Shown one piece after another: positions 1 to 64,000 of a DNA stretch of 64,000 nt (its first letter is position 1; each line of letters starts with the position of its first letter). A program made the translations under genes and the position numbers. The stretch is taken from positions 86,490,001-86,554,000 of the forward strand of contig OZ336870.1 in assembly GCA_965287045.1 (NCBI GenBank), in the 5' to 3' direction. The notes under the pieces are model-generated. The model ran no database searches, had not been told where the DNA came from, and saw nothing but the letters and a program-made list of their open reading frames with translations. This DNA comes from Carcharhinus amblyrhynchos (lineage: Eukaryota).

Positions 1-22
1 CTTGTGATTGTAGGAGGTTAAT

Positions 23-658
23 TGTTGTAGGTAAAATAGTACCTCTGAGACAGTGAGTTAAAATACAATGGTTTTTATTCCAAAGCTTTGGGGAGAAGCT
101 GGCTCCGATTAAGGCCTACCAGACTTATCATAGAACACAAACACAAGTGGGTATTTATATATTATGAGCTCCAGCAGGAATCACGATTCAAAGTTCCAAT
201 TCCTGCCAGACCTCCAGTTCTTCCTTCCTGGGTTGTGATGCAGCCCCGGAGTTAATGAGGAATTACAGTCCTGCAGGCAGGACACAGGAAACCCCTTCTG
301 CAGAGTACTGGCATCCCTTCTTTGAAGTTACTTGTGTGATCACGGCTGTCCCAGCAGGACTCTTCCTGTTAAAATCCGGTATCGTAAACTACCATTTATG
401 TAACAATGTCTAACTAACACAAATAGGTAAGATTTACAAAGTCTACAAAATAACAGCCACATTAAACTATCTGACTTTACACAAATGAAAGTTAAAGCAC
501 GTAAGACATGAACACATAACTTATATTAATGCCAGGAACAATATAAGCTAAAGGAGATCAGTCATGATGAAGGGTTATGATTGGGACATATTCTAGGTAC
601 AAAATCCATTAACCCTTTCCCTTCAGGTACAAAATGCATTCAGCTTTTCCCTACTTCA
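23..658 (-). mobile_element. Solo LTR (ERV/LTR retrotransposon) inserted into a LINE fragment
   Basis: Termini TGTTGTAGG...CCTACTTCA (imperfect inverted ends, TG..CA). Flanked by ttaat (18-22) and ctaat (659-663). The LINE sequence on the left (gattgtaggaggttaat) resumes on the right (cacctcc...atcactgcaggagttcctc), as in the uninterrupted homolog near 18400-18450. AATAAA on the minus strand near 74-79. Confidence 0.7.
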
Positions 659-1250
659 CTAATCACCTCCACCAAAGGTCATCACTGCAGGAGTTCCTCA
701 ATCTAGTATCCTCAGCCCAGTTACCTTCAGTTACTTTAATGACCTTCCTTCCCAGAGGTCAAAGTGGGGAAGCTCGTGGATGATTGCAGTGTTCACTCCC
801 ATTCACAACTCCTTGGATCATGAGTGAAACAGTCTGTGCCCACATGCAGCAAAAGCTGCATGCAGGCTGAGCATCTAAGCGGCAAGTAACTAATGAACAT
901 ATGGCAGATGTAGGCCATTCAGTTCCTCGAGCCTGCTCCACCATGTGATAAGATCATGGCTGATTTGATTGTAACTGTTAACTTATCACCCCTTGCTTAC
1001 CAAGAATCTATTCACCTCTGCCATGTGTGCCACAATTGCCATCTCCAATATGACAAAGTCAAACCACCTCTCCCATGACATTCAACAGCATTATTACCAT
1101 CAAAAGCATTCCCCTAACCTCAGTGAAATCCTGGGGTTACCACTGACTGGAAACCAGCTCAACACCTTCTCGAGGGCAATTCAGGTTGGGCAATAAATGT
1201 TGTCTTTGCCAGTGAAATCCACATTCCATGAATGAATAAGTGAAAAAAAA
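659..1250 (+). mobile_element. Degenerate CR1/L2-group LINE ('family B') RT fragment and 3' tail, with a nested CR1 tail at about 894-1020
   Basis: GVPQ-like RT region (gcaggagttcctc). Tail gggcaataaatg...gccag...cccacattccatgaatgaat + A-run is shared with copies at about 5875, 19300 and 27650. Confidence 0.7.
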
Positions 1251-1329
1251 TTAACTCTACAAATAATCCCTTGTTCTCAGTTGTGTCACTTTTCTGATCT
1301 TTCTAATGTAGCTAGTTCTAGAGCACAAG

Positions 1330-1870
1330 TATTCAGCATGATTGCTGGGTTATTGTCTTAGGCCCAGAGTCTCTTGCTCAGCTGAAGTTAATATCGGGGG
1401 GGAATTGAACTGGCTGTAAACTGACATATTTGATGGTGACTTCGGCAGAAGGCCAAAATGGATCATCTGCTTTATACAGTTCTGGCTGCAGATGATTGTG
1501 AAAGCTTCAGCCTCGCCTTTGCTTTATGTGCTGAGCTCCCCCATCATTAAGGGTGGGGATGTTCATAAAGGCTGATCCTCTTGTCAGTTTAATTATCCAT
1601 TACGATTCATGACTGGATCTGGTTGGACTGCAGAACTTTGCTCTGATGAGTTGGTTGCGTTGTGGGACTAATTGGCTCTGTTTATAATATGCTGCAGTTG
1701 CTGTTCAGCACGCATGAATTCCTGTGTTGTAGCTTTCTCACGTTGACACCCAATTTTTTTCCGCACACCTGGTGCTATTTCGGTCACACTCTCCTACGCT
1801 TTCTGTTGAGCCACAACTATTGACCTGGCTTGATAATGGCGGGATGAGGGATTTATTGGGCCATGATGTG
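1330..1870 (-). mobile_element. Degenerate LINE family B internal fragment
   Basis: Recognised by eye as a diverged internal part of the same LINE family. No open frame. Confidence 0.45.
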
Positions 1871-2239
1871 TTAATCGTGTTGATAATATGTAGTAGGGAC
1901 ATTGCTGCAAAGCTCTAAAATAGCAAACCATGCTTATTGACTGATTTATTTTCCCTTTAATATTTCTCAGTTCCTTTGTATTATTTTTTCATAGTTCTGA
2001 CTTCACATATTTTTCATAATTAACCAAAGAATCTTTCAGAGAAAGCATAGTATTGGTACACTCAACCCCTCTCAAACTCCCCTTTTCTTTCTTCCCTCCC
2101 TCCCCCAGGAAAGATATCATTTGATCAGCAGCCCAACTTTCCCCTGGAGGATATATTCCAAAGAATAACCCTCACGAGGACTGATCATGCTCTTTCCACA
2201 CACAAATCAAATGGTGCTGAAACCTATGACTATGGGGAC

Positions 2240-2266
2240 GAGTGCTAAATATCACACCATGGCACC
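2240..2266 (-). pseudogene. tRNA-Gln-like 5' fragment
   Basis: Minus strand GGTGCCATGGTGTGATATTTAGCACTC matches the vertebrate tRNA-Gln 5' end GGTTCCATGGTGTAATGGTTAGCACTC at 23/27 positions (recalled sequence). No complete cloverleaf. Confidence 0.4.
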
Positions 2267-3596
2267 AAGCTTTTCAAAGGATCTCTTTACATAATTAAGG
2301 TTACTGGCTTGTTTCCTCCTGGAGATTGCTGTGTTTTGCCACGACTGTATTTCTTCAGATCACTGCATTGTGTGATCTTTACTGGATTCTTTTTTTCTGA
2401 CATACACATACCTAAAACTGAAAAGCCATCAACTAGATTTTCACTTCCCCTTCACTGGTGTTGTTCCAAGGGAATGGTAATTGGTGTTGAATTATATTCA
2501 GTTTGAATAATGTTTATAACTTACACTGCTTTTGTTTAGCAATGGTACTGTAATGATTGACAGTATCTAAAAAATTCATTCATGTAAAGATATTGTAGCT
2601 GTCTTTCTAGGATATTCAAAATGAAAGACGAGATGCTAGACATGCGCATGTTATTGTAGCATTGGCCGCACTTGACATTTTCTGAGTTCATCTTTCAAAG
2701 GTGGTATCATTCTGCCATTGTACTGGTTATGTTCCATTGTGTGATACAAAGTATATGTAATTAATCCTTGAGGATTGTAAAAGAGAGCATCAGATGGAGG
2801 TTGGGTTTACGGTCTGAATTTTACTGATAACTTTCTCTTTTCACTCTGAAACCAATATCTTCATTGAAATAAAGGAGAGAACAAGGAACTGAATGTGGCA
2901 TGATGAGTGATGTTGCAATAGACTACCTGAAAGTGATGAGTGACATTTCTGATCTGGCATCAGGATGCAGATTGCTAATACTGTATTAAATTGATTGTGG
3001 CTCAGAATTTTAGAGCACATTGCTATCGGGTTGCTTTTTAAAACAAAAGTTATTGGTGAAGGGGAGTCATGGTTTTGCTTGGCAATTGAGTTGTTGCAAG
3101 TAATGAATGAAGTCTGTTTTGCTGTTTGTATTTTTTTAATGAGATTGCATAAATATAACCAAAAAACTTCTGTGTTGTATAAATTAAAATCTGATTTGTG
3201 TTTTTGAAAGTGAATTTTTCAATGAATTCACAGCTGATGCATTATTATATGAAATGGGTATTTTATTAGCATGTAAAACTTCAAAACAAATCATCTTTAT
3301 GTCATGTAGACAAAAACAGGCACTAAAACTTCCCAACTCTTAAGCAATCAAATTGCCTGTAGAATATATGAAAAGAGAGAGGTAAAAATAAACTGAAAGG
3401 CGCATCCAGGTTTCCCCTATACACTGGATGTACATATGCAGAAAGAAAATTGACCATGTTTTTTTAAATTTATTTTCTCTTGATGTGTATGAGGTGGGGC
3501 ACAATCGCACTCATTGCCTTGAGCTGTTGCAGTCCCAGTGTGAATCCATAATGGTCTTTGGGTTTTGAGTATCTAGGGTTTTGGGTTTCTAGTCTT

Positions 3597-3965
3597 GGGG
3601 AGGCGATGGCCAGTAATCGCTAAACTATTAATCCAGAAACTCAGCTAACGTTCTGGGGATCCAGGTTCGAATCCCACCATGGCAGATGGTGGAATTTGAA
3701 TTCAATAAAAAGATCTGGAATTAAGAATTTACTGATGACCATGAAACTATTGTTGATTGTCAGCAAAAACCCATCTGGTTCACTAATATCCTTTAGGGAA
3801 GAAAATCTGCCATCTTTATTTGGTCTGGCTTATGTGGGACTCCAGAGCCACAGCAATGTGGTTGACTCTCAACTGCCCACTGAACAATAATAACTAGGTA
3901 AGGGCAATAAATGCTGGCTGGCTGGCCAGCCAGCGACATCTGTGTCCCATGACTAAATTAAAACA
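3597..3965 (+). mobile_element. tRNA-derived SINE with LINE family B 3' tail
   Basis: B-box GGTTCGAATCC at about 3664-3674. Body is shared with minus-strand copies at 18545-18850 and 26310-26640. Tail gggcaataaatgctggc is shared with LINE family B. Confidence 0.8.
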
Positions 3966-4204
3966 AAAGCAGTGTTCTGATCCAGCAGTGATATGTGTCC
4001 AAATCAGAATGTTCTGTGACTTGGAAAGGAACTTGGAGATTGTGGTGTTCTTGTGAAATGCTGCTCTTGTTTTTGATGGTACTTGCCACAAGGCTCAAGA
4101 TTGTTGTTGAAGGAAACTGGGTGATTGCCGGAATGCATTCTGTAATGTACGTGCTGTGGCCAAAATGCACCAAGTGTGAATATTGAGTCCAGTGGCAAGA
4201 GTGT

Positions 4205-4640
4205 CAAATCATTGAATGGTACAACACAAAAGGATGCTATTTAATCCATTGGTACTGTGCTAGCACCTTGAAAGAGCTGCCCACTTTTTCCTACTTCCCT
4301 GCATTTTCTGCATTGTCCTGCAAATAATTCTCCTTCAAGTAATTATCTAATTTCCCTTTGTTAGTGTATTGATAACCTTTCACTGTTGTTCCAGAAAGTG
4401 GATTCTAGATCATAAAAACCTGCTCTGTTTTTAAAAATAGAATTCTCTGCATTTTGCCTCTGGTTCTTCTGTCAGCTTCTTTACATCTGTGTCCACTAAT
4501 AACCAACCTTTCTGTCACAGGAAACATTTTCTCTTTAATTATTCTATTAAAACACTTCTTGATCTATCCTTATTCTCTGTTCTAAGGAGAATGCCAGTTC
4601 CTCTAGACTTTCCCCATAAATCAAATGAACATTGTTCTGA
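4205..4640 (-). mobile_element. Old CR1 3' fragment
   Basis: Diverged match to the CR1 3' end seen in younger copies in this window. Confidence 0.45.
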
Positions 4641-5874
4641 ATAGTTTGGGGAGGGTTTAATGGCTCTGTCCGCCAGGGAAATGAACCAGGTCTAGTCCTG
4701 TTGTGTGTTATTAGCTGCTTAAATATTGAGTGTAGTTGAACAATGAAATTGTTAGTGAAGAATCCCACAGTTAGTCTTATGATGGACTAAGGGAATTAAT
4801 GAGGCAGCTAAACATGGTCAAACTGAATGGGGAGACTTAATGCAGTCCTTGCTTGCTACAACCAGATGATGAATGACAAAGTCGTAGTGGTGATGTCAAC
4901 AGCCCTAAGTCAGTAAGAGTTCACTTTCACTATGTAGATTGGGCTTCATTGATGTCATCAAAACCAGATATTCCATTTTAACTTGAGTGATGTGGAGAGA
5001 AGCAGTGCTGGCCTTTCTGCCAGGCAAACCTGCTGGGAGAAGCAGACTGGGTCAGACAATGCCAGTGAGGTAAATATTTTTTGGTTTCCTTGTTATCCAA
5101 AAGAGTGGTTTTGCCTCTGAACCCACACACAACCTCTGGACACTTATGCCTTTGGCTTTATTCCCTTATTCCACCTCCCCCACCCCCGCCCCTGCCCCTG
5201 CCCCTAGAATTGCTCTCCTTTATGCCAATTACTTTGTGCTGGGTACTGTACTCTGGACCCCCAACAGTGGCTTTCTAATGCCCACTTCTAAATTGCTGGC
5301 CGTTTTGATCACACAGTTAGTAAATGGCATGCTAATGTTGCCCATCCATCAAAATCGGCCAGCCTGCCTACTGCCATTCAGGAACTCAACGCAAAGTGAA
5401 AAGTAAGCCCTTTTCTCTCTAGTACCTTTTGAAGTCTTGTGCATCACAATCAAAGGATGAAGATTTTAAAGTTTGATCAAAACATTTGCGACTGAGATTT
5501 CCAATTGCATGCTCCCAGTAAGAAACATTTCCTGCTGAGAGTGTGGATCAGAAAATTGCATAGGCATAAATCATAATTTTCTGCCCAGTGCATAAATAGA
5601 TTGAATTTTTTATGGTGAAGCACACCTACAATATCTTAGTCTGGAACCCATAGTAGGAACCAGACTTTCAAAATCATACCTAAAGTAATTGCGTTTCTGC
5701 AAGATTGAAAAAAGAGATTTTAAAGAGAATGACTCAGTGCATATATAAAACGTCTTGCTGGGTTTGATCTATGAGTAATGACTGCACAGCCAATATTGTC
5801 CTATAGCATTTTGATGCTCGTGAAACTTGTGAAGATCAGATCACTATATTTGCTGTGTGATACAAAATATATAT

Positions 5875-8017
5875 ACTTCTGTTTATTCATGCGATGAGAG
5901 AGCCGCTGGCTAGGCCAGCATTTGGTGTCCACTTTGGTGATACTGATGAGTGGCCTTCTTGAACCACTGCATTCCTTGGGGTGTAGGTGCACCCACAGCA
6001 CTAAGGAAAGGCGCTCCAGGATTTTGATCAGTGAAGGAATGGCAATAAAGTTCTAAGTCAGAATGTTGTGTGATTTGGAGGAATCTTGCAGGTGGTGATG
6101 TCCTGTGCATCTGCTGCCCTTGTCCTTTTAGTTGGTGGATATTCGGAAGGTGCTGTTGAATGAGTCTTGGTGAGTTGTTGCAGTACAACTTGTAGGTGGT
6201 ACACGCTGCTGCTGCTGCTGTGTTGATGGTGGAGAGGGTGAATGTTGAAGGTGGTGGATGGACTGCCAGTCAAGTTTCAGTCAAGCTTCTTGGGTGGTGT
6301 TGGAATTAAATTCATCCAAGCAAGTATAGGGTATTCCATCACACTTAGCTGCCACAGAATTCCCAGTGTTTGACCTGCTCTTGTAACATTTTTACGGCTA
6401 GCCCAGTTCAGTTTCTGATTATTGGTAAACCCCCAGGATGTTGACAGTGGGGGATTCAGCAATGGTAATGCCATTAGACTCGTTTCATTGGAGATGGTGA
6501 TTCCAGGTACTTGTGTGGCGTGAATATTACTTGCTGCTTATCAGCTCAAGCTTGGATATTGTCCAGTCTTGCTGCATTTAAACGTGAACTGCTACAGTAT
6601 CTGAGGAGTTGTGAAAGGTGCTGAACATTGTGCAGTCATCAGTGAACGCCCCTACTTCTGACCTTTTATAATGTAAGGAAGGTCCTTGATGAAGCATCTG
6701 AATATGGTTGGGCCTAGGACCTTACCCTGAGGAACTTCTGCAACAATGCCCTGGAACTGAGATGACTGACAACCAGAATCATCTTCCTTTATGACAGGTA
6801 TAGAACAGTATAGCACAGTACAGGCCTTTCAGCCCTCGATGTTGTGCCAATCTGTGTCCGAACCCATGATCAAGCTATCCTACTCTTTATCATTATGGTG
6901 TGCTCCATGTGCCTATCCAACATTTGCTTGAATGTTCCTAAAGTGTCCGGCTCCACTGTCACAGCAGGCATTGCATTCCACACCCCAACCACTCTGAGTA
7001 AAGAACCTACCTCAGACATCCCTCCTATATCTCCCACCGTGAACCTTATAGTTATGCCCCCTAGTAACAGCTAAATCCACCCGAGGAAATAGTCAATGAA
7101 CGTCCACTCTATCTGTTCCCCCTCATTATCTTATAGACTTCTATTACATCACCTCTCATCCTCCTCTGCTCTAAAGAAAAAAGCCCCAGCTTCCTCAACC
7201 TTTCCTCATAAGACCTATTCTCCAGACCAGACAGCATCCTGGTAAATCTCCTCTGCGCTCTGTCCAAGTGCTTCCACATCCTCCTTATAGTGAGGTGACC
7301 TGTACTGCACACAATATTCCAAATGTGGTCTCACCAAGGTCCTGTACAGTTGCAGTTTAACCCCATGACTCTTAAACTCAAACCCCCTGTTAATAAACGC
7401 TAACACACTATAAACGTTCTTCACGGCTCTATCCACTTGAGTGATAACCTTCAGAGATCTGTGGATATGAATCTCAAGATCTCTCTGTTCCTCCACTTTC
7501 CTCAGAACCCTGCCATTGACCCTTAATCCACATTCAAGTTTGTCCTATCAAAGTGAATCACCTTGCACTTATCAGGGTTAAACTCCATCTGCCACTTTTC
7601 AGCCCAGCTCTGCATCCTATCAATATCTCTTTGCAGCCTTCAAGAGCCCTCCACTTCATTCACTACTCCACCAATCTAGGTGTGATCAGCAAATTTACTA
7701 ACCCACTCTTCCAAGTCATTGATAAAAATCACAAATAGCAGAGGACCCCAACCAGCAGGGAATTTCCAGTCTGACCCCCATTAATCCAGTTTTGCTAGTG
7801 CTCCTTGATGGCACACTTGGTCAAATGCTATGTTAATGTCTGGGACACTCATTCTCATCTCACCTCTGGGGTTCAGCTCTTTTATCCATGTTTCAGCTAA
7901 GGCTGTAATGAGGTCAGGTGCTGAGTGACTTTGACGGAACTGAACTGAGTGTCAGTGAGCAGGGCATTGCTCAGCAAGTGCCAATTGATAGCAGTGTTGA
8001 TGACCTCATGTTGATGA
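5875..8017 (-). mobile_element. LINE family B, host of nested CR1 copies; continues at about 9842-9975
   Basis: Reverse-complement tail at about 5880-5925. RT motif (accctgaggaac, GVPQG on the minus strand) at about 6725. Homologous to 17935-19310 and 27650-28830. Confidence 0.8.
6800..7750 (-). mobile_element. CR1 LINE 3' fragment nested in LINE family B
   Basis: ORFs 7109-7312 and 7215-7496 carry CR1 C-terminal motifs (LVRPHLEYCVQ, QRRFTRM, RMRGDVIEVYKIM). Confidence 0.9.
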
Positions 8018-9841
8018 CGCTAAATATTAAAAAGGATAGTAAGAGTTTTTATAAATATATAAAGAGGAGGAGGCTGGGTAGGGTGAATGTTGGACCCTTA
8101 GAGGATGAGAGGGGGGATTTAGTGGTGGGGCTTGAGGAAATGGCTGAGGCCTTAAAGGTTTTTTGCTCCGGTCTTCACGGAGGAGGACGCGAATAGTTTG
8201 CCGGGTATTAACGATAGAAGGATGGTAGGAGTTGAGGGCCTGAATGAGATCACTGTCACTAGAGAGGTAGTGCTCGACAGACTAGTGGGACTGATGGTGG
8301 ACAAGTCCCCAGGACCGGATGGAATGCATCCCAGGGTTCTGAAGGAAATGGCGGAGATGATAGCGGATGCCTCAGTGATTATTTTCCAAACCTTGCTGGA
8401 TTCCGGGGAAGTGCCGGAAGATTGGAAAACAGCTAATGTTACGCCGCTGTTTAAAAAGGGTAGCAGGCAAAAGGCAGGGAATTATGGGTCAGTTAGTTTA
8501 ACTTCTGTTGTAGGAAAAATGCTTGAATCCGTCATCAAAGAAGAAATAGTGAGGCATCTGGAGAAGAATTGTTTGATGGAGCAGACGCAGCACGGATTCG
8601 TTAAGGGGAAGTTGTGTCGGATGAATTTATTGGAATTCTTTGAGGATGTGTTTAGTGCGGTGGACGGAGGGAAACCGATGGATGTGGTGTTTCTCGATTT
8701 TCAGAAGGCGTTTGATAAGGTGCCGCACAAAAGGCTGTTACAGAAGGTTATGGGGGCATGGAGTTGGGGGTAAGGTGTTAGTGTGGATAGAGGATTGTCA
8801 AATAGGAGGCAGAGAGTAGGTGTCAATGGGTGCTATTTGGATTGGCGGTTGGTGACTAGTGGAGTGCCCCAGGGATCGGTGCTGGGGCCTCAGCTATTTA
8901 CCATTTATATAGATGATCTGGAGGAGGGAGCTGAGTGTAGGGTGTAGGGTTTGCTGATGACACAAAGATAAGTCGAAAAGCAAATTGTGCGGAGGGTGTA
9001 GAAAGGCTGAGCGAGTGGGCGAGGACCTGGCAGATGAAATACAATGTTGGCAAGCGTGAGGTTATCCACTTTGGCAGGAATAATGGTAGGAGGGACTACT
9101 ACTTAAAGGGCGAAAAGCTGCAGCATGCTACGGTGCAGAGGGACCTGGGGGTCCTTGTGCATGAGTCGCAAAAACCCAGCCTACAGGTGCAGCAGGTGAT
9201 CAGGAAGGCAAATGGGATGCTGGCCTTCGTAGCGAGGGGGATTGAATATAAAAATAGGGAAGTCTTGCTGCAACTGTACAGGGCACTGGTGAGGCCGCAG
9301 CTGGAGTACTGTGTGCAGTTTTGGTCGCTGCACTTGGGCAAGGATATTTTGGCCTTGGAGGGAGTGCAGAGGAGGTTCACTAGGCTGATACCGGGGTTGA
9401 ACTATGAAGAGAGGCTGAATAGACTGGGCTTGTACTCGTTGGAGTTTAGAAGAATGAGGGGGGATCTTATTGAGACGTATAAGATGATGAAGGGATGGAT
9501 AGGGTAGAGGTGGAGAGGTTCTTCCTGCTCAGAAGGGACAGTAGGACTAGAGGGCACAGCCTCAAGATAAGGGGGGGTGCAGTTTAGTACGGAGTTGAAG
9601 AGGAACTTCTTCACTCAAAGGGTGGTGAATCTCTGGAATTCTCTGCCCGTTGAAGTGGTGGAGGCTACCTCGCTAAATATTTTTAAGACGTGGGTAGATA
9701 GGTTTTTGGTGGGTTATGGGGAGAAAGCAGGAAAGTGGAACTGAGCCACTTCAGATCAGCCATGATCTTATTGAATGGCGGGGCAGGCTCGAGGGGCTAG
9801 ATGGCCTACTCCTGCTCCTATTTCTCATGTTCTTATGTTCT
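8018..9841 (+). mobile_element. 5'-truncated CR1 LINE (young family A), frameshifted ORF2
   Basis: [38 protein letters not shown] and LVRPQLEYCVQFW motifs spread across several frames. 3' tail (ttcttatg)n. Closely similar to 52389-54864. Confidence 0.95.
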
Positions 9842-10085
9842 CATCCATCTCTGACTGATGGAGTGGTAATTTGCCAGATTGGATTTGTCCTGCTTTTTTA
9901 TGGGCAGGACCTAGCTGGACAATTTTCCACATTATTGGATAGATTCCAGTGTTGTTGCTGGGCTGGGGATGCAGCAAAGGGTGGGATGCATCTTGTAACA
10001 ATCTCCCCGAGATAAACTGGGATTGATGGACAGCATTGAAGGTGAGCAATAGTACTGTAGATTTGCTCTGTCAAAGAATATTTTT

Positions 10086-10287
10086 GTTGTGGGTATGCCG
10101 GCGTTGGACTGGCGTTAAACACAGTAAAAAGTCTGACAACACCAGGTTTTAGTCCAACCTATTTATTTGATAATATACTCACAAGCTTTCGGGGTTAGCC
10201 CCTGACGAAGGGGCTAACCCCGAAAGCTTGTGAGTATATTATCAAATAAATAGGTTGGACTAAAACCTGGTGTTGTCAGACTTTTTA
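10086..10287. mobile_element. Palindromic Penelope-like (PLE) mini-copy
   Basis: 80-bp perfect inverted repeat (10124-10203 / 10209-10288) with loop gacga. Nearly identical to the 3' end of the PLE at 46292-46796. Flanking direct repeat caaagaatattttt (10072-10085 / 10288-10301). Confidence 0.9.
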
Positions 10288-11261
10288 CAAAGAATATTTT
10301 TAGCAGCGCAGTTCATCACTGTACAACATCCAATTGTGGTGTAGAAACTAAAATATTTCAACATGCTTTCACTTCCTTCAGTGGGGCCTCTTACCACATA
10401 TCGTAATGGAGCCAGGCTACAGATTTCAAATTTAAAGGTCTTTTTCCTCCTTTTGAAACATTCATGGATTGTGTCAGGCAGAGTCTCGAACTGCGTTCTT
10501 GGTCAAATAGGCTGCCATAGGCCCCTCATATGAAAATCTCTCATCTCATGAAGAGCATCAAGTCTGGTTAATTTGCCACATGACAAGTGGGAGCATGATG
10601 GAGAAGGCTGTACTGAATTCCATGTTTAAATTTATTTTGCACAGCTGACTGCAAGTTTTGTACATTACCAAAACAGCCTGTTCACACAAACTGCGGATTT
10701 ACTATCCAATATTTAATTATTAGATGTTGACATCTGCAAGTGGCCACGGTGGCTTGACAACAAGTGTCAACACCAAAGATAACAAACCACAATCATACCT
10801 GATAACCATGTTGCTTGTGGCAGAGCCTGCCTCTTGCAGATTGGTTTCTTCAGCCGTCAGCCAAAGTGCACTACGTGAATCTATCCCATCCCCAGTGGGT
10901 ATTCTGCATGTCCATGACGTTACGTAAATGAAAGGATGCTGCTGCCACTGATGTTTCAAATGTTCAATGGTCCTTCATTTCAGATGTAAAGAGACTTTTT
11001 ATATTGACGTGGCCTTAGTTCAGATTTTGAGAGATAATTTGTGCATCAGCTTCTAACAGTCACAATCTCAAATTTGGGGTCCTGTATCCTGGTGGCAGTG
11101 TGTACATCCAGTTCTTGGAATTTTCCAGTTAAGGTTGCTGAGATAAAGAGGCTTGCAAAGATTGTATAAACACTGGCTTGGGAAGGGGTGTTTGCTGGAG
11201 AAAGAAGGAAAGGAAAATGTTCTCCACTTCCAGCTTTTGGTATTCTGCCTTACTAACTCCA

Positions 11262-11630
11262 TATGAATATATGAATTAGGAGAAGGAGTAGGTCATTGAG
11301 TCCCTTGAATCTACTCCAGCGTTCAGTAAGATCATGGCTGATCTGGTTGTAGCCTCAGCTTCACGTTTCTCCCTACCCCAGGTAACCTTTGACACCCTTG
11401 TTAGTCAAAAATCTATTGACTTATGCTTTAAAAATATTAAAAATATTCAATAATCCTGCCCCCACCTCTGGGGAAGACAGTTCCAAAGACCAGCACCCTT
11501 CAGACAGAAAAAATGTATTTTTGTCTCTGTGTTAAATGGGCGGCCCCTAGTTTTAATCTCTCCCACGTTGGGAAACATCCTTTCAGCATCCACCCTGCCA
11601 AGTCTCCTCAGCATCCTATACCTTTCAGAA
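11262..11630 (-). mobile_element. Old CR1 3' end
   Basis: Tail motif aggagtaggtcatt...aagatcatggctgatct is shared with other CR1 tails in the window. Confidence 0.7.
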
Positions 11631-11889
11631 AGCCATGTTGACTCTGCTGATTGTATTGAGATTTTCTAAGTGTCCCCACTCTAATCTCTATAACAGATTC
11701 CAGCCACTTCTGTCCTGAAAGCTCATAGGAATTTTGTTATAATGGTAATTGAGGATTCCATTACATCTTCCACTTACATGTATGTATTGTTAAGGTTGCA
11801 TAGGAAGTCTCGACAAGTTTTTTTGATCATGGGGAGCATCGCAACCAAGCTCAATCTAATTCTTCAGCAAAAACAACTGCTCCAAGCCT

Positions 11890-12030
11890 GAAATAGAAAA
11901 TGCTGGAAATATTTAGCAGCCTGGAAGCAGCTGTTCTGATCAAAGGTCACAGGTCTGAAATGTTAACTGTTTCTCTCCCCACAGATCCTGCCAGACTTGT
12001 TGAGTATTCCAGCATTTTCTGATTTTGTTT
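11890..12030. mobile_element. Older PLE-derived palindromic element (family 2)
   Basis: agaaaatgctggaa...ttccagcattttct inverted ends. Degenerate ctgat...gaaatgttaac hammerhead-like core. Same family as 21785-23250, 33255-33830 and 63700-63990. Confidence 0.6.
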
Positions 12031-14826
12031 GAATCCAGGTCTTTCTTGACCAGGGTGCACATGCATTTCTAGAATGAGATCAGGAACAATAATTTGTCTG
12101 TTGTTCCTTCAGCTTTTTCCTATTGTTAGAGATGTCCCTAACAGTTGTGGACAGTGATCAGGTTTGTGTGCAAGAATACAAGTTAACTCATGTCCTGCTT
12201 CCCTTGAAGGAGTGAGCTGGAAGTAGAATAGTGACTGCCTTTCACCCCATTGTCCAGAAAACCACGAGGTGTTGTTATATTGCCACTTTGTGGAAATTAA
12301 TTACTTGAGTTGAAACTAGCACTGACAACTGAAGAATTATTAAATCAAGCATCACTAACTTGGTACACAACAGTGTTGCTATTATCACCAGCTTGTGTTA
12401 ACACAACTAAGACTGTTTCAAAATTATATCAAAATACTGCCCCACAAAGAAAAATATAGAACTCCATCTGACAAATAAAGTTGCAAACCAGTCAAAGAAT
12501 TAAAGATGATGCTTCTGAACCCTTCAAAGTATGTTGTGCTTTGACTTGGTCAAAACCAGATTAATTCTTTACAATCAGTGTGTTACATGTTAACAAATGT
12601 GGTGTGTAGATCTGGTTCTTAAATATTGATAATGGGAAGGTTGAGGTTTGAGACTAAAATCTGTTAATTGAACTTGAATGGATGTCTTTTTAAAATATAT
12701 AACAACATCATTTGTTAACAACCCTGGTGAAATCAGTTTGCTGCTATAAATTGGAACATCTGTCACTTCCTAGATCTTTGCACTTCACCCATCTGGACAG
12801 GGTTTTGTTGAAGTCCAGGTCATTAGCATTTGCCTTGTCTACTTTTCTGCTTCAGTAGCTGTTTTGATCTCTTCGAGCATGCTATAAATCTTGCTTATAT
12901 TGTTGCACCTCTAAACTATGTCAGAGCAATAATTTCCATGACAAAAGAGACTTAATTTTTTAAAAAAGTGTGAAACATAACTATGATTTTGGTAGCTGTA
13001 CAAGTACACAATTTCCTTGGTAATTACAGACATTCATTTCTTTCATTGTTTGTGGTTCTAATTTGGCATAAAATATTTCTGACTCAGCTCACTAATTGCT
13101 GCTTTTCTTCATGAATGTCCTTTCTAAACAAACTAGATTCCACTTTATGTGGGGGAAGGAGAAGACTTTGAAGGATTTGCTGCAGCAATAATGTAAAAAA
13201 GTGCTGTTGCAAAATAAAACCATAACCTAGTCTATTTGCCATGTGGAGAATGTAGTTCAACAATTAAAAAGTATGAAATGACATTGGCAATTTTGGACAC
13301 AAGTTTAAACAGCTTGTTAACTAATCTTGGAGTTTATGAAAAACTAGCAGGGATTGGAATGCTTCTTGTACAATGTTGCAAATTATGTCCTAAAATCCTA
13401 TTCTGTTATCAATAAAATCTTTGTTATGAACTGTTGATGGACAGCGCAAACATATTTATTTTGACCAAGAGATTTTGATGAGGAACTGTCTTCCTTATTT
13501 GCTTTAAATTTTGATTCAGTGAATGTTCAACTTTTTAGTTGTAGAAAGGGGACTGCAGTAACTACCATCACATTAAAGCTGGTTTGGATATCAGGAAATT
13601 TGAGAAGAAACCATTAGTTTCATTATGGCTTTTTTCAAGAGCTCAGCCCAGTGCTAATTTGAGCTGCACTGAAACCCATCTTTGGGTATTTTTTCGTGAT
13701 ACAGATTCACACCTAAATCATTGAAAGTGGCTAGGATAAATGTTAACTTACTGCTGTGCAGATGTTTTGAAACCAAATTTACTGTGATGTACACAGGTAT
13801 TTCTGGGCAACTTTTAAATATTCAAACCTTGGTTTGAACTTTAATTATAAAAAGATTGCATTGATCTCCTGCACAAGATCAAAAATTACAACAAATAAAT
13901 TGTGAAGTAGTTTCGTGTAAGTAATTGTCAGTGAATTAATGTGAACACTTAAGAATCTAAAAAATAATATCCCTTCTGTATCTGTAAAGAAAAACATGCG
14001 AATTAACAATGTTGGAGATGCACAGAAATAAGCCAGTGCAGTATGAAAGCTTACTGTTAATTGTGTAGTGGTCAGAAAAAAATGTATGAAGCAATTAGTG
14101 CATTCCAGAAAACAAGTTCATGCTTTAAACCACAAACTGGCAAGAAACTTTATTGCTGAAGTATTAATAGTTCACAACAAGTTTAATACAGTAATGTCTT
14201 TGAATGGTAATCTTTAGGATCTAGTGGCTGTATTTGATTCAGATTTTTTTTTGTCTTGGACAGATGTTTGATTTCATGTCTGTTAATATGATAAGATTTG
14301 AGAGATAATTATGAAAAATGACCAAGTCTAGGTCTTCTGAAAGCCTGTTTTTAATTTGATACCTCTGAGGTACAGTACTGATGGCCAACTTGACCAACAT
14401 CTGAAACTATTTCACTGATCAACTCTTTTAAGGAAAATGGTTTGCTTTTCATGTATATTGTGAAAAGGAATTGAGATGTAAGAAATGGAAATAAATATTT
14501 ATTAAAAGGTTATACACTCGTCTTTTAAGTATAATAAGGTTTCATCAAGAGCTGCTGATAAGCAGAAAAACTTTGTGTTTGCATCAGTGGAACTAAATCT
14601 TTCATTCAATCCATCATCACATGAGATGAAAGTGTTGTGGCAATATTTTTCTGGTGCAGATCATTTTTTTCTGCCTGGTTTTTGTGAACTACAGTGATTT
14701 TATTGTACTAGCTTCAGCTAGTTTGAGTAATTAGATGGCGATTTTTGAGAGTTCAAAAATACACCATTCGCTCTCAGGTGATGGCTGAAGGCAAAGGCTT
14801 TTCATTTTGTAAAGACATTTTGAAAA

Positions 14827-15143
14827 TCATAGAATCCCAGCGATAAATGGCAGATGGAGTTTAATTTAGTGCAGAAGGAGGCCATAGGCCCATCAAGTCT
14901 GCACCATCCCCAGTCCCATCCAGGCTCTATTCCTGTAACCCCACGAGTTTACCTGGCTGATCCCCGACACTTGGGTCAATTTAGCATGGCCAGTCTACCT
15001 AACCTGCACATCTTTGGATGTGGGAGGAAACTCATCAGACACGAGGAGAATGTGTAAATTCCCCACAGACAGTGACCCGAGGCTGGAATTGAACCCGGGT
15101 CCCTGGCACTGCGAGGCAGCAGTGCTAACCACTGTGTCGCCGC
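14827..15143 (-). mobile_element. HE1-type V-SINE
   Basis: Minus-strand tRNA head (cagtggttagcactgctgcctc...gggacccgggttcaattcc), V-domain (ccaaagatgtgcaggttagg) and ttctatga tail. Confidence 0.9.
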
Positions 15144-15619
15144 TATAGCTTTCTATATCATTCATCACATGTCGTAGAGAGCCTTCGAAGGAATGAAAGT
15201 AACCAGATGAAGAAATTTAGGGATGCATGATAGAGAAGTAGTTGAAGAGAAAGTTTTCAGAAAGTTTTAGGTATCAAGGCAAAATGTTTTTGGAGAGTTT
15301 CCTTGGTGGTGCGGTTAGCTGAAAGATTTATCTCCTGTGATGAAGAAGTGTGAGCAAAGGACCATGTAATGATCCTGATCAGAGGATTGAAGATTAGGAC
15401 TCGAACAGTTTCCAATTAAGGCCATGAAGAATTTGTAGATGAGGATGGGGATTTTGAAAAGGCATGAGTAGGATGAGGAGGAGACTGTGGAACTTGGAAG
15501 GAATGGGGTGACAGCATGTGTGCTTTTCTTTGGGAGAGCAGTTAAATTGCAAAGTTCTGAACAGATGAATTCTATAAAGGGTCGACTTATGCATGCCTAC
15601 AAAGAGAAAACATTTAGAG

Positions 15620-17250
15620 GTCATAAAAGTTTACAGCATGGAAACAGGCCCTTCGGCCCAACTTGTCCATGCTGTCCCCTTTTCTTTAAGCTAATCCCAG
15701 TTGTCCGCATTTGGCCCATATCCCTCTATACCCATCCTACCCATGTAACCAAATGTTTTTTTAAAAGACAAAATTGTACCTGCCTCTACTACTACCTCTG
15801 GTACCTTATTCCAGACACTCGCCATCCTCTGTGTGGGGAAAAAATTGCCCTCTGGACCCTTTTGTATCTCTCCCCTCTCAACTTAAATCTATGCTGTCTA
15901 GTTTTAGACTCCCCTACATTTGGGAAAAGATATTGACTTTCTAGCTGATCTATGCCTCTCATTATTTTATAGACTTCTATAAGATCACCCCTTAGCCTCC
16001 TATGCTCCAGAGAAAGAAGTCCCAGTCTATCCAACCCCTCCTTATAACTCAAATAACCAAGGCCCGGTTGCATCCTAGTAAATCTTTTCTGCATTCTTTC
16101 TAGTTTAATAATATCCTTTCTGCAATAAGGTGACCAGAATTGCACACAGTATTCCCAGTGTGACTGTACCAATGTCTTGTACAACTTCAACAAGACGTTC
16201 CAACTCCTGTATTCACTGTCCTGACCAATGAAACCAAGCATGCCTAATGCCTTCTTCACCACTCTGTCCACCTGTGACTCCACTTTCAAGGAGCTATAAA
16301 CCTGTCGCCCTCGATCTCTTTGTTCTGTAACTCTCCCCAATGCCCTACCATTAACTGAGTAAGTCCTGCCCTGGTTCAGTCTACCAAACTGCATCACCTC
16401 GCATTTATCTAAATTAAACTCCATCTGCCATTCACCAGCCTACTGGCCCAGTTGATCATGATCCCGTTGCAATCCTAGATAACCTTCACAGTCCATTATG
16501 CCACCAATCTTGGTGTCACCTGCAAATGTACTAACAATGCCTCCTATATTCTCAACCAGATCATTAATATAAATGACAAGTAACAGTGGACTCAGCACCG
16601 ATCCCTGAGGCACACCTCTGGTCACAGGTTTCCAGTTTGAAAAACAACCCTCTGCAACTACCCACTGACTTCTATCGTCAAGCCAATTTTGTATCCATTT
16701 AGCTACCTCACCCTGGATCCCGTGGGATTTAATCTTATGCAACAACCTACCATGTGGTACCTTGTCAAAGGCCTTGCTAAAATCCATGTAGACAACATCA
16801 ACTGCACTGCCCTCATCTACCTTCTTGGTCACCTCTTCAAAAAACTCGATCAAATTTGTGACACGTAATTTGCCATTCACAAAGCCATGCTGACTGTCCC
16901 TAATCAGTCCTTGCATCTCTAAATGCCTGTACATACTGTCTCTCAAAATACTTCCAACAACTTACCCACCACAGATGTGAGGTTCATCGGCCAGTAATTC
17001 CCAGGCCTTTCCCTGCAGCCCTTTTTAAACAAAGGTACAACGTTTGCCACCCTCCAATTTTCAGGCACCTTACCTGTGACTATTGATACTTCAGATATCT
17101 TTCTAGGCGACCCGCAATTTCCTCTCAAGCCTGCCACAATGTTCTGGGGTACAATTCATCAGGGCCTGGGGATTTATCTACCTTGATGTGTTTTAAGACT
17201 TCCAGCACCACCACCTCTGTAATATGTACACTCCTCAAGTCATCACTATT
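15620..17250 (-). mobile_element. 5'-truncated CR1 LINE (second subfamily), frameshifted RT
   Basis: ORFs 15792-16424, 16440-16946 and 16943-17137 with [21 protein letters not shown], a degenerate FAGD catalytic motif, and EYCVQFWSP. Confidence 0.95.
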
Positions 17251-18544
17251 CATTTCCCCACACACTATTTGTGTATATTGGGGCACTTTTTACTGAGCTG
17301 GGTCCTTTGAGTTGAAGATACCTGTCTTTGTAGCCAAGATCCAATCCCATATCAACATTTATGAATGGCTTAGGTAAGTACTTGAAGAGAAGAGGATTAA
17401 AGGGCTTGGGAATAGGATGGGCAGATGGCATTGAGATTACGTCTTAAGTAGAAGATAAATATCAACACTGAAAAAGTGGGTTGAATTTTGTTTTCATTTT
17501 AAGTAGTAACATGTTCATTTAGCAAAAATAAAAATTCTCTCAAATAAAGGGTTACCAGTTTTGGAAAGTCTGAGTCCTGCTTAGTTTAACTAGATGACTT
17601 TCAATAGCACGATTAAAGTAAACAAAGCAAACAAGTAATTACTGAGGTACCAGATTTCTCTCTGTCAAGTGGTTTTGTGAGTTGCTCCACTTCTAGTGTA
17701 TTACTAGTGGCAAACATAAAATATAATCATATCCAGCAGTTATTGGGTGCGATTTTTCAGCTTGCATTCTCCGTCAGAAAGAAGGCAACATGAGTTGAAA
17801 ATCCAGAGAGATTTGGGAAAAGTGATTCTCTCTGAAAAGATTGTGTTCTGTGATTTTTTTTTTTCCCCTGTCCCTCAGCACTGACGTTGAGATGATCAAG
17901 GCCACAGCCAATTTGATTCACGCTTATCAAAAAATGGCTCAAGGCACTGACAAAGGGCCCTGACAATATTCTAGCAATAGTACTACAAGCATGCTCCAGA
18001 ACTTGTCGTACCTACAGCTATAGCAGTAGCATCTACTGGGCAATGTAGAAAATTGCCCATGTATGTCCTGTACATACAAAGCAAGCCAATTACCGCTCCT
18101 CAGTGTACCCTCAATCATTGATGAAGTGATGGAAGGGACCATCAACAATGCAATCAAGTGGCACTTGCTTAACAATAACCTCCTCACTGACGTTCAATTT
18201 GGGTTCTACCAGTACCATTCAGCTCTTGACTTCATTACATCCTTGGTTCAAACATGGACAAAAGAGCTGAGCTCCAGAGGTGAGGTGAGAGTGACTGCCC
18301 TTGATATCAAGGCTGCATTTGACTGAGTACAGCATCAAGAAGCCCTCGCAAAGGGTGGGGAGAGTGGTGGAGTCTCACCTAGCACAAAGGAAGATGGTTG
18401 TGGCTGTTGGAGGTCAATCATCTTCAGTTCCAGGACATCAGTGCAGGTGTTCCTGAGGGTCCCTGGCCCAACCATTTTAGCTGCTTCATCAATAAACTCC
18501 CTTCCATTAGAAGGTCAGAAGTGGGGACATTCACTGTTCTGTTC

Positions 18545-18850
18545 TTTTTCAAAATCATTAATGGGATGTGGATGTCACCAGCGGTGCCTTTTATTTGTTG
18601 CACATCCCTGAGGACTTTTTTTATGTGACTCTAGATCCTCTTTAAAGGCCAGTTAAGATAAGGATGACAGATTTCCTTCCCTAAAGGACATGAGTAATCC
18701 AATGTGTTTCTGTGACAATCAGTAATGGTTTCATGGTCATCATTAGACTTTAAGTTCAGTAAAAATCTGGATTTATAATTTCACCATCTGTTGTGGGATT
18801 CAAACCCAGATACTCAAAGCATTACCCTGGGCCTTTGGATTACGTCCAGT
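18545..18850 (-). mobile_element. tRNA-derived SINE (same family as 3597-3965)
   Basis: Reverse complement of the 3597-3965 body (atttccttccctaaaggac; ggtttcatggtcatc) and a B-box. Confidence 0.75.
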
Positions 18851-18851
18851 C

Positions 18852-18941
18852 CATCTCCATCATCTCCATCATCTCCATCATCTCCATCATCTCCATCATC
18901 TCCATCATCTCCATCATCTCCATCATCTCCATCATCTCCAT
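18852..18941. repeat. Perfect 9-bp tandem repeat (CATCTCCAT)x10
   Basis: Directly visible. Produces the spurious SSP/ISI repeat ORFs. Confidence 0.95.
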
Positions 18942-19939
18942 GCATTTCCTCCACAGTGGCAGCAGTGTGTACCATCTACAAGATGCACAGCTGGAGCCCA
19001 CCTAGGCTCTTTAGAGAGCACCTTCCAAACCCAAGATCACTACCAACTAGATGGAGAAGGACAGCAGATACATGGGTGTTGCCCTCCAAGCCACTCAGCA
19101 TCCTGACTTGGAAATATGTGGCTGTTCCTTTTGTGTCGTTGGGTCAAAATCCTGGGACTCCCTTCCTAATATCATTGTTGGATCACCTACACCACATGGA
19201 CTGCAGCGATTCAAGCGGGCAGCTCACCACCACTTTTGCAAGGACAGTTAGGATTGGTAGTGAATTCTGGCCTCTCCAGTGAAGCACGCATCCTTTTAGT
19301 GAATAAAAAAATTGTCAGCAGAACTTATGTTATAAACTTTGGAATGTGCATTGGCACATCCAGCATAAATAGATATAGTCTTGAGCCACTTGGACGGGTG
19401 TTCCGTAAAAGAATGTACATCCGTTTCACTTACTGCAGTGCACATTTGTTGAACTACCCTGAATGCATTTAAAAACTAGTGTGTCCCACTAAAAGTGCAG
19501 CATTCCAACTTTCATTTTAGAACAATTGATTCAATTTCAACTCACAGCGGCAACCAATATTTTACTGCATTTAATGTAATTTTTGGCTCAAACTGAGCAG
19601 ATTTGCATACACTTTTTTTAAACATAGAACATCTGTTTTCAGCTGAAAACAGACCTTGTAAGTCTGTTGGTTGTGGTGTTTAAGAAAGTGAGATTGCCTT
19701 GAGACTGCTGTGCTTGGTAACTCCTACTGGAACAAGTAGTTTTTAGTGTTCAAGTAAAACAGAATAAAATTCAAGACTGAAGAAGAATTTAAAGTCTCTT
19801 ATAGGAGAGGTAACCATCAAAATTGATACAGACCTTTATACTTTTAGTAGGTTTACCTGCTCATCAGGGAAACAAATGCACTGGCAAAAAAAAGCTGATG
19901 TTAATGAGGATGTTGTGGGAGAATTGCTCAATTTAATAA

Positions 19940-20555
19940 ATTTGATTTGATTTATTATTGTCATATGTATTATCACACAGTGGAAAGTATTGTTTCATGC
20001 GTGCTATACAAACAGAACATAGCATTCAGAGAGAAAAAAACGAGAGAGTGCAGAGTGTAGTGTTACAGTGTAGAAAAAGATCAACTTAATGCAGGGTAGT
20101 CCATTCAAAAGTTAGCAACAGGGAAAAGCTGTTCTTGAGTTGGTTGGTACGTGACCTCAGACTTTTGTATCTTTTTCCCCGAAGGAAGAAGGCGGAAGAG
20201 AGAATGTCTTGGGTGTGTGGGGTCCTTAATTATGCTGGCTGCTTTGCCGAAGCAGCAGGAGGTGTAGACAGAGTCAGTGGATGGGAGCTGGTTTGCGTGA
20301 TGGATTGGGCTACATTCATGATCTTGTGTAGATCCTTCTGGTCTTGGGCAGAGCAGTAGCCACACCAAGCTGTGATACAACCAGAAAGAATGCTTTCTAT
20401 GGTGCTTCTGTAAAAGTTGGTGGAAGTCGTAGCTGATGTGCCAAATTTCCTTAGTCTTCTGAGAAAGTAGAAGAGTTGGTGAATTTTCTTAACTATAGTG
20501 TCGACATGGGGGGACCAGGACAGGTTGTTGGTGATCTGGACACCTAAAGACTTGA
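19940..20555 (-). mobile_element. Rex1/Babar-clade LINE 3' fragment
   Basis: Homologous to 40713-41264. KAASIIKDPTHP..HSLF.LLPSG motif. (aaatc)n tail. Confidence 0.85.
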
Positions 20556-20809
20556 ATTAAATTAAATTTCATATTCTGTGGCATCACTCCGCAGGTCTCT
20601 TTTCTCCTTAGCAGACTTCCCACAGCTGTTGACTAGGCTTCAGTAGACTGCATATAAATTGCACCCCAATTTGATGCATTATATTTGACATTTAAATGTC
20701 TAACTGAAGGTAAAGAAAATGACAAATGGATGTGAAAGCTAGTGGGATAAAATTTCCACTTACAAATGGAACACTGAATCTAAATTGCACTTGAAATTCT
20801 AATTTTTCT

Positions 20810-21050
20810 GAAGTAGGAATCGGGTAAGTGAGTATTTTTGTTTCTTTTTCTTTGTATAATTTATTAGTGATTGCAAAGTTTTATTAATAGTCGTAAGGTG
20901 TACCAGCAGTAGTAAAGCTTTATTGGGAGTATTAGGGTTTATTCATTAAGAAAAATAATAAATTAATAAACACATAGTAAAGATTGCAGGACAGGTAATG
21001 GATTGTGACTGCAGGATGTGGGGACTCCTGAACAGCAGTATGATCCAGGT
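20810..21050 (+). mobile_element. Possible CR1 5'UTR/ORF1 start remnant
   Basis: gcaggacaggtaatg...tgtgactgcaggatgtgg resembles the CxxCxMW start of CR1 ORF1. Confidence 0.4.
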
Positions 21051-21784
21051 AAAGACGTTCCTAAAGATGTTAACTGGAAAATTAAATGCTGAAAAGCAAA
21101 AAGAAGAGAAAACAATGGAGCTAAAATCATGGATGGATGTGGAGGTTAATATTTTAAATGGTTACTTCACTAATGAATGCATGGAAGTAGAGCAAAAGAG
21201 TATTTTATCTAGTAGTAACCCCAAGACAATTAACAATTTTGATATAAATGAGACCAAAGGTCTAAAATAGGTAAAAATAACTCAAAATTAACAAGTTTTA
21301 AAGATCATTGTACCACATCTCCACACCTACCTGCATAAGACTAAATATCCCATTCAAATATCATTACATTTAGCAGGATCAGTAACATTACCGGACTGTG
21401 AACTGGGGAGGAAGTAGCTCATCATGTGAGGCTCGTCACAGCAGTCACACATCACTGCCTTACACTCATTATAATCCCATTTTCATGTTGTTTAAAGGAA
21501 TGACAAGTCCCAATAAATACATAAGCTGTATGGGAGCTGGCATTGAAGGAATGTTCATATTGTGGTCAGTTTGTTAATTAGTTTGAGAATCCTTCTACAA
21601 CTGATTGATTCTCAGGGTTAGTGACTTAGATCTGTGCATACTGAGAGGGACTGGGGAAAATTCTGAGGTGTTGCCAGTGATTATCAACTTTTGGGGGGAA
21701 ACAGTTAGCCATTTTGAGGAAAAAGTAACAAAACAGATTAACAATTACAGATCCATGACCCTCACCTAGTCCAATACTGGGATA

Positions 21785-23250
21785 AAAACATATTACTGCT
21801 GACGCTGGAATCTAAAAAAAATTGAAAATGCTGGAAAACTTCAGCAGGGCTGACAGCATCTGTGCAACATAAGAACATAAGAAATAGGAGCAGGAGTAGG
21901 CCATCCAGCCCTTCGAGCCTGCCCTGCCATTCAATAAGGTCATGGCTGATCTGAAGTGGCTCAGTTCCACTTTCCTGCTTTCTCCCCATAACCCTTAATC
22001 CCCTTGCCTACCAAAAACCTATCTACCTGTGACTTAAATATATTTTAGCGAGGTAGCCTCCACCACTTCAACGGGCAGAGAATTCCAGAGATTCACCACC
22101 CTTTGAGTGAAGAGGTTCCTCCGCAACTCTGTTCTAAACTGTCTCCCCCCCCCCCTTATCTTGAGGCTGTGCCCTCTACCCTATCCATCCCTTTCATCAT
22201 CTTATACGTCTCAATAAGATCCCCCCTCATCCTTCTAAACTCTAACGAGTACAAGCCCAGTCTATTCAGCCTCTCTTCATAGCTCAACCCCCTCAACTCC
22301 GGTATCAGCCTAGTGAACCTCCTCTGCACTCCCTCCAAGGCCAAAATATCCTTGCGCAAGTGCGGCAACCAAAACTGCACACAGTACTCCAGCTGCGGCC
22401 TCACCAGTGCCCTGTACAGTTGCAGCAAGACCTCCCAACTTTTACGTTCAATCCACCTCGCTATGAAGGCCAGCATCCCATTTGCCTTCCTGACCACCTG
22501 CTGCACCTGTAGGCTGGGTTTTTGCGACTCATGCACAAGGACCCCCAGGTCCCTCTGCACCGTAGCATGCTGCAGCTTTTCGCCCTGTAAGTAGTAGCCC
22601 TCCCTACTATTATTCCTACCAAAGTGGATAACCTCACACTTGCCAATATTGTATTCCATCTGCCAGGTCCTCGCCCACTCGCTCAGCCTATTCGGATTGG
22701 CGGTTGGTGACTAGTGGAGTGCCCCAGGGATCGGTGCTGGGGCCTCAGCTATTTACCATTTATATAGATGATCTGGAGGAGGGAGCCGAGTGTAAGGTAT
22801 CCCTCTGCAGACTTTCTACATCCTCCGCACAATTTGCTGTTCCACTTATCTTTGTGTCATCAGCAAATTTCGACACCTTACACTCGGCTCCCTTCTCCAG
22901 ATCATCTATATAAATGGTAATTAGCTGAGGCCCCAGCACCAATCCCTGGGGCACTCCACTAGTCACCAACCGCCAATCCGAATAGCACCCATTGACACCC
23001 ACTCTCTGCCTCCTATTTGACAGTCAATCCCCTATCCACGCTAACACCTTACCCCCAATTCCATGCCCCCTAACCTTCTGTAACAATCTTTTGTGCAGCA
23101 CCTTATCAAACCCCTTATTAAACGTGGAGAATGAATAGAGTTAACGTTTTGAGTCGAGATCTGATGAAGGGTCATTAAAATATTACCTCTGTTCTCTCTC
23201 TCCACAGATGCTGTCAGACTTGCTGAGATTTTCCAGTATATTCAGTTTTG
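21785..23250. mobile_element. PLE family 2 palindromic element split by a CR1 insertion (arms about 21785-21865 and 23124-23250)
   Basis: ctgacagcatctgtg|gtggag... left part is inverted relative to ctccacagatgctgtcag (about 23200-23218). CTGATGAAG core at 23161. Confidence 0.7.
21866..23116 (-). mobile_element. 5'-truncated CR1 LINE (family A) with an internal inverted duplication
   Basis: ORFs 22156-22659 and 22760-23002 (FADDTK). (aacataag)n tail at 21866. Inverted arms 22688-22798 / 22875-22985. Confidence 0.95.
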
Positions 23251-26200
23251 TGACAACAATAGGATTCATGCTCTAAGTGTAAGTACCTTGAGATTTCTCA
23301 GTGTGATAACCCAGAAGCCAAAATTAATTCTGAAGAGGGCTACCACGCTTAACAATCTCTTTAGAGTTTTGGAGGAAGGGAAAACCCTTCAATGTGATAG
23401 ATCTAGACTTCCACAAAATGTCTGTTGGTGTACCTAAAGGCTATTGTGTTGAACTTCAAGCGGTGTGGAGTCAGGGTAATTCATAGAAATGGAAATAAAA
23501 TTGGCTGAATTGTAGAAAGTGTGTACTATTTAGAGAGGTTACATTAAGGTGAAATGTTTTGGACAAAATGGAATGTATGGAGTATAGGAGACCAGCAAAG
23601 AGTGCATTGTAGCATTGAAGGTCACAAACATGCAAAAAGATTTGGGCATTAGAGAAGTTGAAGTGTAGCAAGTAGTGGGCAAGTAACTCATCTTGGTGAC
23701 TGAAAGGATCTGGGCATTATAACTCAATTCAGGACTAACAGGATACCAAGACTGAATGGTCTGATTCAGCATAAAAGAAACAGTTTGAGATGTGGTCACT
23801 GTTGAAGGCAATTGTGATTCATCTAAGAGTAAACATTGAACAGGCCGCCTGATACCACAGAAACATCCCACGACGTAAGATTAAGCATGGAGAGAGAGAG
23901 TTGGGCAACAAATCTTTGAATCAATATAATCTAACAAATTGCTGGCTAGTCATAGACATAACTAAAATTACACCATTTTAGCTGCATGCACTGTTTAGGA
24001 GAAAGCAGTTTACACACAATACATGTAAATGTATATTTACTACACATGTACATATACTTAGCAAACATCCACACAATTCAGTTGGAATTTTGCAGTCTTT
24101 ATTTTCCCCTATAGTTTGGAATTGTCATGAATCCATCTTAATGCAGGAATATGAGGGCAACCAAAATTTTATCAGAATGATTACTGAGAATATTAACTTG
24201 AATGATGAGATGCACCAGACCTGCCCCTATTTTATCATGACATACCCTGTTATAGAGTTGCTTTAGTTGGGCTTCCTTGTTTCAGCTGAGCTGGAGAGGT
24301 TATTCTGATTGGTTCAGCTGACTGTAGGGAGAGGGGAGCAATGTTGTTCGCATTTCCATAGGTCCAAATCTTCCTGTCAGTTGCAGAGTGGTAATGACCG
24401 CCATTTAAAAAACACAGTTGCCTTTTTATATGGGAGCCATCACAGTTTCTGGTTCCTGAAGTCTGCCTTCAGTTCACTGACTAACTCTGCACAACCTTCC
24501 CCTCTGCTGCTGCCCCCCTCTGCTGCTGCCCCCCTCCCCTCCCCAACTTCATAGACAACCCACTTCCCACCCTGCTCCCAATCCCAAACAATACTCATTT
24601 CCCCTCCCCACACACTCCCCCACAATGCTGACTGTCCTAACATGGCTGGACAGGAGCCACGGATTCTAGAAGGCAAGTTGGAAGGAGGGTGAGTATTGTT
24701 GGGAGGGGTGGGGATTGCTGTAGTTGCTGGAGTGTTTGACATTCCAGCTGATTTCCTTAAAGCTGCGCACCTCAGTAGGCTTTACACTGGCCAGGAAAAT
24801 CTCTAAGTAAATCTGCCTAAAAACAAAACGAGGGTAATTATAGCACAAACAGCCCATGTTTTTACAGATATGACCCCCTCATCCCACTGTAGCAGGGAAT
24901 CATGCAGCAGTCCAGACAAAGTAAAACCGGCAATGGGAAGTTTCAGCTTCCCACCTGAGTACTTCACATGTGCCTGTCAGGGCTTCCTTAGGTCCTGAGG
25001 TGCATCAGTGCTCACGGTGAGTCATTCCACCACTTCCTATATCGGAGATAATATTCAAGTCTGGCTTTTTCACCCTACGTGACACCCCATCTTAGCAGAC
25101 GTAAAGCCTTGCAGAAGAAGCATAATAATTAAAGAAAACCCTTGTGCTCTGCTTTTCAACGTGCAAACAAACGCAATGGAACGTTGATGTAAACATGTAT
25201 ATGCAATAGTATTAATATCACAAGTCCAGGGGCAGTATCTATTTTTACTTTAAATTTACTAATTAAAAATGTACTTTGCCTCATATGATTTCACATGTAG
25301 CCTCAATGCTAATCACTAAAGTATACACAACACTACTAAAGTGAATTTGTGGTTCTTCAGCAGATATAGTCAGAGTGTGGGGGCACTGGATTTCTAATCC
25401 CTTTGTTATTATATGCTTGTCAACTATACTCTTGCATTTGTTGCCAATTTCAAATATAACTGTTAGTTACATTCTTATCAATAGGTGAAATATTCCTTGT
25501 TGCAAGAAAATACTTAAAGTCACTGTTATGCGAGCGAAATATCTGAATCAGGTCTTTCACTAAATCTTCGTTTACCCTTATAGAAGTGGTGCTTGCTATT
25601 GAGAATATTTATGAAGTATCGATGGGGATTGTTGTACTTTGTTCTTCATCTTTCTGGAGAAAGTTAATTGATGTGATCAAGAAATGGAATGTAAACCTGT
25701 TGGCAAACAATTCAATTCAATTTTGGCCACATAATTACCATCTCCCTCAAGGTATTGTTTAATGACTGTAGGTAGACCTGAGTTACTACCACTCATTCCA
25801 AGTAGCACAGGTTTTAACTTGTTGAGGTTTGCTTCAAAATGACGTTTAGTTACAGTAACTTAACAGGAGTGAAGAGGATTGAATTTTTTAAACATGCTAG
25901 TACAGATGTAATATTTTCTGGAAATAATAGACTGAAATTACCTTTAAAAAACCTAATTGTATTATATTGCCAAAACACAAACAAATTGTAATCCCAAGTA
26001 ACATAATTTTGATGGCTTTGTTCCTGTCAGGGCATCAACCAGGTGCTGCTATAATTGGACTTTTGTAACTCACTAGTAATATTAAGCATTGTGGCCCCTA
26101 AGGTAGTGACTATACTTGCTATATTTGAATGTTCACCAATGAATTAGAAAACAGTTCCATAATTAGAATATGATGTGATTTCAGCAGTGATCTCAGAGTT

Positions 26201-26309
26201 TTAAAATGTGCCCATTATTCCTTTTATTTGAGTGAGGAAGAGAACTTATTTTCCTTTTTAAACAGCTGGTTATGCCCCAGATCGATATTGCCAATTTATC
26301 TTTTTAAAA

Positions 26310-26640
26310 ACTTCATGCGTTCATGGGACATGGCTGGGCCAGCATTTATTGCCACGTCACTAACTGGTATTGAGAGCTTTAAGGGTCAGCTGTGGACCCA
26401 GAGTCACATGTAGGCCAGACCAGGTAAGGATGACTGATTTCCTTCTCTAAAGGACATTAAAGAATGAGATGGGTTTTTCCAGCTATTGATGGTTTCATGG
26501 TCATCATTAGTTAATTCCAGATTTTTATTGAACTCAAATTCCACTATCTGCCCTGGTTGGATTCAAACCCAGATTTGCAGAGCATTACCATGGGTCTCAG
26601 GAACTAGTCCAATGATAATACCACTACACCACTGCCACCC
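26310..26640 (-). mobile_element. tRNA-derived SINE (same family as 3597-3965)
   Basis: ccagcatttattgcc tail, gagtcacatgtaggccagacc body, ggattcaaaccc B-box, taccactacacc A-box (all seen as reverse complement). Confidence 0.8.
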
Positions 26641-27649
26641 CTTACTATTTTATTTCTACAATTCAAAGAATCATTCCAGCACTTTCTGCTGGGCCTTTAA
26701 ATGGGTGCAGGGGTGTGATGGGGGAGGGAGGGAGTGAGACAAGAGGTGCGTGAGTGAGGAACGATAAGCCTAGAATGTTGCTTAATTAGCCGTTGCTTGT
26801 GTTAGCCCAGTTTGATTGTTGCCAGATTACTCTGGAGTGAATTACGGGTAACCTGACCTGTTTCTGTTCCAGTATATGTATATTTCCCAGCAATGAGTCA
26901 CTAGATGGTGATTGTGAAGGGAAAATGCTGGTTTATTCTTCCCTGTTGACCAGTTTCAGTGTCGCAAATGGCTCTATGACTTGAGACCAATAAACATGGG
27001 AGAGTTTTGTTGCAACTTGTATTTATCTCTGTTCTGTCTTTTTGTAAAATTCTACTTCCTACATTGGGAACCTTGGGGAGACACTTGAGTCCCAAGGTTT
27101 GACGAAATAGTCTTGCCAATTGCTAAGAGCGACAGTGCACACTAATGGCAGTGCCTCTGCTCTGATGCCTCACATTTGAGGAAAGAGGAAGAAGCATGTT
27201 CTGGGTCTATATTTGACAAATATGATATGAAACAAAATCTCTGCTGGTTTGGTACCCCCAATGTTTCTCTTTAATTTTTCACTCTACCTTTTATTATTGT
27301 TAGTAGTTTATCGTTAACGAGAATATGTTGTCATGTATGAAAATATTCCTGTGATTGCTCAAAAATCTCACCGTGATTTGCTGATGCTTGTTGACTTTGG
27401 GAGTAGTTATTGTTTTATATGTTTCCGGTGTGAATTCTTTTGTGGTATTTCTTCCTAGCAGTCATCAACAGACCTTCTTGGACATTAACTAAGCTTACTA
27501 TCTATGCTTAGCATCCATGCTTACTGAACTCTGATTACTCTCACTATTCAGATGATACAGCCAAGATGCAGCACAGCATCTATGTTGTGCTGTGCTGAAT
27601 ATTGATTGCCTGTGCCTGCCCTTCCATGCTATTAATCCATTTTGTCTGG

Positions 27650-28830
27650 TTTTTTTTGTGCCTGTGAATGTCACTGCCAAGGCCAGCATTTATTGCTTAT
27701 CCATAATTACTCTCAAAGGTGCTGGTGAGCTGCTTAGAGCAATATCAGGAAGGAAGTTCCAGAATTTGAACCAGAGCCAGTGAAGGAATGGAATAATGGA
27801 ATAGAATAATGTATAATTCCAAGTCAAGATAGTGTGTTGTTTAAAGGGGAATTTTCATATGGTGGTGTTCCATGTGTCTGCTGTCCTTGTACTAGGTGGT
27901 AGAGATCACAGGTTTGGAAGAACAGTTGAAGAAGCCTTGATGAGTTACTGTAATAAATTTTGTACACAGCTGCCATTGTGTGATATTGGGGTTTTTTTGA
28001 CTTGAATAAGATCTGTTAGGTGTTTTATCAATGGTGTTCCCTCCACCATAAGGTAAATGGGAACGTTTGCTAATGATGGTGTAGTGTAGAGTAACACTTA
28101 CGAGTCTTCAGATGCAAGAGCAGGCCATGTCCATATGCAGAAAGACCTGGAAAGCATTCAGGCTTGCTAATATATTAATAATATTATTGGTGATATTATT
28201 ACCAATAATATCTGGCAAGTATTATTCACATAATTCACATGATATTGGGGGAACTGTATATATTAATGATGGAAGATGGCTGCATTATCCTGGATTGTGT
28301 TGAGCTTTTTGAATGTTATTGGAACTGCACTCATCAGGCAAGTGGAGAATATTCCATCACACTCTGTAGATGTGCCCTGTAGATGGTGGATAGGCTTTGG
28401 GGATTCAGGAAGTAAGTTTTTCTTTGCAGAGTTCCCAGCCTCTGACCTGCTCTTTTGGCCGCTATTTTTGAGACTATTCTAGTTAAGTTTCAGGTCAGTG
28501 GTAACATTCAGGATATTGTTGGTGGCAAATTCAGTGATGGTAATGCGGTTGAGTGTCAAAGCGAAATGATTAGATTCTCTCTTGTTGGAAATGGTCATTG
28601 CTTGCACTTGTAGATGTGAATAATACTTGCCAGATATTATTGGTAATAATATCACCAATAATATTATTAATATATTAGCAAGCCTGAATGCTTTCCAGGT
28701 CTTTCTGCATATGGACATGGCCTGCTCTTGCATCTGAAGACTCGTAAGTGTTACTCTACACTACACCATCATTAGCAAACGTTCCCATTTACCTTATGGT
28801 GGAGGGAACACCATTGATAAAACACCTAAC
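27650..28830 (-). mobile_element. LINE family B 3' fragment containing an inserted inverted copy of its own downstream part
   Basis: Tail ggccagcatttattg at about 27680. Collinear with 5900-6700 except for the insert at 27992-28239. Confidence 0.8.
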
Positions 28831-28853
28831 AGATCTTATTCAAGTCAAAAAAA
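27992..28853. repeat. 240-bp inverted repeat (27992-28231 / 28614-28853), 382-bp spacer
   Basis: Arms appear identical by eye. They give the mirror ORFs 28112+ and 28733- (MQEQAMSICRKTW...). Confidence 0.95.
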
Positions 28854-29302
28854 AACTTATCAACTTTCAATATGAATATTGTATTTCTTTCTTTACCTCC
28901 AGCCTACACTGTTTCTTCGCTCTTTGTGCCATTTCCAATTCTTTGTTTATTTCAGCTCTTTCCTTCAAAGTGGCAAACTCTTCTCTCCTATTAAAATGCC
29001 GTTTTACTTAAGTTTAGCTTTTATTTGGTTAAAGTTCAAGTTGATATGTGACGTGTACATTTTTAGTCCTAGTTTCAAGTAGCGAGTAACTCTTAACACT
29101 AACATAGATCATTGAGTGGCAGTCCCTTTTGCAGCTCATATAGATTAATGGTATTGGCGTGAGGCCGGCTGATAGTTTTTCTTTCCAGTGATCTCTCACT
29201 CCCACCATCCAGTCATTTCTTTTGTCCTCTGCTTTTTCCATTCCTTGACTGCATGGCTCCCAGCACTCTGGTCAGCAGCAAGTATTTCGCATGCATTGAC
29301 TA

Positions 29303-29586
29303 CAGAATTTCTACAATGCAGAAGGAGGCCATTTGGTTCATCAAGTCTGCAGTGACTCTCCAACAGGACATCTTACTTAAGCCCGTAACCCTGCACATTT
29401 ACCATGGCTAATCCACCTAACCTGCACATCTTTGGACTGTTGGAGGAAACCGCAACACCAGAAGACATTCATGTAGACACAGAGAGAATGTGCAAACTCC
29501 ACAGTCACCCAGGGCCGGAATCGAATCTGGGTTGCTAGCACAGTGGTGGAGGCAACAGTGCTAACCACTGTGCTACCATGCTGCCC
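29303..29586 (-). mobile_element. HE1-type V-SINE
   Basis: gggcagcatggtagcacagtggttagcac head, V-domain and CR1-like tail on the minus strand. Confidence 0.9.
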
Positions 29587-29639
29587 AGAAATAGAGTAAC
29601 TTACGGGATATTTCTGGATCAGTGGTATGGCAAGGGTTG

Positions 29640-30330
29640 ACCCGAGGACAACCTTTCTTCTTGCAGTGTTGTAGTTTCCTTGGTTGAAGCCTGACTTTGC
29701 CACACACCAGGATATGGTTAATGTCACAGTCAGTGCTGTGACAGCTGTGAATGACAGGGACACTGAGGCTGGTATACCTGGTTATGATGAGATCTAGCTA
29801 ATGCCAGTCACCTGATTGCAGATGTCTCCAGCACACCTTGTGACATGGCTTTATTTGGAAGTAGTTTCTTGTTGCAAAGTCCATGGTAACTGCATATTTC
29901 CAGCAACTGTTCATTTTTGTTCACCATGCCAATTCCCTGATGCCCTATGCACATTGGGCAAGCTGTGTAGTTGGTACCCAGTCCTATGGGACTGCATTCT
30001 GGATTTTCTGTAAGGATTTACTCCCTTAGCTGCCTTCTTTCTGGTGATATCCAGAAGGCAGTGGGGCAATTTGCCCATAGTTGAGGATTTGTTTTATGGG
30101 CACCAGGACATAACCACCAGCATGGGACTGTGTGCCCATGTGTCTGGGGGTCTTGCCTCCTCTGAGTCTCCTGTAGTTTATCTTGAATCTGCCACGTATC
30201 CAGTTTACATATTTTGCCACGGGGAGGCACTGCCCCAGCTATGCACTGATAGGAGGAGCTTATGATGGCTTACTTTTTACAGTAACCAGCGGTAAGCACT
30301 GAAGTAGCAGACCACTAAGCACCAGCCACT
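29640..30330 (-). mobile_element. RTE-clade LINE 5' remnant (AP endonuclease), degenerate
   Basis: Minus-strand translation with frameshifts gives CIGHQGIG..N.NEQLLEIC.YH.L and KPCHKVCWRH...W..LDLII, typical of RTE/BovB endonucleases. Confidence 0.7.
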
Positions 30331-31499
30331 AGTTAACATATTTGAAGCAACACATCATCTGGAACCATATAATCGGCTGTGTCACAAATGTCTGTCATGA
30401 TTGGTGTAAAACATTTGCTTTTGCATAACGCATCTTAAAATTTTCAGGCTGAATAGAAAAAATGCTGTGTTTTTGCCCAAGCTCGTGGGTTGAATAGTTT
30501 TACAATGAGAGCAAAACTAAATTGTGTAATGTTTGTGTATTTTCACTTTTCTTACCATAAATGGGAGTTGTATGACTGAGACATTACTTTTTATGACTTG
30601 CATTCGGTCTGCCAGTATCTTTAAAACATCTCATTGACTTCAAAAAATGTTACAAGCCCAGGGGAAAGTTTATAGTAAAAATGGTTACGCTCAATTGTGC
30701 CATTGGGGAATATGTATTTGTTCCATTGAGTGTAGATGAAGCTGCACTGCAGTTTGTCCACACCTGTCCCTTTGTTTCATAAAAAGTGGGTACAGAAATA
30801 ATGAAAATATCAAAGCTTTCTCCTTTTTAAAGGTTTGACATGTTTATCCAGGGGGTAGCTGAGCCATATTAAGGTGGAAAGAGGGGCTGTGTTTTGATCT
30901 GAAGTCTTTATTAAATTAGCAGATCTCATTTAGGGCTGGCATCTGTGGAGTTCTACCCCAACAACTCAGTTCAAAAAGGAGGGGAGAAGCATTGATGAGA
31001 AGGAAGTAATGTTATGAATTGAAAAAAGAGCCTTTTTTTTAAATGGGGCTGATGCAAACCTGTGTTGTTCGTCATCTTTAGTTGTACGGCAAATCAACTC
31101 TGTTCTCTGAAGACTGGCGATTCTTCCACTCGGCTGTAAACAATGTTTATTTTTAGGCCCAAAGCCCAAGTGCATTATGTTGTGTGTTACTTTGCTGCCA
31201 GAAGCTGGCAACTTGTTTTGGTCCTTGATTTTTATTCAATCCCTCTAATTTATTTGGATAGGTTTCACTTTAAATGATCACCAATACGTTGCACGAATTG
31301 TTTTCCCAATATTTCTTCCAGGGACTTTAGTAATTGACACCTCATTTGCTAAAATGATGAGGATAGTGAAATCAGTAACTAGGAAATATTACACTCCTGA
31401 AACGTATTAAGGCTAGAAATAAGCTGTTAACTAATGAATTGCAGTACAAAGACAGTCTTTAACACAGTAGGTGTTACTGGCATCACTGCTTTTCTTGAC

Positions 31500-32070
31500 A
31501 TATATTCATCAATTAGACTTGAGTATAAAGGGTAAGATTTCAATATGTGCAGACGACAACTTGGAAATGTTTTGCGAACTGTGAGGAGGATTGTGTTGTA
31601 TTTCAAGAGGACTTAAGCTGGTGGAATGGGCAGAAAGATGGCAGATGAAATTTAGTATGGAGAAGTATGAAATAATGGTTTGATAAGAAGAACGAAGGGA
31701 GGCAATATAAAATAAAGGATACAATTCTAAAAAGAGTGCTGAGAGACCTGGGTATATGTTGAGAAATCATTAAACAGGGCAGGCTGAGAAAGTGGTTAAA
31801 AGGTGTTCAGTATCTTGGATTTGATCTAATTGGGTATTAATTACAAAAGATTCTCTGTGATGAACTTCTTAATAACGCATTTGTTGAGATTCAGCTAGAG
31901 TATTCTGTCCAATTCTGGGACTACATTTTAGGAAGGATGTGATGACTTTAAAGAAGGTGCAGAAAATACTTATGAGAAAAATGGTTCTGGGTATAATGGA
32001 TAGATTGAAGAAGCTGGAGTTCTTCATGCAGAAGATTGAAAGAGGAATTGACAGAAGTGTTCAAAGTCAT
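31500..32070 (+). mobile_element. Old CR1 RT/C-terminal fragment
   Basis: gcagacgacaac (ADD), tggcagatgaaattt (WQMKF), ctagagtattctgtccaattctgg (LEYSVQFW). Confidence 0.7.
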
Positions 32071-32890
32071 GGAAAATAGGAGTAGAAGTAGGCCATTTAT
32101 CCTTTCGAGCTTGCTCCATCATTCATTATGCTCTGGCTGATCAACAAATTTAATACCCTGATCCTGCCTTCCCCACATATCCCTTGATTCCCTTAGCCCC
32201 AAGAGTTATATCTAATTCCTCCTTGAAATTTCACTGTTTTGCCCTCAACTACTTTCTGTGATAGTGAATTCCACAGATTCACCTCCTGTACTCTCTGATG
32301 CTATATCATTTGCCTTCTTTACTGCCTGTTGTAGCTGTGTGCTTACTTTCAGTGATTGATGCACAAGGACAGCAAGGTGTCCTTGGTCAATATCCACCCA
32401 TTTAAATAATAAGCTGCCTTCCTATTTTTGCTACCGAACTGGATAACCTCACATTTATCCATATTACACTGCATCTGCAATGCATATGCGCATTGACTCA
32501 GCCTGTCCAAATCACGCTGAAACATCTCTGCACCTTCACAGCTCACCCTCCCACCCAACTTTGTAGTATCTGCAAATTTGGAGAAAATACATTGAGTTCC
32601 TTCATCCAAATCACTAATCTATAATGTGAACAGTTGTGGTCTTAACACAGATCCCTGCGGTACCTGACTAGTCACTGACTGCCTATCAGACAAAGACTCA
32701 ATTATTCCAACTCTTTGGTTCCTATCTGCTAACCTGTGAGACCATGTCAAAATCTTTCTGAAAATCAAAAAAGAACACATGCAGTGGTTTTCCCTGGTCG
32801 GCTCTACTAGTTAAATCCTTAAAGAATTCCGGTAAATTTGTCAAGCATGATTTCCCTTTCGTAAATCCATGCTGACTTTGTCCGATACCT
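32071..32890 (-). mobile_element. CR1 fragment with internal deletions
   Basis: ORFs with QHGFTKGKSCLTNL and SKFADTTKLGG. Tail at about 32075. Confidence 0.85.
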
Positions 32891-33254
32891 GGCTTTTCAC
32901 TCTTCATCTCAAGAGAAAGCTGTCTTGCTCTAACACTCCTAGCTCTCTCCTGATCTGCTTGTCTTGCAGCACCTCAGCCCTCCTGAAAATCTGTGTGCGT
33001 GCATCGTTTCTGCGGCATGGGGCATTTGGTCATCTATCCTCCTGCAACTACTGTATTGTGTGCCCCTTCATCTCATGAATGTCTTATACAGATTGCAGTG
33101 GGTATCTTTTGTCCCTTGTTTGAAGTGCTTGTTCCAGGGCATTAACCTGAAAGTTCTAGGTAAGTTAAGCTCATGTTCAAGATAGGACCCTGAATGCATA
33201 ATTATATTTGCTTCTAAATTGTGGCCTAGAAACAAGTAAATAATGTATGTGATA

Positions 33255-33830
33255 CAAGCAGGAAGCATTGGCAATAGCCAACAGGTCTGGCAGCATCTGT
33301 GGTGAGAGAAACAGAGTTAAATGTTTCAGTTTGGTGACAAATCAACAGTTCTGTTGAAAGTTTACAGATTTGAAGCTTTGGGTGGAGTCTAATGTCCTCC
33401 CCTGAGGTTTGGGTGGGGTGTTATTTAATCAGACAGGGTTGGAGGATGGGGACCCTGCTGCCTTCTCATCTCTTTCGTGTTTTAAGTCTGAATACTCATG
33501 GACAGCTTTTGTACCTTGCCTCCTATAATGTCCACCTCATCTTACTGCTGCTATTACTTGTCCAGCTGTGGGGAGGGTCTTGCTGTGCAAGATGTCCAAA
33601 AAAAAGTGAAACCTATTGGCATTAAGTGCCTGGTTGGCACCTAAATTGGTGGGCCTTGAAGGGAGGCAGTGTTCCTGCCTGCTCTGCAACTAGAGAGCAA
33701 GACCCTCATTACCGCCATTAAAAACCATTCATAATCTCTATTGCTTGCTTCACAGGTGCTGCCAGACCTGGTGAGTTTTTCCTGTATTTTCCCCTTTGTT
33801 CAGATTTACATGATTCGCAGTATTTTACTT
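33255..33830. mobile_element. PLE family 2 palindromic element interrupted by an unclassified insert (about 33380-33735)
   Basis: caggtctggcagcatctgtg (about 33282-33301) is inverted relative to cacaggtgctgccagacctg (about 33751-33770). Confidence 0.6.
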
Positions 33831-35705
33831 TCTGTATCAATACCATGTGTTTGTTACCTCTCAAAATAAATGTAAAAATAATTGCCAGTCACTCATGCTA
33901 ATTTTTTTGTTCCAGTGTGTTTGCTGTTTATTATGTTTTTATTGAAAGTTATATCAAGCTGAAATTCTAATAATGGGAAACATTGTATTATTTAGTCTGA
34001 CTTAGAGAACTTGCAAAACATGATTTTGTAAAAAAGAACCCTGCGGTTAGTATCAATGTTGTAGCTGGAAAGATCTGAAGTTGTAAGTGGCATACTTATA
34101 AAACAGCAATTATTGATAAAGTTCTCTCAGAATTCTTTGCTGTTCATTATCCTTACCCTTTCAATAACCCAAAAGTATTGACAAGACAACATTTGCAGTC
34201 AAGCATTGGGTTAAATTCTTGTTTATTTAATTATTTAATATTAATGATTTTTCATTTTAAACAACTGACCGGTCAAGCAAGAGGTGAGAAATAATGTCAG
34301 CATATGCATATTTTTTAAATCACAAAAAAAGCATGTAATTTAAGTTTAAAAGTCCTAGTTCTTTTAATCTCCACTCTTGTAACAGTACTGAACCTCTGTG
34401 AAAAGTGCATTAGATCATCTTATACTTTGGTTGTTTTCATGGTATGTCATTTTGGTTTATGATGTAATGTTCCTTAACTTGTACACAGATGGTAACAAAT
34501 TCCTAATCAACGTTTTCCAACCATTGTAATTCCACCTGAAAGAATTGTTACCTGATTGAAAGGCTTTAACAAGATCTGAAGTTCGATGGTATGTTATGAA
34601 TTAAGTGATTTGTAGCCATCATCTAGGTCCCATAATAACATTATGTCCTTCATGTAATTCCAAGGAGGATAAATTTTATTCTTACAATCTTTTTTTACTG
34701 TGAAATTCATTGGGTTAGTTGAGGGAAAGCTTTGTCTTTTACCAATGTCAGTTGTTACGGCAGCCACTGACGTGCAGTGCACTTCACTTCCTAAAGCTTA
34801 ATGACCTCGAGACTGAAAGATTAATGCTTCTCATTTAATTACTGCAAGTTTATTGAATGATAATCAATGATTGTTTAACAGGAAATAAATATAGGCTGTA
34901 TATTTAACTTATTGGTGAATAATACAGGCTGCTGGATGTATTATCAATGTATTGACTGAGTAATGAAGAAAAGCTCCAGAGATTTCAGTGTCATCTGGAC
35001 ACTGCAATGTCCTGTGTCCTTGAAGCAGATGCGTAACTGCATTTTATACGAATTCAGTATCAACTAATGAATCTATTGGCTGACGTTGTGATTAAATTGT
35101 GGTGTTTGAACTGAATTGATTTTGGGCTTCATTTCATTGTATTTCAGAGGTGAATTGCATAAACCATGCATCTTGTGTTGTAATGTCATTGGAAATGCAT
35201 CCAGACCTTTTTCCTAAAGATAACTGCTAGCTGAAGTTGTATGGAAAGCAAACAAAATTGCTTATTTTCTCCTCATAAAGCTTTACATTCACAAAAATTT
35301 TCATTATTTGCTTTCATTCAAAATAAATATATAAGCAAGCAGTGTGATAGCTATCATATCTCCCAGAATTTCAAAAAAATCACACATTTAGCCGAAGATA
35401 CCGGTGCTTATGTTGAGTGTAGTTTTTTCAGATCCCACTGTGTGCTGCAGAATACATGGTTGCTTTGGTATACAGACTGCAGTGGTGAATGATGTGGCAC
35501 CCTGGACATACGTGTGTACCTACACATGACAGCATAGTTCCAAAATCATTTTGGAATAAAACATTACATCTCTTTTTAAAAAAGAAATACATCTTTAATG
35601 ATTGAAAGGCTATGTTATCATTTTTTATATCTAAAGAAAATATGCAATTAACCATATGATTCCAAACTTTTATAGCTTGTTGAATTTTCTCAACAAGCTT
35701 TATCC

Positions 35706-36041
35706 ATCATAGAATCATAGAACCCTACTGTGCAGAAAGAGGCCATTGGCCCATCGAGCCTGCACTGACCACAATCCCATGCAGGCCCTACCCCCATATC
35801 TTACCCACTAATCCTTCTAACCTACACGTCTCAGGGCACTAAGGGGAAATTTTAACATGGCCAGTCAACCTAACCCGCTCATCTTTGGACTGTGGGTGGA
35901 AACCGGAGCACTCGAAGGAAACCCACGCGGACACAAGGAGCATGTGCAAACTCCACACAGACAATGACCCAAGCCGGGAATCAAACCCAGGTTCCTGGAG
36001 CTGTGAAGCAGCAGTGCTAACCACTGTGCTACCGTGCCACC
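35706..36041 (-). mobile_element. HE1-type V-SINE, near full length
   Basis: ggtggcacggtagcacagtggttagcac head, V-domain and (ttctatga)n tail. Confidence 0.92.
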
Positions 36042-36049
36042 CATAGTAC

Positions 36050-38640
36050 TGCTCAGGTGGTAAGGTATGCCTCTACCTCATGGAAATCATCGCTCTAAGT
36101 GATGACTTGCCATGCTGTACTTGCGATGTTATATGTTGCTCTTGGTGGTAAAGGTTGTGTGTGATTGCTGATCTTGTGTCACTTGTTAATGATGTTGATG
36201 TGACACTGCTTGTTGGTGATGCTGTTGATGTTTTTTCACTTATTAGTGACATGGCTGATATTTCTAATGCCCTTTTCTGCCGTTCTAACTTGGGTGTAGG
36301 TGAAACATGGCTCTGCTTACCAGTTTCAGTCTTGATGATGTTTGACCTTGGAGCCTCAGCTTCACCAACAACTTTTGCTGAGTTCCAGTTATTCATAATT
36401 GGATTCTATACATGCACAGTTTGTCTTCTCAAACTTGGGCAAGGACTTGCCATACTTTTAACTTTCTTCTACTTGTATATCAGGGAGTTGTTGTCTTACT
36501 TCCTCCTAGCCATTTAAAGAATGTATCTTCCTTGATAGAGCTGTCTTTTATGTTTTATCTCTGGAGCCAATTTGCATCAGTTTGAGAAGTGTATTTTGAG
36601 CAGCAGTCAGGCAAGATTGGTGTCTACCTTTGTCGCTTGGCACTTTGAAAGTCTTGCTGGTCATCTAACTATCATTCTATGAAATTATGTTCCCCTGGGT
36701 CATGAAGTGATAAGGTTGTGTTGTTGAACCTATCCTTTTCAATCATTCCTCTAACTAGCTTGAGGTGAAGCAGGTTCCATTATCACATATCACCTTTCAG
36801 AAATCATTTGCTTAGCAATCATCATTCTCACTGCTCTGGTGACTGTTGTAGTTCTGAACTCTTCCGTCTTCATGATAAATGAGCATTTTGAATAATGGTC
36901 TATTACCATAAGGTAAGTTTGTTGTATGTGAACAAATCTGTTTTCACAGTATGCCATGGTCTGGATGAACATACAAATTAGGAGCAGGTCATTTGGTCGA
37001 TTGAGTCTGCTGTGCCATTCAGTAAGATCATGGCTGATTTGATTATGGCCTGTCTCCATATTCCATCTACTGCCAATAGCCTTTAACTCCAATGTTAGCC
37101 AAGAATCTATCCCCCTCAGGCTTAAAAATATTAATTGACCCTTTCTCCACTGCTCTTTGGGGAAGAGAGTTCCAGAGATTTGCAAACCCCTGAGAGAAGA
37201 AATTTTTTCACACCTCTTGAGGTCCGTTGACCTCAGGTGGAATTTTCTGGCTGCGCTTGCCCAAAAACAGGAAAATCATGCCTGAGGCCATCCACCATCC
37301 ACTGCAATTCCAGTGAAGGGTGGGATGGGATAATTTCCTCCAGCGTCTCCTCTTTCTAGTCTCTCCTGCAAGGGGAAATATGCTTTCGGTATCCACCCTG
37401 TCAAGTTTCCTGAGGATCCTATATAAGGATAATAAGATCACCTCTTCTAAACTACAGTGGATACTGGCCCAATTGAGTGAACCTTCTCTGAACGTCTTCT
37501 AACATATTTGTGTGTTTTCTTAAATCAGGAGCCCAAAACAATGCAGAGTTCTCCAGATGTGGCCTGACCAACACCCTGTGTAACTGTGGCAAAACATCCC
37601 TACTTCTATATTCTATTCCTCTTGTAATAAATGACAATATTCCATTTGTCTTTTTAATTACTTCTTGCATTCTAAGTTTTTGTGATTCATGTAACAGGAT
37701 ACTCAGATCCTTCTGGGCCTCAAGACTTCTGCAGTCTCTCTATACTTAAATAACATACTGCTGTTCAATTCCTGCTAGTGTGGACATATTTACATTTTTC
37801 CACCTTATACGCCATCTGCCAAATTTGTGCCCACTCAACTTATCTATGGCCCTTTGCAAACTCCTTATGTCCTCTTCACAACTAACTTTGCAACCTATCT
37901 TTGTCATTAACAAATTTAGAAACCATACGTTTGGTTCCTTCACCCAAGTCGTTGTTATAAATTATAAATAGGTGAGGCCCCCCGCACTGATCCCTGTGGC
38001 ACTATCTTGTCAATCCAAAGATGACCCATTTTGGTCTACTTTCTTTTTGCAGCAATCAATAATCGTTTCACGGTCATCATTAGTGTTCCCCAGTATTTGG
38101 GCTTTTGACAAGCTCTGTAGTATGATCTGAACATGGAACATTTCTTTCCATCTGTGAACTCGTGGTTGCCCACAGTTCTTGCACACACTTACCTCTTTCT
38201 GGTGTGCATTCTTGATGTCTCACTACGTCAAACCGCAACCTTTCCCTTGATTTAACTGAAGATTAGCTGTTTGGGTAATCAGCGTCTTCATCTTTCAAAT
38301 AGTGGCTTCGTGTGCTGTGGCAGTGTCAGCAGCCTGTGATATTCAGAGCTGTTTGTTCATTAATGTGTGCAGAGCCCTAAATAACTTGATCATACAGCCT
38401 TTCATCTGTTTCCTTGAATTTGTATTTGCTCATTTCCATCTATTTAAAAGATGCAATCTTTTCTTTCCAGCCCAAAAAACAATGTAGCGGATCCTTTTCT
38501 CGTCACTCGTGTCTTTTGGAAAACTAGTGAATGTCAGTCTGCACTTCTCAAGTGCCTGTATGACGTTATCAGTCTCCCAATTCATGGACTGGAGCTGTAC
38601 ACTCATTGCTGCAGTGGGCATTTAATTTTCATATGATTAA
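36050..38640 (-). mobile_element. Decayed Gypsy-type LTR retrotransposon internal region (gag and integrase), split by a CR1
   Basis: Gag N-terminus MNWE...KCRLTF...YIVFWAG (38430-38621). Zinc-knuckle remnants CKNCG...H...C..RACQKP (about 38085-38190). Integrase TYLMVIDHYS (about 36890-36920) and an LGRK.RTTLP-like remnant (about 36480-36510). Confidence 0.7.
36966..38045 (-). mobile_element. CR1 3' fragment with a nested MITE-like insert (about 37215-37345)
   Basis: KKTNGILSFITRGIEYRS...LVRPHLE. Tail at 36966. Confidence 0.85.
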
Positions 38641-38669
38641 TTCAGTTTTTCCTTGGTAATACAGAACTT

Positions 38670-38800
38670 GAATATTGCTGGAAGGAAAGACATGTTGCCA
38701 AAGATTTTCATCTTGCACTCATCTGAGCAAATGCAAGAATACCAAACTTCAAACAATTGCAACAATTTAAACTAAGGGAGAAAAACATGTTGATTGATAG
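38670..38800 (-). mobile_element. Degenerate PLE terminal repeat (third family) with a hammerhead-like core
   Basis: Minus strand cagatgagtgcaagatgaaaatctttggcaacatgtc resembles CTGATGA-stem-GAAA-agctt. Confidence 0.4.
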
Positions 38801-40290
38801 GAAAGCCTTTTCTGATTCATTTCCAGAAGTTTGAAATAATCACACTTCTATACAAAAGTAATAGAACTTGCATTGTGATTTTTCTTTTCCCCCGATTTCA
38901 CTGGTACGGAATGATAAATTGTTGCTTTAGACTCCAAAGGTGTCAAGGGATATGGGGAGACTGCTGGAGTATGGAGAATCAGCCACGATCACGTTGATGG
39001 GTGAAGCAGGTTTGAAGAGCCGAATGGCCTATTCCTCCTCTTTTGTATGTTTCTATGATGCACTGACCGTACTGCAATAACTAATGCTGTGATACTTGGA
39101 TATAAATATATACCTATGCATGACAACATAGTTTCCAAGTCATTTTAGAATAATACAACAATATAACAAGTATCTTTAAAAATGATCTTGTGTAGCAACT
39201 CCCAGATACAGATTGTTTTTGGGAAAGTGTGATGTATGGACCAGAGCATTTGGCTACAACATGTTTGTGTCACCTTCCTGCAACGCAAGGCTGTCTAACC
39301 TGGAAGAACGTCCAGAGGTTAGTAGGGCTTATGGATCTTATTTCCTTGCACATCAACACACAGATTTTGACCCCCACACAACATGCTATTTCAGTGCTTT
39401 CTCCTTTCAGTGTTGCAGCACAAAAATCTCCGAAGAGTTTCTTGCTTTCCTTTGAAGGTTATATCATTTAGACACCAGAATTCAGCAGTAGTATAAGAAA
39501 TGATTATTGTCATTTTCTGCTGCAGTTTTCTAGCTTCCTATCCTATAGGGTCTATCTGGAATATGAATTAGTGAACATGATTGGCAGGCTGTAGTGTGGG
39601 CATGACAGTTTGAAGTTGACAGATTTGAAATCAGTTGACCATGGATAACTTCACAGCTTTGTCCAAAATGTGTATTTCAGCAGGAATCGGTTCTGATTTT
39701 TGAAATGATTAACATGTAAACTTAAGGTTCATTTTAAGCTCCTGATTCAAGTCAAGTTTATAAACTTTTTTTCGGATTCACTAATCGTTTTTTGACCCAA
39801 TTTGAAACTCCTGAGTTTAAAATCTCGATCAGTAGCCAGATAGCCAACTGGTAACTGTTTTCTTTTGGGGCCAGAAAATGGAGGAGTTGGCATGTTGGGA
39901 ATTCAGAGGCATGTCAACTCTGACAAATTTAGTCATCTGATACTAAATGAGGCAGGTTTGCAGTGCTCCTGGACACCATTAATAATTGTCCAGCCCTCTT
40001 GTGAGAAACCTCAATTTTAAATAGGTAATTATAATGGCTTCACCCTGTTGTTAAAATAATACTGATTGGAAAAGCTCATTGTTCTTGTAGATTTCTCAGT
40101 AGATGGAATTAAAGCTTCTTTAACATCACAATGAAGTTTCTCTGGTCAAAAATAAGCTACATGCCACAAGTGGCATATTTAGATGTTCTTAAAATACTTT
40201 TTTCCTTAATTAGCTTAAAATATCATAACCACAGTTATTGAAACAGTGAAAATAACATTATGGTGTAGTTGAACTAACTTGGTTTAATTA

Positions 40291-40405
40291 TTGAAGGAGC
40301 AGTGCTTCGAAAGCTCATGGTTCCAAATAAATTTGTTGGATTTTAACCTGGTGTTCAGAGACTTCTTTCTGTGCCCTCCGCAGTCCAACACCAGCATCTC
40401 CATCC
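40291..40405 (+). mobile_element. PLE 3' terminal fragment (older relative of family 1)
   Basis: tgaaggagcagtgcttcgaaagctc...aaataaa...gttggattttaacctggtgtt...cagtccaacaccagcatctcc, homologous to 46680-46796. Confidence 0.8.
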
Positions 40406-40712
40406 CATCTAGTTTAGGAAAGCAATTGGATCATGAATGACAAGTTGCATTTAACTAATTTGTGTTCTAAACTTAATATTATTAATTAATATGTACCTAT
40501 TATTTATTATGTTAAGTATGTGGAGTAGGTATTTCATTGCCCTCAATATCTTTTGTTTCTTTAGATTGAGTTCAGTGGACATAAAAGTGAAGCAACCAAG
40601 TTGCGCAATCCACAGTAGTGATTTACTGTGAGTGTACATCACTATGGTTGGACAAACTCCATAAACAGGTTCTCAATTGCTCAAAATATTTTCTGTTCTT
40701 TGTAATTAAATA

Positions 40713-41264
40713 TCTAGTTAAGAAAGCCCATCAATACCTCTACTTTCTCAGGAGGCTAAGGAAATTCGGCATGTCCACGATGGCTCTCACTAACTTTTAC
40801 AGATGCACCATAGAAAGCATCCTTTCTGGTTGTATCATTAGCTTGGTATGGCTCCTGTTCTGACCAAGACCACTAGAAATTACAAAGGGTCATGAACAAA
40901 ACCCAGCCCATCATGCAAACCATCCATTGACTGTGCCTACACTTCCAGCTGCCTTGAAAAGCAGCCAGCATAATCAAGGACCTCCAGCATCCCAGAGATA
41001 TTCTCTTCCATCTCCTTCCATCAGTAAAAAGATACAAAAGGCTGAAATCACGTACCAGTCGACTCAGGAACATCTTTTTTCCCTGCTGCCATCAACTTTT
41101 GAATGGAGCTACCTCATATTAAGCTGACCTTTCTCTATGTCCCAGCTATGACTGTAACACTACATTCTGCACCCTCATTTATCCTTCCTGATGAACAGGT
41201 ACAGCGCGCGAGAAACAATACTTTTCGCTATATACTAATACATGTGACAATAAATCAAATCAAA
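40713..41264 (+). mobile_element. Rex1/Babar-clade LINE 3' fragment
   Basis: KKAHQYLYFLRRLRKFGMSTMALTNFYRCTIESILSGCI. Tail aataaatcaaatcaaat. Confidence 0.9.
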
Positions 41265-42999
41265 TGTTTGAAATAATGCACCATAACTTCCTTGGATGGC
41301 AATCAGCATTGTATTGCCACTTCATACAGACTTACCTGCAATTAAATTCTTGAGTACCTGTCTCGCCCAAACTTCCTGACTCAGACTGGGAGAATTCAGG
41401 CAGCAAAGCAGATGGTCAATTGTAAAGGAGGACACACTTTTTTTTTCAGTCTTGATTTTTAGTGCAATTATAGCTTAATTTATCATAAGATTTACAAGGC
41501 CCTGATTAAACAAAATAGACTATTGGAAATAACATAAACTCGATACAGTAGAAGCAAGTGTGCAAAAGTAGCACTCAGAGAAAACAATGCATACACAACC
41601 TGGTTTATATTTGTGCAGCATTTCAGGCCCATTCTCTAAATCGGGATTAGGAAAAAACTCATAACAAAATAGATCTAAACCTCCTTTTTACAGCACTAGC
41701 TGTAAAAGTTTAACCGTCCTGTTGGAAGTAACAGGCCAAGGAGGAGGCAAGTATCGAAATGAATGAGGTGGAGGGGGCGAGGTGGGGAGGGGGTTGGTGT
41801 TGGTGGAACATGGGGTGATGGATGCAAATATTGGGAGGAGGGAGTGTGGGTTCTGACACTCGGGCTAGGGAAATGAGTTAGACATTGGTGTGTGGGGTTT
41901 TGCTGGGTGAACCCTTACTTGGGAACACTCAACAGGGATTCCCCAGTGCATCTTTGGGGTACCCCTCATTTCTGATGCTGGGGAGCTAGGAAGCTGCCGG
42001 CAATGCTTTCAATATTATCTATATGAATAAAACATTTCACAATAACTTGGTGACGTTTTATTCATAAGAATGCCATTTCACATCTTCATTATAGTTTTAC
42101 TTGAAAGCCTCAGCCTCTCTCAAAAACTTAAGCTTCAACTTGACTTTTTGGCAAAGAATTGTGAGCTGAATTTGAAATATATAATTTGAGCATGCATGTG
42201 CCTGTGCCTAATTTTGCAGATTGAATCAGTATTCAACCAATTGTGCTGTTTTTATCTTTAACTTCTAATCAGCTGTTTGTCTTTGTTGAGATGAAAATTA
42301 AGGGGCAGTGTGCATACATTATGGAAAGTTGCATGTTGCAATTGTGCATTATAACTTGTGTTCTTCAGGAAATACATTAAACTGAAGGGGAGAGTAAACC
42401 TTTGTGTTGATTTCAACTTTCAAGAACCACCCACGCTAATTACATTTTAAAGTTAGCTGCTTATTTTGATTTTTGTGACAATGAGGAAAGACGATTGTTA
42501 ACCATTGCTTATGAGAGTCAGAAAAAGACAATGTTAATTCAATCTTGGAGGCAAATAATTAGTTTATATATGTTGGGGAGGAAGTATTAGGAAGTAAATG
42601 CAGAGCTTTCATCAACAGTGTCTCATTCCCAGCATTGTAACTGGAACAGTGTGCCACTTAGCCTTTCACTTTCTCCATTTCCCATGCAATTATAATTAAA
42701 GTTCCAAGTGCCAGTCGTGTCCATGGAAAATGTTGCGATTCAGCATCAGGGGAAGCATATCATTGGTGAAACTCACCGTCAGCTGATAATGCAGCAGGTA
42801 CTGGTGGCCATAAAAAAAAACTTTCTGGACAAACAGAATCTGCATCACAGCCATATCTTTCCTGCCCAACTACATTTCCGTTAACAATAAAACTTGAGAG
42901 CACAAAGGTGCAACGTGTGTTTTTCAAATTAAAATTTCATTTAAAAATACTTCACATTACATTTGTTTCATTTCATTCATTTGTGCACCATGGGTATTT

Positions 43000-43480
43000 A
43001 GAAACAAAGAAATTAGGAACAGGAGTAGGCCATTCAGCCCTTTGAACCATCTCAGCCATTCATCATGACCATGGCTGATCTCGTTTTTCCCCCATATCCT
43101 TTTTGATCTCCTTCAGCCCATAAGTTATATCCAATTCCTTTTTGAAAATGTACAATGTTTTGGCCTCAACTGCTTTCTGTGGTAGCAAACTCTACAGGCT
43201 TATAACTTTACATCATATCCTTAGACTACAACTCCTGGTTCTGGACACCCCAGCATTGGGAACATCTTTCCTGCATCTACCATGTCTTGTCTTGTTAGAA
43301 TTTTATAGGTTTCTGAGATGCCCTCTCATTCTTCTGAACTCCAGCAAATATAATTCTAACGGATACAATCTGTCATTCATCTGTCCTGCTTTCCCAGAAA
43401 TCAGACTGGTAAACCTTGACTGCACTCTGTCTACAGTAATAACATCCTCCCTTGCATAAGGAGCCCAAGACTACACAAAC
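43000..43480 (-). mobile_element. CR1 3' fragment
   Basis: Tail aggagtaggccattcagccc. Reverse-complement RMRG.L.ETYKIL motif at about 43295-43335. Confidence 0.8.
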
Positions 43481-44011
43481 TATTTGTGGAGACTAACTTA
43501 TTCTGAGATCCAAATGTATTGGCATGGTTGGGACACACATTGATACTAATTGGGGATTTAGGGAAATTTTATTGTAGGAGAAACAATGTGTGATTATTGC
43601 TCACACTTTATTGAAAGTTTGTGTTAGTATCCAATGTTGTACGCATCTCTGTGAGACATGAATAAATTTGAAGGCTCAGCTGGCTCTGCAAATGATACAC
43701 TGTATAGGAATTGTCTGAGAGCACTTTCTCAGAGAGGATAATTGAGATATTGCCGGTGAGCTCAAAACCCTGTAAGGATATTGTGAGCAAACACCATGAG
43801 ATGGGCATGTATTTGGACACCATTGACATTGCCCTTTAGGCTGCACATTTTCTTACCTTTGAATAGCTGTTCCCACCACTCTCTGGACACTAGGTGCCCC
43901 CCACTTCTCCATGCTCCTGACCCCTTCCATAATCCCCGTTACTACTGAGTGACTCCTGCTGGTCTTGAGCTTCTGTGCAACTTGCCGTTCTCCTGCTTCG
44001 TCTCCTTGTGC

Positions 44012-44292
44012 TGTTGAGTTAAGCAAGGAAAACCATTAACTTTAAAAATAACTGCTCAAAGACTCTTTTTGTGCACATATATTGGGTAGATGTTTTGTTG
44101 TGCTGCCATTTTAAGAGTTTGGTCATGTGTTTAGTTTGTGATGTCATTGGCTGCTGTGTGGGCTTTTAGTCAGTGTTATCCTAGCCTTTGTATGGTGAAC
44201 GATTTCTCAATAAACCTGCCTTGTTGGCTGCAACCAATCCATGTGCTGAGACTCCACTTTCTTTTATCCTCACAAGTGCAACATATTCAACA
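44012..44292 (+). mobile_element. Probable solo LTR
   Basis: TGTTGA...TCAACA inverted termini and AATAAA at about 44208. No TSD visible. Confidence 0.5.
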
Positions 44293-45025
44293 CACCCACC
44301 TTTAAATTTCAGGGAATTCTTGTATACCACTGATTTCATCCCAAATGTAGGACCTCATTTAATAAATGAAAAGAGGTGACCAGCAGAAGAGGAGAGGTAA
44401 TAAGAAACAGGAAAAGAGAGATAACTGAGGAAAATGTGGCACTGTCTGTATTCTCTGACTAGGGAGAGTCTGTCAAACCCTGGAAGATTGATTAGTGTTT
44501 AAATAATATCAGTAAATCTGTCACGTTTTTTGAAAAATCCATATAACTCTTGTAATAGTCCAGCAAGATTTTGCACAATAAATGCAACATTATGTCATGG
44601 TTTTGTTCTGCATACATTTGTGGTCAAGCCAGCAGATACTGCTATTGAAAAATTTTTGTTTTAAAATAACTTTCTCATCTTTCATCCAGTCGATTAATGT
44701 TGATTTTCTGCTGTTTGAAGGTAGTTTGCAAACTAAGTGTTAAGTCAGGAACTGACATTTCAAACTCATCATTATTAATTCTATATTCTTCTAACTTTTG
44801 ATCCCTCATTGGATTCCCCAGTCTTCTTGCTCTCCTGACATCCCTCATTTTTGCTCATTAGCATTTCCCAATGTCCCATTTTCCTTGCTTACACATTCTA
44901 TTGCTTCAGTTTTTATCCATACCTGCCTCTCACTAATACTGTTTCTGTCCTTATTTTATGCCTCATCTCTTGTGGCCCATTTGAACTTCAGAAGTATTGG
45001 GAACATTGGAGCAGGAGTAGGCTAT

Positions 45026-45337
45026 GTTTTTAAAATTTTTATTGAAAAAAAGAAAATTCAAATTGAATCCAATTCATAGTCCCCACATATGGGACAAACT
45101 AGATCCAAGCTGACAGGATGAGGCATTGCACCCCATCCCAGGCTTGATGTGACAATTCCATCGTAGCCAAAAGGCCAAGATTGCTTTAAAAAAATTGCAT
45201 CAGGTAAAACCTCGGTTTGGCCTAATTGGCCATTCTGATCCTTTACTTTACCCTAGCCCAGGCAAACCAGCACACCTGGGGTAAATTAGGGTAGCCTCAT
45301 CACCTGCCTGATCATTGACTCTCCCCTGCCAGGTAAT
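45026..45337 (-). mobile_element. U1/U2 snRNA-derived SINE-like element (SINEU-like)
   Basis: Minus strand begins TTACCTGGCAGGGGAGAgtcaATGATCAggcAGGTG (U1 5' end). Contains TCTTGGCCTTTTGGCTACGAT (19/21 to the U2 5' end; 45160-45180). Ends AATAAA plus an A-rich tail. Interrupts a CR1 tail. Second copy at 47541-47672. Confidence 0.75.
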
Positions 45338-46291
45338 CCCTTGAATGTTTTCTGCCATTCAGTAAAATCGTGGTTGATTTGCACCATCATTCCAAATACC
45401 TGGCTTTCCCTTGTACCCTTCTTAATTGTTTGGTTAAGAAAGTTAGATTAGTCTGAGATTTAAAATTGGTAATTGATCCAGCATCAATTTCCAATTGTTG
45501 GTGAAAGGTCCACATTTCTACCATTTTGTGTATAGAAATATTTCTTAATTTCACTCCTGAAAGGTCTGGCTCTAATTTTTAGATAGTGTTTCCAGTATTA
45601 AACTATCAGCAGTGGGGGTAGTTTATTCATCTTATCCGCTCCCTTAATATTTTTCGAACAAATCACCCCTTAACCTTTTAAATTCCAGGGAAAATAACAC
45701 ATATCTGCATAATCGCTCCTTATAATTTAGCCCTTCAAGTCCAAGTATTATTCTAGTAAATCCATGTTATATTCCTTTCAAAGCCATTACATCCAGCCCA
45801 AGATGTAGTTTGCAGAATGACCAGGTGTGCTTGAAACAAGGCTTTACTCCCTTGTATCCTACTCCTGTGGATAAGGCAAGTATTCCACTAACCTTGTTGA
45901 TTATTTTCTATATCTGTTTTTGACATTTTAATGGTCTGTTTACATGGACCCCAAATCTCTTTGACCGTCACAGTTTTCAGATTTTCACCATTAGAATGTA
46001 TCCTATTCTATTTTAATTAGATCCAAAATGGGTGACTTTACATTTTCCCAAATTGAATTTCATTTGCCATAGTCTTGCCTGTTTACTTGACCTGTCACTA
46101 TCTTTTTATGATTTTGTGCTTTCATCTACACTGCTTATAGTGTTTATCTTTGTGCCACAGCAATCCTCAGCTAAATTATTAATGAAGATGGTGAATAGTT
46201 CAGGCTCTAACAGGCTCCTTCTGAGACACCAGTAGTCACATCCCACCATTTAGAGTACCTGGCTCTTATTCTTCCTCTGTCTCCCGCCGCT

Positions 46292-46796
46292 TCACTTCAG
46301 TGGTCACGGGCATTCAGCCTCTGACCTTCGGGTAAGCATTCTCCAAGGCAGCCTTCACGACAGCGCAGAGTTGCTGAACAGAGACTGATAGCCAAGTTCC
46401 GCACACATGAGGACAGTCTCAACAGGGATCTTGGGTTCATGTCGCACTGTCTGTAACCCCCGTGACTTGCCTGGGTTTGCAAAACCTCACTTACTGTACT
46501 GTCTGGAGACAATACACATCTCTTTAAACTGTGATCAGTGCTCCTTCCACTCACATTATCAGCCACTTCAGGTCTTGAACAGCAGGTTAGGTGTAAGGAT
46601 TCGCATTCTAATCAGTAATCTCTAAACTGTCTGTGCTTTATATGCTGTGTGTGAGGCCAGAACTCTCCATTCACCTGACGAAGGGGCTAACCCCGAAAGC
46701 TTGTGAGTATATTATCAAATAAATAGGTTGGACTAAAACCTGGTGTTGTCAGACTTTTTACTGTGTTTACGCCAGTCCAACACCGGCATACCCACA
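46292..46796 (+). mobile_element. 5'-truncated Penelope-like element: GIY-YIG C-terminus plus terminal repeat
   Basis: HFSGHGHSASDLRVSILQG...QRRVAEQRLIAKFRTHEDSLNRDLGFMSHCL* (one frameshift), typical of the PLE endonuclease end. TSD tcccgccgct (46282-46291 / 46797-46806). Confidence 0.92.
46671..46706 (+). ncRNA. Minimal type I hammerhead ribozyme motif of the PLE
   Basis: tcac-CTGACGA-a-ggggctaacccc-GAAA-gctt-gtga: helix I tcac/gtga, intact core boxes, a 4-bp helix II, and helix III reduced to a palindrome (aagctt). This matches the minimal hammerheads described for PLEs. Confidence 0.75.
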
Positions 46797-47540
46797 TCCC
46801 GCCGCTCAGCCAACTTCCTAAGCGTTCAGTAATTTTCCTTCATGTTGATGAGCTTTCGCTAACAGTCTCTTTGAGAGATTTGATCAAATGCCTTCTGAAA
46901 GTCCAAAGGAATGGCATTTGTAGACATTCCCCTGTCCATTCTTTTAGTCACTTCTTCAAAGAGTTCAGTCAGGTTTGTCAGGCTTAATCTACTCTTCATA
47001 AAAACCAGAAAACCAATGATGCAGAACAGCTGTAGGAGGGGAGTCGGTGGAAACATTGTAGGAAAACTGTATATATGAATGCATTGAGAGCAGGTATTAC
47101 AAGGAGAATACGATAAGATGGCATTGGAGACATGGGCATCAAGGGGGGCAATAACAGAGATTTTTGGGGGTTCCAAATTGGAGTGTGGGACAGCTGGACG
47201 TATCAGAGGCATAGGATTGGAAGTAGCTCAAGCAAAATGATCAGGGAAATCAAAAGGGGAAGGACTTATAGAGACAGTCATCTAACTTCCCTCAAGCAGC
47301 ATCACAGAAGTCTGCTTTTTTTAGCAACTGAAATACATGACTATTTGTAAACATTGATGAAGAAATAAAGTTTACTTGGCTCAGTGTTCTCATCCCCAGA
47401 TGCCTTTTGGTAAAGATGTGGGTGAGTTTTGTTGTAATATGTTTACTGTGACTTTTATAATGCTGGTACTTGGCAAACATGAAAGGGATACAATATCTGA
47501 CTATGATCTGGTGCTCCTATGTTACAACAACAGTTAGCAT

Positions 47541-47672
47541 GCATCTCTGCCATTTGGCTAAGATCAAGCATCAGATCAAGCCCAGGATGTGGTGCAGTGC
47601 CTTCAGCTTGGATTTTATTTGTGTGTTTTCTGGGGACCTTGAATTGGGTTCAGCTAGAATTTGAATTTGGTT
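47541..47672 (+). mobile_element. Second copy of the snRNA-derived element (U2 segment plus body)
   Basis: TCTCTGCCATTTGGCTAAGATCAAG (47544-47568) is 23/25 to the U2 5' end. Body atcaagcc..ggatg.ggtgca.tgcct...cagcttggat...tggggac..tgaattgg.ttca matches the reverse complement of 45055-45150. Confidence 0.7.
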
Positions 47673-47741
47673 TTTGGAGCAAGGAGTGGATTTGGGTCAG
47701 CCTGCACCATTCTAAGCATTGACTTTGTAAGTTCGAGGTTT

Positions 47742-48017
47742 TAAAGTTTATTTATTAGTGTCACAAGTGGATTTACATTAACACTACAATGAAGTTGCTG
47801 TGAAAATCTACTAGTCACCATACTCCAGTGCCTGTTTTGGGTACACTGAGGGAGAATTTGGCATGGCCAATGCACCTAATCAGCCCACCTTTTGGACTGT
47901 GGGAGGAAACCCTGGGGAGAATGTGCAAACTCCAAACAGTGACCCCAGCTAGGAATTGAATTTGAGTCCTTGGCATTGTGAGGCAGTAGTGCTAATCACT
48001 GTGCTACTGTGCTGCCC
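47742..48017 (-). mobile_element. HE1-type V-SINE with an alternative 3' tail
   Basis: Head and V-domain as in other copies, but the tail is ...ttttcacagcaacttcattgtagtgttaatgtaa...gtgacactaataaataaac. Confidence 0.85.
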
Positions 48018-48639
48018 AGGAGTAAAACATGAAAAAAGGATGGCATGAAAATAGCCTGCTTCCCCTATGGTTCACAAGGTAAATTTTGGGGATTTATAAG
48101 AAAATGTGCTCAGCACCCTGAAAACTAAATATATCTGCAGGAATCTATCACTGTATTTTAACTTTACCTTATTCTGAAATATTGACTGTTTGGAAAATTG
48201 AGCTATTTTTAAATGATCAGTTTCCAAAGGATATTGCAGGACAAGAAAATGTGGTGACTGTTGAAAAGTTTACATGTTTATTTTGTAAACATTTCTATAT
48301 GTTGCAAATGTACTAATATAGAAGACTTCATGTATGTTTAGTTTGTTTCAAAACTCTTATTTGTAATGTATGAAACATTCTTATAGGTAAAATTTTTTTT
48401 TGCATTGTGAACCACAGCCAGAACCAAAAGATGCAATATTATTTGCTTGTGTAAGGAAAATAAAATTCATTTACCATTTTATGAATGAAATAGCTACAGT
48501 GGTAGATAGGAAATAAACCTGCATTTGTAAACCCATTTATTCTATTGAAGTCAGGTTACAAACTTGAGGGTATCTTATTCAAGAAGTACAATTGACTACA
48601 TTTAATGTACAGTGTAAGTGCTATGTTCATGTAGAGCTT

Positions 48640-48911
48640 GTAACACCTCTAAATAGTTCAGTCAGGTTTGTCAGGCTTAACCTACTCTTTATAAAAACCA
48701 GAAAACCAATGATGCAGAACAGCTGTACAAGGGGAGTCAGCATTGTAGGGAAACTGAATATAGGAATGTATTGAGGGAGGAATGCATTTGAGGGAGCAGC
48801 GCTCTGAAAGCTAGTGACTTGTGCTACCAAATAAATCTGTTGGACTTTAACCTGGTGTTGTGAGACTTCTTACTGTGTTTACTGCAATCCAACGCCGACA
48901 TCTCCATATCG
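48640..48911 (+). mobile_element. Chimeric PLE insertion: captured local DNA plus PLE 3' end
   Basis: TSD tgtagagctt (48630-48639 / 48912-48921). 48655-48727 matches 46962-47034 at 71/73. The PLE terminus starts at about 48789. Confidence 0.85.
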
Positions 48912-50712
48912 TGTAGAGCTTAACAGGATTTGTATTGCTCAGTTGACAGTAAAAACACATGTCTGTGAAGTTTCTCTCAATCTACAAGTTTCCAGAGAAA
49001 TGAATCCGTTAGCTACGATGTACAAATAACCAATCAGCATGATCAGGTCATTGGAAATATCCCAAGCTCCAGCACTGCAACCATCAACAATTTCAGTCAA
49101 TGGACCTATTTGGTTAACAGTCAAAGGCACAGTTTGCTTTTTCGAGTATCAATGGACAAAAACTACTAAAAATTTGTGTCAGTTGAAATAGTGGAAAAAA
49201 TGCAGAAATTATATATGTCCTGATACCTTTGTGAAATAAATGTAGTCAATAACAAGTAAGTAGAACTTGTATAGTGGAGGAAACGTGTGCTATACGTTCT
49301 GAGGCATGGTATCTGTTACAAAATAGTAGACTTTTGTATTTGAAGAGGAAATCTTAAATAGCTGTTTACAAACTCTGAAGGTATTTGTTATATTTATTTT
49401 TGGGATACAAGCAGAGCTAGCTGAGTTTATTACCTATTTATTGCTGGTTGTCCTGAGAAGGTGGGTGGGGTGGGGTCAATTGGGCACGGGAGGATCGGGG
49501 TGGATTTACACTTGAGCCACTGCAGCTGTCGTGCTCGTGGCGCTGGTGTTAGTGAAGGATTCCAAGATATTGACACAATATTGCCCATTAAGCATTGGGT
49601 CAAGAGTTTCCAGTGCAAATTGCTCAAAATTTCTCAGTTACGTATTACATTAAAATCACAGTTTGGTGAAACTCATTGTCTTTATTTGTCCAGAGCATTG
49701 ATTTTGTCAGTTAGTTGAGCTCTGTATTGCCAGAACTTGTGATCCAAACTGAGACTAGAATCCAGCAAGTTAATTACTCCTGAATATGAAATGCCATCTA
49801 CACTGTTACTATTGGCTATGTCACATGCAATTAAAAGTCTAATAATTTGATGACTTCTATTAATTTTAATTCAGTGCTCTCCAGTTGTGCATTATTCTTG
49901 CCTTCAGAGCTGTGATGTAGACATGTTTTTAAAAGGAAAATTATTCAAAGGTTATTCACGTTTAGATTTCATTTATGGGGTGACTTTACTTATATTGCAG
50001 ATGACTTGGGTGAGGGAACAGCAGATGGACAGTATTTTAATGCAGAGCGTTATAACTAATTCATTATACTTTCTATTGTCGGGCAGAGGTCCATTGTGCA
50101 TATACATTTTGACACAAAGAAGGAAAATTATAGATTGACTCAACCAGCCTTAGTGTGTGACCAGGCGGCTTGCTGCAGTATTGAGACCTGGAATAAAATC
50201 ATCTACATTTTGTTTGGTGTTTGGCATTAGTTCTGTGTAAAAGTGAAAGGAAAGCAGTTTATGAATGGGCATGGAATTTTTTAAAAATGTAACCCGAGAT
50301 CAAATGCCTGACTTGGAAATTGAATTAAAATGACAATTTCTGTGGAATATGTTTTCCTATGTCCACTAATTCTAATCAAAAAATAGAAATGAGTATTAAT
50401 TGACATCCTCTGCTGTATAATTGTTTCTATTATTTTGCTAAAATTAATAAAGAGAAAATAGTAGTTTACTTTATGGCATTAAAGTCTCCCTACTTTACAT
50501 GTGGGGAAAATAGGACATGAAAATGCATTATGTTCACGATTTGTTGTAATTTCATGTGATGTGACGCATATTTTGTGTTGTGATGTAGTTGTACTTCGGC
50601 GTGCCATCTGACAAAACATCTTTTACTGATCTAGAGCATTGATTTGCAAGAATGTTCGTTGTCAATGATTTTACTTAGCTTACACGCTCTTTTTTTATTT
50701 GTTTCTATCAAG

Positions 50713-50744
50713 CTTGACATAGAGCCAAAGCTACAGCAGGGCAG
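50713..50744 (+). CDS. Candidate 32-nt internal exon of an unidentified host gene (LDIEPKLQQG)
   Basis: Long pyrimidine tract (50687-50709) + AG. Strong donor CAG|GTATGT. One open frame. Lies in a repeat-free stretch. Protein not recognised. Confidence 0.45.
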
Positions 50745-51019
50745 GTATGTGATGTATGTGTAGATAATGCTCTGTACCATAACAGAGATTTTATCTTTGT
50801 TTTCTCTGTCTGTTCATCTAGCTGGACAAATAACTTCAATGTTTGTGTTACTGATCTTGAGTGCAGTGTGCTTGGTTTCTTTATTAGAAAGTCTTTTTAA
50901 AGGTGAAAACTTGATTGTGTTACAAAAGTTAGGATAGATCTGGTCTTAACTTGATACAATTGTACTCATTAAGGTAAGAAACCACAGTACACTTATTTTT
51001 ACATTTGTAGACATTTAAA

Positions 51020-51140
51020 GGGAACTTTCTTGTCCTGCCCGCCACAGGAATTGTAGCACGTGCAGGGCGGACATGCAAAGATCCATTGATCTTGGGCAGG
51101 ATTTTATGGTTTTGGGTGAGTGCAGCTGGAAAATCTTGTC
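51020..51140. mobile_element. Short MITE-like non-autonomous element; a similar element at about 51389-51525
   Basis: Degenerate inverted ends (ggaactttc...gaaaatc). A related reverse copy lies at about 37215-37345. Confidence 0.45.
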
Positions 51141-52388
51141 TTTCGCATTTATGACCAAAATCTTCAGTCCTCGTTTGCAGCTGGGATTGTTTGGTGCTGC
51201 TGAAAGTTAATGAAGCTTTGGCTGGAATGTCACATTTTCCATTCTTCCTTGCAACAGATCCCACCATAAGTGAGACCAAAGAATCCCACCCTATAGGTTT
51301 GGTATATGTAGCACTGCGACATACGGCTACCTTTACTATGCTACAACTGCATGATGAATTTTCCATGGTGGTGGTGCTGTTGGTCGGTGGCAGGGTCTTC
51401 TATTCCCACCATTGCCAACGGAGTTTACCATTGAATGCACCCTTTGCCACATTGGAAACCTACGGTGGGGGTGCACTTTCACAGGATCAAAAGATCCGGT
51501 GTGAACAGCTGGAACGTTCTGTCCCCCACTGTGTGATTACTGTGTGCTACTGCAATGTTGCTAGTTCTCCATTTCCCATGACAAACATTCTTGGCACACG
51601 TAGAAAGTGGACAAAATGCTAACATCTTCACAAAAGCAGACAGTTCAAGGAGAGCTTTAATTATAAATGTAATAGAGAGGAGATGGCTGGGAAGAGGTTT
51701 AAGAGTTCTTGTGCGTGGTCACTGTAAACTTTTGAATCTTGTATTGAAAATGGTGCATTCTAGTTGATTTTAAACACTTTTTAACTCACAGTTGGTAACA
51801 TTTTAATCCTTTTTTTAAGAAAAAGGAAAAGCAAAATGGTCGTTAGATGTTCATCATGCCACCATTTCTCTGAAATCTACCTCAACACTCTGGTCATATT
51901 TTAATCCTCTGCCCTAGTTCACAGCAGCGTTCTGTTTCTGGGTACTGGTAAGGGATGCTACCCCTCCTACCTTGTTGGTGCTTTTCACTCTCTTTGCCCC
52001 AAATCCACTTCAGGCTAGAACTCTTCTTCCTCCATTGCCCCTCTCCCTGCTCCAATCCAGATCAAGCTTCACACTGTCCTTCTTTCCCACTTACCCTGCC
52101 TTTATACCCCCTCCCTGCATTCATCCCTTTGTTCATCCACACTGACATTATTTTCCCGCTCCTTCAAGCTGCTGCTCTTTTCCCCTCCTGGCCAATGCTG
52201 GCACCCTGCCCTCTGTACCTTTAAAGTCGAAGCTTGCAGTCTTCTTCCTTTCTTACCTCAAAAACAACAACTTGCAATTATATGGCAACCTTGATGAAAT
52301 AAATATGTTCTGGGGCTTCACAAGAGGCATAATTAAACAAATTTTGACACTTTCAAAATCTGCTCCCTGTTTTCCTCATCACCCTTAA

Positions 52389-54864
52389 AGAACATAAGAA
52401 CATAAGAAATAGGAGCAGGAGTAGGCCATCTAGCCCTTCGAGCCTGCCCCGCCATTCAATAAGATCATGGCTGATCTGTCGTGGCTCAGTTCCACTTTCC
52501 CGCCCTCTCCCCATAACCCTTAATCCCCTCTCTTATCAAGAACCCATCAACCCGCTTCTTAAAAATATTTAGCGAGGCAGCCTCCACCACTTCAACGGGC
52601 AGAGAATTCCAGAGATTCACCACCCTTTGAGTGAAGAAGTTCCTCCTCAACTCCGTTCTAAACCGCCTCCCCTTTATCTTGAGGCTGTGCCCCCTAGTCC
52701 TACTGTCTTTTTTGAGCGGGAAGAGTCTCTCCACCTCTATCCTATCCATCCCATTCATCATCTTATACGTCTCAATGAGATCTCCCCTCATTCTTCTAAA
52801 CTCTAACGAGTACAAGCCTAATTTATTCAGCCTCTCCTCATAGCTCAATCCCCTCAACTCCGGTATCAGCCTAGTAAACCTCCTCTGCACTCCCTCCAGG
52901 GCCAAAATATCCTTGCGCAGGTGCGGCGCCCAAAACTGCACACAGTACTCCAGCTGCGGCCTCACCAATGCCCTATACAGCTGCAGCAAGACCTCCCTAC
53001 TTTTATATTCAATCCCCCTCGCTATGAAGGCCAGCATCCCATTCGCCTTCCTGACCACCTGCTGCACCTGCAAGCTGGGTTTTTGCGACTCATGCACAAG
53101 GACCCCGAGGTCCCTCTGCACCGTCGCCTGCTGCAGTTTTTCGCCCCGTAAGTAATAGTCCTTCCTACCATTCTTCCTACCAAAGTGGACCACCTCGCAC
53201 TTGCCAACATTAAATTCCATTTGCCATTTCCTGGCCCATTCGCCCAGCCTATCTAGATCCTTCTGCAGACTCTCCACACCCTCTGCACAATTTGCCTTTC
53301 CCCCAATCTTGGTGTCCTCAGCAAATTTCGACACCCTGCACTCGGTTCCCTCCTCCAGATCATCTATATAAATGGTAAATAGCTGAGGCCCCAGCACCGA
53401 CCCCTGGGGCACCCCACTAGTCACCAACCGCCAATCCGAATAGCACCCATTGACCCCCACTCTCTGCCTCCTATTTGACAACCAATCCTCTATCCACGCT
53501 AACACCCTACCCCCAACTCCATGTCCCCTGACCTTCTGCAATAACCTCTTGTGAGGTACCTTGTCAAACGCCTTCTGAAAATCCAGAAAGACCACATCCA
53601 CCGGCTCTCCTCTATCCACTGCCCTAGACACATCCTCATAGAACTCCAGTAAATTTGTCAGACACGACTTCCCTTTAATGAAACTGTGTTGCATCTGCCC
53701 TATCAAGCAATCCCCTTCAAGATGCCTCGCAATTTCCTCCTTAATGACGGATTCTAACATTTTACCTACCACAGACGTTAAACTAACCGGCCTATAATTC
53801 CCCGCCTTTTGCCTGACACCCTTCTTAAACAACGGCGTAACATTAGCCGTTTTCCAATCTTCCGGCACTTCCCCGGAATCCAGCGATGTCTGGAAAATAA
53901 CCACCAAGGCATCCACTATAACCTCCGCCATTTCTTTCAGAACCCTCGGATGCATTCCATCCGGTCCTGGCGACTTGTCCACAATCAGCCCCTCCAGTCT
54001 GTCGAGCACCAGCTCTCTAGTAACAGTAATGTCATTAAGACCCTCCAGTCCTACCACCTTTCCATCGCTAACACCCGGCAAATTATTCACGTCCTCCTCC
54101 ATGAAGACAGAAACAAAAAAGTTATTCAAGACCTTAGCCATTTCCCCATCCCCTACCACTAGGTCCCCTTTCTCATCCTCTAAAGGACCAACGTTCACCC
54201 TAGCCAGCCTCTTCCTTTTTATATATTTATAAAAACTCTTGCTATCCTTTTTTATATTAAGTGCTAGCCCAGCTTCATAGCTTCTCCTACCCTCCTTTAT
54301 CAACTTCTTTTTCAATCTTTGTTGACATTTAAACCTTTCCCAATCCTCTTCTCGCCCACTGCTCTTAGCTACTCTAAATGCCTCCGCTTTTAATTTAACA
54401 CTTTCCTTCACCTTCTTCGTTATCCACGGCTTATTACCTCTCCTCCTACAGTCCTTTTTGACCATCGGAATAAATTTCTGCTGAGCACCAAGAAAGATCT
54501 CCTTAAAGATCCTCCACTGCTCCTCAGCAGACCTACCTTCCAACGCGCTCCCCCAGTCCACATTCGCCAATTCTTCTCTCATCCTACTATACTCCCCTCT
54601 ATTCAAACAGAGGACGCGTGTCCGGGAACCCACTTTCTCCTCCTCCATCTGCAACAGAAACTCCACCATGCAATGATCACTCTCTCCAAGAGGATCCTTC
54701 ACCGCAAGGTCCCTAATTCTACCTGCCTCATTACATAGCACCAGATCCAAGATAGCTCGCTCCCTCATCGGCTCCAACACACACTGTTCAAGGAAATTAT
54801 CCCGGCAGCATTCCAAGAACTCCTCCTCGAGCCCACCTCATCCAACATGGGTTGACCAATCAAT
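52389..54864 (-). mobile_element. 5'-truncated young CR1 LINE (family A), 2.5 kb
   Basis: (aacataag)n tail at 52389 and an uninterrupted 776-codon ORF2 segment. Confidence 0.97.
52486..54816 (-). CDS. CR1 ORF2 fragment (end of AP endonuclease, RT, C-terminal domain); probably non-functional
   Basis: ILDLVL and LGESDH (endonuclease). [37 protein letters not shown]. Catalytic motif reads FAED rather than FADD. The N-terminal endonuclease is missing. Confidence 0.9.
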   Translation of the reverse strand: MECCRDNFLEQCVLEPMRERAILDLVLCNEAGRIRDLAVKDPLGESDHCMVEFLLQMEEEKVGSRTRVLCLNRGEYSRMREELANVDWGSALEGRSAEEQWRIFKEIFLGAQQKFIPMVKKDCRRRGNKPWITKKVKESVKLKAEAFRVAKSSGREEDWERFKCQQRLKKKLIKEGRRSYEAGLALNIKKDSKSFYKYIKRKRLARVNVGPLEDEKGDLVVGDGEMAKVLNNFFVSVFMEEDVNNLPGVSDGKVVGLEGLNDITVTRELVLDRLEGLIVDKSPGPDGMHPRVLKEMAEVIVDALVVIFQTSLDSGEVPEDWKTANVTPLFKKGVRQKAGNYRPVSLTSVVGKMLESVIKEEIARHLEGDCLIGQMQHSFIKGKSCLTNLLEFYEDVSRAVDRGEPVDVVFLDFQKAFDKVPHKRLLQKVRGHGVGGRVLAWIEDWLSNRRQRVGVNGCYSDWRLVTSGVPQGSVLGPQLFTIYIDDLEEGTECRVSKFAEDTKIGGKANCAEGVESLQKDLDRLGEWARKWQMEFNVGKCEVVHFGRKNGRKDYYLRGEKLQQATVQRDLGVLVHESQKPSLQVQQVVRKANGMLAFIARGIEYKSREVLLQLYRALVRPQLEYCVQFWAPHLRKDILALEGVQRRFTRLIPELRGLSYEERLNKLGLYSLEFRRMRGDLIETYKMMNGMDRIEVERLFPLKKDSRTRGHSLKIKGRRFRTELRRNFFTQRVVNLWNSLPVEVVEAASLNIFKKRVDGFLIREGIKGYGERAGKWN

Positions 54865-54990
54865 AACAAAGAACAACACAGCACAGGAAACAGGCCCTTC
54901 GGCCCAACGAGCCTGCACCGCCATTTCAACATTGTGAGTCCCCTCTCCACCCACGACCCTTGTCTATGCTTTTGGCACTCCTCGTGCTCG
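54865..54990 (-). mobile_element. Short CR1/SINE-type 3' tail abutting the 5' end of the young CR1
   Basis: aacaaagaacaacacagcacaggaaacaggcccttcggccc matches the tails at 15620 and 59810. Confidence 0.7.
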
Positions 54991-56889
54991 ATCATTCATT
55001 TCCCCTTCTCTCTTACCTTCATTACCATTCATTTCTCTTTTTTCTGGGAAATTTTGTGCCATTAAGTTGCAGTTGTTTGCTTGTGACTGCTGAAATAGTT
55101 TAATTTGTCTCCCCTAACAACAGACAAAGTCAAATGTCACCTCACACTTCAAGCTGAGATATGGTTCGGACCTAATTTCAACAGTTGGAAGGGTGTGTTT
55201 TTTGCATAATTTCCCTTTGTTGCCAAAGTATAGTTTTCTAATAAATATGTGTTTCAGAGCTGTAAAATAATTTTCTTAAATCCTTCTCTAACTCATGTGG
55301 TTGTGTATTGCAACAGAAGCAAACTCCAAATTGAATCAAAACCAGAGTTCTGTAGCACCAACCTAGCATTGCTTTGTACCGCGCTGCAATGTTATAGAAT
55401 TATTTGCTGTTATCGGGCTTTTAGTTTTGAAAATAAGGTCATTTATTGCTTAGAATGCTGTAATTTGTTCTTGGGATAATACTCAGCAACACACGTTGCA
55501 TTGGTGCCTTATTTATTTACTTAAGCTCCCAAAGTGAGTTAGACACCCAGCTGGAGCTGTGCACCATTTTATCATTTTAATGTTGGCAAGATTGTTAGTC
55601 TAACCTAATTTTTTTTTGCTTGCCTATCAATTTCTTTTTGTTCTAACCTTGTGTCATTTGGATGGAGGGTCTGACTGCCATTGGACTATTGCTGCCAAGT
55701 TACCAGCATTTTAACTGTGAACATGAGCTCCTGAATATATTTAAGGTCGGAGAGTGGGGAATTTGTTAAAATACAAACTCTACCACAATTTCTGACATTC
55801 TAAAGGACTCATTTTATTTCAGCAAATCTGTGCAACCTTTCTTCCACTTTTTCTGTTACTGGCAATCTGTGCTATACCTCCCAAGACCCAGTTGGTATTT
55901 TGCACTCTTGATTTTTGTTTTGCAGTTTAAAGCACCTAATCTCTTTTTAATAGATCACTTGATTTATAATGACCTATGAATGAATTGTCATGTGTAAGTG
56001 TAACTTGATTTTTTCATACCATGCTTGCTTCCCTAATTTTGTAAATCTATGTTGAACATCTGTCTTCTTATCTGAGCTGAAAGACTTAATGCGATGGTGA
56101 AATGGTGCATTTTGCTTCCAGGTAAAATTAGAGATCATTTCATCAGAATCCTCTCAAAGATCACAGTTACAATCAACCTTGATAGTTACCTTATTTTAAT
56201 TGCTATTTTAACAAAAATAATTGAAACATTGAGTACTGATGATGGCAGGTTATTTGCATCAGCATGGAGTTACTAAGCCTAATTTGTTAGGGAGTAAAAT
56301 TAACATCAGAGATGGTTCAATTGTGCGTTATTTGTATAAAACAGTTTTAGTCCTATTTGTCTGGCTTTATCGGATTGAACTCTCTAATACTGGGAGGTTG
56401 TACCTCAATATTCTGCGGTATTCATATATGTGGCCATTTGTGCCTTTCTTCTGCCCTCCTGTAAATTGACCTATCCCCTGCTGAAGGTGGTAACGTTCTG
56501 GGGCCTGGCCCAGTCCCCACTCTTCATGAGTCTAGAAAAATGGTTCTCAGAGTTCTTTGATTGAAGGACACCTTTTAAATTTTACTATATAATGTGGAAG
56601 TGTTACATGTAAAGAGTGTTTCAACTATTTTAAAATAATGGGTATTTACTTAAGGATGTCAGTGAGACGTGTGATTTTGCTTTTCAATGTGGAGTTTGTC
56701 CATTTGCACTGTCTCTTAGTGAGACAGCCAGCCCATTTTCCGCTGCATGAATTGTGGCCTCACTTTGCTCATGTCTTTCACACTGTACCGTAGACCCCTT
56801 GATAGTCCCCACATAAGCCCAGAGGAGCTGCATTTGTAAACCATTGCATAGAAAATGATTAATGAGGATATTGCAATAGGGAACCAAGT

Positions 56890-57060
56890 AACTGTGGCTC
56901 ACTGGTGTCATTCTGTCCTCCTGAGTCAGAATGTTGTTCAGTGGGTTCAAACCTGCTAGTATTTGAGTGTATAATGCAGATTTGACACTTCATTGTAGTT
57001 CTGAAGGAATGTTTCATTGTTGACGATGCTCTGTTAAACCAAGGACCCTCTTTAGAAGTT
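56890..57060 (+). mobile_element. Degenerate Deu-domain SINE head
   Basis: ctgagtcagaa...gtgggttcaa head followed by gacacttca.tgtagt.ctga...gttaaacc.agg, resembling DeuSINE. Confidence 0.5.
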
Positions 57061-58019
57061 CTTCCTTTCTTTGTAGTAGAGCAGATTAGTCAATAATCAG
57101 ACATAGCCACAATCGAACGACATCACAGTCCTGGAATCAAATCTGGGACTTTTCTAGTGTGTATCATGTTTCAGTTTCACCACAGGTAGCACACCTACTT
57201 GAGTCATCAATGGAATGCTGAAACCCCAAGCTAATGGTGAAATATTACCTGTGTTGTAGCCTAAAGACAGTGCATTCAGATCTAAACAGCTTGTATAAAA
57301 AAATGTTTTCTCACATCAGCTTGTGGTTCTTTTGCCAATCACCTTGAATTTATGTCCTTTCTGCCAGAAACAAACTAAACCATTCATAACTTTTGAACAG
57401 CTCTTTGTATCTTTTCTTGATTTACTCTACCCTTAAGGAGAAAAACCTCAATTCCTTCAATTTCTCCACACTATTGAAGTCCTCCATCCTAGGAATCATT
57501 CTTGTAAATCTTTTCTGCACACTGTCCAAAGATTTGTCATGTTTTCAGCAAAATAGAACACAATAGTCAGCTAAGGCCTGATTGTTTATAAAGTTCAGTA
57601 TAACTTTTTTTTAAGATGCCATTCCTCTATTAGTAAAACCTAGGATCCCAGCATATGTGCTTTTCTTTAACAGCTTTTCAACTTAACCAGGAATTGCCAA
57701 CAATATGGATGCTACAACCTGAGATATCCCTGCTTTTGTACCCCTTTAAAATTTTACCATTTAGTTAATATTGGGTCATAGCTTTCTCAGAGTGGCGATC
57801 TACAGTAGATTGCCACTCCATACCCACTTAGCTGTGCTTGATTTCTAAAGTGCCTGACTTGGACCGGGTGAGATCTCAGGCAATAAAGTGCATCCTGGCT
57901 CCCATGGTGAAGTGTAGAAGGAGCAACGGAAGCCCTAGCTACCATAAAGTGGGTGTGTATAAGCGTCCAATTGGAAATACGGGGCAAGAGAGAAGGTAAG
58001 TGTCCAAAGTCAGTGGATG

Positions 58020-58021
<2 letters not shown>

Positions 58022-58082
<61 letters not shown>

Positions 58083-58088
58083 GGGGGG
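58022..58088. repeat. (GT)22 followed by G23
   Basis: Directly visible. Confidence 0.95.
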
Positions 58089-58864
58089 CGGAGGTGTGTG
58101 GGAGTGGAGCAGGTGGGGCGGCGGCGGCGAGATCAGACATTCGTGGGGGTGAGAGAATCAGAGTTTGGGGTGTGGAGTCGGATCGGGGGGGGGGGGGTGA
58201 TGTGAGGTTTGGGGGTCAGGGCCAGGTTGAGGGTTGGAGTGAGGTCAGTTCAAGTTGGGGGGATGGGGTTGGTGGTATTGAGGAGGTGTCTCCTGGCAGT
58301 TTGGTAGTGTGGGAGGTGTCCCCAGTGGGGCTTGGGCTTGGGTCTTGGTCTTTAAAATAATTACACTGAAGTTGGAAGTGCTTTTATTTATTCTGACTCT
58401 TTCAGAATAACTGTTAGTATATCACTGGCAGAACCGTGACTTAATTCGCTTTGCCAGATAATTCCCAGTGCAATTATCCGAGGGAAGCTAGCACTTCTGG
58501 GCAAATGCTTTCTTAAGAACTTCAGAAAGGGATTTCCCAGTGCTGCTTTGGGGTACTGATGCTGGAGAGTCAATAAGTTATGGGCTGTTGTTTCTTCTCA
58601 TTCTTCCAACCAAAATGTATCACTTCTCTCTCTGCATTATATTTTTGCACACTATATGTAGGCTTATTTTAGCAGTCTCTCTATGTCCTCCTGAAGCCTG
58701 TTGCTATCTTCACCATTTCCGAGTTTCATGTTATTTGCAAATTTAGAAGTGTACTCAAGTCTGATTATTCACATCAAAAAGAGTAGTGACCCAAATTCTG
58801 ACACCTGAGAGCACATCACTTGAGTCTAAAAAGCAACAGTTTACTATGACTCTCTGCTCCATAG

Positions 58865-59720
58865 TCATAAAAACATGGAGAATAGAAGCAGGAGAAGGCC
58901 ACTTGGCCTTTTGAGCCTGCTCTGCTATTCATTTTGACCATGTCTGATCATCAAATTCATTTTCTAATCCCCTTACCTCCCATATCTCTTGATTCCTTTA
59001 GCCCCAGGAGTTATGCCTAATTTCTTCTTGAAATCACACAATGTTTTGGCCTCAACTATTTCCTGTGGTAGTGAATTCCACACACTCACCACTCTCTGGG
59101 TAAGGAAATGTCTCGTCACCTCAATCCTAAAAGGTTTAACCCTTATCCTCCAAGTATGACCTCTAGTTCTGGACTCTCCCACCATCGGGAAAATTCTTTC
59201 TGAATCCACCCTGTCTAATCCTGTTAGAATTTTATAAGTTTCTATGAGATTTACTCTCACTCTTCTAAATTCCAATGAATAAAAATGATCAAAAATGTTG
59301 TATTCATGTTGCCCTTGTTCCTTTAATTCCACAGGCTTTAGTTTTGCTAACAAGTCTGGTTTGCATGATATTTTGTCAAATGGCTTTTGAAAGTCCATAA
59401 ACATAACCACAATGCCTTCAGCAGTCCTCTCCCTTAATTCATCAAAGAACTTGATCAAATCAGTCAAAAGTGGCTTAGGTCTGTCCTGATTTTCATTTAT
59501 GAGTCCATACTTTTCCAAACCAGATTATTGTTGGTTTCCCCACCACTGACATTGGGCTGATTGGTCTCTAATTGCTGACTTTATCCTCCTCCCCCTTTTA
59601 AAAATGTGGTGTCACATTTACAGCCTACAGTTTTCAGTCTTCTGGCACCATCCCAGGTGGATTGAAAGAGTCTTTGCGATTTTAATTCTTCCTTCAGTAA
59701 CTCAAGATGCAGGTTAGGTG
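58865..59720 (-). mobile_element. CR1 fragments (3' end fused to an older RT part)
   Basis: ORF 58973-59518: FMDFQKPFDK joined to YSLEFRR...LIETYKIL...SRTRGH. Confidence 0.85.
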
Positions 59721-59805
59721 ATTTTTCAGCTTTGAGGATTGTCAACCTTTTAAGTCAACTTCTTCATTGGATTTGATCCCGAAGGCTGGTGTTATTGCAG
59801 CTTCA

Positions 59806-61115
59806 AAGAAAAAGAACAAAGAAAATTACAGCACAGGAACAGGCCCTTCAGCCCTGCAACTCTGCACCAACTATGCTGCCCGTCTGAACTAAAACCCCTA
59901 CCCTTCCGGGGATCATATCCCTTTATTCCCATCCTATTCAGTCACCCCTTAAAAGTCACTACTGTATCCGCTTCCACTACCTCCCCCAGCAACGAGTTCC
60001 AGGCACCCACCACCCTCTGCGTAAAAAAGAAAATAAATTGCCTTATACGTCTCCTTTAAACCTTGCCCCTTGCACCTTACACCTGCACCCCTTAGTAATT
60101 GACTCTTCCACCCTGGGAAAAAGCTTCTGAATATCCACTCTGTCCACGCCTCTCATAATCTTGTAACTTCTATCAGGTCTCCCCTCAACCTCTGTCATTC
60201 CAGTGAGAACAAACCAAGTTTCTCCAACCTCTCTTCATAGCTAATGCCCTCCATACCAGGCAACATCCTGGTAAATCTTTTCTGTATCCTCTCCAAAGCC
60301 CCCACATCCTTTTTGTAGTGTGGCGACCAGAATTGAACGGTATATTCCAAATGCAGCCTAACTAAGGTTCTATAAAACTGCAACATGACTTGCCAATTTT
60401 TAAACTCAAAGCCCAGGCTGATGAAGGCAAGCATGCCGTGTGCCGCCTTGACTACCTTCTTCACCTGCATTGCCACATTCAGTGACCTGTGTACCTGTAT
60501 ACCCAGATGCCTTTGCCTATCAATACTCTTAAGGGTTCTGCCATTTACTGGACATTTCCTATCTGTATTAGACCTTGCAAAATTTGTCCGAATTAAACTC
60601 CATCTGCCATCTCTCTTCCCAAGTCTCCAACTGATCTGTATTCTCTGATGTTCCTCATTGCTATCTGCAATTCCACTAACCTTTGTGTTGTTTGCAAAGT
60701 TACTAATCAAACCAGTTACACTTTCCTCTAAATCATTGATATGTATATTACAGACAGCAAAGGTCCCAGCACTGATCCCTGTAGAATGCCACTTATCACA
60801 GCCCTCCATTCAGAAATGCACCCTTCCACTGCTACCCTCTGTCTTCTTTGACCAAGCCAGTTTTGTATCCATCTTGCCAGCTCACCTTTTGATCCCATAC
60901 GACTTCACCTTCTGCACCAGTCTGCCATGAGGGACCTTGTCAAAGGCCTTACTGAAGTCCATGTAGACAACATCCACTGCCCTACCCTCATCAATCATCT
61001 TCGCCGCTTCCTTGAAAAGCTCGAATCAAGTTCGTGAGGCATGACCCCCCCTTCACAAAACCATGTTTCCTCTCACTAATACGTACATTTATTTCCAAGT
61101 GGGAATAAATCTTGC
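59806..61115 (-). mobile_element. 5'-truncated CR1 LINE
   Basis: ORF 60195-60809 LVRLHLEYTVQFWSP. YMDFSKAFDKVPH at about 60925-60965. Tail at about 59810. Confidence 0.92.
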
Positions 61116-61149
61116 CTCCTTTACTACTTACTACTACTATTACTACTGT

Positions 61150-61300
61150 TCAAAGATGTGTGGGTTAGGTTGATTGGCCATGCTAAAATTGTCCCTTGGT
61201 GTCACGGAGATTAATTAAGTGCATGGGATTACTGGGTTAGGGCCTAGGTAAGATTGTTGTTGGTGCAGGCTCAATGGGCTGAATGGCCTCTTTCTGCAGT
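61150..61300 (+). mobile_element. HE1-type SINE 3' half
   Basis: caaagatgtg..ggttaggttgattggccatgctaaa...gggctgaatggcctc. Confidence 0.75.
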
Positions 61301-62589
61301 ATCCTTTTCCCTTGTGAAGACAGACTCATTCAGTACCTCAGCCATGCTTTCTACCTCCATAGAAAGATCTCATTTTTGGTTCCTTATCAGCCGCAGCCAT
61401 TCCTTTGATTACCCTGTTAACCTTTTGAGTTGAGGAAAAAGTTGCTGCTGTGATTCAATACCAGTATGGCATGACTGATTATCAGTGGTATGATGCAGTT
61501 GGAAATCTTTAAAGGCCATGTTGAAGGCACTTCTACACAATCAAATGTGCTTTTTTACAGTGGTCATAGTGTACAGAATAAAATGGAAAACTATGAAGAA
61601 AATATATTTGTTTTAATTTTTGACATGGTGCAGGAAGATATTTGCTGTTAGGATTTGAGTGAAGGAGATGCTGCTCTGACACCATGTTCCCATGTTATTA
61701 TTTTGAAGAATGCGCAGTCTTTGATTATGCACAACCCATAGGTAGGACATAAAAATGTTTCAACAAGATATGATGTGGTATGATTGATAGAAAAATGCCA
61801 TGTTTTGTCGTGCTGCAAAAATATAATTGATCATTCTAGGTACAACAAAAGTGATAGTAAGTAATAATCCATAAATATAGATATTGAAGGTCTGCATGTG
61901 TAATAGCAATAAATGTTGCATTTATTTTACCTTGCTGATGTGAAATCAGCTTTGACTAGCATTCGTGCTGGAATCCACTTTTCCAAGCATTCCTGCTGCA
62001 TTATAAATGAGATGGCACCTCTTGTTGCTGCAGTTCCACCACAGGCACAGTACTGAGAGATATAAACAACTGTGGCGTGCAGTCAGTTTAAATGGTGACC
62101 TTAGAGGCCAACCAGTTCTGTGGTTGTTTTATCACTGGCCGGCACAAACCAAAAAATGTTTGCAGCTGGAAAGATAATGTACAAGTCTGCACATGCATAG
62201 TTTTCTATTGCTGCTGCTGGTTCTAGGAAATCTATCGCTCCATTTAATCAGTTCAAATTGCAGAACGCTGAGGGTTGAAGTATGTTGTCAAAGCTCTTCC
62301 CTATTGTAACTATGTTACAAGAAATCATGTTTTTCTGTTGTCTTGTGATACCATCAAATTTAATATCACTGGTTTGTATTCACCAGTGCAGACCAGTAAC
62401 ATTCTCTAGGTTTTTAGATGGTGCTCCAGAATATCATGGTCTGCTTTTTGCCTTTTGGATGAGATGCTGACTCGAGGCTACATTTGCCCTCTCAAATTAA
62501 TATAAAATATTCCATGACACTATTTTGAAGAGCAAGGGGATTCTAGTTGGCATCTTGGCCAATGTTTATCCACCAATGAACATCAATAA

Positions 62590-63080
62590 TGCTCACAGAA
62601 GCACCATAGAAAACATCCTTCCTGATATATCATAGCTTGGTAGGGCTCCTGCTCTGTCCAAGACCGCACGAAACTACAAAGGATCACGAACAAAGTCCAG
62701 TCCATCACTCAAACCAGCCTCCCATCGTTGACCCTTCCTACATTTTCCACTGCATTGGAAAAGCAGCCAGCATAATCAAGGACCCCACGCATCCAGGGCA
62801 TACTTTCTTCCACCTCTTCCTGTCGGGAGAAAGATACAAAAGTCTGAGGTCACATACTAACTGACACAAGAACAGCTTCTTCTCTGCTGCCATCAGACTT
62901 TTGAACGGACCTACCTTAAATTAAGTTGATCTTCCTCTACACCCTAGCTATGACTGTAACACTACGTTCTGCATGCTCTCCTTTCCTTCTCTATGAACAG
63001 TGTGCTTTGTCTGCATAGCATGCAAGAAACAATATTTTTCACTATGCTAGTATGTTTGACAATAATAAATCAATCAATCA
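62590..63080 (+). mobile_element. Rex1/Babar-clade LINE 3' fragment
   Basis: KAASIIKDPTHPGHTFFHL. Homologous to 40800-41264. aatc tail. Confidence 0.85.
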
Positions 63081-63096
63081 GTAAAGCAAATTTGAA

Positions 63097-63435
63097 GGTG
63101 GTACATTGGTTAGCACTGCAGCCTCAAAGCACCAGGGACCCCATTTAATTCTGGCCTTGGATGACAATGTGGAGTTGGTACACTCTCCCTGTGTCTGCAT
63201 GGATTTCCTCGGGGTGCTCTGGTTCCCTCCCACGGTCAAAAGATGTGCAAGTTAGATGGATTTTCCAGCCTAAAATTGCCCCTTTGGCCAAATATGTTTA
63301 TGTTAGGGGATTAACCATGGTAAATGTGTGGCATTACACTGGGGCGCCCTGGATAAGATTAAGATGCTCTTTTGGAGATGAGGTGCAAACTCGATGGGCC
63401 AAAAAGCTACTATCTACCCTGTAGGGATTCTATGG
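63097..63435 (+). mobile_element. HE1-type V-SINE
   Basis: tggttagcactgcagcctca head, V-domain and gggattctatg tail. Confidence 0.85.
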
Positions 63436-63758
63436 AAATTATCTGGTCATTGTCTCATTGATGTTTGTAGAATCTTGTGTGTAAATTGGCTTCTGTGTTT
63501 TCTATGTTATAACGGAGGCAAAACTTTAGAAGTGCATGATTGAGGTTATGAAATGTGCTAAATTAATCTCCCAGCACTTGGCCTGTTTTGTATATATTGT
63601 CACGCACAGTCCTGCAAATTAGTTTAAATACACGTGCAAAGTAAGGTTTTTTATTTTGTTTCCTACATTTCAACAGTGACTATTCTTCAAGAGTACTTTG
63701 GGGTTCAGAAGAAAAGTCACATTGGACTTGAAACATTAACTCTGTTTCTCTGTCCAGT

Positions 63759-63896
63759 AGTAAAAAGTCTGACAACACCAGGTTTTAGTCCAACCGATTT
63801 ATTTGATACTATCAGATAAATCGGTTGGACTAAAACCTGGTGTTGTCAGACTTTTTACTATGTTTACCCCAGTCCAACGCCGGCATATCCACATCA
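63759..63896. mobile_element. Palindromic PLE family 1 mini-copy nested in a PLE family 2 remnant (about 63700-63990)
   Basis: 51-bp arms 63758-63808 / 63810-63860 (1 mismatch) plus a 36-nt tail. TSD tctctgtccagt (63747-63758 / 63897-63908). Confidence 0.9.
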
Positions 63897-64000
63897 TCTC
63901 TGTCCAGTTGCAGCCAGACCTGCTGAATTTTTTCCAGCACTTGCAGCTGATTTTGTTTCAGGTTTCCAGCATCCTCAGTATTTTGCTTCCATCAAAAGCG

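Follow-up and report, generated by a model that had tools for sequence, protein, structure and literature searches.

Two old copies of a rearranged U2 element in a shark genome, one with stacked U1 heads, best seen as a SINEU-like variant

Background

The closest described systems are the SINEU retroposons of crocodilians, in which U1 or U2 has supplied the 5′ head. According to the available portion of their description (PMC4494074), subfamily SINEU-1J bears a short U2 head, further subfamilies had U1 added once or twice, SINEU-2 combines U1 with U2, and SINEU-3 consists of the 5′ 32 bp of U2 and a middle segment of 83 bp. These elements are dispersed in hundreds to thousands of copies that stem from several masters, they end in a 3′ poly(A) tail, and they contain internal T runs. 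Their target preference is shared with a Tx1 family (Tx1-Mar/Mariner-N4), and the insertion sites of SINEU-2 may also be blunt or target-trimmed. The same portion of that paper reports no SINEU outside crocodilians and leaves open how these elements are transcribed without an internal promoter.

In their available portions, PMC5381603 and PMC12054243 (2025) mention SINEU solely from crocodilians, the word snRNA does not occur in PMC5499810, a paper on the SINEs of chondrichthyans, and PMC5786205, PMC5753468, PMC7245038, PMC7922186, PMC13343379, and bioRxiv 2025.02.02.635956 contribute nothing about sharks. A literature search that stopped short of subscription journals, Repbase Reports, and Dfam gave no report from cartilaginous fishes of a SINE with an snRNA head, and the shark family may already be catalogued in Repbase or Dfam.

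Here, we describe two related insertions, copy A and copy B, from a 64-kb window (the whole stretch of DNA that was analysed) of Carcharhinus amblyrhynchos. The shark element is a real retro-element of snRNA origin. We interpret it as a variant of the SINEU kind from a new host lineage, in which the U2 core has been rearranged and U1 heads have been stacked, a view that rests on two old copies.

Results and discussion

An snRNA-derived insert in a CR1 tail

Copy A occupies positions 45026-45336 on the minus strand (311 bp) and is non-coding. Read along that strand, it consists of U1 head 1, U1 head 2, a linker, a rearranged U2 core, an AATAAA motif, and an A-rich tail. Its host is a CR1-type LINE remnant, of which the 5′ side, a decayed RT and 3′ UTR, lies at 45337-46216 (minus), and of which the tail resumes 3′ of the insert at 44985-45025 (minus). 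Judged against seven other CR1 tails in the window, the host homology reaches 45337 and picks up again at 45025, leaving 0-4 target bases unaccounted for; the insertion was almost blunt. A previous reading of this DNA, made from the sequence only, had held that the insert cleanly interrupts a CR1 tail and that no TSD is evident. Both statements proved correct, with CR1 homology on either side and no TSD abutting copy A in the CR1 flanks. A candidate 7-nt repeat was rejected, as it is set 9 nt into the left CR1 flank and has no contact with the element.

The AATAAA (45043-45038) and the A-rich stretch that follows it to 45027 had been described before and are found as described. Together they span 45027-45043 (minus), and a regular-expression search identified them as the sole such tail in the 64-kb window. 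Flanks of the kind that surround snRNA genes are absent around copy A, which splits a CR1 tail instead. These data support copy A as a retro-insertion of snRNA origin in a genome of elasmobranch type. On the plus strand, positions 45329-45337, antisense to the U1 head, form a consensus-like 5′ splice site, which would matter only if the region is transcribed in that direction.

Two U1 heads and a linker

The U1, U2, and U4 matches given here are hand counts against human sequences printed in papers, from which the shark snRNAs may differ, and the chance expectations attached to them are binomial arithmetic. U1 head 1 (45268-45336, minus) joins U1 5-42 to U1 54-84. Its first bases (45336-45320) are identical to U1 5-21 (17/17; chance expectation 3e-5), positions 45336-45299 match U1 5-42 at 32 of 38 bases (4e-8), and positions 45298-45268 match U1 54-84 at 21 of 31 (8e-5). 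This agrees with the 17-nt identity to the U1 5′ end and with the U1-like continuation, lacking about 11 nt, that had been noted before; the missing bases are the 11 nt of U1 43-53. This 17-mer is unique within the window, even when three mismatches are allowed. A cmscan search, once suggested as a means of recognizing U1 and U2 in the insert, yielded no Rfam match to U1 in any of the five scans that covered the head region.

The U1 part had been thought to be followed by a spacer of about 85 nt. That spacer is not anonymous, for at its start stands another U1 5′ end in a more decayed state, head 2 (45235-45265, minus). It matches head 1 at 23 of 29 bases with two 1-nt gaps, a similarity that none of 3000 shuffles and none of 3152 genomic windows equalled, and a separate repeat comparison recovered the pair over 20 nt at 80%. 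The two heads differ identically from human U1 at three of the positions 22-25, which suggests that they came from a common modified source, although shark U1 may itself differ there.

The remainder of the former spacer is a linker ending in T7 (45188-45234, minus). Part of it (45232-45210) resembles the U4 5′ stem-loop at 17 of 23 positions by hand count against the printed U4, with a chance expectation of 0.22, and may be either that stem-loop or the decayed rest of head 2. The linker gave no cmscan match in Rfam, U4 included, and the second half of the spacer does not align significantly with head 1. No further copy of the U1 head or of the spacer was found in the 64-kb window.

A rearranged U2 core

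The U2 part begins with stem-loop I (45160-45187, minus), within which 45180-45160 match human U2 7-27 at 19 of 21 positions (chance expectation 2e-4), in line with the U2 5′-end segment recognized earlier. Nucleotides 32-48 of U2 contain the branch-point pairing sequence. In copy A they are replaced by 46 nt (45114-45159, minus) that form an 11-12-bp hairpin, and in copy B by 34 nt of the same insert. With regard to functional features of U2, the branch-point recognition sequence (nt 33-38) is replaced in both copies. An origin of the insert from head 1 found no significant alignment on either strand. Decayed U2 49-84 follows, comprising an SL IIa remnant and SL IIb (45079-45113, minus; 23/35 against human U2 with one gap, colinear, chance expectation 0.01). 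Here SL IIb (45095-45079) has 17 nt as in U2, 12 of them identical, and retains a 5-bp stem. The core closes with a duplicated pre-Sm segment and the T tract of the U2 Sm site (45044-45078, minus), at which the U2 homology of copy A ends.

A segment of this body had been likened to the U1 Sm/SL4 region. We rejected this assignment since U2 SL IIb fits in length, position, and pairing: the G run forms the 3′ arm of the hairpin here and the 5′ arm in U1 SL4, and the segment is colinear with U2. The body of copy A is mostly rearranged U2 and not a new body with a piece of U1 Sm/SL4.

The earlier description of a hairpin body stands, as the core (45060-45190) folds with a z-score of -3.8, and none of 200 shuffles was as stable. 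Within it, 45108-45064 folds in copy A as a 17-bp hairpin (z=-3.6; 0/300 shuffles), in which the SL IIa remnant pairs with the duplicated pre-Sm segment and so lengthens SL IIb. Over both copies, 31 of the 34 cells of this hairpin are paired (91%); no compensatory change is seen between the two sequences, and the fold is not significant in copy B alone.

A second copy and a common source

Copy B (47538-47739, plus, about 200 bp) was found by blastn (match 47543-47675, plus, E=2e-14). It comprises, all on the plus strand, U2 4-31 (47541-47568; 25/28), the shared insert (47569-47602), a U2 49-84-like part (47603-47637), the duplicated pre-Sm segment (47638-47670), and U2 100-160 (47671-47729; 40/59 with two gaps, 7/7 pairs in the outer stem of SL III). 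It thus runs on through U2 SL III/IV, while copy A ends at the Sm tract. Copy B begins at the U2 5′ end, with neither a U1 head nor a spacer. By cmscan, it is a U2 match of 31.3 bits (E=7e-5; model 1-31, a gap, Sm site, SL III), and its 3′ half alone goes undetected. In copy A, the U2 match by the same method reached only 13.2 bits (E=2). Both values lie below the Rfam gathering score of 46 for U2, and Rfam scans of the window gave no match at gathering level.

The cores of the two copies are identical at 101 of 139 aligned bases (73%). With the U2 head left aside, the bodies align with a score of 102, whereas the best of 3150 genomic windows reached 50.5. The pre-Sm duplication of copy B (13/16) was equalled in 1 of 2000 shuffles and 7 of 3154 windows. 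The non-U2 insert and the pre-Sm duplication occur in copy A as well as in copy B, a shared derived structure confined to the core, and the two copies therefore stem from something other than an ordinary U2 gene. The Jukes-Cantor distance between them, 0.34, implies that they are old.

The copies lie on opposite strands, 2.2 kb apart, a spacing with a chance probability of about 0.08. Being only two and so close together, they could be taken for a single old U2 pseudogene and its local inverted copy, later modified, with no family behind them. Their flanks, however, cannot be aligned with each other, and copy A has an A tail and splits the CR1 tail cleanly, as a retro-insertion would; a local duplication is very unlikely. 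The flanks of copy B are not significantly similar to CR1 or to those of copy A (n=2), and a placement of copy B inside a CR1 tail was rejected for want of significant similarity.

The 3′ end of copy B is masked by an abutting tRNA-type SINE (47740-48019, minus), with five more family copies in the window, a family that we take to be V-SINE/HE1-like. Copy B shows no visible A tail, its 3′ end being hidden by this SINE, and no TSD. A direct repeat of about 50 nt (47475-47526 and 48025-48074) that encloses copy B and the SINE was dismissed as a TSD, as 92 of 3000 shuffles matched it post hoc and 962 of 1000 did so on wider flanks. The pre-Sm segment of copy B (47651-47669) shares 17 of 19 bases with the antisense head of the adjacent SINE (47946-47964), perhaps by chance; an alignment of the whole regions is not significant.

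Family and unit

The sequence-only reading had postulated a separate snRNA-derived SINE family as well as a fixed unit of U1, spacer, U2, body, and A tail. A family is supported by the U2-derived core, which is repeated with shared derived changes in the manner of a SINE family. The fixed unit describes copy A but not copy B, and the U1-U2 link is therefore seen in one of two copies. Copies A and B are, in the best reading, members of a SINEU-like family to which U1 heads were added at the 5′ end.

The fixed unit could still have been the family master if copy B had lost its U1 part by 5′ truncation. Copy A is a coherent single insert in the CR1 tail, and the stronger decay of head 2 relative to head 1 implies that a U1-headed form existed for some time. 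Yet copy B opens with the U2 5′ end and retains U2 100-160, a stretch absent from copy A, so that copy B cannot be a truncation of the copy A unit, and the window holds no other head or spacer copy. We consider such a master quite unlikely.

Two copies were seen in 64 kb, and the single extra one would allow a density anywhere in the rough range of 400-87,000 per Gb. Searches of the 64-kb window with blastn, nhmmer, and a covariance model, its filters on or off, gave no third copy (next best 12 bits, E=0.4). Among collections that are not expected to contain the element, bacterial genomes and phages gave no match, and plasmids gave six AT-rich tail matches at E 0.3-0.9.

Comparison with SINEU and U2-targeting LINEs

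We compared copies A and B with SINEU-1 and SINEU-2 as well as SINEU-3 through their published descriptions, and the likenesses below extend as far as the available portions of those descriptions. The shark copies share with SINEU a 5′ head from U1 or U2 (U2 by cmscan in copy B and by the 5′-end match in copy A, U1 by hand count only), a derived core structure common to both copies, a size below 500 bp, and T runs without an internal Pol III promoter. Recurrent 5′ addition of U1 is represented by the two stacked heads of copy A, with none in copy B.

Among the subfamilies, SINEU-1 (J, A/B/G/I, G2) and SINEU-2 resemble the shark copies in having a U2-headed core with U1 pieces added 5′, and SINEU-1G2, in which a second U1 sits on a U1-headed form, is paralleled by the stacked heads of copy A, albeit at one locus. 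SINEU-1 and SINEU-2 also show partial duplications within their snRNA parts, A tails, T runs, and blunt or trimmed sites. In contrast, the 3′ region of SINEU-1 is of unknown origin, whereas the shark body is mostly U2. SINEU-3 is an altered U2 that keeps the first ~32 nt and a ~80-nt 3′ U2 block and breaks just before the branch-point pairing sequence, as copy B does. However, it deletes ~50 nt where the shark element has the insert for nt 32-48, SL IIa/IIb remnants, and a duplicated pre-Sm segment, and it targets Mariner-N4_AMi, whereas copy A lies in a CR1 tail. The hosts also differ: crocodilian for SINEU and elasmobranch for copies A and B.

The U2 lesion overlaps the target of the LINEs Keno and Utopia, between nt 38 and 39 (PMC4640811, available portion), and these LINEs disrupt the same region of U2. 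A remnant of such a LINE, inserted in a U2 gene, is nevertheless scarcely credible. Keno and Utopia leave U2 from nt 39 onward after their tail and encode proteins, as that portion has it, and neither is found in copy A or B. Both copies lack U2 33-48 on both sides, the insert and the 3′ part of U2 are not separated by an A tail, and the tail of copy A is followed by CR1 and not by U2 nt 39+. The idea that the body is the end of a U2-targeting LINE, considered in the earlier reading as a possible refutation, is disfavoured by this absence.

Proposed mechanism of amplification

We postulate, with a probability of about 0.58, that copies A and B were inserted long ago and independently and belong to a family of non-autonomous retroposons with a core of rearranged U2, moved by a LINE that accepts A-tailed RNA, with U1 added in the lineage of copy A. 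The anatomy, the two copies with shared derived changes, and the insertion in the CR1 tail are observed; family size, the LINE partner, template jumping, and Pol II transcription are inferred. The source RNA would have consisted of U2 1-31, a short stretch inserted where nt 32-48 would otherwise stand, decayed SL IIa/IIb, the pre-Sm segment in duplicate, and the Sm region; in the copy B form, SL III/IV were retained as well. It may have been copied to new sites by target-primed reverse transcription, with the LINE acting in trans on the A-tailed RNA. The partner may belong to the L1 or Tx1 clade, judging from the A tail alone. In the lineage of copy A, the element would have been cut at the Sm tract and then have acquired the AATAAA and A tail, and template jumping would twice have added U1 5′ pieces at its 5′ end, for which SINEU-1 and SINEU-2 of crocodilians offer a parallel.

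T4+ runs number six in copy A and three in copy B. No A box was matched in either copy and no B box in copy A; a loose B-box expression gave two matches in copy B only, at the U2 head motif. The T runs and the missing A box argue against Pol III and thus for transcription from outside the element, probably by Pol II. A Pfam search of 150 of the 212 non-CR1 ORFs (60 aa or more) gave three retroelement fragments and one sub-threshold match, none identified as Tx1, and no Tx1/L1 partner was seen.

A possible, though less probable, alternative is that a shark U2 paralogue mutated where it stood, remained expressed from its external snRNA promoter, and gave rise to both copies as processed pseudogenes, without further amplification, and that copy A is a one-off template-switch chimera with U1. 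Copy B comes close to a full-length U2 and includes SL I, the Sm site, and the outer stem of SL III, and the derived 17-bp hairpin is paired over both copies as in a structured RNA. Retrocopies of snRNAs that are 3′-truncated, A-tailed, or chimeric, with an snRNA 5′ piece on another template, are well known and resemble copies A and B (PMC4476161, available portion). However, such pseudogenes copy the normal gene, whereas copies A and B have in common an insert and a duplication not present in human U2. The differences from human U1 common to both heads suggest that these derive from a head that had been modified before, and not from U1 newly copied. In addition, the available portion of the same study shows no U1/L1 template-switch chimera among 33 human U1 copies, which makes two U1 additions in one insert unlikely as a one-off event. 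The SINE-family reading and the variant-gene alternative differ only in whether the copies became masters themselves.

A bolder and rather doubtful scenario is that sharks independently evolved an abundant snRNA retroposon. Its master would be a splicing-dead U2 with the branch-point region swapped for a hairpin and SL IIb extended to a 17-bp stem, expressed from an external snRNA promoter, and its descendants would have stacked U1 heads and possibly the U4 5′ stem-loop. If this is true, the loss of U2 from nt ~32 in both lineages would be a design rule that spares the spliceosome from poisoning and evades Keno and Utopia, and a shark U2 master with an external promoter would answer how the promoter-less SINEU are transcribed.

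A second case of U1/U2 SINEs, in elasmobranchs, would show that spliceosomal RNAs turned into retroposons repeatedly or very anciently, and would allow a comparison of which snRNA parts must stay or go. If the density seen here is typical, thousands of copies in shark genomes may be wrongly annotated, either as pseudogenes of U1/U2 or as repeats of unknown type.

Repeat context of the window

No host gene was found by Pfam among the 150 of 212 non-CR1 ORFs (60 aa or more) searched. A CR1 ORF2 (52486-54837, minus) is open for 783 aa and belongs to a fairly young copy, with relatives at 8020-9841 and 21866-23122 that are 86-91% identical. Among the 120 of 5502 protein matches listed for it, the highest named identities are to Chiloscyllium (68% over 48% of the query) and Mobula (58% over 100%); named birds and turtles reach 36-54%. 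These identities make an elasmobranch host likely.

The tRNA-type SINE family comprises six copies (14867-15136, 29397-29588, 35730-36043, 47740-48019, 61145-61301, and 63097-63313) with a common head and middle and different 3′ tails, in which ARAGORN found no tRNA. A perfect 240-bp inverted repeat (27992-28231 and 28614-28853; 100% identical, 382 bp apart) is either a MITE-like element of very recent origin or an artefact of the assembly. A short repeat family with inverted halves, presumably Penelope-like, is up to 98-100% identical (10085-10288, 46674-46798, 48788-48910, 63759-63899, and 40291-40410). Remnants of other LINE families were recognized by matches to the ALKBH8_N domain and an RT fragment at 20233-20556 (minus), 40591-40860 (plus), and 18030-18323 (plus). 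Finally, the segments 19931-20495, 40715-41274, and 62595-63077 are mutually related at 74-77%.
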